From: Spirochaetota bacterium
Lineage (GTDB): Bacteria > Spirochaetota > UBA4802 > UBA5550
Direction: 5' to 3'
Length of the DNA: 64,000 nt
NCBI GenBank assembly: GCA_963664815.2
Contig: CAXXHB010000003.1
Coordinates: forward strand, 448,001-512,000
Shown here one piece after another: positions 1 to 64,000 of the stretch (the stretch's first letter is position 1; the number at the start of each line of letters is the position of its first letter). The position numbers were made by a program, and so were the translations under genes. The notes under the pieces were generated by a model. It did no database searches and had not been told where the DNA came from. It worked only from the letters and a program-made list of their open reading frames with translations.

Positions 1-607
1 TCGCAGCTTCAAGGCGGGAGGGCCTCCTTCCGCTGGCAATAACCTTTGAGACACCCATGGCCTTGAGAACCTGAATGGCGTTGAGCCCGATAACTCCAAG
101 TCCGATTACAGCAAAGGTTTCATTCTCTTTCGGCAGAGCCCTGGCGATTGAAAAATATGATATTGAAAGGGGTTCCACGGAAGCGGCATCTTCGTAAGTC
201 AGTTCACCGGGAAGCTGAAAAACATTTCGCCCCATGGCGGCGAATGGTATGTGAACATATTCAGCCATGGCTCCCGGAAACTGGAATCCAAGAAGAGCCA
301 TATCTGAACACCTGTGGGGCTTCCCCTGGCTGCACCAGAAGCATCTACCGCAGGGTTTATATCCTGCAGCGGTTACCCTCATTCCGGCAGTAATACCTTT
401 TACCTGTGATCCGACATCAACCACGTCCCCGCTGAATTCATGTCCGAAGATTGTACCCTCCTGCCCGTCACGCTTATAGACATGCAGGTCAGAGCCGCAT
501 ACCCCGCATGCCTTCACCCTGACAATTATTCCATGTGATTCAAGTTTAGGATCCGGTACATTTTCAGTTCTGATATCCATTGCGCCGTGCATAACTGCCG
601 CTTTCAT
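1..607 (-). CDS. Zn-dependent medium-chain dehydrogenase (runs off the window edge)
   Basis: Not in the ORF track. My translation from ATG 607 (GGAGG RBS at ~615) gives MKAAVMHGAMDIRTENVPDP...VKACGVCGSDLH...IFGHEFSG. It has the GxCGSD and GHE motifs and a later GLGVIG Rossmann motif. Confidence 0.9.
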   Translation of the reverse strand, partial: MKAAVMHGAMDIRTENVPDPKLESHGIIVRVKACGVCGSDLHVYKRDGQEGTIFGHEFSGDVVDVGSQVKGITAGMRVTAAGYKPCGRCFWCSQGKPHRCSDMALLGFQFPGAMAEYVHIPFAAMGRNVFQLPGELTYEDAASVEPLSISYFSIARALPKENETFAVIGLGVIGLNAIQVLKAMGVSKVIASGRRPSRLEAA

Positions 608-681
608 CTGACCACCTCCTGAATTAAATTCTGTTTTTGTAAAAATATATTAAGATACCTATGACGGTTTATTTGAAAAAA

Positions 682-714
682 AACTATCCCCCGTGTTTTG
701 CACAGAGGATAGTT
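682..714. terminator. Putative intrinsic terminator after the first acyl-CoA dehydrogenase
   Basis: AACTATCC...GGATAGTT hairpin, followed on the minus strand by a T-run. Confidence 0.6.
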
Positions 715-744
715 AAAATAAAAATATTTTTACGGGTGCAATAT

Positions 745-2550
745 TTAATCAATAAATATGCCTGTGTCTGCTCCCGCTGTGAGTATTTCATCGCTGATCA
801 GTATTCCTGACAGAGTTTCAGCTTTCGGGAGCTCATATTTAAAGAAGTATTTCATTGTATGAATTTTTGAGTTGTAGAAGATCCTGAGATTCTCATCATT
901 GCAGCTTTTACTCTTTTTCGCGGCACAGGAGGCCTGCATGATCCACTGCCATGCTATGGTAAGAATCCCCGCCATCTCCAGATATATGGTCGCATCAGCA
1001 AGAAAAATCTCGATGTTTCCCTTTGAAGCAATCTGAAGAAGATGCATTGTTGTTTTCTGGAATGAAGAAAGGGCATCATTCAGTTTTAAAGAATAAGTCC
1101 TGAGTTCATCATATTTACCGGCTTCATTTATTGCGGATTTGATTTCATTGACATAATATTCAAAAGCCTTCCCTTTTTTCATTGTGGTCTTTCTGCCGAG
1201 GAGATCCTGCCCCTGGATACCGGTTGTACCTTCATGTATCGGGTGTATTCTTGAATCCCGGAAGAAAAGTTCAAGGTTGAAGTCCTGACAATAACCGTAA
1301 CCTCCGAGTATCTGGATGCCGGTACTGGTGGATTGTATACCCATTTCTGAAGGATAGCTCTTTGCAATAGGGGTCAGAAACTCCAGAAGAAGATCATACT
1401 TCTCTTTCTCTTCAGGTGAACAGACATTCATCATATCGACATATTTCCCAAGCTGAAGAACAAGCGAGAGAGAACCTTCTGATATGGCTTTCTGGAATAA
1501 AAGCATTCTTTTAACATCGGGGTGCTCTACAATCATGCATTGCGGCTCTGTCGGATTTTTGCTGTTAAGGGGTCTTCCCTGCGGCCTCTCCTGCGCATAT
1601 TTAAGCGAGTCATAGTATGCTGCGGAAGCAATTCCTGTCGCTCCGATACCCACATAGATACGCGCTTCATTCATCATCTGGAACATATAACCGAGTCCCC
1701 TGTTCTCTTCACCCACAAGCCATCCCCGGCAGTCATTATTTTCTCCAAGTGAAAGCTGTGCAATGGGTGAACCTTTGTAGCCGAGTTTATGCTCAATGCC
1801 CGCACATGTAACGTCGTTCGATGCCAGACCACCTTTGCCGTCATCCCTCAGTTTCGGGACAATGAAAAGTGAAATTCCCTTTACTCCCGCAGGTGCGCCT
1901 TCAATGCGGGCAAGCATAAGATGTACAACATTATCAACAGCGTTATGTGACCCGGCTGAAATAAATATCTTCTGCCCTTTTATTAAATAATAGCCCTTAT
2001 CTGTGGGTACTGCTTTTGTCTTTACATCGGATAATGAACTTCCCGCTTCAGGTTCGGTGAGAGCCATTGTACCCTGCCATTCGCCGGTGAACATTTTCGG
2101 CGTGTAGTATTTTTTCTGTTCAGGAGATCCGAAAGTAACAATAAGGTTTGATGCGCCGAATGTGAGGCCGGGATATACTCCCATTGAATAATTTGCGGCG
2201 GCAAACATATAATTGCATGCAGATATCACAGAGTAGGGGAGCTGCTGCCCTCCCTCTTCAAAAGTAAAATAGGCTGAAATAAATCCTATCTCCCCGCACT
2301 GTTTCAGGAAGGTTCTCACCATGGGGTGAACATGAACCTCTCCGTCTTTGTGAACCGGGGGATTCTTGTCCATCTCCCTGAGATATGGGCGCATGAGGTT
2401 GGCAGCCATTTTATTGACCGTTTCGAGCACCATTTCCATCGCTTCTTTGTTGTATTCGCTGAAATATTCATGTTTTGATAAATTCTGGACTTCAAGCATA
2501 TCAAAAAGCAGAAAATTCATGGTTTGTCTGCTTACAAATTTTTCTTCCAT
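745..2550 (-). CDS. Acyl-CoA dehydrogenase (long ~600-aa family)
   Basis: MALTEPEAGSS, GQKIFIS, EHKLG, MMNEARI, GGYGY and IHEGT motifs. Confidence 0.95.
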   Translation of the reverse strand: MEEKFVSRQTMNFLLFDMLEVQNLSKHEYFSEYNKEAMEMVLETVNKMAANLMRPYLREMDKNPPVHKDGEVHVHPMVRTFLKQCGEIGFISAYFTFEEGGQQLPYSVISACNYMFAAANYSMGVYPGLTFGASNLIVTFGSPEQKKYYTPKMFTGEWQGTMALTEPEAGSSLSDVKTKAVPTDKGYYLIKGQKIFISAGSHNAVDNVVHLMLARIEGAPAGVKGISLFIVPKLRDDGKGGLASNDVTCAGIEHKLGYKGSPIAQLSLGENNDCRGWLVGEENRGLGYMFQMMNEARIYVGIGATGIASAAYYDSLKYAQERPQGRPLNSKNPTEPQCMIVEHPDVKRMLLFQKAISEGSLSLVLQLGKYVDMMNVCSPEEKEKYDLLLEFLTPIAKSYPSEMGIQSTSTGIQILGGYGYCQDFNLELFFRDSRIHPIHEGTTGIQGQDLLGRKTTMKKGKAFEYYVNEIKSAINEAGKYDELRTYSLKLNDALSSFQKTTMHLLQIASKGNIEIFLADATIYLEMAGILTIAWQWIMQASCAAKKSKSCNDENLRIFYNSKIHTMKYFFKYELPKAETLSGILISDEILTAGADTGIFID

Positions 2551-2742
2551 ACATTCCTCGCTTATTTATTAAATTCTTCATATTAGTGTTATGTCTTAGT
2601 GTTATGTCAAAACTGACGTTTGTTAAACTCAAGAAGCCCTGATGGGGCTTTTTTAAGGGGCATCGCCCCTTATGCCCCTTAAAAATTGAGAAAATGAAAC
2701 AAGTCTGTTGTAAAACAGGATTCTTCTCAATGTACCGCTTAA

Positions 2743-4614
2743 TTACTCAGCGGGCATTCCTGTAAATATTGCGTCACTTGCTTTAATAGTGGCACTTTCA
2801 TCAAACTTGATGGCCTGTGAACATCCGAAAAATTTCGGAAGTTCATTCCCGAGGTAAAACTGTGATGCAAGCACTTTTCCCGAGTAAAAGGCTGCATCGG
2901 CATTATCTTCAAAAAGTTTCTCTCTGTCAGCTCCCTTGATATCGCCGACTAGTGACTGCATTTTTGGAAGGGTTACAGTGAGACTCCAGACATGGCACCA
3001 TGCAATAATTACCATATACAATGCATCATGAAGCGGCTTTGCCTGTGCGAAGATATTGAGAATCTTTCCACCCGAGAGATGCTGCTTCATAAGTTCAACA
3101 AGTGAATCCATCTCTTTTACGGCAGCAGAAAAGAGTCCCAGGTATTTTTCATTCACAATACCTTTAGCCTTTGCTATGGTTTCATCCATTCTCTTTCGGA
3201 GGATACTGTAGTTATATTGTCCCTTGTTCATTACAATCTTTCTCATGACAAGATCAATAGCCTGTATACCGTTTGTTCCCTCAAATATGGCGAGGATCTT
3301 GGAGTCGCTCAGATATCTTGCAGCGGGGTAATCCCTGCAGTATCCGTATCCTCCGTATGTCTGCATGGCTGTTGAACAGATCTCCACACCCTTGTCGGTG
3401 CAACCTGCTTTGCATATCGGGACAAGAATTTCCATCAGTGCAAGGGCCTCTTTTTTTGCAGTTTCATCGCTGTCACCATTAAGGCAGTCCTCCTGCATAA
3501 ATAAATAATAAATAAAAATTCTTTGTCCCTCAAGATGGGATTTCATCCAGAGAAGCATCCTTTTTACATCAGGATGATGGCTTATTGTTACAGGGAGGGC
3601 ATCAGGATTCATAATCTGTGTTACATCCGCACCCTGAACCCTGTTTTTTGCATATGTGGCGGCATGCATATATGCCGCTGATGAATGAGCATGCCCCTCA
3701 AAACCTGTATGGATACGGGCGATGTTCATCAGGTCAAACATGATCTTCATACCCTGGCGTTCCTGTCCAAGAAGATATCCCGTACAGCTGCCGTTGTCGC
3801 CAAATGCAAGCTGGGATGTGGACTGGCCATGAATACCCATTTTATGTTCGATGCCTGTACATATTACATCGTTGAATTCACCCCTGGTTCCGTCACTGTT
3901 AACCCTGTACTTGGGAACAATAAATATTGAGATACCCTTTGTTCCTTTCGGGTCACCCTCTATTCTTGCCAGAACAGCGTGAACCATGTTGTCGTAGTAA
4001 TCATTTTCACCTGAAGATATGAATATTTTCTGGCCTGTAATTTTATATGTACCGTCAGGCTGTTTTACAGCTTTGGTTTTAAGGTTACCGACATCAGAGC
4101 CGGCATCAGCTTCAGTGAGCGCCATAGTCCCCCCCCATTCGCCGCTCATGACCCTGTCGGCAAACAGTTTTTGCTGTTCAGGAGTGCCGTACTTATAGAT
4201 GAGGTCCATGCTGCCGTGTGAAAGGGCCGGGTACATCAACAACGGAAAGTTTGCCGAACTCATGAACTCATGTCCTGCGAAACCTACAGTAACCGGGAGC
4301 CCCATCCCTCCGTGCTCCTGTTTGTCATAAAGGCCCATAAACCCGGCTCCATAAAAAGCATCGAGGGCCGGATGATAACATGAGGGTATTGTGACTTTTT
4401 TTGTGACCGGATCCCATTTCGCACCTATTTTATCACCTTCATCTGCTGTCGGATAGATAACTTCAACAGATATCTTTTCCGCGAGGTCAATTATGGCCTC
4501 GAAAGTATCATGATCGAAATCTGCATATATCGGATATTTTGTCAGTTTATCTACATCCAGAAGTTCGAATAATACAAATTTAAGATCCCTTGTGTCGACT
4601 AAATAATTAAGCAT
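2743..4614 (-). CDS. Acyl-CoA dehydrogenase
   Basis: MALTEADAGSD, GQKIFIS, EHKMG, GGYGY and IFEGTNGIQ motifs. Confidence 0.95.
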   Translation of the reverse strand: MLNYLVDTRDLKFVLFELLDVDKLTKYPIYADFDHDTFEAIIDLAEKISVEVIYPTADEGDKIGAKWDPVTKKVTIPSCYHPALDAFYGAGFMGLYDKQEHGGMGLPVTVGFAGHEFMSSANFPLLMYPALSHGSMDLIYKYGTPEQQKLFADRVMSGEWGGTMALTEADAGSDVGNLKTKAVKQPDGTYKITGQKIFISSGENDYYDNMVHAVLARIEGDPKGTKGISIFIVPKYRVNSDGTRGEFNDVICTGIEHKMGIHGQSTSQLAFGDNGSCTGYLLGQERQGMKIMFDLMNIARIHTGFEGHAHSSAAYMHAATYAKNRVQGADVTQIMNPDALPVTISHHPDVKRMLLWMKSHLEGQRIFIYYLFMQEDCLNGDSDETAKKEALALMEILVPICKAGCTDKGVEICSTAMQTYGGYGYCRDYPAARYLSDSKILAIFEGTNGIQAIDLVMRKIVMNKGQYNYSILRKRMDETIAKAKGIVNEKYLGLFSAAVKEMDSLVELMKQHLSGGKILNIFAQAKPLHDALYMVIIAWCHVWSLTVTLPKMQSLVGDIKGADREKLFEDNADAAFYSGKVLASQFYLGNELPKFFGCSQAIKFDESATIKASDAIFTGMPAE

Positions 4615-4823
4615 ATTTACTACCTCATTTTCTATTGATGATATTATATGTTACCCTTCGGCTTTGCCCGGGGTAATGTACTTAAACTCTGCGCAACGGC
4701 ATTTACAAACAGGTTATCGGCATAACACATTGGCTGAGCGGAGCCGAAGCCCCGACTAAACGGCATCAACCTCCGGCTGAGAGGACTTGTGATGAACGAA
4801 GCCGAATCAGCCGAAGCCGGATT

Positions 4824-5570
4824 TTATTTGCCGAATAATCCCATGCTGATTGCTTTTTTCACAAATGCAAGGAAGCCCTCTCTTTCATGTTTACATGCTT
4901 CTTCAAGGGTTGCATTGTTCCGGTATTCTATAAGCTCTTTCATTGTCATGAGCATATCAAACTTGCCGTCACATATAAACTGTGCAATTTCCTTAACCCG
5001 TGGTATAAGATTATCGGGTGAGACAACCTCGTTTACAAGCCCTGCGCGGAGAGCGGTCTGGGCATCGATAAACTGGCAAGTCATGGACATCTGCATAGCC
5101 ATTCTGCGTCCAACGGCTTCCTGAAGAAGCTGTGTCATCCCCCATCCGGGATGAATTCCCACTCTTGAGTGGGTATCTGCAAACATTGCAAGTTCTGATG
5201 CGATCAGAAAGTCGCAGTTAAGTGCAATTTCAAATCCCCCTGTGATTGCGTGACCGTTAACAGCCCCTATTACAGGTTTTTTGCATAACCTGAAGGCATC
5301 TGTAAGATCCATGCCGTTACCTTTCGGGTCGAATAAATTCTCTTTCCCGGCGGCAGCAAGGTCAACACCGGAGCAGAAAGACTTGCCGTTGCCGGTAATT
5401 ACAGCAACCTTGATATCTTTATTGTTCTGTACTTCTTCAAGAGCATCAAAAAGCCCTATGAGAAGATTCTGGTTTATTGAGTTTCTTCTTTCCGGGCGGT
5501 TTAATGTTATGAGTGCGACATTATTTTCCACATTAAACAGGACTTCATCTACCATATTATTCACCTTCAT
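4824..5570 (-). CDS. Enoyl-CoA hydratase/isomerase (crotonase family)
   Basis: ITLNRPE, FCSGVDL, GHAITGGFEIAL and GIHPGWG motifs. Confidence 0.93.
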   Translation of the reverse strand: MKVNNMVDEVLFNVENNVALITLNRPERRNSINQNLLIGLFDALEEVQNNKDIKVAVITGNGKSFCSGVDLAAAGKENLFDPKGNGMDLTDAFRLCKKPVIGAVNGHAITGGFEIALNCDFLIASELAMFADTHSRVGIHPGWGMTQLLQEAVGRRMAMQMSMTCQFIDAQTALRAGLVNEVVSPDNLIPRVKEIAQFICDGKFDMLMTMKELIEYRNNATLEEACKHEREGFLAFVKKAISMGLFGK

Positions 5571-5706
5571 TTATTAAGTTTACAATTTATAAAATCTGAA
5601 AATAAAACAGAATGCAATTGATATTTTCTGAATATCACAATAGTTTCTGTTATATAACTCCAGAAAACTGATACATTATGATACTTATTGCATATAACTC
5701 GAAATC

Positions 5707-5726
5707 TGTCATTAACCTGAGTTAAT
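5707..5726. promoter_or_regulatory. Palindromic site TGTC-ATTAAC-N4-GTTAAT (copy 1)
   Basis: The same motif occurs at 11844-11862 and 47839-47858. This copy is ~140 bp upstream of the hydratase at 5570. Confidence 0.65.
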
Positions 5727-5821
5727 TAAATATTTATTTGTAAAGAAGTCTTTAAGGCACCTTTCGGGACTGATAACTGCCCATATCTTTATGAGAAACA
5801 AATATCATCCGGAGAGAGCCG

Positions 5822-5931
5822 GCCCCCTGAATCACCGGAGGATCTATAAACTTCCGGCAACAGCCTCATGAATCCCCGGCGGATCCATAATCTTCCGGCA
5901 ACAGCCCCCTAAATCCCCCGGCGGGGGACTT
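5822..5931. repeat. 41-bp-period REP-like tandem repeats (left array)
   Basis: Units GCCCCCTGAATCACCGGAGGATCTATAAACTTCCGGCAACA, GCCTCATGAATCCCCGGCGGATCCATAATCTTCCGGCAACA and GCCCCCTAAATCCCCCGGCGGGGGACT. Confidence 0.8.
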
Positions 5932-5944
5932 GAAGATACTGTTA

Positions 5945-6307
5945 TTAAACAATTTGTGTTAAATATTTTCTTATTTCAGACAGAACATAATCTATATTGT
6001 TAATCACATCTTCATTTTTAAATCGTAAAGTGGTTATCCCGGCACTCTTAAGATATTCATCCCTGTAATCGTCATAATCCTTTCTGTGTTTATGAACATC
6101 CCCATCGATCTCTACTGCAAACTTTTTCTCATGACAGTAAAAATCAAGTATGTATCTGTGTATTGGATGCTGAATTCTGAATCTAAAACCTTCCATTTTT
6201 TTAGTTTTTAATTCATTCCACAATATTTCTTCCGGAATTGTTAAATTCATCCGCATTTTTCTGGCAAGCTCGATAATATATTTTGGAGATCTTATCTTTG
6301 AACTCAT
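5945..6307 (-). CDS. DUF559/Vsr-like endonuclease domain protein
   Basis: ARKMRMNLTIPEEILW, FRIQHPI, YILDFYC, VEIDGDVH, RDEYL and LRFKNEDV match the typical DUF559 signature. Confidence 0.9.
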   Translation of the reverse strand: MSSKIRSPKYIIELARKMRMNLTIPEEILWNELKTKKMEGFRFRIQHPIHRYILDFYCHEKKFAVEIDGDVHKHRKDYDDYRDEYLKSAGITTLRFKNEDVINNIDYVLSEIRKYLTQIV

Positions 6308-6353
6308 AAATGTATTATTTCAGATAAATATTTATTTGTAAAGCAGTCTTTAA

Positions 6354-6441
6354 GTCCCCCCGGAGGATCCATATACCCACGGCAACAGCCCCCTGAATCA
6401 CCAGTGGATCTATAATCTTCCGGCAAGAGCCCCCGCACCCC
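6354..6441. repeat. 41-bp-period REP-like repeats (right array, cut by the IS)
   Basis: Same unit as the left array (GCCCCCTGAATCACCAGTGGATCTATAATCTTCCGGCAAGA), ending in GCCCCCGCACCCC at the IS junction. Confidence 0.8.
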
Positions 6442-8149
6442 TTGCCTGTTGATTAATCAAAGTATTAATTGACAGGCAGGAAATTATAAACCATGATGAA
6501 AATATCAAAGGTATGGAGATTATACATGGCAAAGTATAAACCTATAGAGAGGGGGCAAGGATATTTTTTAACAATATATCCGGAAGAAATATTTGATGAT
6601 AATTCAATAGAGAAGGTAATTGATAGATTCATAGATGAATATGTTGATACAAAACCATTTGATAAAAAATATAAGAATGATACGGTAGGGCAAAAGGCGA
6701 TAGAGCCCTCGGCAAAATTGAAAGTAATTTTATATGGATTAAGCCAGGGGATAGAGTCGATGAGAAAGATCGAGAGAATGCTTAATCGCAATCATCCCGG
6801 ATTTTTATTTTTAAGCGGCGGCAGATCAATAGATTATTCGACACTTTGCCGTTTTCTTAACGATTTTCCAGATCAGATTCCAGTTATCTTTGCCCGTTTA
6901 TTATATATACTTGAAGAATTAAATCTGATAGACTGGCGCAGAATAATGATAGACGGTACAAAGATAAGCAGTAATGCCAGTAAAGAATTTACACGAGACA
7001 AGGAAGGTTTCGATAAGAAGCTAAAACATTATGAGAACCTATCCGCGAAACTTTTAGCGAGAGCAAAATACATATCAGAGTTAAAAGATAAGGACGAAAT
7101 AAGCGAAGAAGAATTAAATAAAGAGAAAGATCTGATAGAAAAGCAGAAAAATAAATATGACCAGATCATGATGAAAATAAAGTCATATGAGGATGAGGTC
7201 AAAGAGGAAAGAATCACACCTGAAACAAAAGTGAACTTAACCGATAGTGAGAGTAAGCTTCTTAAAAAGGATGAAAGCTATATTCAGGGATATAACGTGC
7301 AGGCGGCATTTTGCAGCAACGACATACTTCTTTCAATAGAGGCCACATCTAAAGAAAGCGATATAAGCCTGCTTTCAGATATGGTAGAAAAAGTAGAAGT
7401 TGCTAAAGAAAGCAATGCAGTTAAATGTGAAAGTGAGTATTTATTAGACAAAGGTTATTTCAACATTACACAGATGAGTGAATTAATTCAGGAAGGTAAA
7501 GATTTATATATAGCACCCCCATTACATTTTACAGAGAGCTGGTTTATAAAGGGAGAACATCATGTACAACAAGAAGAAGATGGAGTATATTTTTTCTGCA
7601 AAGGTAAACGTAAGAAAAAGGGGAGATTAGAAAAATCTGACAATAAGTACAAATTCACATTGAGCCGTAATTTTTGTGTAGGATGTGAGCATTATTCATC
7701 ATGCTGGAAAGATAAGGATAGAAATAAGAGCAGAGTCTTTACGGTATCAAAAACCTATGTTGATAACAAAGAACTCTGGTTCAAATATAGAGATCGAATG
7801 CAAAGCGAAGAATGGAAGTATAAATATAACAGGCGTATTGGAAAAGAACACAATTTCTTTGACTTGAAATTCAACAATGGTCTGAGCCGTTTGAATTGGC
7901 GGGGACGAAAGAAATGTAATACTATATCGATTCTGGCCGGCATTACATATAACCTGAAAAAACTTCAGAAGGCAGTAGCGGATATAGGATGGGATGGAAT
8001 TCAATCTGCAGTAGCGTGAGAAGTTGTCGTGGATGGTTTATGCGATGTATATGAAGTCGAAGTAAAATATTTGAATAATTAGAAAGTATAATAAAAATTT
8101 ATAGAAAATTCATACTTCCTGTTTTGAATTTTTATTATTCAACATGCTA
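6442..8149 (+). mobile_element. IS1182-family insertion sequence
   Basis: Imperfect terminal IRs (TTGCCTGTTGATTAATCAA versus revcomp TAGCATGTTGAATAATAAA), a CCCC target duplication, an AT-rich interior and a single transposase ORF. Confidence 0.85.
6526..8019 (+). CDS. IS1182-family DDE transposase
   Basis: SMRKIER, DYSTLCRF, IDGTKISSNAS, GYNVQ, LLDKGY, C-x2-C and RGRKK motifs. Start placed at the ATG at 6526 after GGAG; the ORF track starts at 6493. Confidence 0.9.
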   Translation: MAKYKPIERGQGYFLTIYPEEIFDDNSIEKVIDRFIDEYVDTKPFDKKYKNDTVGQKAIEPSAKLKVILYGLSQGIESMRKIERMLNRNHPGFLFLSGGRSIDYSTLCRFLNDFPDQIPVIFARLLYILEELNLIDWRRIMIDGTKISSNASKEFTRDKEGFDKKLKHYENLSAKLLARAKYISELKDKDEISEEELNKEKDLIEKQKNKYDQIMMKIKSYEDEVKEERITPETKVNLTDSESKLLKKDESYIQGYNVQAAFCSNDILLSIEATSKESDISLLSDMVEKVEVAKESNAVKCESEYLLDKGYFNITQMSELIQEGKDLYIAPPLHFTESWFIKGEHHVQQEEDGVYFFCKGKRKKKGRLEKSDNKYKFTLSRNFCVGCEHYSSCWKDKDRNKSRVFTVSKTYVDNKELWFKYRDRMQSEEWKYKYNRRIGKEHNFFDLKFNNGLSRLNWRGRKKCNTISILAGITYNLKKLQKAVADIGWDGIQSAVA

Positions 8150-8270
8150 CCCCCGGAGGGGGCAAAGATAGTCTTGCCCCCTCCGGGGGTGCGGGGGCTG
8201 TTAAGTACCGGTAGCTGAGAGTGTATCTAATTGCCAGAGTGCAATGGCGGGGGCTGTTAAGTACAGGTTA
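8150..8270. repeat. REP-like palindrome plus GCGGGGGCTGTTAAGTAC direct repeats
   Basis: CCCCCGGAGGGGGCAA-agatagtc-TTGCCCCCTCCGGGGG hairpin. GCGGGGGCTGTTAAGTAC occurs at ~8191 and ~8248. Confidence 0.75.
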
Positions 8271-8400
8271 ATTTCCCGGATACTGTATCATCCAGACCGG
8301 GAGAGCGAGAGCAGGGGCTTATATTAAAGGTAGATTTAACAGATTATGTCCCCGGCAGACCATGGTCAGAGCGAAATTCTGGCAAAAGTCAGTTAAAAGA

Positions 8401-8426
8401 AACAGGATGCCTTGCGGCATCCTGTT
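8401..8426. terminator. Putative terminator after the acyl-CoA dehydrogenase ending at 8460
   Basis: AACAGGATGCC-ttgc-GGCATCCTGTT perfect hairpin. Confidence 0.7.
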
Positions 8427-8459
8427 CCATGTTCCAGGGTTTTTTGGGAGACTATAAAT

Positions 8460-10328
8460 TTATTCAGCAAGAGCACCGGTAAATAAATGATCAGATGCTT
8501 TCACTGTTGCGCCCTCGTTAAATTTGAGAGACTCGATTCTTCCGAGAATTTTCGGAAATTCGGTTCCAAGATAGAATTGTGATGAAAGAACTCTTCCTGC
8601 ATAGTATGCGGCTTCAGAATTGTCAGCAAAAAGTTTTTCTCTTTCCGCGCCCTTAAGATCCCCTACAAGCGCCTTCATTTTCGGAACTGTTTTCAGCATG
8701 CTCCATATATGACACCATGCAATTGTAGCCATATACATGGTTTCCTGGAAAGGAGTGGCATGCATAAAGATATTGAGGAACTGACCCTTTGCCATCTGCC
8801 CTTTAAGCATTTCGACTATTCCATCAAGCTCGATTATTGCCTTTGTGAAAAGATCAAGATACTTGTCTTCAACAATACCTTTAGCACTGGCAACCACTTC
8901 ATCCATTCTTTTCCTGAGGGCTTTGTAGTTATACTGGTCTTTGTTCATGAGAGTTTTTCTCATCATAAGGTCCATAGACTGGATACCATTGGTTCCTTCA
9001 TATATGGCAAGGATTTTTGAATCACACATGTATCTTGCTATAGGATAGTCTTTACAGAATCCGTATCCGCCGTATGCCTGCATTGCGGTTGAAGTAATCT
9101 CAACACCTTTATCTGTACATCCCGCTTTGCAGATAGGGACAAGGATTTCAAGCAGCGCAGTGGCTTCTTTTCTGACTGCTTCGTCGGGATCTTTTTCAAG
9201 ATCCTGCTGCATATAGAGGAAATAAAGGAGTATTCTCTGACCCTCAAGGTGAGATTTCATCCAGAGAAGCATTCTTTTAATGTCCGGGTGTTTGCTTATT
9301 GATACAAGAGGAGCATCGGGATTAAGCATCTGGGTTACGTCAACACCCTGCAGCCTGTTTTTTGTATATGTTACAGCGTGCATATATGCTGCGGAGGCGT
9401 TTCCCTGCCCCTGCATTGAAACGCCTATACGGGCTTCGTTCATCATCTGGAACATGATCTTCATTCCCTGACGCTCCTGTCCAAGGAGATAACCGATACA
9501 GTTCCCGCTATCTCCGAAAGCAAGCTGGGATGTTGACTGTCCGTGCAGACCCATCTTATGTTCAATTCCGGTGCATACCACGTCATTAAATTCACCCTTT
9601 GTGCCGTCAGGTTTGAGGCGGTATTTGGGTACTATAAAAATAGATACTCCCTTGGTGCCTTTAGGGTCCCCTTCGATTCTTGCAAGAACCGGGTGTACCA
9701 TGTTGTCATAATAATCGTTTTCACCGGAAGAGATGAATATTTTCTGGCCGGTAATTTTGTACGTGCCGTCAGGCTGTTTTACAGCTTTGGTTTTAAGGTT
9801 ACCAACGTCAGAACCTGCATCAGGTTCTGTAAGGCACATCGTTCCGCCCCATTCCCCCGTCATAATCTTGTCGGCAAAGAGCTTTATCTGCTCTTCAGTC
9901 CCGTAGTTGAAATAAAGTTCCATCGCTCCATGAGAAAGCCCCGGATACATTCCAAGGCAGTAGTTTGCCGCACAGAGATATTCAGCTGTACCTGCTGCTA
10001 CGCCGTAAGGCATCCCCATTCCGCCATGTTCTACCTTGTCGCTGATTCCCATGAATCCAGCCTCATAAAAAGCATCAAGCGCCGGGTGGTAGCATTCAGG
10101 AATTTTAACAGCTTTTGTTACCGGATCCCATTTCGCTCCGTTTTTGTCCCCCTCGTCAGCTGTCGGATAAAGAACATCAACTGAAAGCTGCTCAGCCAGA
10201 TCGATTGTAGCTTCAAAGGTATCTTTGTCAAAATCAGCATATTCAGGATACTTTGTGAGCTTATCGACTTCTAGCAGTTCAAATAAGACAAATTTTACGT
10301 CCCTGGTGTCAATCAATGGATTAAGCAT
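8460..10328 (-). CDS. Acyl-CoA dehydrogenase
   Basis: MCLTEPDAGSD, MMNEARI, GGYGF and IYEGTNGIQ motifs. Close paralog of 2743-4614 and 42125-43993. Confidence 0.95.
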   Translation of the reverse strand: MLNPLIDTRDVKFVLFELLEVDKLTKYPEYADFDKDTFEATIDLAEQLSVDVLYPTADEGDKNGAKWDPVTKAVKIPECYHPALDAFYEAGFMGISDKVEHGGMGMPYGVAAGTAEYLCAANYCLGMYPGLSHGAMELYFNYGTEEQIKLFADKIMTGEWGGTMCLTEPDAGSDVGNLKTKAVKQPDGTYKITGQKIFISSGENDYYDNMVHPVLARIEGDPKGTKGVSIFIVPKYRLKPDGTKGEFNDVVCTGIEHKMGLHGQSTSQLAFGDSGNCIGYLLGQERQGMKIMFQMMNEARIGVSMQGQGNASAAYMHAVTYTKNRLQGVDVTQMLNPDAPLVSISKHPDIKRMLLWMKSHLEGQRILLYFLYMQQDLEKDPDEAVRKEATALLEILVPICKAGCTDKGVEITSTAMQAYGGYGFCKDYPIARYMCDSKILAIYEGTNGIQSMDLMMRKTLMNKDQYNYKALRKRMDEVVASAKGIVEDKYLDLFTKAIIELDGIVEMLKGQMAKGQFLNIFMHATPFQETMYMATIAWCHIWSMLKTVPKMKALVGDLKGAEREKLFADNSEAAYYAGRVLSSQFYLGTEFPKILGRIESLKFNEGATVKASDHLFTGALAE

Positions 10329-10868
10329 GTGAGCCTCCCTATTTATTATATATATATTTGCGTGCGGCAGGGATTCCCATTTAAAGAGATGCAGTTACAT
10401 ATATTTGAGTAAGAGCATTCATAATCCCCCCGCCGTAAAAATAAATCCTGATAGAGGTTTTGTTAAATCAGCTGTTGTTTTGCCGATAATCCGGATGAAA
10501 AAGGCATAATTCAGCAGTGAATATCCCCTGGAATACTCCCCTGACTTAAAAAAAGACAAAACAATACCCGCCGCCGTTTTTGACGGTATTTTTTATAAAC
10601 TACCTATAAAAATTTTAATTAACGAAGACTAAGCTATTTTATCATGAAACTGTAATTACTATAACAGGGGCTAAATTAATTGCAACAATTTTTTAGTTAA
10701 ACTTTGAATATAATTAATTATTTTAACATTATGTAAAAAGAATGTCATTAAAACCGGGTTTTATTAATCGCCTACCGGAATTAATGACATATTGCCAGAT
10801 TTACATCGTGGATATACTATAGGTAATATTATTAACGAAAAACACTTTATTATTCACATCTAACATTA

Positions 10869-11639
10869 TTACTTGCCCCGGAACGAAGGTTTTCTTTTTT
10901 CAATAAAAGCTGTAACACCCTCTTTCATATCTTCCGTTCCAAACAGCTCCGCCAGTTCCTCCCGTTCCATTTTCAGATGACGTTCCGGTGATAATCCGTG
11001 ACCTGCCGATACAATTTTAAGCAATGCCCTGACTGCCAGAGGTGGGCGCGTAATAAGTTCATTTGCAAAAGCAAGAGCATCCTCAATGAGTTTTTCATCT
11101 TCACAGAGACGATCCGCAATTCCGAGTGACAGCGCCTGCTCTGCATCGAACTGTTTCCCGAGAATCATATATTCCAGCGCTTTTGACCTTCCGATAAGAC
11201 GCGGCAGCCTGAGTGTGCCTCCGTATCCGGGAATGATCCCGAGGTTGGTCTCGGTAAGACCTATCCTTGCGCCTTTTTTGATGAACCTGAAGTGGCAGGC
11301 AAGGGCAAGTTCGCATCCGCCGCCGAGAGCCGGGCCGTTTATCGCTGCTATGACCGGTTTGGGAAAATCTTCAATCTTGTTCCACAGATCCTGTCCACGT
11401 TTCAGGAAGTCAACAGGGCTGAAATCTCCATACCCCCCTGCGAGATCCGCTCCTGCGCAGAAAGCCGTATTGCCGGTGCCTGTTATAATTAAAGCGCGGA
11501 CATCATAGCCCTGTTCGTTGGCATCGAGAATCTTTCTCATCTCCTGGAAAACAGGCTCGCTGAGCTGGTTTGCCTTCGGCCTGTTTATGGATATTATTCC
11601 AACCTCACCTCTCTTTTCAAATAAAACCGATTCGGACAT
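10869..11639 (-). CDS. Enoyl-CoA hydratase (crotonase family)
   Basis: FCAGADL, GPALGGGCELAL and ETNLGIIPGYGGT, with both catalytic Glu present. Confidence 0.95.
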   Translation of the reverse strand: MSESVLFEKRGEVGIISINRPKANQLSEPVFQEMRKILDANEQGYDVRALIITGTGNTAFCAGADLAGGYGDFSPVDFLKRGQDLWNKIEDFPKPVIAAINGPALGGGCELALACHFRFIKKGARIGLTETNLGIIPGYGGTLRLPRLIGRSKALEYMILGKQFDAEQALSLGIADRLCEDEKLIEDALAFANELITRPPLAVRALLKIVSAGHGLSPERHLKMEREELAELFGTEDMKEGVTAFIEKRKPSFRGK

Positions 11640-11843
11640 ACTTACCCCTCCTTTTTTAAATTAACATGATTTATCTATGTCTAAACTCAATAATAATTCC
11701 GGAAATTGTTTATAATATAAAATGCTCCAGTCTAATCGCCGCCAAAAGCGGCGGCGAGATTTAAACGTTTATTTTATACTGAAATAAATGTTAAGGAATT
11801 AATGTTGGTTTAATAATATCATTGTGTACATCACCAGGATGAA

Positions 11844-11862
11844 GTCATTAACCTGAGTTAAT
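11844..11862. promoter_or_regulatory. Palindromic site GTC-ATTAAC-N4-GTTAAT (copy 2)
   Basis: 19-bp identity with 5708-5726. Lies ~210 bp upstream of the hydratase at 11639. Confidence 0.65.
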
Positions 11863-12029
11863 ATTTTTATCCCCGCAATATTGGATTTTATAAAACATGC
11901 CGGATATCCCGGATCAATCCGGGCTGAGGGTTTCATGGGAAAGCTGGATTTTATTGAAAAACTGATAAAGATGATACTTTAATTTATTTAAATTCAGATT
12001 ATATTCAATGAAGAATATAAAATCATAAC

Positions 12030-14198
12030 CTACTTCAGCACCTTATATTGTCCGGAAATCCAGTTTTTCAGATCCGATGCATACCATCGTGAAAATCTTC
12101 TGTCGGATGCGCCACCAGGCAGGTTGGTATGGATTTCGTGGCTGGCCATGTCGGTGATCATACGGTATGCCGGGCTGTCTGTGCTGGTACGGCCTCCATT
12201 CTTGAATATCTGGCCCTGAAGAACTGTAGATCTTGATCCCGGAAGGGAGAACGGCCCGCGGTCGAACCCCAGGAATGCCGGAAGTTTACCGTCAAAGAAG
12301 ATCTGGTTGAATTTCAGCCGCCTGGTTTCTCCGTATGGCCTTGCTGCTGCGGAGAGGCCCAGCTCAATCGCCTCTTTGAATACTTCATCTCTCTCCTTCC
12401 CTGAAAGCCATGAGGAGTTTTTCTTCATAAGAATAGAATCGAAATTTCCGTAATAATCCGAAAATACCGGGGTTTCATCCAGAATGTAACCGAGCACTTC
12501 CATGCCGATACCATTGCGGCCGAATACCGACTCAAGGAGCTGCCGGTAGACAGATTCGAAGAGTGTCGCTCCGTGCGAATCATCGGTATAAATACAGTCC
12601 CATTCCCGCAGTATATTTCCGTTCGGGGTGTCGGGTAACAGAGGGCGTATCACCTTCATAAGCAGTTCGGCCTGTATTGAATAGAGATCATACTGAATTT
12701 TTTTCATGGAGGAGACGCTCTGTTTTCTGTTTTTTTCAAGCAATTGTCTTATTCTTTCAGCCCTGTATGAGGCCATAGAGAGGTTGATAACCTTGGCTTT
12801 TCCTAAATGGTTCAGGTCGTTATTGGCAGTCACTATAATCCCTTCACGGGGGTTGTACAGCGAAGGGAGATCCATGCTTTTAATGAATCCGTTTCCATCA
12901 TGCCGGCTTTCCCATGCCGGCAGAGGGATAAGTCCGCTCACATGGGGGGGGCGTTTAAATGCCCGTCCGCACATCTGGTATCCTGTATTACCATCGATAT
13001 CTGCAAATACGAAATTCCAGGATCCTGCAGTCATATCCCTGCAAAGAGCCATTGCCTCACGGACCGTTCCGGCTTCCAGTAATCCCCGGTAGCCGTTAAA
13101 ATCATCCCATCCGCAATCCCTGGCAGCGCTCCATTTCATAACGAGATAAAAACCGTCCTGGCCGGGATCCCCCTCAAGAACTCCATGTTCATTTTCGTAA
13201 TAAGTATCGGTTATTGTATCTTTCCCTTTTATTTTTATCTTCTCTTCCCTTATATTGAAGCTTTGCCAGCCGTCCCGCCTTCTGAACTTGCCGGCTTTGC
13301 ACTCCTCGATACGGTAATCAACCATATCCATATAGGCATAGGTAATCCCCCATGCGATTTTTGAGGTTCGCCCTATAACAATATTCGGCGAACCTGGAAG
13401 TCCCGAACCGAGTATTGTGTTTCCCGGAAGGTGCAGAACCGTCTCATACCAGAGTGGTGGAACCCTGTTTACCTCAACATGCGGGTCGCTGCAGAGTATC
13501 GGTTTTCCCGATTCAGTATGCTTCCCGGACACAACCCAGTTGTTGCTACCTTTAAACCGGGGAAGCTTCCATAGCCATTTAAGGACGGAGGGGATGACAG
13601 GCGCCTGGAGAGTCACTTTGCCTATCATTTTGTAATCTATTTTTTCACTGATATAGGGGAATAATTCCTTCAGTTTTTTTTCATCAGCACCATTCTGAAT
13701 CATCTGAATTATCAGTTTTTCAGCATTAAGCTGTGCATCGGACAGTCCCAGAAAGCCCAATACCTTGGACGAAAGAAGTATATCCTTCAGAGTAAGAGGT
13801 TCCGGTTTATAACTGAGGAGTCTGAATTCAAAAACAGTTCCTTTGCGCGTAAGGCGCATGTTGAAACCGGCAATGTAGGAGTCAAGCCATTCCCTCGTTT
13901 CAGGGAGGAGACCTGCTATCACAGTCTCAGGATCCGGGAGGAAGTTGATTCTTCTGATGAAACGGTCGTAATCAATCAGCTCCTGGTCTCCCATAAGCAT
14001 TTCCGACATACGACCCTGGACAAGAAGCCGCGTCAGCAGCACCTGAAGCTGGCGGTCTGTGGCGTGCATGTATCCCTGCCCGAATGCGGCCTCTGCCGGA
14101 GTATTGGCGGTAATTTCCGGAATGCCATGCTCATTGCGTTTAATTCTGACTTTTCCATGCGGACCTTCGAGGATGATTTCCCTGTTTTTCAATCCCAT
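12030..14198 (-). CDS. Penicillin acylase family Ntn-hydrolase
   Basis: GIPEI and FGQGYMHATDR in the alpha chain, GSNNWVVSG (catalytic N-terminal Ser), DPH and TANN motifs. Confidence 0.92.
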   Translation of the reverse strand: MGLKNREIILEGPHGKVRIKRNEHGIPEITANTPAEAAFGQGYMHATDRQLQVLLTRLLVQGRMSEMLMGDQELIDYDRFIRRINFLPDPETVIAGLLPETREWLDSYIAGFNMRLTRKGTVFEFRLLSYKPEPLTLKDILLSSKVLGFLGLSDAQLNAEKLIIQMIQNGADEKKLKELFPYISEKIDYKMIGKVTLQAPVIPSVLKWLWKLPRFKGSNNWVVSGKHTESGKPILCSDPHVEVNRVPPLWYETVLHLPGNTILGSGLPGSPNIVIGRTSKIAWGITYAYMDMVDYRIEECKAGKFRRRDGWQSFNIREEKIKIKGKDTITDTYYENEHGVLEGDPGQDGFYLVMKWSAARDCGWDDFNGYRGLLEAGTVREAMALCRDMTAGSWNFVFADIDGNTGYQMCGRAFKRPPHVSGLIPLPAWESRHDGNGFIKSMDLPSLYNPREGIIVTANNDLNHLGKAKVINLSMASYRAERIRQLLEKNRKQSVSSMKKIQYDLYSIQAELLMKVIRPLLPDTPNGNILREWDCIYTDDSHGATLFESVYRQLLESVFGRNGIGMEVLGYILDETPVFSDYYGNFDSILMKKNSSWLSGKERDEVFKEAIELGLSAAARPYGETRRLKFNQIFFDGKLPAFLGFDRGPFSLPGSRSTVLQGQIFKNGGRTSTDSPAYRMITDMASHEIHTNLPGGASDRRFSRWYASDLKNWISGQYKVLK

Positions 14199-14262
14199 AT
14201 AGATATCTCCATATATATACAGACAGATAGTTATAAAAAAAATTCAAGACCTTTTTTCACGT

Positions 14263-15273
14263 TTATAATCTTATCTCCAGAATCCGGGCCATGGCTGCAA
14301 CAGCAGCTTTAATTGTGTCGCGGGCAAAGTCTGTATCGAGTCTGGAAATATCATCAACTTTGCCGTTGTTGCAGTGATAGCTGGTATTGCGGTAATTTAT
14401 AGTATCCCCGATCATCATGGCAGAATATCCCTGCTCCCAGAAGGCAGCGTGATCTGACCTCCTGAATTCATGATTATTAATGATATTTCTGCTGATTTTA
14501 AGTGTTACAACGGGAAGGCCTGTGATATCTGCGAAACCTGTATAGATGTCAGCGTATCTCTTTGCATCTTCATTTACAGTCAGGCAGATAAAATCACCGC
14601 GGTTTCGGTTTTCTGCAATTTTTTTCATTTCAAGGGGAAATATCGCTTTCATACCGGCAGGGAATCTTTGTGATCCCGGTTCTGACGAGCGGTAACCTAT
14701 CATCTCAAAAACCATTGACAGAACAATATTGCTCCCTTCACGCCTTGACCTGGCAGCAAATGCCCTCGATCCATGCAATCCTCTGGGGCTCTTCAATCCC
14801 TTCTCCTCTTCATCCCAGAGCGCAATTATCAATGTTCTGTTGTATCTGGCTTTGACAAGCACCCGTGCGGCCTCAAGAGCCCCTGCAACTCCGCTTGCGT
14901 TGTCGTCTGCACCGGGGCAGCCGGCATTTCTGCTGTCATAATGGGCCGAGAGAATTACAGATTCCCCGGAATTGCCGGCGCCGTCAATCCGGCCTATTAC
15001 GTTTATGCCGGTTCCATATGAATCAAGTTCCACTTTGAAACCAAGTTCAGCAAGACGCCGGGCGCATAATTCCTGTACCATCTTATGTCCGGGAGACTTG
15101 AGGGTTCTGTCTGTTGCTATAACGGAGAGATCTTCGGAATAACGCGGGCCGTCCACGTAAGCCATAAGAGTCTCCGGTGTTTCGGTTTTCGCCTTAGATG
15201 AACTTTTGTCTGCCGGGCATTTCAGGGAAGGAATTAAAAACAGCATTATCATTACATAAAATATTTTATTCAA
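14263..15273 (-). CDS. M28-family metallopeptidase, exported
   Basis: SAHYDS, GADDNASG, DEEEKG and SDHAAF motifs, with an N-terminal signal-like segment. Confidence 0.9.
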   Translation of the reverse strand: MNKIFYVMIMLFLIPSLKCPADKSSSKAKTETPETLMAYVDGPRYSEDLSVIATDRTLKSPGHKMVQELCARRLAELGFKVELDSYGTGINVIGRIDGAGNSGESVILSAHYDSRNAGCPGADDNASGVAGALEAARVLVKARYNRTLIIALWDEEEKGLKSPRGLHGSRAFAARSRREGSNIVLSMVFEMIGYRSSEPGSQRFPAGMKAIFPLEMKKIAENRNRGDFICLTVNEDAKRYADIYTGFADITGLPVVTLKISRNIINNHEFRRSDHAAFWEQGYSAMMIGDTINYRNTSYHCNNGKVDDISRLDTDFARDTIKAAVAAMARILEIRL

Positions 15274-15570
15274 AGTGACCTCAATATATAAAAACCTGTG
15301 CGTGTTATTTTTAGTTTCAATATTATTCAGATATGATTTATATATTTAAAATATGCAGGCAACAGAGTGTCAACCATATTGCTGGTACGGAAATACACTT
15401 TAAAACAGTGTAATAAAAATTTATTAATTGATTCTCACAAGTAACAGGTTTTCAGATTCACAATATTTTTTAATCTTCCGGATGACATCTGTATGTACCG
15501 GAGAAAGGTTTAATCCCGGTAAGTACCAGCTTTCTTCTGCCATTCATTATTTTTTTCTCCGGCCGGTTTA

Positions 15571-15610
15571 AATGATAAAAAGAATCCCGGGCGGGATCCT
15601 TTTTATCATT
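15571..15610. terminator. Putative terminator
   Basis: AATGATAAAAAG-ATCCC...GGGATC-CTTTTTATCATT inverted repeat directly after the stop at 15616. Confidence 0.65.
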
Positions 15611-15615
15611 AAATT

Positions 15616-15867
15616 TTACTTCAGGTGCTTTTTGGCTGCTTTCGGGCAGTTGTTCATCAGGGCGCCTTTTGCGCTCAAATCGTTGACTTTCTTATACCCT
15701 TCATATAACATACTGATCTGGTTCATCGGGAGCGCTTTATTTTCAGCATAACAGTCATCTACAAAGCTTTCCAGTTTTTCCTGTGAAGATGAACATCCGG
15801 CCAGCAGGGTGAATACCAGGCATATAAGGCCAATAAACAAAGATATCTGTTTCATATAAAACTCCAT
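15616..15867 (-). CDS. Small lipoprotein, unknown function
   Basis: Hydrophobic leader with an LLAGC lipobox. The start is probably MKQISL. Confidence 0.7.
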   Translation of the reverse strand: MEFYMKQISLFIGLICLVFTLLAGCSSSQEKLESFVDDCYAENKALPMNQISMLYEGYKKVNDLSAKGALMNNCPKAAKKHLK

Positions 15868-16173
15868 TTTGTTATTTATTCAGACTGTAAGTGCTGAAAT
15901 ATCCCCTGTCAAGATTAAATTTATAAAAGCAATTGTTAAAAAATTTAACCCGCACAGGCTATCCTGAATAATCAGGGATTCGGATTTCATATCGGCTACT
16001 GGTGTCTATCAAAGTCACTTTCCTGAATCTACAGCAGCAATTAACCTTCTCATCAATTTGTGAGTCAGTGTAAATAAACATAGTAAACACATATATAATT
16101 TTTTAATTTACAGATAATGCTTCAGCTGAGTAAAGATAGCTTATTGTTAATAATATATCTGATGGTGTAAATT

Positions 16174-17073
16174 ATGTTACTTAAAGCTGTCAAACCGTGG
16201 ATCGTATCATTCAGGCTCAGAACTCTTCCTCTGTCGGCATCCTGTATTATAATGGGAAGCTTCCTTGCAGCCCATTATGGAAAATTTAATATTGTTGTTT
16301 TGATTCTCGCTCTGATCACTACTCTTCTCCTGCAGATACTTTCAAATATTTCCAATGAATATGGTGATATGCTCAAAGGAACGGATACGGATGAAAGAGT
16401 CGGTCCTGAGAGATCAATTCAGCGGGGAGATATTACCCTTGCGCAGATGAAAATAATGATGATTGCGATTGTGATTATTACGGCAGTAACGGGGCTGTCG
16501 CTTGTTGTTTATGCGGCACACTCATATTTTACAATACTTTTCATCTTCGCAGGGGGGGCAGCCATCACTGCAGCGATAAAATATACGGTTGGTAAAAAAC
16601 CTTATGGTTACAGGGCGCTCGGTGACCTTTTCGTATTTATCTTTTTCGGACCTGTCGGAGTTATGGGGACATTTTTTCTGCATTCTGGTATATTCAGAGC
16701 GGATATTCTGCTTCCGTCAATTACTGCCGGGCTGCTCAGTGTTGCTGTACTTAACCTTAACAACATGAGGGATATTGATAATGACCTGAAACATGGAAAA
16801 ATTACACTGGCTTCGATTCTTGGTAAAAAATATAGTAGAATTTATCATCTTCTGATCCTTCTTGTTTCAGTTACGGCAAGCCTTATTTTCGCATATATGA
16901 ATTTCATTTTGTCAGTACGATTCTGTTACATAATAGTCTTTATACCCCTTGTTTCTGATCTGTTTGTGGTCTTTACTTTCAAAAATCCCGCAGAACTTGA
17001 TCCAGAACTGAAGAAAGTCGCTGTTTCAAATTTTCTCCATGCGGTATTGCTTGGAATTGCTCTTATAAGCTGA
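16174..17073 (+). CDS. menA: 1,4-dihydroxy-2-naphthoate prenyltransferase
   Basis: RLRTLPLS, SNEYGD..KGTD, GYRALGD and NNMRDIDND (UbiA-family Asp motifs). Confidence 0.92.
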   Translation: MLLKAVKPWIVSFRLRTLPLSASCIIMGSFLAAHYGKFNIVVLILALITTLLLQILSNISNEYGDMLKGTDTDERVGPERSIQRGDITLAQMKIMMIAIVIITAVTGLSLVVYAAHSYFTILFIFAGGAAITAAIKYTVGKKPYGYRALGDLFVFIFFGPVGVMGTFFLHSGIFRADILLPSITAGLLSVAVLNLNNMRDIDNDLKHGKITLASILGKKYSRIYHLLILLVSVTASLIFAYMNFILSVRFCYIIVFIPLVSDLFVVFTFKNPAELDPELKKVAVSNFLHAVLLGIALIS

Positions 17074-17442
17074 TTAATATGACATATATTTTGTTTTGCT
17101 CATAATTGTAACTGGATAGTTGGAGTCTTTAGAGAGTTTACTGACCCTTTACTGACAGTATATCGACAGTAGTTTACTTATGTCTGAAAGGGTGAGCATA
17201 CTGTTTGAATACTGTCAATAGACTGTCAGCAAAAAGCGTCAAAACAGCTTCAATTTTTTAATAAATATGGTTATGTCATTTCAAATTATCTGACATTTAC
17301 GTTGTCCGGATTCATTTGAAAATTAAGAAACATAGCGGTATTTACCTCAGGATAATATCAGCTTTGTTTATAACCGGATGATAATTACCGGCTGCCGGTT
17401 TTAAAGTTAATCTGCAGCCGGTTCATTACCTGTTTCAGATGG

Positions 17443-18363
17443 CTAGAAAATCTTTGTTAAAACCAGACTCGTGGTATTTCCCTCTGTGCGGTCGCGGGCG
17501 CCAAACTCCCATTCTGTTCTTACAGTTACTGCAAGCATTGCAGGGGGGATGAAAACTCCAATTTCGGGACCAGCCGCAAATACCCTGTCGTGAACACCGG
17601 TATCGTATGATGCAGTTCCGGCTCCATTATCATCAGTAATCTGCCATTGACAATAACCTGCAACTCCTGCGTCGATTATTTTCATGAATGTTTTACCAAA
17701 TCCCCATTCAAAATGGAAATCATCCCCCGGACGGATTTTTACCTCGCTCTTTTCAGTATGTTTCTCATATCTTGCAAGCAATGACGCACTCCATGTCTTA
17801 TCACTGTCAAAGTAGATGGTACTACCGGCGGTAAGCATCAGGGTCCACATATCCTTGCCTGCTGAAGCCGACTTGTCTTTATCATATCTGCCTGTCGGTG
17901 CATAAACGGCAATCCCTGCTGCCAGGTCATATCTTTCTCCGTGCCATGAAAGCGCAGCCGGTTCAAAGCATATATCACCAGGGGCAAACTGATCATCTTC
18001 AACAACAAGAGATGCAGGTACAATTTCCATTCTGAAATCTGTATATACAAGCGGAACAGTAATGTCTGCAAGTAGATCCGCGTCGAATATTTTTAAACCG
18101 GTTCCGAATATAAACCTGTGAACATTGGCTATAACCGTAATATCAGGATTAAGCTTTTCTGATTTTTTACCATCGCTGTCTTTCATGCTGTCAGTTTTGT
18201 ACATGACATTATACATTTTATAATAAAAACCGGGACCTGGGAGAGTTGCCCCTTTTATCCCTTCCACTCCATTTGTGTAGTGTCCTGTCTCCCCGGCAAA
18301 TGCGGGGAAACCGGCTGCCGCTATCAGCAGTACCGCTGCAGCTCTGTATATAAATATCTTCAT
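17443..18363 (-). CDS. SphA/MetA-pathway-type outer-membrane channel ('transporter')
   Basis: Signal peptide, GVEGIKGATLPGPGFY, GD..FEP..LSWH, YAPTGRYD, RVFAAGPE, C-terminal Phe. Confidence 0.8.
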   Translation of the reverse strand: MKIFIYRAAAVLLIAAAGFPAFAGETGHYTNGVEGIKGATLPGPGFYYKMYNVMYKTDSMKDSDGKKSEKLNPDITVIANVHRFIFGTGLKIFDADLLADITVPLVYTDFRMEIVPASLVVEDDQFAPGDICFEPAALSWHGERYDLAAGIAVYAPTGRYDKDKSASAGKDMWTLMLTAGSTIYFDSDKTWSASLLARYEKHTEKSEVKIRPGDDFHFEWGFGKTFMKIIDAGVAGYCQWQITDDNGAGTASYDTGVHDRVFAAGPEIGVFIPPAMLAVTVRTEWEFGARDRTEGNTTSLVLTKIF

Positions 18364-18432
18364 CGATTACCTCTTTTTTCAGTTTAATTAATCCAAAATC
18401 CGGCGGGGCGGTACGCCGGAAACGTACCACCC

Positions 18433-18687
18433 TCATCTTCCAGCCTGTTTTTTCCCCCCCTTAAGCTTTTCTGAAAGCAGGTAGTATGGGTATAAAATAA
18501 CGTAAAGAAGAACCCCGGGACTGAATGCAGCCCTTAAAAAGCCCCCGAATTCTCCCGGTGTTATGTACATCTTTGCTGGCCATGCCCCCATGAGAGATCC
18601 TGTAATCTCAATTGAGTTTCCCTTTTTTCTGATTCCTGAAACAATCATCATCGGGGAGCCTTTATCTGAAATAATTGTTAACTTCAT
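18433..18687 (-). CDS. Small hypothetical protein coupled to the flavoprotein
   Basis: ATG 18687 with a GAGGA RBS, 11 bp after the flavoprotein stop. C-terminal hydrophobic helix. Confidence 0.7.
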   Translation of the reverse strand: MKLTIISDKGSPMMIVSGIRKKGNSIEITGSLMGAWPAKMYITPGEFGGFLRAAFSPGVLLYVILYPYYLLSEKLKGGKKQAGR

Positions 18688-18698
18688 TGATTCCTCTT

Positions 18699-20285
18699 TT
18701 ACCTGTCCCACCATTTTTTCTTCATCTTCATGTCTTCAGCTATAACCTGAACCGCATTATAGCCGCAGGCGCCGCCTATGCTTCCGCTGGGATGTGTCGA
18801 TGCTCCGCACATGTAAAGATTCTTATAGGGTGTTCTGTATGGAGCATATTCCACAAAGGGTCTGAACACGGTCATCTGATCCTGTGTCATCTGTCCGTGA
18901 TTAAAGCCGCCGTGAATCATGGAAGTCCACTTCCGCTCTGTATCGCGCGGTGACATGATATATGTTTTAAGAAGTGCCTTATCCATGTTAGTGACATACT
19001 GTCCCCACACCCTGATGCATCTTTCTGCGAATTCAGCCTTAACTTCGTCCCATTCGTCCGGACCTTTATCCTTCAGTTTATAAGGGACATACTGCCATCC
19101 TATAGCTGTGGCCTTCCCGGCCGGGGCCTGTGACGGGTCAACTGCTGCGGGGTAAGCGGTGAACATGCGCGGGTATGAAGGGAGCTGCTGCATATTGATC
19201 TCTGCAAAATCATTATAAAGCTCCTGCGGATTATCAACAAGTAAAACTCCAAGGCACCTGTTGATATCCGGATTAAAATCAGCACATTTCCATTTCAGCG
19301 GTTCATCAAGGGCCAGATGTGTAGTAAAAAGAACAGTGTCTTCGGCTCTCCAGCGCTCTACAGATCTTTTGAAATCGTGGGGGAGAGTGCTTTCACCAAT
19401 AAGATCTATGAAAGTGGTGTGAGGTTCAAGGTTGGTAATAACAAGTTTATCAGCTTTAATAACAGTACCATCCGCAAGCTCAACACCAGTTGCAATGTCT
19501 TTCTCGACCAGTATCCTTTTTACATGGGCATTGGTCATGACCTTTCCGCCATTATCCTCGAGGCATCTTACAAAAGCCTCTCCGAGATTTCCGGATCCAC
19601 CCCTGCAAATTGTCCAGCCGTGGGGATCATGTGTTTCGCCAAGCATCATCGGCACAAACACTCCAAACCCGAGAGTATCCGGCGCTCCGCCAAACTCCTT
19701 GATAAATGCGAGGAGAAGTGATTTCAGTTCGTTTGATTCGAAGAGTTCCTCAATGACATTTTTCGGGCTTGAAAGCTGCATCCTGAGCATATTAAGCCCC
19801 TCGACACTCCCCTCCATGGCCGTTGCAGCAAGTGAATTCGGCTGGGGAGGATTGAAGAACCATGGGCCTATCATGTTGTCAACAAGCACCCGGAAGTTCA
19901 TTGCAAGCTCTCTGTAAGTCACCGCATCCTTCGCAGAAAAACGTGCAATCTCCGCGCAGGTTTTGTCAATATCCCTGTACAGTACCAGGCATTTCCCGTT
20001 GGTAAATACCGCTCCGACCTGCGCATCAGGCCAGATATACTCTGCCCCGTACTTCTCAAGCTGAAGATCCCTGTATACAGGACCCATGTGAAGTATTCCG
20101 TGGAAGAGTGAAGCAAGATTGTGTTTAAAGCCCGGGAGTGTTGCTTCTTCTGTCCATGCTCCGCCCCCCGCTTTGGGGAGACGTTCAACAACAAGAACCC
20201 TGTAGCCCGCCTTTTGAAGATAGCATGCAGCCGTTAACCCGTTATGACCTCCGCCGACTACTATTACATCATAATTTTCAGACAT
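18699..20285 (-). CDS. Phytoene desaturase-like FAD/NAD(P) oxidoreductase
   Basis: GGGHNGL..A FAD-binding motif, TLPGFKHN and LYMCGASTHP.G...GACGYNA. Confidence 0.9.
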   Translation of the reverse strand: MSENYDVIVVGGGHNGLTAACYLQKAGYRVLVVERLPKAGGGAWTEEATLPGFKHNLASLFHGILHMGPVYRDLQLEKYGAEYIWPDAQVGAVFTNGKCLVLYRDIDKTCAEIARFSAKDAVTYRELAMNFRVLVDNMIGPWFFNPPQPNSLAATAMEGSVEGLNMLRMQLSSPKNVIEELFESNELKSLLLAFIKEFGGAPDTLGFGVFVPMMLGETHDPHGWTICRGGSGNLGEAFVRCLEDNGGKVMTNAHVKRILVEKDIATGVELADGTVIKADKLVITNLEPHTTFIDLIGESTLPHDFKRSVERWRAEDTVLFTTHLALDEPLKWKCADFNPDINRCLGVLLVDNPQELYNDFAEINMQQLPSYPRMFTAYPAAVDPSQAPAGKATAIGWQYVPYKLKDKGPDEWDEVKAEFAERCIRVWGQYVTNMDKALLKTYIMSPRDTERKWTSMIHGGFNHGQMTQDQMTVFRPFVEYAPYRTPYKNLYMCGASTHPSGSIGGACGYNAVQVIAEDMKMKKKWWDR

Positions 20286-20365
20286 AGATTTACTCCTTAT
20301 TTTATCTGATGATTTTTTATGAGTCTGACTATGGCTTATTATATATCTGAAGAATTAATATGACT

Positions 20366-20381
20366 TCACCCGGACGGGTGA
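20366..20381. promoter_or_regulatory. Palindrome TCACCC-N4-GGGTGA, putative LuxR-type operator
   Basis: ~80 bp upstream of the flavoprotein operon, with a second copy at 21690-21705. Confidence 0.6.
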
Positions 20382-20450
20382 CATGAAGAATTTATTGTAT
20401 TTTTTTACAGGGGTGTTTGCCCTTATTTTATAAATGCTGCGGCAGTTTAC

Positions 20451-21524
20451 TTACAGTTTGTTTTTATTTCTCTGCGCCTCCTCAATGAGTCTGTATACCT
20501 TTGAAACAAGCTGAGTCCTTGAATTCACATTCATTTTAAGGAAAAGGTTGTCAAGATGCCTCTTCACTGTGTTGACAGAAATACCCAATTCTGATGCGAT
20601 CTCCTTATTCTGCATACCTCTTTCAACGAACTGCAGAACTTCAACCTCCCTGTTTGAAAGAACTCCCCTGAACCTGGAAAACCCTGCAGGCTGCTGCATC
20701 TCCTCAAGAATAACGAGAGACTGCCCCACTTTAGAGCCAGGGATGGGGCAATATCCTGCGCTTAAATTATCAGCGTATGTTCTGCCTGATTCCCCCTGTT
20801 CTTTATGCCCTTTACTGAGTAAAAGTTTCAGATTCCCTGACGGATCATCTCTGCCAAGCGTACGCTCCGCAATAATCCTTGCGGCACTGTTTGCATACTG
20901 AGGGGAGTAGTCTGAATCAGTAATTATTATCCCCTGCCGCACCTGATCCATTTCATTACAAAACCGCTTTCTGAAATCTGATTTTTTACTATATGTGAGA
21001 GAATCTGAAACAGAGAGGCTCATAAACCGGCTGATTATTGAAACCGCCTTAAGATCGGTTTCGTTAAAAGCCCCTTCACCGACCTCTCTGCCGAAATTGA
21101 GAGTGCCTATAATATCCTGTCCGAAAATGAGAGGAGACTGCATTGCAAAATCGATAGACGCTGTTTTTACTATATTGTATACCGGATGATGCCGCCACCC
21201 CTCAAGCCCCAGAAGCGTCTGAGACTGGTATGGAGCTCTTATTTTTGTTATCCAGCCTCTCAGGGGGTCTACATCCCTTCCTTCGGCTTCATAATATTTT
21301 ATAAAATCCACATCAACGCCGCTTGCTGTAATACGGACCGGTTTTTTCTTTTCCGGTTTAAAAAAATAGAGCGCTGTTGCATGTGCCGGTATAAGGCGTG
21401 ATATTGAATTAAGATATTTACCCTCAAGCTCCTCAAGGGTTAAAGGAGAAAGTAAAGATGATATTATTTCTTCCAGAGAAGCCAGTACATCAAACTGATT
21501 TGAACTGTTAACTTTAAAATCCAT
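20451..21524 (-). CDS. GAF-domain LuxR-family transcriptional regulator
   Basis: GAF-like N-terminus (IIGTLNFGR, FNETD) and a C-terminal LSNREVEVL...NKEIASELGISVNTVKRHL HTH. Confidence 0.92.
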   Translation of the reverse strand: MDFKVNSSNQFDVLASLEEIISSLLSPLTLEELEGKYLNSISRLIPAHATALYFFKPEKKKPVRITASGVDVDFIKYYEAEGRDVDPLRGWITKIRAPYQSQTLLGLEGWRHHPVYNIVKTASIDFAMQSPLIFGQDIIGTLNFGREVGEGAFNETDLKAVSIISRFMSLSVSDSLTYSKKSDFRKRFCNEMDQVRQGIIITDSDYSPQYANSAARIIAERTLGRDDPSGNLKLLLSKGHKEQGESGRTYADNLSAGYCPIPGSKVGQSLVILEEMQQPAGFSRFRGVLSNREVEVLQFVERGMQNKEIASELGISVNTVKRHLDNLFLKMNVNSRTQLVSKVYRLIEEAQRNKNKL

Positions 21525-21681
21525 CCATCCCTCCCTGAAGCATTTGATGAATGCTTATAGATTCTTATTTAATTGTGTAAAATACTACTGTTTTTTTAAG
21601 TAAAATAATAAAATTTAATATGATAATGGTGTCTGTATTTTCAGAGATCACCTCCTGATCATAATAACACACGGGCACCGG

Positions 21682-21713
21682 TTTTAACATCACCCATCCG
21701 GGTGATGTTAAAA
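21682..21713. promoter_or_regulatory. 32-bp palindrome containing TCACCC-N4-GGGTGA
   Basis: TTTTAACATCACCC-ATCC-GGGTGATGTTAAAA between the divergent luxR and hybrid sensor 1. Confidence 0.6.
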
Positions 21714-21783
21714 TTTATTTAACAAGCTCACTTAAGCTTAAAAATTATTGACATTTCGGTTAAAAAAGTTTTTAACAGGCGAC

Positions 21784-24639
21784 ATGCGGTTATTTCATCC
21801 CATAAAACAGCCTGAACATGTTTTCATGGCCATCTGCTGCCTGGCGCTGCTCATGTTTACGGCATGCGGAGATAACAGCGGGAAAAAGAGGCTTCCCCCT
21901 GCAGAGAGGGGGGTAATTGACCTGAGAAACCTGGATTTTCAGAGGGATGGTCCGGTAAACCTTGACGGGGAGTGGGAGTTTTACCCCGGCTGTCTCTATA
22001 CCCCCGGTGATTTTGCAGGAAATAAAACAGAAAATGCGGTTTTTATAAAAGTACCGGGGATATGGAAAGATATTGCCCCCGGAGGGAATGCTCTTCCGTC
22101 AAAGGGGGAGGGAACGTACCGCCTGAAGATAATCTGCAGCCCGGATGAACAAAAGAAAGTCCTCTCCCTTTACCGTATATACTCGGCTTACAGTGTCTGG
22201 ATAAACGGGGTACATCTCTGTGAAAAGGGGATGGCCGATTCCACATCAAAGAGTGAAAAGAATTATGTATATATCCACAGCAAAACTACAGTGCCCTTCG
22301 TACCGGAAAACGGAATAAATGAAATAGTGCTTCAGGTTGTCAATTACGATCATGAGTCGGGGGGTATAGGGAGACCCCTTGAGCTGCAGAATGAAGAGAC
22401 CATGCTGCATGACAGGTTTGCAAGGCATACGGTGGAGATGATTATAGTGGGGCTGGTGCTCTTTTTTGCGATATCAAACCTGCTGCTCTACTTTTTCCGC
22501 AGCGATGATAAGGCAGCGCTCTATTCTGGTCTATTCTGTCTCTTCACAGCAGTAAACGTCTTTAACCTGAATATACCGATTCTTTCAGGACCGCTATACT
22601 GGCCGCGGAATCCATATCTTTCAAACTTCCTCACCGCTGTCCTTGTGGAACTTTTCAGCATGATATCGATCAGGTCAATTTTTCCTGAGGAGTTTTCAAC
22701 GTATGTCATGCGCTTAATCCAGGTGATCCTCATCCCGTTTTTTATTGTTCTTCCCTTCGTCGATTTCAGAATATCGGAAAAGATGATGCTGGTATTTTTC
22801 ATATTAACTATTTTGTTTCTTACTTACGGAATGTATGTTCTTGTGAAAGCAATAATTAACCGCAGGGATGATGCCATTCTCTTTTTTATCGGTTTTGCAC
22901 CGGCCTATGCAGGGGGTATCAATGATGCCTTTTACGCCTTGTGGATTCTCAAAACCTCAAATGTTTTCCATTACGGAGCAACTATATTATGTATTACTAT
23001 AACTTTTATAATTGCACGCCGTTTTTCCAGAACCATGCAGAGGCTTTCAGACGATCTTATTGAAAAGAACATCTCCCTTGAGAAGCTTGACAGAATCAAG
23101 GATCAGCTCCTGGCCAATACCTCACATGAGCTGCGCACCCCCCTTCACGGTATTATAGGTCTTTCCGAAACAATGCTTGACGGCACGGCGGGCAGCCTGT
23201 CACCCGGGGCGCGTGAGAACCTCTCCCTTATAGCATCCAGCGGGCACAGGCTTGCAAACATGGTTAACGACCTGCTGGACATGGCAATGATTCAGGATAA
23301 GGGGATTAACCTGAATCTTCGCGCCCTTAACATCTGTGCCTTAAGCGATATGGTGGTGAAGCTTTCACTCCCCCTGGTCGGCGGCAAGCCGGTTGAAATT
23401 ATAAACAGCATATCTGCCGGTATACCTCCTGTACTTGCCGATGAAGACCGGATACGGCAGGTGCTGCACAACCTTGTGGGTAATGCAATCAAGTTTACGG
23501 CCAGCGGAGTAATTGAATTGTCCTCCAGGGTAATTCCCCCTGACGATGAAACTGGCGAAAGCGGTATTGTTGAGATCAGCGTATCCGATACCGGGATAGG
23601 TGTTCCGGCTGAGTACAGGGAGAGTATATTCGAGGTGTACAGCCAGGTTGATACGGGTGATACACGGTCATACTCCGGTACTGGGCTGGGGCTTGCAATT
23701 GCGAAGCAGATAATTGAACTGCACGGCGGAACCATAAGGGTTGCGCCCGGGATGGAATGCGGCTCGGTATTTACATTTTCTCTTCCGGTATCGGAGACCC
23801 TCACTGCGGAGGATGCAGGCGAGGTTATAATTGAGAGTATGAATGACATGTCTGCAGGGGTCGGCATGGTGAATAACCATGCCTCTGCAGCGGGGCCGGG
23901 AGATGATGCTTTCGCCGGGAACCCTGTGCTGCTGGTTGTGGATGATGACCCTGTTAATATACGGCTTCTTCAGAACTGCCTGGAGCCAAGGAATTGCGTG
24001 GTCAAAACGGCAACTGACGGGGCCGGCGCTCTCGAGATACTGGAGAGGGACGGCACCATAGACCTTGTGCTCCTTGATATCATGATGCCGGTGATGTCAG
24101 GTTACGAGGTGTGCCGGAGGATACGCATGAGACGGTCGCCGGAGGAGCTGCCGGTTATTATGCTGACCGCGAAAAACATGATGTCGGATATAGATGCAGC
24201 CTTCGATGCAGGTGCAAATGACTACATAGTAAAACCATTTCATCTGAGTGAACTCCTTGTCCGGTCAGCCTCAATGTTAAAACTCAGAAGAGTCAAAAAG
24301 TCAGCTGCAAGCGGTATATCCATACACAGCAGGGGAACTGTGCATTCATTCACATTCAGCGAGATAATATATGTTACCTCCAGTGCAAAGAACATAATAA
24401 TCCATGCAGTTGACGCCGATACAGAACTCCCGGTGATGATGAAGGATATAGCTGACCGCCTCCCCCCTGACATGTTTGTCAGGATCCATAAATGTCACAT
24501 TATCAACATAAGGTTTATCCGCTCATTGAACCATGTAATATCAGGACGTTACCGGGTATTGCTTCGCGACGAGGATGACACATATTTACCCGTCGGGCCG
24601 GCATTTCTTGAGTCACTCAGAAAAAAAATTCAGATATGA
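21784..24639 (+). CDS. Hybrid sensor kinase/response regulator 1 (7TM-DISM, HisKA, HATPase, REC, LytTR)
   Basis: LDGEWEFY sugar-binding-like domain, a 7TM block, TSHELRTPLH, NLVGNAIKF, DTGIG, GTGLGL, LLDIMMP and FVRIHKCHIIN. The TTG at 21748 is part of a TTGACA -35, so the ATG at 21784 is preferred. Confidence 0.92.
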   Translation: MRLFHPIKQPEHVFMAICCLALLMFTACGDNSGKKRLPPAERGVIDLRNLDFQRDGPVNLDGEWEFYPGCLYTPGDFAGNKTENAVFIKVPGIWKDIAPGGNALPSKGEGTYRLKIICSPDEQKKVLSLYRIYSAYSVWINGVHLCEKGMADSTSKSEKNYVYIHSKTTVPFVPENGINEIVLQVVNYDHESGGIGRPLELQNEETMLHDRFARHTVEMIIVGLVLFFAISNLLLYFFRSDDKAALYSGLFCLFTAVNVFNLNIPILSGPLYWPRNPYLSNFLTAVLVELFSMISIRSIFPEEFSTYVMRLIQVILIPFFIVLPFVDFRISEKMMLVFFILTILFLTYGMYVLVKAIINRRDDAILFFIGFAPAYAGGINDAFYALWILKTSNVFHYGATILCITITFIIARRFSRTMQRLSDDLIEKNISLEKLDRIKDQLLANTSHELRTPLHGIIGLSETMLDGTAGSLSPGARENLSLIASSGHRLANMVNDLLDMAMIQDKGINLNLRALNICALSDMVVKLSLPLVGGKPVEIINSISAGIPPVLADEDRIRQVLHNLVGNAIKFTASGVIELSSRVIPPDDETGESGIVEISVSDTGIGVPAEYRESIFEVYSQVDTGDTRSYSGTGLGLAIAKQIIELHGGTIRVAPGMECGSVFTFSLPVSETLTAEDAGEVIIESMNDMSAGVGMVNNHASAAGPGDDAFAGNPVLLVVDDDPVNIRLLQNCLEPRNCVVKTATDGAGALEILERDGTIDLVLLDIMMPVMSGYEVCRRIRMRRSPEELPVIMLTAKNMMSDIDAAFDAGANDYIVKPFHLSELLVRSASMLKLRRVKKSAASGISIHSRGTVHSFTFSEIIYVTSSAKNIIIHAVDADTELPVMMKDIADRLPPDMFVRIHKCHIINIRFIRSLNHVISGRYRVLLRDEDDTYLPVGPAFLESLRKKIQI

Positions 24640-24688
24640 CGCACAGTTCATTCCCCCGGAAGAACAGTTTATTCCGGCGCCATTGACA
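24639..24688 (+). promoter_or_regulatory. LytTR-type direct repeat plus -35 (promoter A)
   Basis: ACGCACAGTTCATTCC...GAACAGTTTATTCC (ACAGTT at 24643 and 24664), followed by CATTGACA. Confidence 0.8.
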
Positions 24689-24749
24689 GAACAGCCTGCA
24701 GGATGGTAAGTAGTTACTGTTAGAAAAAGCGTAGTAACTGGCAGGGTGT

Positions 24750-27671
24750 ATGTATAACCTCGGTATTAGGAAACTCTTTCCCGGCTTCATCTGCCCCTCT
24801 GTTATAAAAACCGGAGTGCGGTTATTTCATTCCATAAAACAGCCTGAACATGTTTTCATGGCCATCTGCTGCCTGGCGCTGCTCCTGTTTACGGCATGCG
24901 GAGATAAAAGCGGGAAAAAGAGGCTCCCCTGTGCAGAGAGGGGGGTAATTGACCTGAGAAACCTGGATTTTCAGAGGAATGGTTCGGTAAACCTTGACGG
25001 GGAGTGGGAGTTCTGCCCCGGCCGTCTCTATACCCCCGGTGATTTTGCGGGAAATAAAACAGAAAATTCGGTTTTTATAAAAGTACCGGGGATGTGGAAA
25101 GATATTACCCCCGGAGGGAATGCTCTTCCGTCAAAGGGGGAGGGAACATACCGCCTGAAGATAATCTGCAGCCCGGATGAACAAAAGAAAGTCATCTCCC
25201 TCTACCGCATCTACTCGGCTTACAGTGTCTGGATAAACGGGGTACATCTCTGTGAAAAGGGGATGGCCGATTCCACCTCAAAGAGTGAAAAGAATTATGT
25301 ATATATCCACAGCAAAACTACAGTGCCCTTCGTACCGGAAAACGGAATAAATGAAATAGTGCTTCAGGTTGTCAATTACGATCATGAGTCGGGGGGTATA
25401 GGGAGACCCCTTGAGCTGCAGAATGAAGAGACCATGCTGCATGACAGGTTTGTAAGGCATACGGTGGAGATGATCATAGTGGGGCTGGTGCTCTTTTTTG
25501 CGATATCAAACCTGCTGCTCTACTTTTTCCGCAGTGATGATAAGGCAGCGCTCTATTCCGGTCTATTCTGTCTCTTCACGGCAGTAAACGTCTTTAACCT
25601 GAATATACCGATACTTTCAGGACCGCTATACTGGACGCGGAATCCCTATATTATTAATTTTGAATCTGTTATCCTTATAGTATTTTTCAACCTTATGTCA
25701 CTCAGAACTATTTTCCCTGATGAATTCTCAACATATATCCTGTACTTCCTTCAGGCAATGCTGCTCCTTTTTTTTGCCGTTCTTCCATTTATCGATTTCG
25801 GAACATCGGAAAAAGTGATGCCGGTCTTTTTCATATTATCACTCTTCTCTCTTACTTACGGACTGTATATTCTTGTGAAAGCAATAATTAACCGCAGGGA
25901 TGACGCCATTCTCTTTTTAACCGGTTTTGCACCGGCATATGCAGGTGGCATAAACGATGCACTGTATGCTCTGTGGATTTTCAAAACCACAAACCTCTAT
26001 CATTACGGGGGGACTGTATTATGTATTATTGTGACCTTTATAGTCGCACGCCGCTTTTCCAGAACCATGCAGAGGCTTTCAGACGATCTTATTGTAAAAA
26101 ATATCTCCCTTGAGAAACTTGACAGGATCAAGGATCAGCTTCTGGCCAATACCTCGCACGAGCTGCGCACCCCGCTTCACGGGATTATAGGCCTTTCCGA
26201 AACAATGCTTGACGGCACGGCTGGCAGCCTGTCACCCGTGGCGCGTGAGAACCTCTCCCTTATAGCATCCAGCGGGCACAGGCTTGCGAATATGGTTAAC
26301 GATCTGCTTGATATGGCCAGAATACAGAGCAGGGGATTTGACCTGAATATCCGCAGTGTTGATCTTTTTACTCTCAGTGAAACCATAGTAAAGCTTTCAC
26401 TCCCGCTGACAGGGGATAGGCCGGTTGAAATCATAAACAGCATCAGTCCCGAAACGCCGCCGGTACATGCCGATGAAAACCGTATAAAACAGGTGCTGCA
26501 TAACCTTGTGGGCAATGCAGTGAAGTTCACGCTGAAAGGGAAGATTGAGCTCTCGGCGGCGGTTATCTCTCCTGATGAATGTGTGGATGGAAGAGGTTTT
26601 GTTGAAGTCAGTATATCCGATACCGGGATCGGGGTTCCGGCAGAGCACCGGGAGAGTATATTCGAGGCATACAGCCAGGTTGATACAGGTGATACGCGTT
26701 CATACTCCGGTACGGGACTTGGGCTTTCAATTGCGAAGCAGATAGTTGAACTGCATGGCGGAACAATAAAAGTTATTCCGGGGATTGGATGCGGTTCGGT
26801 ATTTATATTCTCTCTCCCCCTTGCTGTGAATATTTCCGGGAAGAAAGATGCGGCGGCAGCAGCTGAAGGCATAAATGATCTGCCGCCGGAAAGTGATCCC
26901 GTGTATATAAACAGCCGGACTGACGGGTCAATTAATGGCTTCAGCGGTCTGAACTCTGTGATACTTATCGTGGATGATGATCCGGTGAATGTAAGGATGC
27001 TGAAAAAGCTGTTTGAATCAAAAAACTGCATGGTAAAGAGCGCCTTTGACGGAATAAACGCGCTTGAAATTCTGGAGAGAGACGATACCATAGATCTTGT
27101 ACTGCTTGATATAATGATACCGGTAATATCGGGTTACGAGGTGTGCAGGAGGATACGCATAAGACGGTCGCCGGAAGAACTTCCGGTTATTATGCTGACC
27201 GCAAAAAATATGATGTCTGACATAGATGCAGCCTTCAATGCCGGAGCAAATGACTACATAGTGAAGCCGTTTCGTTTAAGTGAACTGCTGGCCCGCTCTG
27301 CCTCAATGATAAAACTCAGGAAGGTCAGAAAGACCGCTGCAGCCAGTATATCCATACAGAGCAGGGGTACTGTATATACATTCACATTTGACGAGATAGT
27401 CTATATTACCTCATCTGCAAAGAATATCATAGTTCATACAGTTGACGCTGATACCGTCCTCAACGTTATGATGAAAGATATGGCTGACCGGCTTCCATCC
27501 GACATGTTTTTCAGGATTCATAAAAGCCATATTGTCAACATAAGATATATAAGCAGATTAAAACATGTTATATCCGGGCGTTACCGGGTATATCTTTGCG
27601 ATGTGGATAACACGGAATTGCCGGTCGGCCCGGCATTTCTTGAATCCCTCAGAAAAAAAATTCAGAAATGA
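24750..27671 (+). CDS. Hybrid sensor kinase/response regulator 2 (tandem paralog)
   Basis: Same domain order and motifs as 21784-24639. The true start may be the GTG at ~24816. Confidence 0.92.
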   Translation: MYNLGIRKLFPGFICPSVIKTGVRLFHSIKQPEHVFMAICCLALLLFTACGDKSGKKRLPCAERGVIDLRNLDFQRNGSVNLDGEWEFCPGRLYTPGDFAGNKTENSVFIKVPGMWKDITPGGNALPSKGEGTYRLKIICSPDEQKKVISLYRIYSAYSVWINGVHLCEKGMADSTSKSEKNYVYIHSKTTVPFVPENGINEIVLQVVNYDHESGGIGRPLELQNEETMLHDRFVRHTVEMIIVGLVLFFAISNLLLYFFRSDDKAALYSGLFCLFTAVNVFNLNIPILSGPLYWTRNPYIINFESVILIVFFNLMSLRTIFPDEFSTYILYFLQAMLLLFFAVLPFIDFGTSEKVMPVFFILSLFSLTYGLYILVKAIINRRDDAILFLTGFAPAYAGGINDALYALWIFKTTNLYHYGGTVLCIIVTFIVARRFSRTMQRLSDDLIVKNISLEKLDRIKDQLLANTSHELRTPLHGIIGLSETMLDGTAGSLSPVARENLSLIASSGHRLANMVNDLLDMARIQSRGFDLNIRSVDLFTLSETIVKLSLPLTGDRPVEIINSISPETPPVHADENRIKQVLHNLVGNAVKFTLKGKIELSAAVISPDECVDGRGFVEVSISDTGIGVPAEHRESIFEAYSQVDTGDTRSYSGTGLGLSIAKQIVELHGGTIKVIPGIGCGSVFIFSLPLAVNISGKKDAAAAAEGINDLPPESDPVYINSRTDGSINGFSGLNSVILIVDDDPVNVRMLKKLFESKNCMVKSAFDGINALEILERDDTIDLVLLDIMIPVISGYEVCRRIRIRRSPEELPVIMLTAKNMMSDIDAAFNAGANDYIVKPFRLSELLARSASMIKLRKVRKTAAASISIQSRGTVYTFTFDEIVYITSSAKNIIVHTVDADTVLNVMMKDMADRLPSDMFFRIHKSHIVNIRYISRLKHVISGRYRVYLCDVDNTELPVGPAFLESLRKKIQK

Positions 27672-27720
27672 CGCACAGTTCATTCCTCAGGAAGAACAGT
27701 TCATTCCGGCGCCATTGACA
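27671..27720 (+). promoter_or_regulatory. LytTR-type direct repeat plus -35 (promoter B)
   Basis: ACAGTTCATTCC at 27675 and 27696, followed by CATTGACA and AT-rich -10 candidates. Confidence 0.8.
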
Positions 27721-27846
27721 AGCGGAGTTTTATAATATTTATACTATATATGGCTGATGATCATTTTTTAAGAAGCAGTATAACATGGGAAGAGAATCAT
27801 AATAATAAAATGGAAATAATTTGGAAAGAGATGTTGAAAGAGAAGT

Positions 27847-28863
27847 GTGGAAAGAGAAATGAAGATAAAAACCGGTCAGGGGATTATTAAAATAAATATT
27901 AAATTTCTGATAATTATGCTTTCAGGGCTGCTGCTGCTGATTTCATGCTCAGAGCAGAAGGCCTATATCGCATTTTATACCGGCAGTGTGACTATCCGGA
28001 AACCGGGAGGAACGACGGCCGGTGTCCGGGTTAAAGATCGGGTAAATGACGGCGACATATTAAAAACAGGTAAAAAATCGTGCATCATAATACAAAATAC
28101 GGAAGGTCTTATTATAAGGTTTGAGCAGAATACCGAGGCACAGATTATATCATTCAATAATCCAGCTAAAAAGGGGGTTAGCCTTAACAGGGGGAAAGTT
28201 CTCTCAAATGTTTCAAAGCTGAAGAAGGGGGGGGAATATTATGTAAAAACCCCTACAACCGTGGCTTCGGTAAGAGGTACCGAGTTCCTTACAACATTCA
28301 ATGGCAAATATTCAACTGTCGCTGTCGGCGACGGTAAGGTGAGTGTCAAGAAAATAGATGTGAGCGGGAATGAGAATATCGGAAAAAATGAAAAAAATTA
28401 TAGGATCGGGAATATTGATAAGATTGATAAGATTGATAAGATTAAAAAAAACAAAGATAATGAAGAGAAGATTGTAGAGAAGGGATTTACTGCAGTGATC
28501 GGGAAAAAATCCATTGTGAGGTTTAGGAAAACAAACAGGATTGAAAAACTTGAACTTTCGAAGATAAAAAAAACCCCCGGTGTTGAAACAATAGAGAAGA
28601 AAACCACTGAAGAGATGAATGAGATATTTAAGGAAACTGAAAAAAAAGATAAAAAGATAAATGATCAAATAAAAGAGATTACAGGGCTTACCCCCGGCGA
28701 AATGAGGGCCATGTACGGGAGGATAGATACACTCTCGCTGTATGATGGAAGGGTGCTGCAGGGTGTAATAGCCTCCCGGGGGAGTGTATATAAGATATTA
28801 ACACAGTCCGGAATAATGATGGTGGATTCAAAGGATATAAAAGGGACGGAAACGAGGAGATAG
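27847..28863 (+). CDS. FecR-domain lipoprotein (LipL45-like)
   Basis: LLISC lipobox-like motif, GDILKTG, VKTPTTVASVRGTEF and VGDGKV. Confidence 0.8.
   Translation: MEREMKIKTGQGIIKINIKFLIIMLSGLLLLISCSEQKAYIAFYTGSVTIRKPGGTTAGVRVKDRVNDGDILKTGKKSCIIIQNTEGLIIRFEQNTEAQIISFNNPAKKGVSLNRGKVLSNVSKLKKGGEYYVKTPTTVASVRGTEFLTTFNGKYSTVAVGDGKVSVKKIDVSGNENIGKNEKNYRIGNIDKIDKIDKIKKNKDNEEKIVEKGFTAVIGKKSIVRFRKTNRIEKLELSKIKKTPGVETIEKKTTEEMNEIFKETEKKDKKINDQIKEITGLTPGEMRAMYGRIDTLSLYDGRVLQGVIASRGSVYKILTQSGIMMVDSKDIKGTETRR
28413..28443 (+). repeat. 9-bp tandem repeat (ATTGATAAG)x3 within the FecR gene
   Basis: Encodes IDKIDKIDKI. Confidence 0.8.
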
Positions 28864-28941
28864 ACATGTTTACGCCGCTTTTATATACATTTCCGGAAGA
28901 TTATAACCAGGCATGTTGAAGTGAAATAAATTGTCAGGAAA

Positions 28942-30372
28942 ATGAGATTGAAAAGAGGAAAATTGCTGAAGCTGTCAATGGCAGCGGCTTTAATTTTCAC
29001 CATCATCAGTGAAAAGCCGCTCCACGCAGAATACGTGTTTAAAAACGACGGGTCGATAATCCAGGGTACTATTGTGAATGATTTTCCGACAAGCATCTCG
29101 GTGAAAAAGATGGATGATGCCGTTGAACAGGTGAACCGCAAAGACATAATCAGAATAATCTATACCGAGCTTTACCTCGGAAAGGTATACGCAAGGCTGA
29201 CAACGGGTGAAATCGTTGAAGGGTTCATGGTGTACGAAGACAGGGACAACTACTTTTTCCGCAAAGATCTTGCAAAACCGGAGGAGTTTACAATACCCCG
29301 CATAAAGGTCATGTTTATATCTCATACAAACCCCACAGATGTAAGGGGTAAACCCTCTACCGATTTCATAACAGTGACATGGAGCCCGCCGTTCAAGCCG
29401 GCAAAGTTTTTCAGGTTATATATCCGTGACGTGTTAAACAAAGAGGAGAACTTCAGGGTTGCGGGTGAAACAAATGAAACAGCCTTTATTGTTAAAAACC
29501 TGCGTAAAAGCTGGACTTATGAATTCTACGCCACGGCAATCTCCGATTCGGGGGAGGAATCTCTCCCCAGCGAAAAAGTCACGGTTAGCACGCTCCCTGA
29601 ACAGGTGAAAAACCTTCTCCTCAGCGAGGAGCTGTCGCCGGACGGGAAGAAGGTTACTTTAACATTCAGATGGGAAAACGTGGCAGATCCGGAGAGCAGG
29701 GTAAAATTGTACGCAGTCTATGAAATCGAAAATGGGGAGAGGAAGAAGAGAGGGACATCAGAAGGTAAAGAGTTTGTGATAAAGGATTATCCCGCGGAGG
29801 GGAGGCACTGGTTTTCAGTAGTGGCTGTAAATGATGTATTCACTGAATCGGATGAGGTAAAAGCCGTGTATGATGCCGGTTATAAAATATATACAAGGGG
29901 CTTTATGACATATCTTTACCCCATGGGAGCTATGAAGGACCTGGCTACTTCCGGGTACGGAATTCTAATGGAACCGGGGATTTCATGGAAAAGATACAAT
30001 TTCGGTTTTGAGACCGGGTTATTGACCTTCAGAGGGACTGATTGCATAAAAAGCATGAAGATGATTCCTTTCCTTTTTACGGCGGATTACAACAAGACCC
30101 TTCCGGGTTCCTTTACGTTAAAACCGGTGGTCAAGGCCGGATGGAGCCTGGATATGGTGGAATATGTTTTTTTAGACCCTGCAAATCCGCTGATAGAGGG
30201 TACAGGTGAAAAAAGCAGTTTTGATCCTGTGATTTCATTAGGTGTAAACATTAAGTACAGGTTTAAGGATAATATCGATTTTTCAGGTGGATTTGAGTAT
30301 GCCTCGATATTTCAGGACGGCGGGAGGCTCTCATTTGCCGGCATCTCTCTGGGGGTGTGTTATACTTTCTAA
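28942..30372 (+). CDS. Exported protein with two Fn3 domains and a C-terminal beta-barrel
   Basis: Signal peptide, a DGSIIQGTIV N-terminal motif, Fn3-like W..P..Y...TYEFYATAIS..GEES, and alternating beta strands ending in aromatic YTF. Confidence 0.7.
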   Translation: MRLKRGKLLKLSMAAALIFTIISEKPLHAEYVFKNDGSIIQGTIVNDFPTSISVKKMDDAVEQVNRKDIIRIIYTELYLGKVYARLTTGEIVEGFMVYEDRDNYFFRKDLAKPEEFTIPRIKVMFISHTNPTDVRGKPSTDFITVTWSPPFKPAKFFRLYIRDVLNKEENFRVAGETNETAFIVKNLRKSWTYEFYATAISDSGEESLPSEKVTVSTLPEQVKNLLLSEELSPDGKKVTLTFRWENVADPESRVKLYAVYEIENGERKKRGTSEGKEFVIKDYPAEGRHWFSVVAVNDVFTESDEVKAVYDAGYKIYTRGFMTYLYPMGAMKDLATSGYGILMEPGISWKRYNFGFETGLLTFRGTDCIKSMKMIPFLFTADYNKTLPGSFTLKPVVKAGWSLDMVEYVFLDPANPLIEGTGEKSSFDPVISLGVNIKYRFKDNIDFSGGFEYASIFQDGGRLSFAGISLGVCYTF

Positions 30373-30464
30373 AATTAACAGGTGTCACCTGGCCGGATAT
30401 TCTTCGGCCATTAAGGTGACTGTGGAGAGGATGAATGCTCTTTTTTATTATACGGTGGAATACT

Positions 30465-33089
30465 ATGAAGAAAACAGAATTCCTGCATAATGCTGAAAGG
30501 ATATTTCTGATATGTATAGTTCTGATGCTTTCCCTGTGCGGCTGCGGCAACTCCTTTTTTTCTGCAGAGGACTATCTGACCGGCCCGGTTAACGGTATAG
30601 GTCTTAAATCCTCCACATCCCTTGTAAGCGGGGGTACCGAACAGCTCTATCCGGTTGTCTCCCCCCCTAAGACTTCAAACAAAAGCGTTACATGGACAAG
30701 CAGCGGCAGCTCTGTTGTGGCGGTGGACAGCAGCGGGCTTATTACAGCCGTTGCGGCGGTGGCTCATGGTGAGACAAAGAGCGCGGTAATTACGGCGACA
30801 ACGGCTGAAGGGGGTTACAGTACACAGTGTGCGGTTACGGTTGTGGAAAAACCTGTGCCGGTAACGGGGGTAACGCTGAATAAAAACGTTTCATATCTTC
30901 TGACAGGAAATTCAGAGACCCTGCGTTCAGCAATTTCCCCCTCTGCAGCCACAAACCAGAAAGTCACATGGTCAAGCAGCAACAGCCTTGTTGCCTCGGT
31001 TAATCAGGAGGGCACGGTTACAACGGGAACAAATACGGGTCAGACGACAATTACAGTTACTACAGAGGATGGAAGCCTGACGGCATCATGCCTGTTTTAC
31101 GTGTCATTGACCCCTGTACAGGTAACGGGGGTTTCGCTTAACAAATCGGCGACGATAGTTGCTGCCGGGAAGACTGAAACGCTCTTTGCAACCATATCGC
31201 CGTACAACTCAACAAACCAGAACATCACGTGGTCAAGTGACAATCCAGCTGCAGCCTCTGTAAATGCATTCGGCATTGTGACCGGAATTTCAGATGGTAC
31301 AGCCAATATTACCGTAACAACAGCTGACGGGAACTACACCGGTACCTGCGCGGTATCCGTAGTGACATCGCCGGTGGCGGTGACAGGGGTAAGCCTTACC
31401 CCGTCATCAAGTACTATACAGGTCGGGAAACAGGCAACTCTTACGGCGGCAGTAACACCGGCCAATGCAACAAACCAGAACCTTTCATGGCAGAGCAGCA
31501 ACAGCCTTATAGCTACGGTGGACAGCAGCGGTCTTGTTACAGGGTTGTCAGCCGGGGGAGCGACAATAACCGTGACAACACTGGACGGAGGGTATTCAAA
31601 GAGCTGTTCTGTAACAGTGACAAATGCAGTAACCTATTCCGTTATATATAATGCCAACAATGCATCGGGGACTGTGCCCGCTTCACAGTCATATTTACCC
31701 GGGGCGACAGTGGTTGTGAGAAACAGCAGTTACCTGACTAAGACCAATTACAGCTTTGCCGGCTGGAGTACTACATCTACGGGGAGTGTGGCCTATACTG
31801 CCGGATCGGAATTCACCATGGGGTCATCGGATATTACACTCTATGCGGTGTGGAGTGCTGATCCCACATATACAGTGACCTATGACGGCAGTTTCCAGGA
31901 TGGCGGAACAGTGCCTGCTGATCCGAAACATTACCTGTCCGGCTCAACTGTGACTGTACTGGGTAACACGGAAGGTCTTTACCGGAATGCTCTTGTTTTT
32001 AAAGGATGGTATATAAATTCAAGCCAGACTTATAATGCAGGCGATACATTTATGATATATAGTAACGTTACATTGTACGCGAAGTGGCTTTACGGGTACG
32101 GTATAACCTATGACGGCAATGGAAGCGATTCCGGTACAGTGCCTGTTGATACCCTTTATGCGGCTGGTGACAGTGTTCCGATAAAAAGCAACACAGGGAG
32201 TCTTGCCAGAACAGGATACCTGTTTCAGGGATGGCATACTTCGGCAGGTGATTCCTATTATCCGGGTGGGAATCCATTAACAATGAGCACTTCAGGAGCT
32301 GTTCTTTACGCAAGCTGGGGAGATCGGCAGATTTTCACAGGTTATGGCACGATAAATATTTACGGGGACTGTACTGTCACTGTAAAAGCCTGGGGCGGCG
32401 GCGGACAGGGGGGATATTATAACGGAAATACCGGTGGTGGAGGGGGATATTCATATTCTGCATTTACTGCTGAAAATGGTGACGTGCTCCATGTCGTAGT
32501 TGGAGCCGGAGGTGGGAATACAAAAACTTCCGGTATGCCTGGCCTCGGGGAATCCAACGGTTATCAAGGCGGCGATGCATCGCTTGTAGTCCTTTACAGG
32601 GGTGGGTTATATAATTTAAAATGCTGTGCCGGCGGCGGAGGGGGCAGCAGTTACAGCAACGGGTATAAAGGAGGTGCGGGGGGAGGTTCTTATGGCCAGG
32701 CTGGTACGGGCAGTAATTCTGGTGGAGGAGATGGAAATGGCGGAGCAGGTTATTCCGGAATACCGGCTACTTATGGAAGCAATATGCTTAAATCTTCAGC
32801 AACTCTTGAAGGATTGGGCGGAAAAGGGGGACGCCCGGTCTCAAATCTTGGAGGTTCTGGCGGCGGCGGATATGGCGGTGGAGGTACGAGTTGTTACAAT
32901 TTAGGTTATAATGCAGGAAGTGGCGGCGGCGGATACTGCGAAGGTACAGGATACTCAACTCTTACAGGCACGAATTCAAAACCGGGTAACAGTACAGATT
33001 CAGATCTGCCCTCAGGATATGCAATCGGCGGTGCACAGAATACAAATGGCGGGAACGGTTATGTTATTGTTTCCATAGTGTATAACTGA
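30465..33089 (+). CDS. Surface lipoprotein with 4 Big_2 Ig-like repeats, 3 InlB-B/Listeria-Bacteroides repeats and a Gly-rich C-terminal domain
   Basis: LCGC lipobox, repeated VTGVSL...TWSSSN..VASV...G.VT, repeated Y.F.GW...TLYA.W, and a GGGGG-rich tail. Confidence 0.88.
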   Translation: MKKTEFLHNAERIFLICIVLMLSLCGCGNSFFSAEDYLTGPVNGIGLKSSTSLVSGGTEQLYPVVSPPKTSNKSVTWTSSGSSVVAVDSSGLITAVAAVAHGETKSAVITATTAEGGYSTQCAVTVVEKPVPVTGVTLNKNVSYLLTGNSETLRSAISPSAATNQKVTWSSSNSLVASVNQEGTVTTGTNTGQTTITVTTEDGSLTASCLFYVSLTPVQVTGVSLNKSATIVAAGKTETLFATISPYNSTNQNITWSSDNPAAASVNAFGIVTGISDGTANITVTTADGNYTGTCAVSVVTSPVAVTGVSLTPSSSTIQVGKQATLTAAVTPANATNQNLSWQSSNSLIATVDSSGLVTGLSAGGATITVTTLDGGYSKSCSVTVTNAVTYSVIYNANNASGTVPASQSYLPGATVVVRNSSYLTKTNYSFAGWSTTSTGSVAYTAGSEFTMGSSDITLYAVWSADPTYTVTYDGSFQDGGTVPADPKHYLSGSTVTVLGNTEGLYRNALVFKGWYINSSQTYNAGDTFMIYSNVTLYAKWLYGYGITYDGNGSDSGTVPVDTLYAAGDSVPIKSNTGSLARTGYLFQGWHTSAGDSYYPGGNPLTMSTSGAVLYASWGDRQIFTGYGTINIYGDCTVTVKAWGGGGQGGYYNGNTGGGGGYSYSAFTAENGDVLHVVVGAGGGNTKTSGMPGLGESNGYQGGDASLVVLYRGGLYNLKCCAGGGGGSSYSNGYKGGAGGGSYGQAGTGSNSGGGDGNGGAGYSGIPATYGSNMLKSSATLEGLGGKGGRPVSNLGGSGGGGYGGGGTSCYNLGYNAGSGGGGYCEGTGYSTLTGTNSKPGNSTDSDLPSGYAIGGAQNTNGGNGYVIVSIVYN

Positions 33090-33181
33090 ATCTTTATACA
33101 TTTATTGTTTCGAAGGATTAATGAATTACTGAAAATTCTGAATATATAGTGTTTTAAAATATGCGGGGCATTCGTTAAAGG

Positions 33182-33310
33182 GCATGGAGTCTGCAAAAGA
33201 GTTATGAAAACATCAGTGAAATATATATCATGAACGCTGATGGTTCAGGCCAGACAAACATCTCTAATAATTCTGCAAGCGATACAACACCTTCCTGGTC
33301 GCCATATTAG
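33182..33310 (+). pseudogene. Remnant of a TolB-like/PD40 beta-propeller repeat
   Basis: Reads AWS...EIYIMNADGSGQTNISNNSASDTTPSWSPY*. An in-frame stop precedes it, so there is no intact N-terminal part. Confidence 0.65.
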
Positions 33311-33385
33311 TTCAGGAATGTGTATGTTGCTGATACGATTATTTAGTGATGTTCGCGTATAATTTCAAGCGCTTAATGTCTTTTG

Positions 33386-33643
33386 CTATTCAGGCTTCTT
33401 ATAATGTGCGCTATATCTGTCAATAACGGTTTTAATCATTGTCTGGTATGGAACCCCGGCTTTTTTTGCTTTTTCTTTGAAAAAATCAACGCTTGATTTA
33501 CTCAGGGAAATAGTAATCTTAACATTATCTTCTTTTTTTATTAATAGTTCCGGAGCTGGCAGAAAATCTTCAATAGTTTCTGAAGACATTATTGATTCTG
33601 CTAATTCCGGAGGAGCTGATTTATAAGTTGTTTTCTTTTTCAT
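33386..33643 (-). CDS. BrnA-like/CopG antitoxin
   Basis: EDFLPAPE, KITISL...FFK..A and PYQTMI motifs. Overlaps the toxin gene. Confidence 0.85.
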   Translation of the reverse strand: MKKKTTYKSAPPELAESIMSSETIEDFLPAPELLIKKEDNVKITISLSKSSVDFFKEKAKKAGVPYQTMIKTVIDRYSAHYKKPE

Positions 33644-33911
33644 ATTTTTTTCTCCCTTCCCGCCAGTAACCGGCTCCGAATATTCTTATTCTGTTATTTC
33701 TTACTGTAAAACGTACGGTCATTATTTTATCTTCGACCAGTCCAAAGCAGAAATATCTTTTTTCAGCTTTTGTTGTATGTTTTGCATCAACAGCTATAAC
33801 TCTTTTTTTGTCAAAAAATGCATTCTGAGCATCAAAAAATGACACGTCATGTTTTGAAATGTTTTCTCTGTTTTTATTTTCATCCCACTCAAAATTCATA
33901 TGTACCATCAT
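33621..33911 (-). CDS. brnT: BrnT-family toxin
   Basis: FEWDENK...N.SKH.VSF and RIRIFGA. The start is probably MNFEWD. Confidence 0.88.
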   Translation of the reverse strand: MMVHMNFEWDENKNRENISKHDVSFFDAQNAFFDKKRVIAVDAKHTTKAEKRYFCFGLVEDKIMTVRFTVRNNRIRIFGAGYWREGRKKYEKENNL

Positions 33912-34227
33912 ACATATTATAAGCCATATGTCAAATTTTATGCCGCCGGTTTTTATAAAAAAACTGTGTTTTCTGACCGGACGTACGGGTCGGTTGGTTC
34001 TTTCCGCCTGACTATGACTCTGTTCCGGGATACTGTAATATCGGCATATTTTTGAGGTTTTTAAACAGATGAGTTGTTATCAAAATTGTAAATTCCGGCA
34101 GCGGGGTCTTCAGTGGTTATTTATACGCTATATTTTTGTCTGAGAGTTTGCATACCCGGTCAAAAACCGGTTTTTCCGGTTAATCTTTTGGCCGGGTGTA
34201 TCATCCGCTGAAGATCCCGCTGTCATG

Positions 34228-37200
34228 TCAGGCGGGAATTGTCAGGATAAAGATGTTGCCCCCTTCAGGATTGCGTTTTGTCGCAATACGGCCGTTAAGT
34301 TCCCTGACCCCCTTTCTGACACCGGAAAGGCTGAACCCGGTTGAACGCCCCGCATCAAAGAGCTGATTAAGATCCTCCCTGTCAAGCCATTGCCCTGAAT
34401 CGGTGATCCTTATTATAATGGAGCCATTCTCTTTATCTGTGCTTACCCCTATCTGCCCGTTTTCACCGGACAGGAACACCGCATTGGTAATAAGATCGCT
34501 CACTACGGATGAGAGTACAGCCGGATTCCCTGTAAATGACGGGCCTCCCGGTGTTATTATGAATTCGCTCCTGGCGCCGTGGTTTCTCTTCACCGCCTCC
34601 ACCGCGTCGGCAATAATTGCGTCAAGGGATTCATCTTCCCCGTCTCCCAGAAGGTTGAGGGCATCAATTAAAGCCCTCCTGGCTCTTCCCCTGTTTTCCT
34701 TTTTAATGTTTTCAAGATCAAGGGAGATGTTAAAACCGGACGTACGTTCCTCAACAAGCCTGTTCTGCTTCTTCAGATTTTCGTTTGTATCAATAACCTG
34801 GTATGTCTTGATGGGGTGATCAATCCCCTTGACCATTACATCCTCCTTTTCAAGACAGTAGTATTTATGTGAAACAAGGGAATACGTTTCATGAGAGATG
34901 AGCACCTGGTCTGTATCGGCCGAGCTTTCAAGCCTGCTTGCAAGGTTTACCTGCGACCCGATAATCGTGTAATCCATCCTTGCCTCGCTGCCGAAATTCC
35001 CCACTGTGCAGTAACCTGTACTTATGCCCATTCTCACATGGAACGGTTCAGCTATTCCATGCTCAAACCAGCGGTTCTGCAGGTATCTGAGCCGCGATTT
35101 CATCTCCACGGCCATGTCCACAGCCGCAACTGCGTCCATCTGTTCGCCCCTGCTATCCGGATCGCCGAAAAATACAAGTATGGCGTCGCCTATGAATTTG
35201 TCAATCGTGGCGCCATATTTTATGGCGATTTGCGACATCTCGTTCAGATAACTATTGAGAAGTTCGGTTAGTGATTCGGTCTCCATTCTTTCAGTTGTCT
35301 GTGTAAAATTCTTTATGTCGGAGAAGAATACTGTGAGCTTTTTCCTGGTGGATGCGATTTTCACATCCTGCTTTCCCGTTAAGATCATATCCCTGATCTG
35401 GGGCGAAAGATATTTTGACAGATTTCCCGAGAGTGATTCAAGTATTGAATTCATGTCGTTGAGCTTGTTCATGGTCTCCTGCAGCTCGCTGGTTCTTTCG
35501 TCAACTTTCTTCTCAAGATTTTCGGTGAAGTCCCTCAGCGTCACAATCATGCTGTTGAAAGTTTTTGCAAGCATGCCTATTTCATCATGTGTGCTGGTGT
35601 CGATCCTCACGTTATAGTTTCCCGATGAAACCGCCTCTGTGGAGGAGATCAGGTGTTTAATGGGATTTGTAATGTTTTTCGAAAGAAATACAACTATTAA
35701 TATGGCGATCGGCGTTATAATAAAAAATCCCATGAGAAAGTTTAACCTTGTCCCCGCAGTAATACTGTTGATTGTTTCCATGAGTTCGGATTTACTTTTA
35801 TTTATATCATCAATGTATGTACCAGTGCCAAGCCACATGTTTGTCCCCGGAACGTTCATTGCTGTGCCAAGCTTGGGATATATGCCTTCGACTCCGGGCT
35901 TACTCCAGTAGAATTCAAGGAACATGCTTTTATTTTTGGCCGCTTCATCAAGTTCCCTTATGATGTACTGCTTACCCTCCGGGTCCTGCATGTCCCACAG
36001 GTTCTTACCCTCAAGATTTTTATTCAGCCCGTGAATCAGGTTTTTGCCGGTTCCGGCCTCGTATGCGTAGAAATACCCGTCTGTGCCGAACCGCAGCTGC
36101 CTCAGAACATCCTGTGTAAGCTTTAACCTCTCAGCCTGAGGGAGTTTATTCATGCCGTTGATCACAGTTGCAAGAGATACGGCCATCTCCGTGTTGTTCC
36201 GGAGCATGAAGCGGTATTTATCGGTCAGCAGGGTCTCGGACTTTTTCATCATATAATCGCTGTACCCTGTGAATGAAAAATTAAATATAAAGTATATCAC
36301 GGCAAAGCTCACAACAAGAGTTGCTATGAGAAATGTGAGAAGTTTGGCAAGAATGCTGTTTTTTCTTGGGAACCTGTCTTTAATGCTGTTCTTCATCCGG
36401 ACCAGGAGTTCCATGAGAGATGCGGGATCTGCGCTGTTTTTAAAATATCCGCGCCATTTGTAAAAAAGATCAGCCATTACCACGATTCCGAGAACAGCTA
36501 TAAAAATTATGAGGAACGCGTTCATTCTCAGATTAAAAGCCTCCGTGGGATTCTGTACTTTGGAGGCTTTTTCAAAGAAGATAAAGACCATCTGCCACGC
36601 CGCTATGTATGATGTTATCAGCATGAAGAGCATGGGGATTACTGTTATCCATATATATTTAACCTTGTCAGTCTTGATCAGAAGAGTGGTGCCTATACCC
36701 AGCGCGGTTGCTGCCAGAATCTGGTTTGCGATACCGAACATGGGCCATATTGTTGAGATGTTGCCGGTGAACAGAAGATAACACCACATAAGAACAATTA
36801 TAAGGCTTGTAACGATAATGTTGATTTCATTTTTATGATTTGAAAAGGGTTTATAGATTCTGCCCCCTATCTCCTGAAGCATGAATCTGCCGACCCTGGT
36901 TCCGGCATCAACAAGAGTCAGAATAAACAGGGCTATAAACATGAGCGAGTAGTTATACCAGTATGGCAAAGCGGCCTTCCCGCCGAAAAGTGATGAAAGC
37001 AGAACCGACATCCCTGCGGCAATCGAAACCGCACCCCCTGTCCTCCCCTGTAGTTCCAGCCCTATGATCTGCGAAAGATCCTTAACCCTTGATACGGGAA
37101 ACCCTATTGATGCCAGCATGTCAGGTGATAACTTTGTATTAATGGCGAAATAATCGCCGGGGATAAGCACAGATGCGGCAATAAGCGCTATCACCGCCAC

Positions 37201-38328
37201 AAAACCTTCAACCAGCATTGAACCGAAACCTATGAGGGGAATGTCCTTTTCGGACATAATCATTTTCGGCGTAGTGCCGGAAGAGATCAGCCCGTGAAAT
37301 CCTGAAATCGCGCCGCAGGCAATGGTAATAAACAGAAAGGGGAAAAGGGTTCCGGGAATAATGGGGCCGCCCCCTGCTATGTATTGTGTGGCTTTTGGCA
37401 TCTCCATAACCGGCATGTTTATAACGATTGCAGCCGCAAGGAGAATAAATGTTCCCACTTTAAGGTATGCCGAAATGTAATCCCTGGGAACAAGGAGCAG
37501 CCAGATCGGCAGGGCCGAGGAGAGGAAACAGAGAATTCCCAGATAAATAATAAGCCTGTTTTTATCAATTGTAAAAATATGGGCAATGGATGAGCCTGGT
37601 ATGCTGCTCCCCAGCAGAACCGCTGCAAGGAGCAGCAGCGCGCCGACTATGCTCACCTCCATTATCTTCCCATGCCTTAAAAAGCGCATATAGATCCCCA
37701 TGAATATGGCGATGGGGAATGTGAGCATGAGAGTGAATGTACCCCAGGAATTCATATTCAGGGAATTTACAACTGACAGCGCTGCGCCGGCAACAGCGAC
37801 AATGACATTGAACACGATTATTAATGCCAGCACAATTCCGCTGAGAGAGCCGATTTCATCCCTTGCTATCTGCGCAAGGGAATGACCCTTGTGCCTGGCT
37901 GAAGCGGCAAGTATAACCATATCATGAACCGCACCGGCAAGCGTGGCGCCGACAAGAATCCATAAGAACCCGGGAAGGTACCCGAACTGTGCGGCCAGCG
38001 TGGGACCTATAAGAGGCCCTGCCCCTGCTATTGCCGCGAAATGATGCCCGAAGAGAACCCACTTATTCATCGGGTAATAATCCACGCCGTCACGCTCCGT
38101 TTCGGATGGCATCAGGTTTGTCTCGTCAAATGCCAGAACCTTTGAGGCGATAAAGGCGCCGTAAAATCTGTATGTTATTATAAAAATGCAGGCAGTAGCT
38201 ACAATAAGCCAGACCGCATTGACTTTTTCACCGGGATTAAGAAACCCCGCGATTACGGCAAGGGATACAGCCGCAATAAAAGATACTATAACCCATATAA
38301 GTTTTTTAAAGATCTTAACTGCCGACAT
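34228..38328 (-). CDS. CstA-family transporter fused to Cache, HAMP, class III adenylate cyclase and a degenerate HATPase
   Basis: The N-terminal ~630 aa has VLFGHHFAAIAGAGPLIGP and ACGAISGFH (CstA). Then a TM, a Cache domain (RFGTDGYFY, FYWSKPG, GTGTYIDD), a TM, a HAMP domain (DEIGMLAKTFNSM) and a cyclase (FSDIKNFT, DKFIGDA, YTIIGSQVNLASRLE). AGGAG RBS. Confidence 0.88.
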   Translation of the reverse strand: MSAVKIFKKLIWVIVSFIAAVSLAVIAGFLNPGEKVNAVWLIVATACIFIITYRFYGAFIASKVLAFDETNLMPSETERDGVDYYPMNKWVLFGHHFAAIAGAGPLIGPTLAAQFGYLPGFLWILVGATLAGAVHDMVILAASARHKGHSLAQIARDEIGSLSGIVLALIIVFNVIVAVAGAALSVVNSLNMNSWGTFTLMLTFPIAIFMGIYMRFLRHGKIMEVSIVGALLLLAAVLLGSSIPGSSIAHIFTIDKNRLIIYLGILCFLSSALPIWLLLVPRDYISAYLKVGTFILLAAAIVINMPVMEMPKATQYIAGGGPIIPGTLFPFLFITIACGAISGFHGLISSGTTPKMIMSEKDIPLIGFGSMLVEGFVAVIALIAASVLIPGDYFAINTKLSPDMLASIGFPVSRVKDLSQIIGLELQGRTGGAVSIAAGMSVLLSSLFGGKAALPYWYNYSLMFIALFILTLVDAGTRVGRFMLQEIGGRIYKPFSNHKNEINIIVTSLIIVLMWCYLLFTGNISTIWPMFGIANQILAATALGIGTTLLIKTDKVKYIWITVIPMLFMLITSYIAAWQMVFIFFEKASKVQNPTEAFNLRMNAFLIIFIAVLGIVVMADLFYKWRGYFKNSADPASLMELLVRMKNSIKDRFPRKNSILAKLLTFLIATLVVSFAVIYFIFNFSFTGYSDYMMKKSETLLTDKYRFMLRNNTEMAVSLATVINGMNKLPQAERLKLTQDVLRQLRFGTDGYFYAYEAGTGKNLIHGLNKNLEGKNLWDMQDPEGKQYIIRELDEAAKNKSMFLEFYWSKPGVEGIYPKLGTAMNVPGTNMWLGTGTYIDDINKSKSELMETINSITAGTRLNFLMGFFIITPIAILIVVFLSKNITNPIKHLISSTEAVSSGNYNVRIDTSTHDEIGMLAKTFNSMIVTLRDFTENLEKKVDERTSELQETMNKLNDMNSILESLSGNLSKYLSPQIRDMILTGKQDVKIASTRKKLTVFFSDIKNFTQTTERMETESLTELLNSYLNEMSQIAIKYGATIDKFIGDAILVFFGDPDSRGEQMDAVAAVDMAVEMKSRLRYLQNRWFEHGIAEPFHVRMGISTGYCTVGNFGSEARMDYTIIGSQVNLASRLESSADTDQVLISHETYSLVSHKYYCLEKEDVMVKGIDHPIKTYQVIDTNENLKKQNRLVEERTSGFNISLDLENIKKENRGRARRALIDALNLLGDGEDESLDAIIADAVEAVKRNHGARSEFIITPGGPSFTGNPAVLSSVVSDLITNAVFLSGENGQIGVSTDKENGSIIIRITDSGQWLDREDLNQLFDAGRSTGFSLSGVRKGVRELNGRIATKRNPEGGNIFILTIPA

Positions 38329-38462
38329 TATATTACTCCTGTACCAGTTACGGAATATTTAAACGTATTTTGAAGACATATGCATCTCCCGGACAAATCC
38401 GGGCCGGTTTGTTCAATCAATTGATTTATCGAACTGTTTATCATAACTTTTCCGGATGAGGT

Positions 38463-38512
38463 TGTCAATGGGTGTGTAGTGAACTGTGCGTATAGTGTAA
38501 TGAACTGTGCGT
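38463..38512 (-). promoter_or_regulatory. LytTR-type direct repeat plus -35 (promoter C, pointing at the cstA-cyclase gene)
   Basis: Minus strand reads ACGCACAGTTCA-N9-ACGCACAGTTCA-N9-CATTGACA. Confidence 0.85.
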
Positions 38513-38667
38513 CCTGTTCGAATTTTTTCTTAGATGCAGCGTAAAATTTCATACCACAGCTCGCCGTCAATTACCGCATTTTGTGCGTAATTATGGAGTG
38601 TTTTCCATTTTTCAGGTCCCCTTTAATATCTTGACGTGAAGGCTACACTTCTGCGATTATTTCACTC

Positions 38668-41547
38668 ATGATCAGGCATCTTATGAAAAAAACAATACCC
38701 GGGATATCTGCCCTCTGTTTATTAATTCTCCTGTCCTGCTCAGCCGGGGGTTTGCCCGACAATAGGCAGCCGGCCGTAAATGGTACAATAAACTTCACTG
38801 CTGCTGATTCTGAAAAGAATCCGGTCAATCTTGACGGCCGGTGGGAGTTCTACTGGAACCGCCTTCTTGAGCCCCGTGATTTTTCCGGAAACCCGGAGCA
38901 GGATGGCAGGGTATATATTAATGTGCCGGGGTTGTGGAAGGGGCTCAGGGTTAATAACACTGATCTGCCTGGCGATGGTTACGCCACATACCGCCTTAAG
39001 ATAAATAACAGCAGAGGAAAATCCGTCACATCAAAGACCAGTTCTCTGGAAATATCCGGCATATGCTCCGCGTACAGGCTCTGGATAAATGGTGTCCTGC
39101 TGTCGCAAAGGGGCATTGTAGACATGTCCAGGGATGCCCGTGAACAGTTCATCTTTATATACCACACAAGGATAGTATCTTTCCAGCTCAGAGAGGGTAT
39201 TAACGAAATCGTTATACAGGTGCTTAACTATCATCTTGAGTCCGGCGGCATAGTTAACGCACCTCGCCTGGGGGACGGGGAAACCGAATTGCGGAAACAG
39301 CTGCATACCGGCATTGCAGATATGATTGTGATAAGCCTGCTGCTTTTTGTTTCCATTTACAATATACTGCTGTTTCTGTACAACAAAAAAGACCGTGCGG
39401 CGCTCTACATGGGACTCTTCAGCCTGGTATGGACAATAAACCTGTTCAACCTTCTTACACCTGTTATAAACGATTATTTTTCAAATAACAGGATACCCTA
39501 CCTGGTGGATGCGATCACCATAATGATCATCGCCCCCCTTTTAGTCATGTCAATACACGCCCTCTATCCGGAGGATGCTTTTCCTGAGATTTATAAGCCG
39601 TTTCTGCGGACAGCTCTGGCATATGCGGGAGTTTCCATCATACTTGTACTTGTTTCGGGGTTCAAAGCATCGGAGGGTATAATAGCGGTTTACTATTACT
39701 ATGGTATAGTGGCCATGATATTTTTCGCCTGGGTTTTAGTCAGGATACTGTATAACCGCAGGAACGATGCAATGCTTTTTTTTATCGGTTTTGTCTCTTT
39801 CTTCATTGTGTCGATAAACGACATACTCTGCACACTGCATGTCATCGATACAGTATTTGTTTTTCAGTACGGAATGCTGATATTCTGCTTTACCACCTCA
39901 CTGGTTGTTTCACGCAGATTTGCATTGGCGCTGAAGAAGGTGGAAAATCTTACCATGGTACTGGAAGAAAAGAACATGGCCCTTCTTGAAATGGACAGAC
40001 TCAAGAACGAGTTTCTGGCCAGCACCTCCCATGAGCTGAGGACTCCGCTTCACGGAATGATAGGCCTGTCCGAATCGATGATGCAGGGGACTGCCGGAGA
40101 CCTCCCCGCCATGGCAGTGGAGAATCTTTCACTCATAGCTTCAAGCGGGCACCGTCTCGCCGGTATGGTCAATGATCTGCTGGACATGGCAAGAATACAG
40201 GATGAAATGATGAGCCTTAACCTCAGGCCGGTGGACCTCTTTTCACTCACCGATATGGTCGTAAAGCTTTCACTTCCGCTGGTCGGCGGAAAACCGCTTG
40301 AAATAATAAACAGTATCGAACCGGGAATACCTGCGGTTATGGCAGATGAAGAGCGTATAAGGCAGGTGATGCACAACCTTGTGGGAAACGCCGTGAAGTT
40401 CACCGGCAGAGGAACAGTGACTGTTTCTGCATCGGTGGTTACTCAGGATGAACAGGATATTACACAGTGCAAAATGGTCGAGGTGCGCGTCACGGATACT
40501 GGTATAGGAATTCCACCGGAGTATCGCGAGGCCATATTTGAGCCGTATCGCCAGGTTGATGGCGGTGACACGCGCAGGTACTCAGGTACGGGTCTGGGGC
40601 TTGCCATAGCAAAAAGTATTATTGAACTGCACAAGGGCATAATCAGTGTAAATTCAGGGGAGGGGGGTTCTGTCTTTTCATTCACTCTGCCTGTGTCACC
40701 TGATCAGTCCGGGGCGGATGATCCGGCCGCATCTGAAAGCTTTGATGATACAGCTCTATTCAATGGTGACCTGGAGAGATCATTATCCGTTAAAGCTTCA
40801 GATGGCGAGGTGTTCGACGGAAGCCCGGTGCTCCTGGTCGTGGATGATGACCCGGTGAATGTGCGTATTCTGCAGAATTTTTTTGAATCAAAGAACTGCG
40901 CTGTAAAAACGGCCTTCGACGGAATAAGCGCTCTTGATATTCTGCAAAACGACAGTACAATCGACCTGGTGCTCCTTGATATCATGATGCCGGGTATCTC
41001 CGGTTACGAAGTGTGTAAAAGAGTGCGCCTGGAACATTCTGCAGATGTGCTGCCGGTAATAATGCTCACTGCTAAAAACATGATGTCCGACATAGACGCC
41101 GCGTTTCTGGCCGGCGCCAATGATTACATAGTAAAGCCTTTCAGGATTGCGGAGCTTATGGCCCGCGTAAAGACCATGCTCAAACTGAAGAATATCAGCC
41201 GTACGGAAGCAGAGAGCATCACGATACAGTCATGGAACAACGAATACACTATCAGGTTCGCTGATATTGTCTACATCACCTCACACTCCAGGAACATCAC
41301 TGTACATGCAGTTAAACGCGACTTTGAACTAGCTGTTTTAATGAAGGACATTATTCACCGTCTCCCCCCGGATAATTTCATACGCATACATAAGAGCTAT
41401 GTGGTGAATATAAACTATATTTACAATCTCCAGCATGTGATTTCCGGGAGGTACAAGGCAAGGCTTAAGGATGAGGACGAAACGGATCTGCCGGTTGGGC
41501 CTTCATTCCTTGAAGAGCTGAGGATGAAAATTCACGATAAGAAATAA
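38668..41547 (+). CDS. Hybrid sensor kinase/response regulator 3 (7TM-DISM, HisKA, HATPase, REC, LytTR)
   Basis: LDGRWEFYW, TSHELRTPLH, GTGLGL, LLDIMMP and FIRIHKSYVVN. Divergent from the cstA-cyclase gene. Confidence 0.92.
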   Translation: MIRHLMKKTIPGISALCLLILLSCSAGGLPDNRQPAVNGTINFTAADSEKNPVNLDGRWEFYWNRLLEPRDFSGNPEQDGRVYINVPGLWKGLRVNNTDLPGDGYATYRLKINNSRGKSVTSKTSSLEISGICSAYRLWINGVLLSQRGIVDMSRDAREQFIFIYHTRIVSFQLREGINEIVIQVLNYHLESGGIVNAPRLGDGETELRKQLHTGIADMIVISLLLFVSIYNILLFLYNKKDRAALYMGLFSLVWTINLFNLLTPVINDYFSNNRIPYLVDAITIMIIAPLLVMSIHALYPEDAFPEIYKPFLRTALAYAGVSIILVLVSGFKASEGIIAVYYYYGIVAMIFFAWVLVRILYNRRNDAMLFFIGFVSFFIVSINDILCTLHVIDTVFVFQYGMLIFCFTTSLVVSRRFALALKKVENLTMVLEEKNMALLEMDRLKNEFLASTSHELRTPLHGMIGLSESMMQGTAGDLPAMAVENLSLIASSGHRLAGMVNDLLDMARIQDEMMSLNLRPVDLFSLTDMVVKLSLPLVGGKPLEIINSIEPGIPAVMADEERIRQVMHNLVGNAVKFTGRGTVTVSASVVTQDEQDITQCKMVEVRVTDTGIGIPPEYREAIFEPYRQVDGGDTRRYSGTGLGLAIAKSIIELHKGIISVNSGEGGSVFSFTLPVSPDQSGADDPAASESFDDTALFNGDLERSLSVKASDGEVFDGSPVLLVVDDDPVNVRILQNFFESKNCAVKTAFDGISALDILQNDSTIDLVLLDIMMPGISGYEVCKRVRLEHSADVLPVIMLTAKNMMSDIDAAFLAGANDYIVKPFRIAELMARVKTMLKLKNISRTEAESITIQSWNNEYTIRFADIVYITSHSRNITVHAVKRDFELAVLMKDIIHRLPPDNFIRIHKSYVVNINYIYNLQHVISGRYKARLKDEDETDLPVGPSFLEELRMKIHDKK

Positions 41548-41618
41548 AAAAAACCTTGTTTTGTTGCAAGAATATTTATATTATAAAACCAGAGCTGCAG
41601 TTAAAGTGAGGATTAAAT

Positions 41619-41975
41619 ATGAAAATTTTCTTTTCTCTTTTAATGTCATTTATTGTTACCCTGTCCCTTGGGGGATGTAAAAAAAATACGGTTGTTCAGG
41701 AAAAAGCGCCTGTGCTGACAGTGGAGGATTTTAAGTATGTCCGGAATAGTATAGGGCCTTTCAGTTCATTTGATGCAGGAATAAAAAAGGCTGTTCAGAA
41801 GCTCGGAAAACCTCATAAAAAAGAGGGGAGAAGATCATACTGGTACGTGAAGGATGATAAGGCATGTACCGAGTTTTTCATTGAGGAGATGGGGGGAAAT
41901 ATGATAGGAGGGACCGGTATTACACCGATGGAGCCGGGTACCTATATGTTCAGCAATTGTCCGGTAAAATATTAA
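41619..41975 (+). CDS. Small lipoprotein, unknown function
   Basis: GAGG RBS and an LGGC lipobox. Confidence 0.7.
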   Translation: MKIFFSLLMSFIVTLSLGGCKKNTVVQEKAPVLTVEDFKYVRNSIGPFSSFDAGIKKAVQKLGKPHKKEGRRSYWYVKDDKACTEFFIEEMGGNMIGGTGITPMEPGTYMFSNCPVKY

Positions 41976-42020
41976 GAATGATACAGTATGGAATATTTAA
42001 AAAATATAGAATTTAATACA

Positions 42021-42054
42021 TAAAAAAGGCTGCCTTCAAGGGCAGCCTTTTTTT
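42021..42054. terminator. Bidirectional intrinsic terminator
   Basis: TAAAAAAGGCTGCC-ttcaag-GGCAGCCTTTTTTA between convergent genes. Confidence 0.8.
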
Positions 42055-42124
42055 ACATAAAAGAAGTTTCAATAACATGATTTTTACGGGGTTAAAGGGA
42101 ACAGCCCCGTAAAAATCGGAAATT

Positions 42125-43993
42125 CTATTCTTCGAGTGATCCTGTAAATGTGTTGTCAGATGCCTTGGTTGTTGCCCCTTCATTAAACTTGATAGCTTCA
42201 ACTCTTCCGAATACTTTCGGGAATTCATTTCCAAGGTAGAACTGTGCAGAGAGAACTCTTCCTGAATAATATGCTGCTTCGCTGTTTTCTGAGAGGAGTT
42301 TTTCCCTGTCAGCGCCTTTAAGATCTCCAACAAGAGCTTTCATCTTGGGAACAGATACTGTTAAACTCCAGAGATGACACCATGCAATAGCCACCATGTA
42401 CATAACATCAAGGAAAGGTGTGGCATGTGCAAAAATAGAAAGGAACTGGCCTTTGCCGAGCATCCCTTTGAAAATCTCGAGAAGTTCATCAACCTCTTTG
42501 ATCCCTCTTGAGAGAAGGTCAATATATTTGTCTTCAACGATACCTTTGGCTTTTGCTATAACACCTTCCATTCTTGATTTAAGAACAGAATAGTTGTACT
42601 GATTTTTGTTCATGAGAATTTTTCTCATTATAAGGTCCATTGCCTGGATTCCGTTTGTTCCTTCATAGAGGCAGAGGATCTTGGAGTCTGCCATGTGTCT
42701 TGCAACAGGGTAGTCTCTGCAGTATCCGTATCCGCCATATACCTGCATTGCCATTGATGTGATTTCAACGCCCTTATCTGTACATCCTGCTTTACAGATA
42801 GGAACAAGAAGTTCAAGCATTGCGCTGGCTTCTTTGCTGATTGTGGGATCGCTGCTCTTCATGATGTCATTCTGCATGTAAAGGAAGTCGATGAGAATTC
42901 TCTGTCCCTCGATGTGTGATTTCATCCAGAGGAGCATTCTTTTAACGTCGGGATGTTTGCTGATGGAAACAAGAGGAGCATCAGGATTCATCATCTGGAT
43001 TACATCAACGCCCTGGAGCCTGTTTTTCGCGTATGTTACAGCATGCATATATGCTGCAGATGCGTTTCCATGAGCCTGCATTGAAACACCGCAGCGCTCT
43101 TCGTTCATCATCTGGAACATGATTTTCATACCCTGGCGCTCTTCGCCGAGAAGGTATCCGATACAGTCGTTGTTGTCGCCGAAAGCGAGCTGTGAAGTAG
43201 CCTGGCCGTGGAGACCCATCTTGTGCTCAACGCCGGTACATGTTACATCGTTAAATTTTCCCATTGAACCGTCAGGATTAACGCGGTATTTGGGGACTAT
43301 AAAGATTGATATACCCTTTGTTCCCTTGGGATCCCCTTCAATTCTTGCAAGTACAGGGTGAACCATGTTTTTGTAGTGGTCATTTTCACCTGAGGAGATG
43401 AATATTTTCTGGCCGGTAATTTTATATGTTCCATCGGGCTGTTTTACAGCTTTGGTTTTAAGGTTACCTACATCTGATCCTGCATCCGGTTCTGTAAGGC
43501 ACATTGTTCCGCCCCATTCCCCTGTCATGATCTTGTCGCCATAGAGTTTACTCTGCTCCGGAGTTCCGAATGTAAAGTAGAGTTCCATTGCTCCGTGAGA
43601 AAGTCCGGGATACATTCCGAAAGGCATGTTTGCCGCACATACATATTCCATAACGGCCGAGTTAACCGCAAAGGGCATACCCATTCCGCCATGTTTAGGG
43701 GTAACAGCAACTCCCATAAAACCTGCTTCGTAGAATGCGTCAAGCGCCCCGTGAAAGCATTTGGGTATTGTTACCGCTTTGGTAACCGGGTCCCATTTAA
43801 CTCCCTCATTATCACCCTCTTCGGCAGTGGGATAGATAACGTTGACGGAAATCTGTTCCGCGAGATCAATTACCGCTTCAAAGGTATCATGATCAAAATC
43901 ACCAAATTCCGGGTACTTTACGAGTTTGTCAATTTCGAACATTTCAAATAAAACAAACTTGACATCTCTTGTGTCGACCAACGTATTAAGCAT
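42125..43993 (-). CDS. Acyl-CoA dehydrogenase
   Basis: MCLTEPDAGSD, EHKMG, GGYGY and LYEGTNGIQ motifs. Confidence 0.95.
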   Translation of the reverse strand: MLNTLVDTRDVKFVLFEMFEIDKLVKYPEFGDFDHDTFEAVIDLAEQISVNVIYPTAEEGDNEGVKWDPVTKAVTIPKCFHGALDAFYEAGFMGVAVTPKHGGMGMPFAVNSAVMEYVCAANMPFGMYPGLSHGAMELYFTFGTPEQSKLYGDKIMTGEWGGTMCLTEPDAGSDVGNLKTKAVKQPDGTYKITGQKIFISSGENDHYKNMVHPVLARIEGDPKGTKGISIFIVPKYRVNPDGSMGKFNDVTCTGVEHKMGLHGQATSQLAFGDNNDCIGYLLGEERQGMKIMFQMMNEERCGVSMQAHGNASAAYMHAVTYAKNRLQGVDVIQMMNPDAPLVSISKHPDVKRMLLWMKSHIEGQRILIDFLYMQNDIMKSSDPTISKEASAMLELLVPICKAGCTDKGVEITSMAMQVYGGYGYCRDYPVARHMADSKILCLYEGTNGIQAMDLIMRKILMNKNQYNYSVLKSRMEGVIAKAKGIVEDKYIDLLSRGIKEVDELLEIFKGMLGKGQFLSIFAHATPFLDVMYMVAIAWCHLWSLTVSVPKMKALVGDLKGADREKLLSENSEAAYYSGRVLSAQFYLGNEFPKVFGRVEAIKFNEGATTKASDNTFTGSLEE

Positions 43994-44497
43994 ATAAGCC
44001 TCCCATATTTTTATATTTATAGAAAAGTTTAACGGGGCTGACTAAAAAAGTGAAAGTCCCCTGCATTGATGGGGGCTGACTTGTCAGACAATCCCGGATA
44101 GACGAAAAGCAAATATATTGTTACTTTCACCTGCCATAAAGTTAATTTGTATGTAATTTTTGTAAACTGATTTTTATTGAGTCTATAATTTGTTGTTTAT
44201 ATATACTGCGCATGCGTATGCGGAATGAATATAAGATAAATACATTTAAAGCGTATTGACAGACTGAAAATATGTCAAATAAGCGAAGTCATGTAACTGA
44301 TTTATCTGATTATATCTGTATGTGATATGTAAAACTGTAGAAAAATCATAACTGAAGAAAAGTTCAGTGCAGTATAAAAAGAAAAATTACCCCTCCCGTC
44401 GAGGGAGGGGTCAGGAGAGTGTGATTGAAAATTCAGATTAAATCAATACTTCTCTCAACCTCTCCTGAATTGATACCCCGAAAGGGGTTAGTCTTTA

Positions 44498-46663
44498 TTA
44501 AATCATTTTAGAACTTCTCAGAGCGGATAGAAGCACTTTGCGCATAATTTTTTCTTTACGGTTTGAGGGCTTATCAAGCTGCATCCTCCTGAGGAAGGGT
44601 TCTGCCTTTGCAGGAACCGGTTTAAACATCTCGGCCAGAAGTCCTTTAAGGACATCTGATTTTTTCCTGCTGGTAAGTCCCTTCAGCGCTGCCCCGAGAA
44701 CCATCTCCTCCATGGTGAAATCTGTCCCGAAGGGGAATGCAGGGAAATAACCCCTGGCCTGGTAAGGCTTCAGCATTGCTTCCAGCTTCTGGGGGGTATT
44801 GTGCCTGTATTCATCGGCAAGTTTGAAATCGGGTGCCAGCTTCCCGTTAAGCTTGGCTTTCTGTATAAGTTCATCCTGGAAGCGGGAATCTGTTATTTTC
44901 AGAATCTCTTCAATGACCTTTGAATCCTGGAGTCCTCTTACGCTGGCTATACCGTATTCGGTAACTATAATATCCCTCAGGTGCCTTGGAATTGTAGTAT
45001 GGCCGTAGTTGTAGACTATATTGGATTTTGTGTTTTCCCCGGAACCCCTTGTGCTCTTGATCATCATAATAAGCCTTCCGTCGGGGATTGCATGTGCCAT
45101 TGAAACAAAATTATACTGTCCGCCGACTCCGCTTATAAGACGGCCGTCTTCAAGCTGATCGGATGTAATGGCTCCAAGCAGATGCGCCATCATCCCTGCG
45201 TTTACGAAACGCCCCTCTTTTCTCTGGAGTACGCGGAGTTCCTCATCCCCGTAAAGCTGGTTTACCTTTTCAACGCCCGACATTCCAAATTGGGTTCTCT
45301 CCTCCTCGCTCATTGCGTTCAGGGCGTCGTAGAAGGAGTGAGGCCCCAGGAAGAATGCCCCGAGCAGTACCTTGCCGTTTTTAAGCCGGTCGCCGAGGAA
45401 TATTTTAATCTCTTCCAGGTTCTTCTTCTCGTAGAAGTCTGCCGAAACTTTTATGTTCCCGTCACTGATAAAACCATCTTTGAATGTGAGCCCTTTTTTC
45501 AGTATGCCGAACGTTGTCAGCATTTTAAAATCCTTCTCTCTCAGCCTCGGGTAAATACCCTCAACCTCTATAAGGAGTTCCAGGATGTTTGAAGGGATGC
45601 TGTCGCCCGTGAGCTTTCCGGATTTGAAAAGCCTCATGATGCCGAGGTTGTCGTAGACCTTGCGTTTAATAACACCCTCTTTGTACAGCTGAAGCAAGCC
45701 GTTGACGATCATCTCCGAGGAACCGTATAACCCTTCTTCGAATGTACCGGTACCGCCGATTTTATCTATAACGCTCTTGTGCCGGTCGAGGATACCATTC
45801 TCCTTCAGCAGCCTGTTGTAATCTTCATTGTGTTTGTGGCGCATTATAAGGCTTGAGGCAATTGCGTCTCCCAGTGATCCTATCCCTATCTGGAGTGTGC
45901 CGCCGTCCTTGACAAGTGTGCTTACGTAAAGCCCTATGGCGTGGTTGGCAATTCCTATTGAATCGTTGGGGGTGCCGAAAAGGTTTGTCTTGAATTCGGG
46001 CCCCTCGAAAATAATATCATATGTATCAGCTTCAATAACCGCGTCGCCATACATAAACGGCACTGTGGGGTTAACCTCTCCCAGTATTACAACCTTGCCC
46101 CCCCTGTCCCGTATCTTGTTAAGCTCCTCGAAAGCCTGAAACGCAATATCCGTGGCACACCCCATTGAGTAGGCCTTCTGCCCGTCACGGTCGGCCGTCG
46201 TAAGAATCTGCCCGAAAACGTTGCACCCGAAATCGATGGCATCTCTCACTATATGAGCGTAGTTAGAGTAAAGGTGGTTCCTCTGGGCTTCGGGGATGCG
46301 CAGGGCGCTGCCGGCCTTGTAGAAGAATTCATAAATTGAAACGTTTTTCGGGAGCTTGCCGCTGTGGAAATCGGCAATGTAGTCATAGACAGGTACTCCG
46401 TCAAAAATCCTGTCAAGCAGGGGCTCTGCAAATCTTTTTTCCATATCGCTTTTTGTTTTTGGTCGTTCAAGCGAGAGGCTTGTAACTATCTTCAGTTTAA
46501 TCGAGGGATCTTCCTTTGCCCTCCTGTAAAGCTCGTTGATAAACCTTGTCGGGTTACCAATTCCCAGGGGCATGGCGAAAGTGATATCCTTCTCCATGTA
46601 GTTGATGATATCATCAACCCCCTTCCTTACATCACTGTAGACTTCACCTTTCTTTCCGTTCAT
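44498..46663 (-). CDS. Acetyl-CoA hydrolase/CoA-transferase family protein (long form)
   Basis: DGGTLQIGIGSLG, SEM, SGVGGQYNFV and RDIIVTEYGIA motifs. Confidence 0.88.
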   Translation of the reverse strand: MNGKKGEVYSDVRKGVDDIINYMEKDITFAMPLGIGNPTRFINELYRRAKEDPSIKLKIVTSLSLERPKTKSDMEKRFAEPLLDRIFDGVPVYDYIADFHSGKLPKNVSIYEFFYKAGSALRIPEAQRNHLYSNYAHIVRDAIDFGCNVFGQILTTADRDGQKAYSMGCATDIAFQAFEELNKIRDRGGKVVILGEVNPTVPFMYGDAVIEADTYDIIFEGPEFKTNLFGTPNDSIGIANHAIGLYVSTLVKDGGTLQIGIGSLGDAIASSLIMRHKHNEDYNRLLKENGILDRHKSVIDKIGGTGTFEEGLYGSSEMIVNGLLQLYKEGVIKRKVYDNLGIMRLFKSGKLTGDSIPSNILELLIEVEGIYPRLREKDFKMLTTFGILKKGLTFKDGFISDGNIKVSADFYEKKNLEEIKIFLGDRLKNGKVLLGAFFLGPHSFYDALNAMSEEERTQFGMSGVEKVNQLYGDEELRVLQRKEGRFVNAGMMAHLLGAITSDQLEDGRLISGVGGQYNFVSMAHAIPDGRLIMMIKSTRGSGENTKSNIVYNYGHTTIPRHLRDIIVTEYGIASVRGLQDSKVIEEILKITDSRFQDELIQKAKLNGKLAPDFKLADEYRHNTPQKLEAMLKPYQARGYFPAFPFGTDFTMEEMVLGAALKGLTSRKKSDVLKGLLAEMFKPVPAKAEPFLRRMQLDKPSNRKEKIMRKVLLSALRSSKMI

Positions 46664-46907
46664 CTTTTACCTCATAATGATTTTAAGTATATTTGATTAT
46701 ATAAAATGGATAAGCTTCTATCCATAAATTGGATTCAGGTTAAAGCAACAGCTTCGCTGTAAAGAAATTTCCCCCCGCTTTTCAGGGGAGGAAACAGTTG
46801 ATGATTCAAACAGTTATTCCTGTATAGATTACCGGCCTTTTCAATCATGGATCCGGTGAAAACTGCCCTGTTAATATAGCCCCGCAGCGTGGCGGGTAAT
46901 ACTGATA

Positions 46908-47408
46908 CTACTTTTCAGCTTCAGGATTCATGCCGAGAAGCTTTGCAAAGACAAGGACTCCCCCTGTAAAGAAAACTCCGCCCGCCGCAAGGACAATAAG
47001 CCACTGGACGGTTGGCTGCTCCTTGCCGAATATAAGCGCGATGGTGAAATAAACAAAGGCATAGTTGTTGAATAAAAGATGAGCAACATCTCCCAGCGCA
47101 ATTATAAGGAAAACACAGATGAAAACTACAAGAAGCGTTCCGCCGGTGGCGCCAAGTGACGGGGCAATCAGTTCAACAGCATGAGGAACCGATGCCGCAA
47201 GCAGAAGCCCGACAGCGGCTCCGATAAAGATGTTGGCAAGGTTTTTAACATCCCCCTTCTGCTCAAAGAAAAAAAGCAGTGTAAGAAAAGCCGGCCATCC
47301 CTGGGTAATTTTAAATGCACCGAGACCTACAAGCGTAACGCATAGCCATGCAGCGACAATAACTCCGGCAATGATTGTTTCCTTTTTGAATCCTTTCTTT
47401 TCCGCCAT
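46908..47408 (-). CDS. Small integral membrane protein (DUF1097-like)
   Basis: About six hydrophobic helices, a GWPAFL motif and an AGGAG RBS. Confidence 0.6.
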   Translation of the reverse strand: MAEKKGFKKETIIAGVIVAAWLCVTLVGLGAFKITQGWPAFLTLLFFFEQKGDVKNLANIFIGAAVGLLLAASVPHAVELIAPSLGATGGTLLVVFICVFLIIALGDVAHLLFNNYAFVYFTIALIFGKEQPTVQWLIVLAAGGVFFTGGVLVFAKLLGMNPEAEK

Positions 47409-47424
47409 AAACAGTTCTCCTTAA

Positions 47425-47468
47425 ATGTAGTGTTGGTTAAATGAATGTTCATTTAATTAACACTACAT
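47425..47468. promoter_or_regulatory. 44-bp near-perfect palindrome next to the RBS
   Basis: ATGTAGTGTT-GG-TTAAATGAA-TG-TTCATTTAA-TT-AACACTACAT. Confidence 0.55.
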
Positions 47469-47838
47469 GCAGACATAATGATGCTTTTGTCAATATTAAA
47501 ACCGTCTGTACGGTCTTAATATTTAAGCAAAAAAGTAACCTCTCTGAATAAGGAGTGTTATCCAGGGTATAATTTCGATAATAGTGATAAATTCAAATTC
47601 CTGTTACAGGGTTTTAAGTAAAAAACCTGTAAAACAATCATTTCTGTAAAGACGGAAGACGTTAATACATGAGCAAATTTCTGCTTCGTAAAAGGTATAT
47701 ATATTTGTTGAGAATCACGGCCTGCGGAACTTCTGCCTGACGGTAATATTCCGCATATCATGAAGGTTAAAGGCCACTGCTGCCCGGAAAACTGATTCTG
47801 CGGCAGCAATAAAACCATTATGCACACGGCGGGAGTGT

Positions 47839-47858
47839 TGTCATTAACCCGGGTTAAT
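47839..47858. promoter_or_regulatory. Palindromic site TGTC-ATTAACCCGGGTTAAT (copy 3), abutting the crp stop codon
   Basis: Perfect 16-bp palindrome directly next to the Crp/Fnr gene end at 47859. Confidence 0.65.
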
Positions 47859-48461
47859 TTATATTAATTTAATTCTTTTTCTGAGCCTTGAAAGGGCTAC
47901 ATCGGTTATACGCAGATATGATGCGATGTGGTATTGCGGCAGCCTGCGGACAATCTCCGGGTGTTTTTTTATGAACCTTAAATACTGTACTTCGGGAGAA
48001 TCAAGGACACCACTCTCTCTTGCTTCAATCTGGATAAGAGAGTTTTCCGCTATTAAACGGCCGAGCCTCTCCCAGCACTTGTGTCTTTCATACAGCTCGT
48101 CAATTTTTGATCTCCATAAAAGGCCGGCAACAGTATCTTCAAGGGCCTGGATATAAAACCTGCTGGGTAAAGATTTGATCATGGAGCCTATGGAACCGAC
48201 CAGGTTATTTTCAATGGCAAATCCCCTGTTGAACTCCTTGCCCGTGTCGGTTAAATAGTAGATGCGTACCAGCCCTTTGACAATAATAAATGAATGGTCT
48301 GCAACGGTATCAGCAGTAAGAAGGTATTCGTTCTTTTTAAAACGCTGAATGGTGATACAGTTTATGGCATAGTTCCACTCCTCATCGGGGATATGAGTAT
48401 ATGTTTCAAAAACATCTCTTATTTGCAGAAGTGCATCATCCATAGTCGGTTTCCGTTTCAC
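47859..48461 (-). CDS. Crp/Fnr-family transcriptional regulator
   Basis: cNMP-binding fold (IVKGLVRIYY..GKE, IQALED) and a QYHIASYL.IT.V.LSRLR HTH. Confidence 0.9.
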   Translation of the reverse strand: MKRKPTMDDALLQIRDVFETYTHIPDEEWNYAINCITIQRFKKNEYLLTADTVADHSFIIVKGLVRIYYLTDTGKEFNRGFAIENNLVGSIGSMIKSLPSRFYIQALEDTVAGLLWRSKIDELYERHKCWERLGRLIAENSLIQIEARESGVLDSPEVQYLRFIKKHPEIVRRLPQYHIASYLRITDVALSRLRKRIKLI

Positions 48462-48812
48462 TGGAAATTATTTAACATAAAATGAATTATGTTAAGTTAT
48501 ATAAACCCTTATATATAAGATAAGACATTATGGCCGTATTTTAAAAGCCAGTCATATGCCGGTCAAGCTGATTTATTCCGACAGGATTTAAAAAAACATG
48601 GCCGGCCTGCAGCTTTTTTTTGCGCAGAAAATTTTATTGTATTATATAAGATATAGCAGTTTAAAAGAGCTAAATATTTTTTTAATCCAGGGGGTATTTA
48701 TGCCCCTCACCCGTCTTGATGAAATGAAACGGGGAGAGGGGAAATGATCGATACCGGGGGGTTAGCCAACCTTCTGTTCATTTGCAATATCAAATGTTAT
48801 CTTAAGGCCGGT

Positions 48813-48920
48813 TACTTTTCATATAAAGTTTCAGGCGATATTTCAACAGACCAATTTTCCCATGAAAGTGTCCCGTAATCTATCGGAAATTGCCTGAATT
48901 TTTCCATGTTGCGGATATTT
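48813..48920 (-). pseudogene. Remnant of a DUF2442-like gene (C-terminal half)
   Basis: Reads NIRNMEKFRQFPIDYGTLSWENWSVEISPETLYEK*, resembling the GTL.W....DI.PETLY tail of DUF2442 proteins. Confidence 0.55.
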
Positions 48921-49079
48921 ATGGATATATCGGTGCACAGTATAATTAATGTACAGGATATTCTATGTCATACTGGTTCCGGTATTATAAGTCATATTTT
49001 CTGCTTGAAATCTGCAGTAATATAACAGTAATATAATAGAAAATAAAACTGTTGGTAATATACAGTTTACAGGAATAAT

Positions 49080-49478
49080 ATGGATATCGATAGAAAAGTA
49101 ATGTATTGGATTAAAAGCGCTGAAAGCGATTTTGAAGCTTCGACAGCTCTTTTTAATAATGCCAGTTATCTGCAGATGGCTTTCTTCTGTCATCTTGCCG
49201 TAGAGAAATATTTAAAAGCATACCACTGGTATAAACTTCATACGGAACCGACTTATACCCATAATCTTTTAAAACTGTCAAAAGATAACGGTTTGTTTGA
49301 GTATTTGTCAAATGAGCAAAAGGAGTTTATGGCTGCACTCATCCCTTTGAATCTAAAAGGCAGGTATCCAGATGATCAGGACACAATATTATTGAATCTT
49401 ACATCAGCTGATTTTGAAGATATACTACATAAAACGAAGGAGCTCCTGGAATGGATCAGAAAGTATTTAACAGAGTGA
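49080..49478 (+). CDS. HEPN domain protein (toxin)
   Basis: FFCHLAVEKYLKA, THNL..L and GRYPD motifs. Confidence 0.9.
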   Translation: MDIDRKVMYWIKSAESDFEASTALFNNASYLQMAFFCHLAVEKYLKAYHWYKLHTEPTYTHNLLKLSKDNGLFEYLSNEQKEFMAALIPLNLKGRYPDDQDTILLNLTSADFEDILHKTKELLEWIRKYLTE

Positions 49479-49768
49479 AACTTTTCGCATCAAATATTCA
49501 GGCATTATTTCCGGTTAAAATGATTATACTATACGGTTCTTATGCCAGGGGCACAGAGCGTCCCGACAGTGATATTGATGTGGCTGTTGTAGTCAATGAG
49601 CTGAATGACAACTGGCTTAAGGTAAACAGTAAACTTTTTCTGATGTCATCAGATATAGATGATAAAATAGAACCAAACCTGATTATATGCAAAGATAATA
49701 AAAGTGAATTTCTGGAAAGCATTCTGAAATATGGAATTGTCATTTATGATGATTCAAAAGTTGCATAA
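49451..49768 (+). CDS. Minimal nucleotidyltransferase (MNT antitoxin)
   Basis: LYGSYARG....DSDIDV. Overlaps the HEPN gene. Confidence 0.92.
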   Translation: MDQKVFNRVKLFASNIQALFPVKMIILYGSYARGTERPDSDIDVAVVVNELNDNWLKVNSKLFLMSSDIDDKIEPNLIICKDNKSEFLESILKYGIVIYDDSKVA

Positions 49769-50054
49769 GCGACTTTTATCTCTAAAAAGAAGTACAGCTT
49801 TGTACATGATGCCTTAGATGCAGGTAAAATACATGTTTTTACATATAAAGTGCTGTCTGTATCCCCACTTCTCCCTTTTCAATATATCAGAGGGGAGAAG
49901 GGGGATAAGGGCGTTGAGTTAATTAACTGAATTTATAACAGTAAAAAGATAGGGAGCAGTATCGAAGGAGTATGCTATGTAGTACGGAGAGGGTACAGAT
50001 TGGCTTCAGAGCGGGTACAGGGTGGATACGGTTAGGATTGTTTAAGTTATAATA

Positions 50055-50390
50055 TCACAATTCCGTTTCAGAAAGCCGGGCCGGTCTGGTTTCCGGGGCT
50101 TTTTCATGTTTATGAGACTTCATATACTGTTTAATAAACAGATTGTGCCCGTGTATCCTCAGCTTGCGGGATTTTTTCCTGTATACCTGTTTTTCGTCCT
50201 CGCTTAAAAGCTTCCATGCGGCCATAGCCTCGGCGAAAAGCGACCTGTGGCAATGCTGGGCTTCTGTATCGGGGTTTGCCGGAACTACATATTTTCTTGA
50301 ACAGAGTTTGTCGCCCCACATGTAATATACAACATCTCCGTTGCGCCCCCCTATACCGTTGAGTAATGATGAAACCTTTCCTTTAGCCAT
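50055..50390 (-). CDS. Small basic hypothetical protein (DUF6266-like)
   Basis: GGAGG RBS, a G..G.VVYY...RKYVVPANP.TEAQ...R..F..A..AW pattern, K/R rich. Confidence 0.6.
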   Translation of the reverse strand: MAKGKVSSLLNGIGGRNGDVVYYMWGDKLCSRKYVVPANPDTEAQHCHRSLFAEAMAAWKLLSEDEKQVYRKKSRKLRIHGHNLFIKQYMKSHKHEKAPETRPARLSETEL

Positions 50391-50678
50391 ATGCCCCTCC
50401 CTACTGCCGTTATCTGCTTCGGCTGCAGATTTTCCCTTTTTTGCGGGAAGCTTTGTTGTATTTATTGTTTTATATACGATGCAAAAGAGTGGAAAATGAA
50501 AGATTTTTTTGTGTAATTACAAAATTAATGTTTAAGATCAATAAGGTATTTAAGTGCAATATACAACAAAAAAGTGCCAAATTGCGTCCAGAGAGGCATA
50601 ACTTACTTGACAGATGTTTATATATATGTTTGAATAAAAGCGCCGCACCCACGCGGCATTTTTCCACAGGAGACTTAA

Positions 50679-52301
50679 ATGCCTACACTTCACTGGATAG
50701 GAAAGGACAAGGTAGTAAACCATCACCAGGATGTCCCTTTTCGCATACTTGAACATAAATATGGATTTGCCGATGGAAGGGAATCGAAGAAAGAGACCGG
50801 CAGCGGTAATAAAATAATCCACGGCGATAATCTTGAAGCGCTGAAGACGTTGCTTCCTGAATACGAGGGACGCATAAAATGCATATACATAGACCCGCCC
50901 TACAATACAGGCAACGAAAGCTGGGTGTACAATGACAACGTAAATGACCCGCGCATAAAGAAGTGGCTCGGTGAGGTAGTGGGCAAAGAGGGTGAAGACC
51001 TTTCTCGTCACGACAAGTGGCTCTGCATGATGTACCCCAGAGTTAAACTTCTTCAAAAGCTTATGGCTAAAGATGGACTATTTATGATGAGTTTAGATGA
51101 TAATGAAGTAGCGAATGGTTTACTATTATTAAATGAAATTTTTGGTGCATCAAGTAAACTCGCTTGTGCTCCATGGCTTTCAGAACCGAGTGGAGGTAAA
51201 GAAAAGACAAGATTACGCGGTGGGCATGAATATATATTAATTTATCATAATGGAGATTCATCGTGTATAACACGAGAAGAAAGATCAACGGGTGAACTTA
51301 ATCAAAAAGATAAATGGGGAGTTTATCGTAAAGGGCGTGAATTGCGAAAATGGGGTGGTACTTCTTTAAGAAACGACAGAGAGAATCAATGGTTTGAACT
51401 TAAAACACCAAACGGAGTAAGTGTATTTCCTTATCGAAATGATGGTAAGGAAGGTCATTGGAGATGGGGTAAAGAACAAAAAATGAAACCTATTCTTCAA
51501 GATCCTGATGTTGCACATTGGGAGATGTGCCCTTATGATGAAGGTGTTGAAGTAGATGGTAAAAAAGAAAGATGGGTCCCATTTGAAAAAATCAGAGATG
51601 TGAAAAAGACAGTTGGATGGGGTACTTGGCTAGATAAAGTTGGATATAATTCAGATGGAACAAAAGTTTTAAAAGAGATATTTGGAGAAAAAACTTTTGA
51701 TACACCGAAACCTCCATCATTATTGGAATGGCTTATATCTTTACATCAAGATGATGATTTAATCATCCTCGACTCCTTTGCCGGAAGCGGCACCACTGCC
51801 CACGCTGTTCTTAACCTGAATAAAGAAGATGGCGGAAACCGTAAGTATATTCTCATTGAGATGGAGGACTATGCAGAGACTATTACAGCAGAGCGCGTTA
51901 AGCGCGTAATGAAGGGCTACAGTGATGTGACTGGTACAGGGGGTTCTTTCGATTACTATACTCTTGGCGAGCCACTCTTTGATGAGGACAAAAATATAAA
52001 TGAAAATCTCCCTGTGGAAAAGATACGGCAGTATGTCTATTACACGGAAACAGGTTTTCCTCTACACAAAACGAAGCATGATGACAATGAGTTTTTCCTT
52101 TCATTGTACGAAGGGGCAGCATACTACTTCTACTACAAAAAAGGTGAAACAACAGCGCTTGATTATGAGTTCCTTGCCACAATAAAGACACAAGCTGAGC
52201 TTTATGTTATATATGCTGACAACTGCCTGTTGCCTGATTCTTTTATGAAAGAGAAGAATATTATATTTAAAAAGATCCCCAGGGATGTGGCAAGGGTGTA
52301 A
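50679..52301 (+). CDS. mod: Type III restriction-modification methyltransferase (Mod)
   Basis: MPTLHWIGK, HGDNLEALK, YIDPPYNTG (motif IV), F.TPKP and DSFAGSGTTAHA (motif I), in beta-class order. Confidence 0.93.
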   Translation: MPTLHWIGKDKVVNHHQDVPFRILEHKYGFADGRESKKETGSGNKIIHGDNLEALKTLLPEYEGRIKCIYIDPPYNTGNESWVYNDNVNDPRIKKWLGEVVGKEGEDLSRHDKWLCMMYPRVKLLQKLMAKDGLFMMSLDDNEVANGLLLLNEIFGASSKLACAPWLSEPSGGKEKTRLRGGHEYILIYHNGDSSCITREERSTGELNQKDKWGVYRKGRELRKWGGTSLRNDRENQWFELKTPNGVSVFPYRNDGKEGHWRWGKEQKMKPILQDPDVAHWEMCPYDEGVEVDGKKERWVPFEKIRDVKKTVGWGTWLDKVGYNSDGTKVLKEIFGEKTFDTPKPPSLLEWLISLHQDDDLIILDSFAGSGTTAHAVLNLNKEDGGNRKYILIEMEDYAETITAERVKRVMKGYSDVTGTGGSFDYYTLGEPLFDEDKNINENLPVEKIRQYVYYTETGFPLHKTKHDDNEFFLSLYEGAAYYFYYKKGETTALDYEFLATIKTQAELYVIYADNCLLPDSFMKEKNIIFKKIPRDVARV

Positions 52302-52344
52302 ATTATGGCAATATGGTTATTAAAAAAGATTTCATGGAGGCTTT

Positions 52345-54522
52345 ATGACAGACAGAAACACAAATGAAATGAAGAGTATAAACTGTCATACAAATGATCT
52401 TTACCTTGATCCCAATAACTACAGGTTTATTGATAATAAAGATTATAGAAGAGTTTCAGAAAAAGATATCCATGCTGATACTATTCAGAAGAGGACAAAT
52501 TCTTTTTTAACGGGTAAAAACAATGAAAATATTCAGGATCTGATAACAAGTTATAAAGTAAACGGAATTCTCCCTGTAAATCAGATTCAGGTTAAGAGAG
52601 TAGAATTAAATACAACTGAAAGTTACTTTCTGGTACTGGAGGGTAACAGAAGGGTTGCTGCATTAAAATTTCTTTATTCTGAGTATAAAGAGAAAGGAAA
52701 TGACATAGGGAAGCTGACGGTAGAAGATTTTGAAAAAATTCCGGTAATTGAACATGCTGATGATTATGTGGTTAACCATATGATTGTAATGGGGCTCGAG
52801 CATATCGCCGGCAAGAAAAAATGGAGCCCGGTTAATCAGGCACAACTCATTGAAGATTTGATTAATCAGCATAATATGACAGAAGATGAAATATGTGATT
52901 CACTCGGGATAACAAAATATATCCTCCGCAGAACACGGAGGGCACTTGGCTTTGTAAACCGGTATAAGAGCAGCGATTACGGGGACCAGTTTACCAGCTC
53001 TATGTATTCAATCTTTGAAGAGATGATTAAAAGCCCTGATATTAAAAACTGGCTTGAGTGGGATGACAATGTAATGAGTCCCGGTAATTCTTCTAATGAA
53101 GAACGTTTTTTTTCATGGATTTCAAGAGAAGAAGAAATAGAAAGAGATGAAAATACCGGAGAAGAAATTTCAAGAAAAATAAAGGAGCCGATTATTACCA
53201 AATCTCAGGAAATACGGGATTTAGCTAAATATATCAAAGAACAATCAGCAATTGAAAGGATGGAAGAGCTGAGAAGTGTCACACAGGGATTTGCCTTCAG
53301 TGATGCTGTTGGTGAAAGTAAATTTAAAAATGCCATGGAAAATTTACAGCAGGATGTGGGGGTAGTTTTTAATTTTTCAGAACATATGAAACCGGATCAT
53401 ATTGAGGATATAAAAAAACTCAGAAATAAAATAGACAGATTGCTGCCGACATCAAACGGGAATATCACACCCTATGCGGGAACAGCTCCGATTTTTAGTA
53501 TTGAAATAAAAGGATTTTTAAAGCAGCTTCATATTAAGCGGTACAGGAGATTAATTGAACTTAAAATTAGTCACATCAACAGAATTAATATCTTTGCAGG
53601 TAAAAATAACAGCGGTAAAACTTCCATGCTTGAAGCTGTTTACCTGCTGTCTCAGCTGAATGATATTAATGCAATACTTGAACTTGAAAGATACAGGGGA
53701 AAATTCGGGGAATCCTTTAATCCAAAATGGCTTTCAAGAAATATTTCTGAAGAAATTGAAATTGATGCAGTTAACTGCGATGAAAAAGAAATATCATTAA
53801 CAATGACCCAGGAACAGACAACGGAGTATATTGATAAGTCAGCTTATATAACAACAATTATTGCAGATTCAGAAATAAACGGGAATTCGCTCCAGAGCAG
53901 TATAAATCTTTTTTCGAATAAGGAAGCAGAGGTCTTTTTTCAGAAAAGCAATGTACTCTGTTATTCAGCATTCACCAGTCCATACAGACATAATGACGCT
54001 CTTTTAAGAAGAGCTCACATGCTTGCAGTAAAGAATAAATTTATTGATGATATAATTAATTTTATCAGGGATTATATAGATCCGGAAATTGTACGAATTG
54101 AAATGGTGAATATTGAAGGCGAAAGCAGGTTCTATGTTCATTCCAAAATGTTTGCTGAAAGTATAGATATTACTAAATATGGAGAGGGAGTGCAGCGTAT
54201 TTTTGAAATAGCTCTTCTCTTCGGGTACTGCCAGAATGGGATTCTCTGCATTGATGAATTTGAAAGCGCTATCCATGCCGGACTGCTTAAAGAATTTTCT
54301 AAATTCGTCCAGCAACTGGCGGATCGTTATAATGTCCAGGTGTTTCTGTCAACTCACAGCAAAGAGTGTATTGATGCGTTTATAAACAATCAATATAAAA
54401 ACGATGAAATTACCGGATATACGTTGAGAGAAAAGCAGGATGGCTCGATAGAATGTAAATATGTTGATGGACTCAGGCTTGAAAGCCTCATAGAAAGTAT
54501 CAATTTTGATATGAGGGGCTGA
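52345..54522 (+). CDS. ParB/Srx-like domain fused to an ABC/AAA_15-type ATPase
   Basis: N-terminal LDPNNYRF and VLEGNRRVAALK (ParB G-x-R-R). C-terminal GKNNSGKTS (Walker A), YGEGVQR, LCIDEFESAIH (Walker B) and STHS. Confidence 0.85.
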   Translation: MTDRNTNEMKSINCHTNDLYLDPNNYRFIDNKDYRRVSEKDIHADTIQKRTNSFLTGKNNENIQDLITSYKVNGILPVNQIQVKRVELNTTESYFLVLEGNRRVAALKFLYSEYKEKGNDIGKLTVEDFEKIPVIEHADDYVVNHMIVMGLEHIAGKKKWSPVNQAQLIEDLINQHNMTEDEICDSLGITKYILRRTRRALGFVNRYKSSDYGDQFTSSMYSIFEEMIKSPDIKNWLEWDDNVMSPGNSSNEERFFSWISREEEIERDENTGEEISRKIKEPIITKSQEIRDLAKYIKEQSAIERMEELRSVTQGFAFSDAVGESKFKNAMENLQQDVGVVFNFSEHMKPDHIEDIKKLRNKIDRLLPTSNGNITPYAGTAPIFSIEIKGFLKQLHIKRYRRLIELKISHINRINIFAGKNNSGKTSMLEAVYLLSQLNDINAILELERYRGKFGESFNPKWLSRNISEEIEIDAVNCDEKEISLTMTQEQTTEYIDKSAYITTIIADSEINGNSLQSSINLFSNKEAEVFFQKSNVLCYSAFTSPYRHNDALLRRAHMLAVKNKFIDDIINFIRDYIDPEIVRIEMVNIEGESRFYVHSKMFAESIDITKYGEGVQRIFEIALLFGYCQNGILCIDEFESAIHAGLLKEFSKFVQQLADRYNVQVFLSTHSKECIDAFINNQYKNDEITGYTLREKQDGSIECKYVDGLRLESLIESINFDMRG

Positions 54523-54523
54523 T

Positions 54524-55390
54524 ATGAATAAAGTATCTTTTGTATTATGTGAGGGCCCTCATGATGTTGCTTTTTTATACAGAATTCTGAAAACAGAAGG
54601 GTATGTGAATTTTGGTTCTAAAATAGCAGATTTTCCTGCACCAATTAACAGGTATCTTTTAACTTCGTTATCCAGAATCAGTTTTGATGATTTGAGTATT
54701 GAAGAGGCAAGGAAACTCCCTTTGCCTTCTGAAGCAATGTATTATAATGATTCTTATCTTCTTTTGTTTGCCCTTGGCGGAGATTCAAAGAAAGGCGTCA
54801 GGCAGGAGATATTAAAAAAAATAAATTCACTGGTGGCTGTTTCTGATGATGCTATAAATCCTGGAGAGGGGATTGAGTTCTCTCTTTTATACTTTTTTGA
54901 TGCTGATGATAAAGGTGTCTCGAATCGGCTGGCTGGTTTAAAAAATGAAATAACTGAAGTTCTCGGTATAATTAATGATTCTGCTTTTTTTGAAACAAAT
55001 GGGGGCATAAGCAATATCAATGGTGTTAAATACGGAGCCTATATTTTTTCTTCATCTGAAGAGAAAGGAAAGCTTGAGAATATCCTTGTACCTTTGATGA
55101 AAAAGGATAATGAAACTTTGTTTGAAAAAGCAGATGAATATCTCAGCTTAAAAGATGAAAAACGTTTAAGGAAGCTGGAAATATCAAGTAATAATGGAGA
55201 ATTAACAGAAAACAGGGGCAAGAAATTAACATTCGATCCTATGAAATCACAAATCTGTATTGCTGGGCAATTGCAGAATTCAGGTAAATCTAATGTTGTC
55301 ATAATAAAGGATTGCGATTATATAACGATGGATAAAATTAAACAATCTGAAAAGTGCAATGAAATAATTGAGTTTTTCAGAAAGATATAG
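54524..55390 (+). CDS. TOPRIM-like protein (DUF3226-like), ATPase partner
   Basis: VLCEGPHD, FFDADD (DxD) and G.LE motifs. Starts 1 bp after the ATPase stop. Confidence 0.72.
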   Translation: MNKVSFVLCEGPHDVAFLYRILKTEGYVNFGSKIADFPAPINRYLLTSLSRISFDDLSIEEARKLPLPSEAMYYNDSYLLLFALGGDSKKGVRQEILKKINSLVAVSDDAINPGEGIEFSLLYFFDADDKGVSNRLAGLKNEITEVLGIINDSAFFETNGGISNINGVKYGAYIFSSSEEKGKLENILVPLMKKDNETLFEKADEYLSLKDEKRLRKLEISSNNGELTENRGKKLTFDPMKSQICIAGQLQNSGKSNVVIIKDCDYITMDKIKQSEKCNEIIEFFRKI

Positions 55391-55483
55391 AATCAGTTAG
55401 TTCCATTTTGGAACATGCTGAATAAATAGAAAAAACCAGTTATCCGGAATTTCAGGAATGCTGATTATATAAGGGTATAATAA

Positions 55484-58102
55484 ATGGAACTGAAACCATA
55501 TCAGAAGAAGGTGCTGACTGACCTTGAACAGTACCTTGAATATGTGCAGGCATATAAAAGAATTGATCAGGCTTTCAATGAATTCTGGAAAGATCGCGTT
55601 GGTGCATACAATCCCCTTTCCGGTGAGGGTATGGAACCATATAAAAATAATGTTCCGGGTGCGCCCAATGTATGCATAAAGGTTCCAACCGCAGGTGGCA
55701 AAACCTTTATAGCCGCCAATGCGCTTAAAGTAATTTTTGACGCTTTTAATTATGATAAAACAAAGGCTGTTGTGTGGCTTGTCCCTTCGGTAACAATCCT
55801 CGATCAGACGATAAAAAATCTATCTGATATAAGTCATCCATACAGGCAGAGGATAAATACTCATTTCGGCGGCAAGGTTGAAGTTTATACCAAGGATGCA
55901 CTTCTTCAGGGGGCGGGATTCAGCCCGGCTTCGGTTAATGAGCAGCTTTCAATACTTATACTCAGTTTTGATTCCCTCCGGAGCAGGAAAAAAGAGGACA
56001 GGAAGATATATCAGGAGAACGGCCAGCTAGCATCATTTGCAGAGTCAGGGGATACCTGGCATCTGCTTGAAAATACCGATGATACGGCACTGATAAATGT
56101 TATTCGTAAGCTGAATCCGGTAGTTATAGTTGATGAGAGTCATAACGCGGAGAGTGAACTCAGCGTGGAGATGCTGAAGAATCTCAATCCGTGCTTTATC
56201 CTTGACCTCACTGCGACACCGCGGAATAACAGCAATATTATAAGCTATGTAAACGCATTTGAACTAAAACGGGAGAATATGGTGAAACTCCCTGTTATTG
56301 TATATAACCATCATGATAAAACAGAGGTGGTGAACAGCGCCCTTCAGCTGCAGAGACGGCTTGAACTCCTTGCACAGAAAGAGGAGAAAAACGGCGGCAG
56401 GTATATACGCCCCATGGTGCTCTTTCAGGCACAGCCGCGTACAGGTGAAGATAATACTACATTTGAAAAACTGAAACAGAAGCTGGTTGAACTTCAGATT
56501 CCCGAAGAGCAGATAAAGATTAAAACGGCCGATATTAATGAACTTAAAAATATTGACCTGCATGACCGCAACTGTCCGGTGCGGTATATAATAACTGTAA
56601 ATGCCCTTAAAGAGGGATGGGACTGTCCATTCGCCTATATACTCGCTTCACTTGCGGACAGGTCATCGAACGTTGATGTGGAACAGATCCTCGGAAGGGT
56701 TCTTCGCCAGCCGTATGTTATAAAACACAGCGAGGCAATGCTTAACCTGTCGTATGTGCTCACTGCTTCGGTAAAATTTATGGATACTCTTCAGAATATT
56801 GTGCAGGGGCTTAACAGAGCCGGTTTCAGCAGTAAAGATTATAAGGTTGCCGACAGCCAGTTAACTGACATTAAGAAAACTGCGGAGTCTCCGGCGGAGC
56901 AGCTTACTCTTCAGTATGATGAAGAACAGAAAGTGGATTCATCAATAGATGAAATTGATACAGAAAGAATCACAGCTGCCTCTGAATCTGAAAAAGGGGA
57001 AGCGGACAGCGCTGTGTCTGAAATTGAAAAAACGGCAGTTCAGCAGGACAGGGAATACGAGAGGGCTGTGATGAAAACAAATGACAGCAGCATTGCTAAC
57101 CAGTATGGTGACAAAATCAAGACAGCCGTGGCGAAGGAGCATTTTATTGATGTTATAAAAGATGTGAAGATTCCGCAGTTTTTCCTTGAAGTGGGTGATA
57201 TGGGAATTTTTGGTACTGAAACATCTGTTCCTCTTTCAAGAGAGAGTCTTCTCAAGGATTTCCCCCTGAGTAAGGGTAATACAGAGATAAATTTTGATGA
57301 GGTATCAACTGATCTTTACAAGGTTGATCTTGAAAAGCGGAGTGAAGCAGATTATACTCCTGCTTTCATGAAACTTGATAAGTCTATAAGCCCCCAGATT
57401 CTTAAATTTATTCTTTCTGCCCCGAAAGAGCGGCAGGTTAAAGAGATAGCAGTAAGAATTGTTGAGATGATCGGTAATATGTGGCCTGTATCAGATGATG
57501 AATTATTCAAATATGTAAAAAGGGTTGTTGAAGATTTGAGCCCTGAACAGATTGTTGATCTTATGAACAGGGAATATACCTATAAAGACCGTATAAAAGA
57601 TAAGATACAGCTTCTAACCTCTGAATATGCTGAAAAGACGTTTAATAAATTTATTGATACTGATAAAATAAAAATCAAGGAATCATATAAAATACCGGAA
57701 GCTCAATATCCCGGTGATACAGAAGATTACGGGATTGCCAAATCTCTTTATGGGAAAGAGTTCAGGATGAATGAGTTTGAGAAGAGGGCCATTAATGATG
57801 TAGCTAATCTTGATAATATAATGTTGTGGACTAAGAATCCGGATAAAAAAGGTCTGCGGATTAATGGATTTATCAATCATTATCCTGATTTTATAGTTAT
57901 AACAAAATCCGGAAAAGTGCTTGTAATTGAAACAAAAGGTGATGACAGGGACAATACTGATACGATGCAGAAGATAAAGCTTGGTAAAACCTGGGCAAAT
58001 AAAGCAGGTGAAAAGTATAAGTACTTCATGATCTTTGATAAAAAAAGCATGGAAGGGGCTTATACTCTTTCTGATGCATTGAAGATAATTGCGGAATTGT
58101 AA
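55484..58102 (+). CDS. res: Type III restriction endonuclease (Res)
   Basis: LKPYQ, VPTAGGKT, DESH, LTATP, LKEGWD, QILGRVLR and a C-terminal YPDF...ETKG PD-(D/E)xK motif. Confidence 0.93.
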   Translation: MELKPYQKKVLTDLEQYLEYVQAYKRIDQAFNEFWKDRVGAYNPLSGEGMEPYKNNVPGAPNVCIKVPTAGGKTFIAANALKVIFDAFNYDKTKAVVWLVPSVTILDQTIKNLSDISHPYRQRINTHFGGKVEVYTKDALLQGAGFSPASVNEQLSILILSFDSLRSRKKEDRKIYQENGQLASFAESGDTWHLLENTDDTALINVIRKLNPVVIVDESHNAESELSVEMLKNLNPCFILDLTATPRNNSNIISYVNAFELKRENMVKLPVIVYNHHDKTEVVNSALQLQRRLELLAQKEEKNGGRYIRPMVLFQAQPRTGEDNTTFEKLKQKLVELQIPEEQIKIKTADINELKNIDLHDRNCPVRYIITVNALKEGWDCPFAYILASLADRSSNVDVEQILGRVLRQPYVIKHSEAMLNLSYVLTASVKFMDTLQNIVQGLNRAGFSSKDYKVADSQLTDIKKTAESPAEQLTLQYDEEQKVDSSIDEIDTERITAASESEKGEADSAVSEIEKTAVQQDREYERAVMKTNDSSIANQYGDKIKTAVAKEHFIDVIKDVKIPQFFLEVGDMGIFGTETSVPLSRESLLKDFPLSKGNTEINFDEVSTDLYKVDLEKRSEADYTPAFMKLDKSISPQILKFILSAPKERQVKEIAVRIVEMIGNMWPVSDDELFKYVKRVVEDLSPEQIVDLMNREYTYKDRIKDKIQLLTSEYAEKTFNKFIDTDKIKIKESYKIPEAQYPGDTEDYGIAKSLYGKEFRMNEFEKRAINDVANLDNIMLWTKNPDKKGLRINGFINHYPDFIVITKSGKVLVIETKGDDRDNTDTMQKIKLGKTWANKAGEKYKYFMIFDKKSMEGAYTLSDALKIIAEL

Positions 58103-58173
58103 AAATAAAAACTTACGGCAGAATATTAAACAAAATTATTAATAATATACTCTGCAGACTATAACTTATATTT

Positions 58174-60594
58174 ATGAATATTTCCGAAAGAAAAGAATTA
58201 ATAAACAGCAGACTCCGTGAAATTGAGGAAGAAAGAATCCTCCTCGAAAAAGAATTGCAGGAACTCTCAACAGCAGAAACCCGTCCTGATATTATTGTTA
58301 TTCCCGCCTCATCAGCAATCCCTGATACTCCTGAAGAAAAGATTTCATTATTCCTTGAATTATTCAGGTGCCGAGAGGATGTATATCCGCATCGGTGGGA
58401 GAATAGTAAAACCGGGAAGAGCGGGTATTCACCGGTATGCGCCAATGAATGGAAACGCGGAATCTGCAATAAAATTCAGACTAAGTGTTCAGATTGTTTA
58501 TCCCGAGCCAGTTTACCTCTTGATGCTGAAGCTGTCAGATCACATCTTGAAGGTAAAGAAGTTATCGGTACTTATGCTATTCGTGAAGATGATACAACTA
58601 TATTTCTTGCGGCAGATTTTGACGGGACAGACTGGCATGATGATGTCATGCGGTATAAAAAAGCAGCAAATGAATTCGGTATTGATACTGCAGTTGAAAT
58701 CTCCCGTTCCGGTGAAGGTGCTCATGCATGGATATTCTTTACAGAACCTGTTACTGCTTTTTTAGCCAGGCGGCTGGGTACAGTTATAATGACAAGGGCA
58801 TTATCACTGTCAGGAAGTTTTAGTCTTGCCAGTTATGACAGGTTTTTTCCTAATCAGGACTATATCCCTGATGGAGGCTTTGGGAATCTCATTGCTCTTC
58901 CATTGCAATATATATCGAGAAAAGATGGCAGAACATTGTTTGTTAACGATGAATTCATACCGTTTCATAATCAGTGGGAGTATCTGGCGGGAGTAAAAAG
59001 ACTGTCGCGGGTAATGGCAGAAAGTATTCTTGATAATATCATCAGTTCAAAGGATCAGTTTGAACTGAGTAATTCGGATGAGAATGACATCAATTATGCG
59101 GAGAAAGATATTGACCTGTTAGCTGATGAAATAAATGAGAATATATATAATGGTACAGCCGAGATTCAGATTTCATCAATGTTGTCTATTGATGCACAGA
59201 ATTTGCCGTCAGGACTTTTATCTGCATTGCGCAGAATTACAACTTTTGCCAATCCTAAATTCTTTGAATTGCAGAGAATGAGGTTTTCAACATGGAATAC
59301 CCCCCGATATATCTGCTGTGCAGAATATGATGGAAGAATTGTTAAACTCCCAAGGGGTACACTTGATGTTTGCAGTGAGTTATTGGAACAGGCAGGAGCA
59401 TCGGTTATAATTAAAGATATAAGACCCCGGCATAACATGCTGAATATTACATTTAAAGGTGATCTCCGTGAAGATCAGAAAAAGGCAGTTGACGAAATAA
59501 TAAAGAATGAATTCGGGATACTTGTGTCACCACCCGGAACTGGTAAAACAGTAATTGGATGCAGTTTGATTGCCCGGAGGGGAGTATCAACATTAATACT
59601 GGTTCACAGGAAACAGCTTATAGATCAGTGGAAAGAACGCCTTGTGGAATTTCTGGATATTGATAAAAAAAGTATCGGTGTAATTGGTGGTGGAAGCAGT
59701 AAGAGTAAAGGAACTATTGATATAGCAATGCTGCAGACCATTTCACGGAAAAATGATGTCAATGAACTGCTTGCCGGATATGAGCAGATAATAATTGATG
59801 AATGTCATCATATACCTGCAGTATCATTTGAAGCAGCATTAAAAGATATACCCGCACGGTATGTAGTCGGACTCACAGCTACTCCATACAGGAAGGATGG
59901 TCTTCAGGCTATACTTTTTATGCAATGCGGACCCGTGAGATATATGATTGAAGAAACGAATGATCTTGATCTGAAAAAAAGAGTAATAGTAAGAGAGTCA
60001 TCCTTTAATCTGCCTGAGCATTCACGTACATTACCAATCTATGAAATATGGGAACATCTTGTAAATGATGATGACAGATTGGAACTAGTAGTAAGTGATA
60101 TAGTTTCTGCCATTAAAACCGGCAGAATTCCTCTTGTATTATCCGATCGGAAAGATCATTTATACAGGCTCAAGGAGAAGCTTGATGCCGAACATGATAT
60201 TCAGGGTGTAAAGGGTTTTATGCTTGAAGGAGTTCTTGGAAAAAAAGCAAGAGCTGCGATGATTATGGATATTAATGATTTGATTAAAAACGGAGACAAA
60301 ACATACATAATCTCAACAGGATCGCTAATTGGTGAAGGATTTGACATGCCGCAGCTTGATACACTCTTCCTGACAATGCCTCTTTCTTTTAAAGGGCGCA
60401 TAATACAGTATGCTGGGAGGCTGCACAGATCTTTCACAGGAAAGAAAGAAGTAATAATTTATGATTATTGCGATTCAAATATTGGTTTGACTGCTTCTAT
60501 GTTTAAAAAACGAGTGTCAGTATATAAAAACATCGGATATCAGATTGATTTAACCGGTAACCAGAAAATTGACAAATGGATTAATCATAACTGA
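58174..60594 (+). CDS. AEP primase-like domain (TOTE-associated type) fused to an SF2 DExH helicase
   Basis: LAADFD, SRSG.GAHAW, YDRFFPNQD and GNLIALPLQ, then PPGTGKT, DECHH, LTATP and QYAGRLHR. Confidence 0.85.
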   Translation: MNISERKELINSRLREIEEERILLEKELQELSTAETRPDIIVIPASSAIPDTPEEKISLFLELFRCREDVYPHRWENSKTGKSGYSPVCANEWKRGICNKIQTKCSDCLSRASLPLDAEAVRSHLEGKEVIGTYAIREDDTTIFLAADFDGTDWHDDVMRYKKAANEFGIDTAVEISRSGEGAHAWIFFTEPVTAFLARRLGTVIMTRALSLSGSFSLASYDRFFPNQDYIPDGGFGNLIALPLQYISRKDGRTLFVNDEFIPFHNQWEYLAGVKRLSRVMAESILDNIISSKDQFELSNSDENDINYAEKDIDLLADEINENIYNGTAEIQISSMLSIDAQNLPSGLLSALRRITTFANPKFFELQRMRFSTWNTPRYICCAEYDGRIVKLPRGTLDVCSELLEQAGASVIIKDIRPRHNMLNITFKGDLREDQKKAVDEIIKNEFGILVSPPGTGKTVIGCSLIARRGVSTLILVHRKQLIDQWKERLVEFLDIDKKSIGVIGGGSSKSKGTIDIAMLQTISRKNDVNELLAGYEQIIIDECHHIPAVSFEAALKDIPARYVVGLTATPYRKDGLQAILFMQCGPVRYMIEETNDLDLKKRVIVRESSFNLPEHSRTLPIYEIWEHLVNDDDRLELVVSDIVSAIKTGRIPLVLSDRKDHLYRLKEKLDAEHDIQGVKGFMLEGVLGKKARAAMIMDINDLIKNGDKTYIISTGSLIGEGFDMPQLDTLFLTMPLSFKGRIIQYAGRLHRSFTGKKEVIIYDYCDSNIGLTASMFKKRVSVYKNIGYQIDLTGNQKIDKWINHN

Positions 60595-60795
60595 TAGCAC
60601 TCGCTTTAAAATAGATACGTAAATAATCGGATATAAAATGAACATTGAATATATCATGTAATGCGTGTTAAAGTTGCAAAAATACAGAAAATTAAATAAT
60701 CAACTCAAACCTAATCATCACTTCCGTAAAATTTTTTACTTGAAAAAAACAATATGAAATATGAAAAGTTTAATATAATGAAAGAGGGATTTTTT

Positions 60796-61467
60796 ATGAA
60801 AAAACTTTTAATTGTCTGTTGTATGGTAATGTTTACATCTTCTCTTTTTGCTTTTGACCGGGGGGAAAAATACATTTACGGAGGCTTCGGACTTGGAGTA
60901 TCTGTTGGATGGTATAAACCTATAAGCGGAGCTGAAGCAGGAACAAAAACTGGGGGGAGCCCTTATCTTTTCAATGATCTGGAAAACAGGGAATGCCTGG
61001 CATGGAACATAGGGGCCGGCGGAGAATATTTCCTTTTAGAGAACCTCGCCCTTCTTGGTGGTATTTATTATGAATCACTCCCTATTAAAGGTGTATATCC
61101 CAAAAAAACAGCTTCAAGTGACCTGGAAATTACAACTGATTTCAAATACCTGTCTATCCCGGCAGGTTTTCACTATTACTTTCTGAAATATTTCCTGATT
61201 GGCGGCGGGCTCTATTATTCAAAAGTTCTTTCAGATGATACAACGGTAAAGTGTGGTTCATATGAAGAGACCGGCAGGCTTAAATCAAAAGATGACGTAG
61301 GGGCTTTTCTGGATCTGGGAACAGCGTTGAAGATTACCGAAACGGGCAATTTAATTATTTTTGCACGCGCCAAGACCGGCCGGACAGTGTCGGACAAAGA
61401 TGATTACAGGACTGATGTTCAGGTTTCCAGTTTAACCTTTAACGCTGCTTACGGCATCAGCTTTTAG
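60796..61467 (+). CDS. Outer-membrane beta-barrel protein
   Basis: Signal peptide MKKLLIV...LFA, YLSIP motif, amphipathic strands and a C-terminal YGISF. Confidence 0.78.
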   Translation: MKKLLIVCCMVMFTSSLFAFDRGEKYIYGGFGLGVSVGWYKPISGAEAGTKTGGSPYLFNDLENRECLAWNIGAGGEYFLLENLALLGGIYYESLPIKGVYPKKTASSDLEITTDFKYLSIPAGFHYYFLKYFLIGGGLYYSKVLSDDTTVKCGSYEETGRLKSKDDVGAFLDLGTALKITETGNLIIFARAKTGRTVSDKDDYRTDVQVSSLTFNAAYGISF

Positions 61468-61528
61468 TTGCCTGTCTTTATTCCGGAAGAGATTACATTT
61501 TCATCAGTTGAATAGAAAGGGATAAAAA

Positions 61529-62371
61529 ATGAAATACTACCACGTGGATGTTTTTTCTTCGGAACCGATGAGCGGTAACGGATTGACCGTTGTATTTCCA
61601 GGCAGGGAGATGGATGAAAAAACTCTTTTAAAAATTACAGGAGAGTTCAGACAGTTTGAAACAGTCTTTTTATATGCTGAGAAAAACGGATCGTTTCCTT
61701 TGCGGATATTTACCGTTGAAGAGGAACTTGAATTTGCAGGACATCCTCTGCTTGGGACTGCAGCCATAATACACAGAGAGTTTTACCCGGGTATTAAAAC
61801 GAAAAAAATAACCGTGAATATAAAAGGGAGGGAGCTGGTTCTTGAATCGGAGCTCAGCGGAAAGAACTGTTCGGTTACCATGAATCAGGGTTATCCGGAT
61901 TTTATAAACACTATTTCAGCAGTTGATTACCATGAGATTGTGCAGTCTCTGAATTTAACTCCCGGGGATATAGACTCCCGCTATCCCATGGAAGTTGTCT
62001 CCACCGGTCTTCCGTATTTACTGGTACCGTTAAGATTCGGCATTGACAGATGCAGAATTACAGATAAGGATTTTGAGCAGACATTAAGAGCCTTAGGGGC
62101 AAAATTTGTGTACTTATATGATACTGCCACCCTTGAATGCAGGACATGGGATAATTCCGGATTGGTGGAGGATGTGGCAACAGGGAGTGCGGCCGGTCCA
62201 CTGTGTGCGTATCTTGTTAAACATAAGATAAGAAAGGAAAATGAAAAAATATATCTTTTACAGGGTAAGTATGTAAACAGGCCATGTATGCTGGAGTGTA
62301 TGGTATCTTCCGGGGAAGTCTCTATAAAGGGGTCTGTTTCATTTTTTGCTCATGGTGAGCTTTATATTTAG
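61529..62371 (+). CDS. PhzF-family isomerase
   Basis: VDVF...GN, ETVF, EELEFAGHP and EDVATGSAAG motifs. Confidence 0.92.
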   Translation: MKYYHVDVFSSEPMSGNGLTVVFPGREMDEKTLLKITGEFRQFETVFLYAEKNGSFPLRIFTVEEELEFAGHPLLGTAAIIHREFYPGIKTKKITVNIKGRELVLESELSGKNCSVTMNQGYPDFINTISAVDYHEIVQSLNLTPGDIDSRYPMEVVSTGLPYLLVPLRFGIDRCRITDKDFEQTLRALGAKFVYLYDTATLECRTWDNSGLVEDVATGSAAGPLCAYLVKHKIRKENEKIYLLQGKYVNRPCMLECMVSSGEVSIKGSVSFFAHGELYI

Positions 62372-62939
62372 ATATACAGGATTCAAATATATCATATTAT
62401 TTTACTATTGAATTAAATTGTCATTCAGTCAATTTAATGGAGTGATAACGATAGAGAATTTAAAATCTGTTAAAAAAGTTAAAATTTCTCTCTCCGGTTT
62501 TGCGTTTCACCGGAGAATGCATTCGGAATGGCTGTGTACTAATCATTCCGGGATATGGAGCAGCAAAGTAAGGTGAAGAATACTTTGCAGTATTCTGAAA
62601 TACCACAAGAGGTTAAAGAATTTTGGAAACAATAAGTTCATTGAAGAGTTTAAGATGCTGGAAAGAATAAAAAAACAGTATAAGTTTGTTTTGATTTATT
62701 GGTGAATTTTTTTTGAAATTGTAAGAAAAAAATATATCTTATTTATTACCTGCGGCAGGAATTTTTAATAATTTTTTTGTAGAAATATTTTCTGTAATAT
62801 AAACTTATAAATTCCTGTGTCCACTCATCGACAGGAATAACTGCGGGGCAGTGGAGGGAAATTAATGAAATTCCGCCCTGGTCTGGAATATTTGCTTTTT
62901 TCAGGCGCTGTGTCAGTATTGTAATCCGGTTTATAACCT

Positions 62940-63596
62940 ATGAAAAAAATTTATAATTATAAACGTATAAGCAGAACAAACCGAATCCATGACCGGATTT
63001 TTGATCTGGGGAATGCAGGTTCGTTTACGGAGATCAGGATCAAACTGCCGGAGCCCCCGGATGAGTGCAGTATTGAAGGCACTTCTTTCAGAAGTGTCCA
63101 TATAATTAAATCGTGGAATGACAGCCGTATATTCACGGCTTACAGGAGCAGTGAATATACTGATATTCTTCTTATCGTATGGGAGGAGTACCCATTTTAT
63201 CCGCATATCGAGGAGGGTGGGGATTTCATGCTTCAGGTTCTTGCTTCAGATAAAGCGGTAAAGCATCTGATTATTGACAACACCTATGTGCGGTCAGGAT
63301 GGATGGATGAGAAGATGAGCAATTACCTGAATAACGGCTGGTTTCCCGGCCTTGTTGAACTGGGGCTTGAAGCTTTCTGCCACCTGCAGGCTGAAAGTTA
63401 TCTGGGAGAACTTTCTTTTAAAAGTTTTGGAGAGCTTGTATCAGGGAGCATAAGCGATATTGCTCAAAATCTTGATAAAAAACCCTTCGCTTATTTTCCG
63501 GTTAAAACATCAGAAATGAGTCAAGATGGCAGGATTGATGCTGATGTTCGAAATATAGCGCTTAAAAAAGCGCTGGATATAATTAAATCACTTTAA
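62940..63596 (+). CDS. Hypothetical protein, possibly STAS/SpoIIAA-like in the C-terminal half
   Basis: Long clean ORF with an IIDNT.V..GW...WFP.L...GL..F.H pattern. Confidence 0.55.
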   Translation: MKKIYNYKRISRTNRIHDRIFDLGNAGSFTEIRIKLPEPPDECSIEGTSFRSVHIIKSWNDSRIFTAYRSSEYTDILLIVWEEYPFYPHIEEGGDFMLQVLASDKAVKHLIIDNTYVRSGWMDEKMSNYLNNGWFPGLVELGLEAFCHLQAESYLGELSFKSFGELVSGSISDIAQNLDKKPFAYFPVKTSEMSQDGRIDADVRNIALKKALDIIKSL

Positions 63597-64000
63597 AGGA
63601 AAATCTCCCGCCGGAATTACCTGCTGTCTTGCCGCTAATTTGCCGCTTTACCGGGTGCCGGTATAATAAAAAAATGAATTGCAGAAAACATATCACAGGT
63701 TCGAATATTACAATATTCCGGGTGTCAGCCATTTTTAATACTGGAGATTTTGTATTAAATAAATCAGATTATTTATTTTTTATAAAACATGCTATAGCGC
63801 ATAACGGATTATTCAGGCAATGTCATCTCGAATGCATACTATGGCAAAGTTCAGCACAGGGGAGGGCGTTTAAAAAGAGACAGATGGCGGACTGATTTAA
63901 TAGTTATGCGTTGTTTGGAATATAATGAGTAAGATAATATAAGGAATAAGAGTTTGAAGAATATTGGAATACTGGTTTTTAATAACATTGAACTGCTGGA

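Follow-up and report, generated by a model that had tools for sequence, protein, structure and literature searches.

A CstA-family permease fused to a Cache-HAMP-cyclase in a Spirochaetota genome: a very rare candidate transporter-sensor protein

Introduction

Can a bacterium read the supply of a nutrient outside the cell and its own uptake of that nutrient through a single polypeptide? Integration of outside supply with uptake has mostly been studied in bacteria in non-covalent sensor-transporter pairs or in SLC5-STAC kinases. A gene that we call P0001 raises the question in a different form. It lies in a 64,000-nucleotide stretch of a Spirochaetota bacterium genome (the window, to which all coordinates refer), and in it a carbon-starvation-type permease runs without interruption into a receptor cyclase. 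Here we describe the architecture, integrity, conservation and rarity of this gene, together with its fold assignments and catalytic motifs, and weigh what the joining of the two halves might mean.

Results

P0001 is a single unbroken reading frame, as the initial annotation had claimed from the sequence, and it is encoded on the minus strand; translated from the plus strand, the same interval contains many stops. Pfam matches also bear out the order proposed there, a permease followed by TM-Cache-TM-HAMP, a cyclase and a HATPase-like tail. The features are as follows.

34228..38328, minus strand: whole gene P0001, a 1366-aa ORF with an ATG start, stop codon included (ORF list and translation); domain order CstA-TM-sCache_2-TM-HAMP-cyclase-CA-like (Pfam)
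36454..38328, minus strand: CstA-family permease module, residues 1-625 (Pfam CstA 652 bits; AF2 pLDDT 95.1)
36358..36453, minus strand: K/R-rich linker, residues 626-657 (28-32 residues in four copies, with in-frame indels)
35683..36357, minus strand: TM helix (663-681), periplasmic sCache_2 (682-863) and TM helix (864-882) (Pfam, hydropathy)
35359..35682, minus strand: HAMP (881-933) and helical connector to residue 990 (Pfam HAMP 55.3 bits)
34789..35358, minus strand: class III nucleotide cyclase catalytic domain, CyaB-like, residues 991-1180 (Pfam Guanylate_cyc)
34231..34788, minus strand: tail, residues 1181-1366, with a beta-hairpin, a short two-helix hairpin and a histidine-kinase CA-like domain (Pfam, AF2)
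38336..38340, minus strand: Shine-Dalgarno AGGAG, 7 nt before the ATG at 38328 (read from the sequence)
38440..38468, minus strand: sigma-70-like promoter match TTGACA-17-TATGAT, 11/12, about 110 nt upstream of the ATG (consensus scan, a pattern match only, with 13 sites in the region vs 9.8 +/- 3.4 in shuffles)
34150..34190, minus strand: terminator-like hairpin and U-run, about 50-70 nt past the stop codon (scan matches at 34156-34181)

The region of the terminator-like hairpin (34130-34240, minus strand) folds at -34.4 kcal/mol, with a z of -3.68. The linker contains two internal ATGs, M639 and M645, and we found no purine-rich Shine-Dalgarno sequence upstream of either, in agreement with the earlier statement that these ATGs have no ribosome-binding site.

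A sequencing or assembly error that merged two neighbouring genes, or a decaying pseudogene, might give the appearance of such a fusion. The same 3-contig genome carries a second full-length copy, however, 80% identical to P0001 and with saturated dS, and a third intact copy (P0003) comes from another assembly. All linker indels are in frame, and comparison of the two paralogues gives dN/dS of 0.03-0.11 in the domains (CstA module 0.033, HAMP 0.095, cyclase 0.025, CA-like tail 0.11), with purifying selection along the whole length. The remaining fused copy, L012, does have a 1-nt frameshift as well as an assembly gap (N-gap) in its tail, and could be a pseudogene or misassembled, but its frameshift falls in a short A-run inside the CstA part, away from the junction. 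Because of the second full-length copy in the same genome and the further copies, P0001 is not an assembly artefact in our reading, and we consider an artefactual origin extremely improbable.

Fusions of the P0001 type are a very rare natural architecture. We found four fused copies in three genomes of one family, which form a single clade with support 100/100, and none of seven other genomes of the same genus has the fused gene. A domain-architecture search had been suggested in the initial annotation; an exhaustive search of 1.84 billion representative proteins placed every protein with both halves in one 50%-identity cluster, and in each of two word-index searches both halves were present in 2 of the 120 matches listed. 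Among the papers listed by a literature search, none described a CstA-cyclase fusion or a CstA transceptor, consistent with the earlier claim that the fusion had not been described. The possibility that relatives always encode two genes, raised at the outset, holds outside the fused clade, where the closest counterparts of the two halves are encoded by separate genes that do not adjoin each other (the one further point in favour of an artefact), but not within the clade, where all are fused. Stand-alone sCache_2-HAMP-cyclases include P0122 and P0388, which have the CA-like tail, and about 13 others that do not; P0123 and the genes in genomes G015 and G022 also lack the tail. P0122, P0388, P0123 and the G015 and G022 genes have the same domain order as P0001 and 54-64% identity over the sensor half, and their N-terminal stub, MKxxSILxKLL, aligns with P0001 residues 655-665. 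They lack a CstA module, and in G015 and G022 they do not adjoin a cstA gene.

The permease half is complete by several measures. Pfam CstA (PF02554; TC 2.A.114) matches residues 37-574 with 652.2 bits against a curated cut-off of 27, covering profile positions 1-558 of 560, and the nearest stand-alone relative, of 650 aa, aligns to residues 5-630. Our sequence search found no solved structure for the CstA family. In the AF2 model two N-terminal helices are predicted to precede a LeuT/APC-fold core (about residues 80-616). VIA-align of the modelled module gives ApcT a Z of 22.7 (rmsd 3.8 A, 400 residues aligned) and SGLT1 a Z of only 11.6, so that the LeuT fold alone is what it has in common with SGLT-type proteins. 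Peptides have also been claimed as substrates of the CstA family. The module matches NCBIfam NF011590 (pyruvate/proton symporter CstA) with 548 bits, far under the 1188-bit equivalog cut-off and leaving model positions 604-701 unmatched, and so does not qualify as an equivalent of that symporter. E. coli CstA and BtsT are reported to be H+/pyruvate symporters, and cAMP-CRP to activate cstA (PMC7730263).

Does the module still transport? Among columns at least 90% conserved in 145 stand-alone homologues, which are the nearest homologues and not the whole CstA family, it retains 131 of 149, including two Gly-rich broken-helix motifs typical of LeuT-fold substrate sites, and changes 18. About eight of the changes are non-conservative and fusion-specific (R71N/K, T73M, T87M, I174N, Y266L, G267C, R364P and E465I), with the family residue kept at these positions in the nearest stand-alone CstAs; H459N is also non-conservative but is common to some stand-alone homologues. 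These changes may have altered or abolished proton-coupled transport. Carried to its end, this would make the CstA module a transporter-like receptor, akin to known permease-derived sensors that do not transport, which signals to the cyclase that substrate is bound or the membrane energised. The losses that would fit such a change affect a helix-embedded Glu (E465I), two Arg (R71 and R364) and H459, most of which the nearest stand-alone CstAs retain. A conventional CstA of 557 aa is encoded separately in the genome, which brings its CstA modules to two fused and one stand-alone, and a search of the genome found no YbdD/YjiX-type partner (PF04328). Against this stand the retained columns with both broken-helix motifs and a dN/dS as low as that of the cyclase, and in the literature that we found no CstA-family residue has been tied experimentally to coupling or binding. 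On balance we think complete loss of transport improbable.

The receptor half begins with a periplasmic domain that Pfam assigns to sCache_2 (residues 702-846, 93.9 bits; dCache_2 scores 98.2 bits over the same stretch). The N-terminus and linker are K/R-rich, with 9-10 K/R within residues 623/625-662, and this would place the Cache domain outside and the HAMP and cyclase inside. The closest solved chains to the Cache domain are 2QHK (E 6.5e-22) and 4EXO (E 2.1e-20), the latter a Vibrio sCache_2 structure with bound pyruvate (PMC5062169). The ligand contacts given for 4EXO, namely Y96, F98, H109, F148, W150 and K161 (preprint 10.1101/2025.02.11.637667), correspond to Y752, Y754, H766, F806, W808 and K819 with one F-to-Y change, and all six are invariant across three aligned full-length copies. 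His at the H109 position is described as the pyruvate/acetate-type state, with Leu there in L-lactate sensors (preprint 10.1101/2025.02.11.637667). Since these six contacts match, the Cache ligand is probably of the class carried by CstA-family permeases, an assignment based on likeness to an uncharacterised Vibrio receptor crystallised with pyruvate, and sCache_2 domains with identical pockets are reported to differ widely in affinity (PMC5062169). The "Cache ligand" input of the initial annotation can be refined accordingly: the domain is an sCache_2 whose contact positions match those of pyruvate-bound 4EXO, and Cache and permease plausibly both see the same class of C2/C3 carboxylate.

The output domain is very probably an adenylate cyclase, to judge from its identity of about 66% to P. 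aeruginosa CyaB (3R5G; 194 residues, E 3.9e-77). Guanylate_cyc (class III, PF00211) matches residues 995-1178 with 100.8 bits. The motifs FFSD (D1004), IDKF-GDA (K1044, D1048), CTVGN (T1108) and N1128..S1131-R1132 are invariant in three aligned full-length proteins and identical to those of CyaB, so that the early reading of both metal Asp residues, the ATP-specifying Lys, the specificity Thr and N..SR as retained was correct. We take D1004 and D1048 to be the metal Asp residues, K1044 and T1108 to specify the substrate, and N1128 and R1132 to act on the transition state, as in other class III enzymes. CyaB itself is anchored by a MASE2 membrane domain and has no Cache, HAMP, permease or CA-like tail.

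The tail has a histidine-kinase CA fold with eroded motifs. HATPase_c matches residues 1269-1365 (47.7 bits), the only PDB sequence matches are histidine-kinase CA domains (ZraS, ThkA, CpxA), and Foldseek with the tail model (pLDDT 77) returns the cores of CpxA, ZraS and HK853, with the ThkA CA domain at TM 0.76 and rmsd 3.2 A. In the model only a short two-helix hairpin stands in place of DHp, and the Pfam scan of P0001 gave no HisKA match at E <= 0.1. The initial annotation had proposed a tail lacking a phosphoacceptor His and with degenerate N, D and G boxes. Residues 1181-1260 contain a single His, H1250, which the other copies do not conserve. In the G1 box W replaces the second Gly, which none of the five tails compared retains; G2 is degenerate, reading STGFSL, TPG-SL or VTGLSL across three copies, and the lid falls 5 residues short of that of ZraS. 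P0001 does retain the N-box Asn (N1282) and the D-x-G of G1; the P0388 tail has His in place of the N-box Asn.

What joins the two halves is the least conserved segment of the protein. Linker identity between copies is 19-42%, compared with 73-89% in the flanking domains, and its dN/dS of 0.28 is the highest of all segments. Such poor conservation speaks against mechanical coupling through the linker, which looks like a flexible tether rather than a transmission element, and the Pfam scan (E <= 0.1, 8 families) found neither SSS nor a STAC-like transmission domain. Both points count against tight coupling, and the idea in the initial annotation that transport flux and a Cache ligand jointly control cAMP remains a hypothesis. 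It is also possible that P0001 carries two independent functions, a working permease and an ordinary receptor cyclase, with the fusion ensuring equal amounts and co-localisation and no information passing between them. The variable, indel-bearing linker and the missing STAC-like connector would fit, as would the existence of the sensor half as a functional-looking stand-alone protein (P0122, P0388 and about 13 others) and the report that in CbrA transport and kinase activity can each proceed without the other (PMC7096432). But the fusion has been kept in two paralogues to dS saturation and in four genes overall, which would be hard to explain if the joining were of no use; the linker keeps to a narrow length range of 28-32 residues; and the fused CstA modules have common substitutions at otherwise conserved positions, which suggests adaptation to the fused state. 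We regard full independence as a serious alternative, though somewhat unlikely.

Discussion

We infer that P0001 is a protein of the transporter-sensor ("transceptor") kind. The nearest precedents are the SLC5-STAC kinases CbrA and CrbS (and RpuS), in which, as in P0001, a LeuT-fold secondary transporter lies N-terminal to a cytoplasmic signalling output, and which likewise concern carbon-source status (histidine, acetate, pyruvate). CbrA has been called a rare "transceptor" (PMC13022988; PMC7096432; PMC9100948), although its transport and kinase activities are reported to be largely independent, with kinase and transport unaffected by substrate (PMC7096432). P0001 stands outside this class: its permease is CstA (TC 2.A.114) instead of SLC5, it has no STAC connector, a complete second input (TM-sCache_2-TM-HAMP) lies between transporter and output, and the output is a cyclase in place of an active histidine kinase. 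In E. coli, DctA/DcuS and BtsS/BtsT likewise pair a carboxylate permease with a carboxylate sensor whose ligand-binding domain is periplasmic. DctA is the co-regulator of DcuS, with which it forms sensor units (PMC4280142), and BtsT, a CstA-family symporter, is under the control of the pyruvate sensor BtsS (PMC10653868; PMC7730263). Both pairs consist of separate proteins and work through two-component phosphorelays, whereas P0001 joins the two covalently and has a predicted cAMP output. The sCache_2 family is likewise found in V. parahaemolyticus 2QHK/4EXO, PscD, McpP and Adeh_3718, all chemoreceptors with an MCP output where P0001 has a cyclase.

We put at about one half the probability that P0001 acts in the inner membrane as a dimer, a receptor adenylate cyclase with a CstA-type (LeuT-fold) permease permanently attached, and that the permease provides a modulatory input. 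The periplasmic sCache_2 domain would bind a small carboxylate, with pyruvate or a different C2/C3 acid as the likeliest ligand, and the signal would pass through the second TM helix and HAMP to the CyaB-type class III cyclase and change cAMP synthesis. The cAMP could then act on the many cNMP-binding proteins of this organism, in whose genome we counted 25 cNMP-binding matches (23 of them over the cut-off) alongside 10 cyclase-domain matches. The N-terminal CstA module would bind, and probably carry, the same substrate class, and might modulate the cyclase through lateral TM contacts or through local depletion of ligand at the sensor. The C-terminal kinase-like core would be a pseudo-kinase that serves as a dimerisation or regulatory module rather than as a phosphodonor. 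The ligand, transport, cAMP output and any permease-cyclase coupling are inferences.

We further speculate, at rather low odds, that P0001 is a flux or comparison sensor: the Cache domain would read external pyruvate or a related carboxylate and the CstA module the same compound as bound or carried, so that cAMP reports supply against uptake, which if true would be a hard-wired form of DctA/DcuS-type co-sensing with a second-messenger output. Alternatively, the CstA module, having lost proton-coupled transport (E465I and the other fusion-specific changes), would act as a dedicated intramembrane receptor.

The general importance of the fusion is limited by its narrow distribution, four genes in three genomes of one family. 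A single polypeptide here combines a LeuT-fold permease with a receptor that plausibly binds the same carboxylate, a predicted cAMP output that is simple to measure and a pseudo-kinase tail, and since stand-alone versions of each half provide natural controls, the question of coupling is directly testable. The "carbon starvation" family of CstA is already tied to cAMP from the opposite side, as cAMP-CRP turns cstA on in E. coli, while here a CstA module sits on a predicted cAMP-making enzyme. The fusion may thus be useful for studying the links between nutrient transport and nutrient sensing.

Gene structure and surroundings

The initial annotation had read an uninterrupted 1366-codon frame at 34228-38328; that frame is present on the minus strand (the plus-strand reading is riddled with stops), and every motif claimed for the fusion protein proved correct on alignment and sequence inspection.

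Pfam domains of the fusion protein
Residues 37-574: CstA, 652 bits, full profile
Residues 702-846: sCache_2, 93.9 bits
Residues 881-933: HAMP, 55.3 bits
Residues 995-1178: Guanylate_cyc, 100.8 bits
Residues 1269-1365: HATPase_c, 47.7 bits

The gene appears to be self-contained. Its 5' neighbour is divergent, and the toxin-antitoxin pair on its 3' side has a promoter-like sequence of its own (TTGACA-16-TATGAT, 33934-33907).

Fusion gene and adjacent features
7 nt upstream of the fusion-gene ATG (-): AGGAG, from sequence reading
~110 nt upstream of the fusion gene: near-consensus promoter-like TTGACA-17-TATGAT, by pattern match only
~50-70 nt past the fusion-gene stop: hairpin and U-run, from scan and fold
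33386-33911 (-): BrnT (96 aa)/BrnA (85 aa) type II toxin-antitoxin pair, directly 3' of the fusion gene

Elsewhere in the window, three paralogous membrane proteins of ~960-973 aa (21748-24639, 24750-27671 and 38668-41547, all on the plus strand, the third divergent from the fusion gene) carry 7TMR-DISM_7TM, HisKA, HATPase_c, receiver and LytTR DNA-binding domains on one chain, an entire two-component pathway within one membrane protein. Two acyl-CoA dehydrogenase paralogues of 622 aa each, with identical Pfam domain order, lie at 8460-10328 (-) and 42125-43993 (-), an acetyl-CoA hydrolase/transferase gene at 44498-46663, and a DDE transposase at 6493-8019 (+) within a local low-GC patch (GC 0.35). 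A longer low-GC stretch (35-41%) at ~48000-61000 resembles a defence island.

Genes of the putative defence island
49080-49478: HEPN
49451-49768: nucleotidyltransferase
50679-52301: N6/N4 DNA methylase
52345-54522: AAA_21/OLD-like ATPase
54524-55390: DUF3226
55484-58102: ResIII helicase
58174-60594: AEP-TOTE primase-helicase

Copies, selection and origin of the fusion

A second full-length fusion copy, L011, 80% identical and free of stops, is present at C3:2259594-2263685 of the same 5.2 Mb, 3-contig genome. Another assembly contributes a third copy, P0003 (1367 aa, 78%), and a genome of the same family and a different genus (G088) a fourth, L012. In L012 one nucleotide is missing from a short A-run within the CstA part, near residue 500, and the tail contains a run of N; its C-terminal residues are identical to those of the other copies. 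Indels in the linker between fusion copies are in frame without exception. That the fusion is an artefact seems to us so improbable as to deserve almost no weight. The surroundings of L011 include a barnase-like ribonuclease paired with its barstar inhibitor (L011 15634-16427, +) and a 7TMR-DISM-GGDEF-HD-GYP protein (L011 16437-18743, -).

dN/dS by segment between the two paralogues of one genome, whose synonymous sites are saturated
CstA: 0.033
HAMP: 0.095
Cyclase: 0.025
CA-like tail: 0.11
Linker: 0.28

In a 22-row tree of the sensor half, all four fused genes group in a single clade with 100/100 support, so the fusion event happened once, with duplication afterwards. Operon read-through is a conceivable route to it. 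The nearest stand-alone CstA (650 aa, 53%, in genome G035) aligns with fusion residues 5-630, so the permease module of the fusion is complete. Among stand-alone sensors, the closest are sCache_2-HAMP-cyclase proteins of ~577 aa (54-58% identical; G015, G022, P0123 and others) that lack the tail, and their genes do not adjoin a cstA gene. P0122 (737 aa) and P0388 (741 aa), however, are stand-alone proteins with the same CA-like tail. Their N-terminal stub MKxxSILxKLL aligns with fusion residues 655-665, which places the junction immediately upstream of the sensor gene's old start.

Rarity of the architecture

A search for the architecture, as the initial annotation had proposed, places both halves in a single database cluster among the best matches. 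Querying 1.84 billion representatives with residues 1-1200 (phmmer) gave 113,095 matches at E <= 0.001; among the best 150 of these, both halves were matched by the cluster of fused proteins P0002 alone (2280 bits), the next best being sensor-only (764 and 719 bits) or CstA-only (at most 511 bits). Word-index searches with the N-terminal or C-terminal half as query found PF02554 and PF00211 together in 2 of the 120 matches listed. With a junction-spanning query, matches across the junction appeared among 122 genomes of the order only in the genome of the window (twice) and in G088, in none of the seven other genomes of its own genus that were examined, and in a 401-genome sample of the phylum only in the genome of the window. 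Scanning metagenomes with the sensor-half alignment gave 592 relatives; the 80 loci listed, selected with generic cyclase motif patterns, are ordinary CyaB-like cyclases, and CstA, a fusion-type Cache or the tail was found in the flanks of none of the 80. The initial annotation knew of no described CstA-cyclase fusion, and among the papers listed, as far as titles and the openings of abstracts go, we found no published protein of this kind.

Sensor, cyclase and tail

The closest solved chains to the sCache_2 domain are Vibrio parahaemolyticus 2QHK (E 6.5e-22) and 4EXO (E 2.1e-20), followed by acetate-bound 4K08 and PscD 5G4Y. Pyruvate is reported in 4EXO (PMC5062169), and the six contacts described in the preprint 10.1101/2025.02.11.637667 correspond by alignment to Y752, Y754, H766, F806, W808 and K819. 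All six are invariant among the fused proteins, and Y752, H766 and K819 are invariant in 18/18 members of the sensor-half alignment. The same preprint assigns His at the H109 position to the pyruvate/acetate type and Leu to L-lactate sensors. The cyclase is ~66% identical to P. aeruginosa CyaB (3R5G, E 3.9e-77), with all catalytic motifs identical.

The CA-like tail is read as a pseudo-kinase still under selection. Its model (pLDDT 77) has a beta-hairpin, then a pair of short helices, then a CA fold, and Foldseek matches it to the histidine-kinase cores of CpxA, ZraS and HK853 and to the CA domain of ThkA (TM 0.76, rmsd 3.2 A). Motif comparison upholds the earlier description of degenerate boxes and no His-phosphoacceptor: no His is conserved in the tail, all five tails lack the second Gly of G1, G2 is degenerate, and the N-box Asn is replaced by His in P0388. 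We also considered an active kinase or an anti-sigma-type Ser kinase and rejected it as the main reading, given the degenerate G boxes and no STAS-type partner nearby.

The permease module

An AlphaFold2 model of the permease module from 70 input sequences (pLDDT 95.1) resembles LeuT/APC-fold transporters across residues ~80-616; a sequence search at E <= 0.01 found no solved structure of the CstA family.

Structural matches to the permease model
ApcT: Z 22.7, rmsd 3.8 A, 400 residues aligned
KimA: Z 22.5
BasC: Z 22.4
NKCC1: Z 22.2
LeuT: Z 18.1
SGLT1: Z 11.6

With two extra N-terminal helices and an even-numbered core, the model puts both ends of the permease in the cytoplasm, a predicted placement that agrees with the abundance of K/R in both the N-terminus and the linker. 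The fusion permease keeps 131 of 149 family-conserved columns (each at least 90% conserved across 145 stand-alone homologues). Among the 18 that differ, about eight are non-conservative replacements peculiar to the fused copies (R71N/K, T73M, T87M, I174N, Y266L, G267C, R364P, E465I); H459N is non-conservative too, but is common to some stand-alone homologues. The notion that the CstA module has become a non-transporting receptor strikes us as improbable. In E. coli, CstA and BtsT are described as H+/pyruvate symporters, and cstA as turned on by cAMP-CRP (PMC7730263).

Possible coupling of transport and signalling

Our preferred reading, about as likely right as wrong, is that a carboxylate, probably pyruvate, gates a receptor adenylate cyclase tethered to the CstA permease, and that the permease binds or carries the same compound class as the Cache sensor and modulates the signal. 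Against real coupling stand the linker, only 19-42% identical between copies, the absence of a STAC-like connector in a Pfam scan of the fusion protein, and CbrA, whose transport and kinase are reported as largely independent (PMC7096432). It is thus possible, if on balance unlikely, that permease and receptor cyclase are independent functions on one chain. Domain matches across the genome number 10 for cyclase and 25 for cNMP binding, one of the latter 10 kb from the fusion gene:

47859-48461 (-): Crp-like protein with a cNMP-binding domain, 200 aa

Context is available for the window, L011 and L012, and these three loci have no neighbour genes in common; the Crp-like gene is therefore no evidence of a link to the fusion.

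If permease and receptor cyclase are indeed coupled, the fusion works like the transporter-sensor units SLC5-STAC kinases, DctA/DcuS and BtsS/BtsT, yet it is a member of none of them. It differs from all three in its transporter family, in having a complete periplasmic receptor between transporter and output, in its predicted output, cAMP, and in the pseudo-kinase tail that follows the output domain. The fusion is rare, its four genes being spread over three genomes of a single family, and it lends itself well to experiment.
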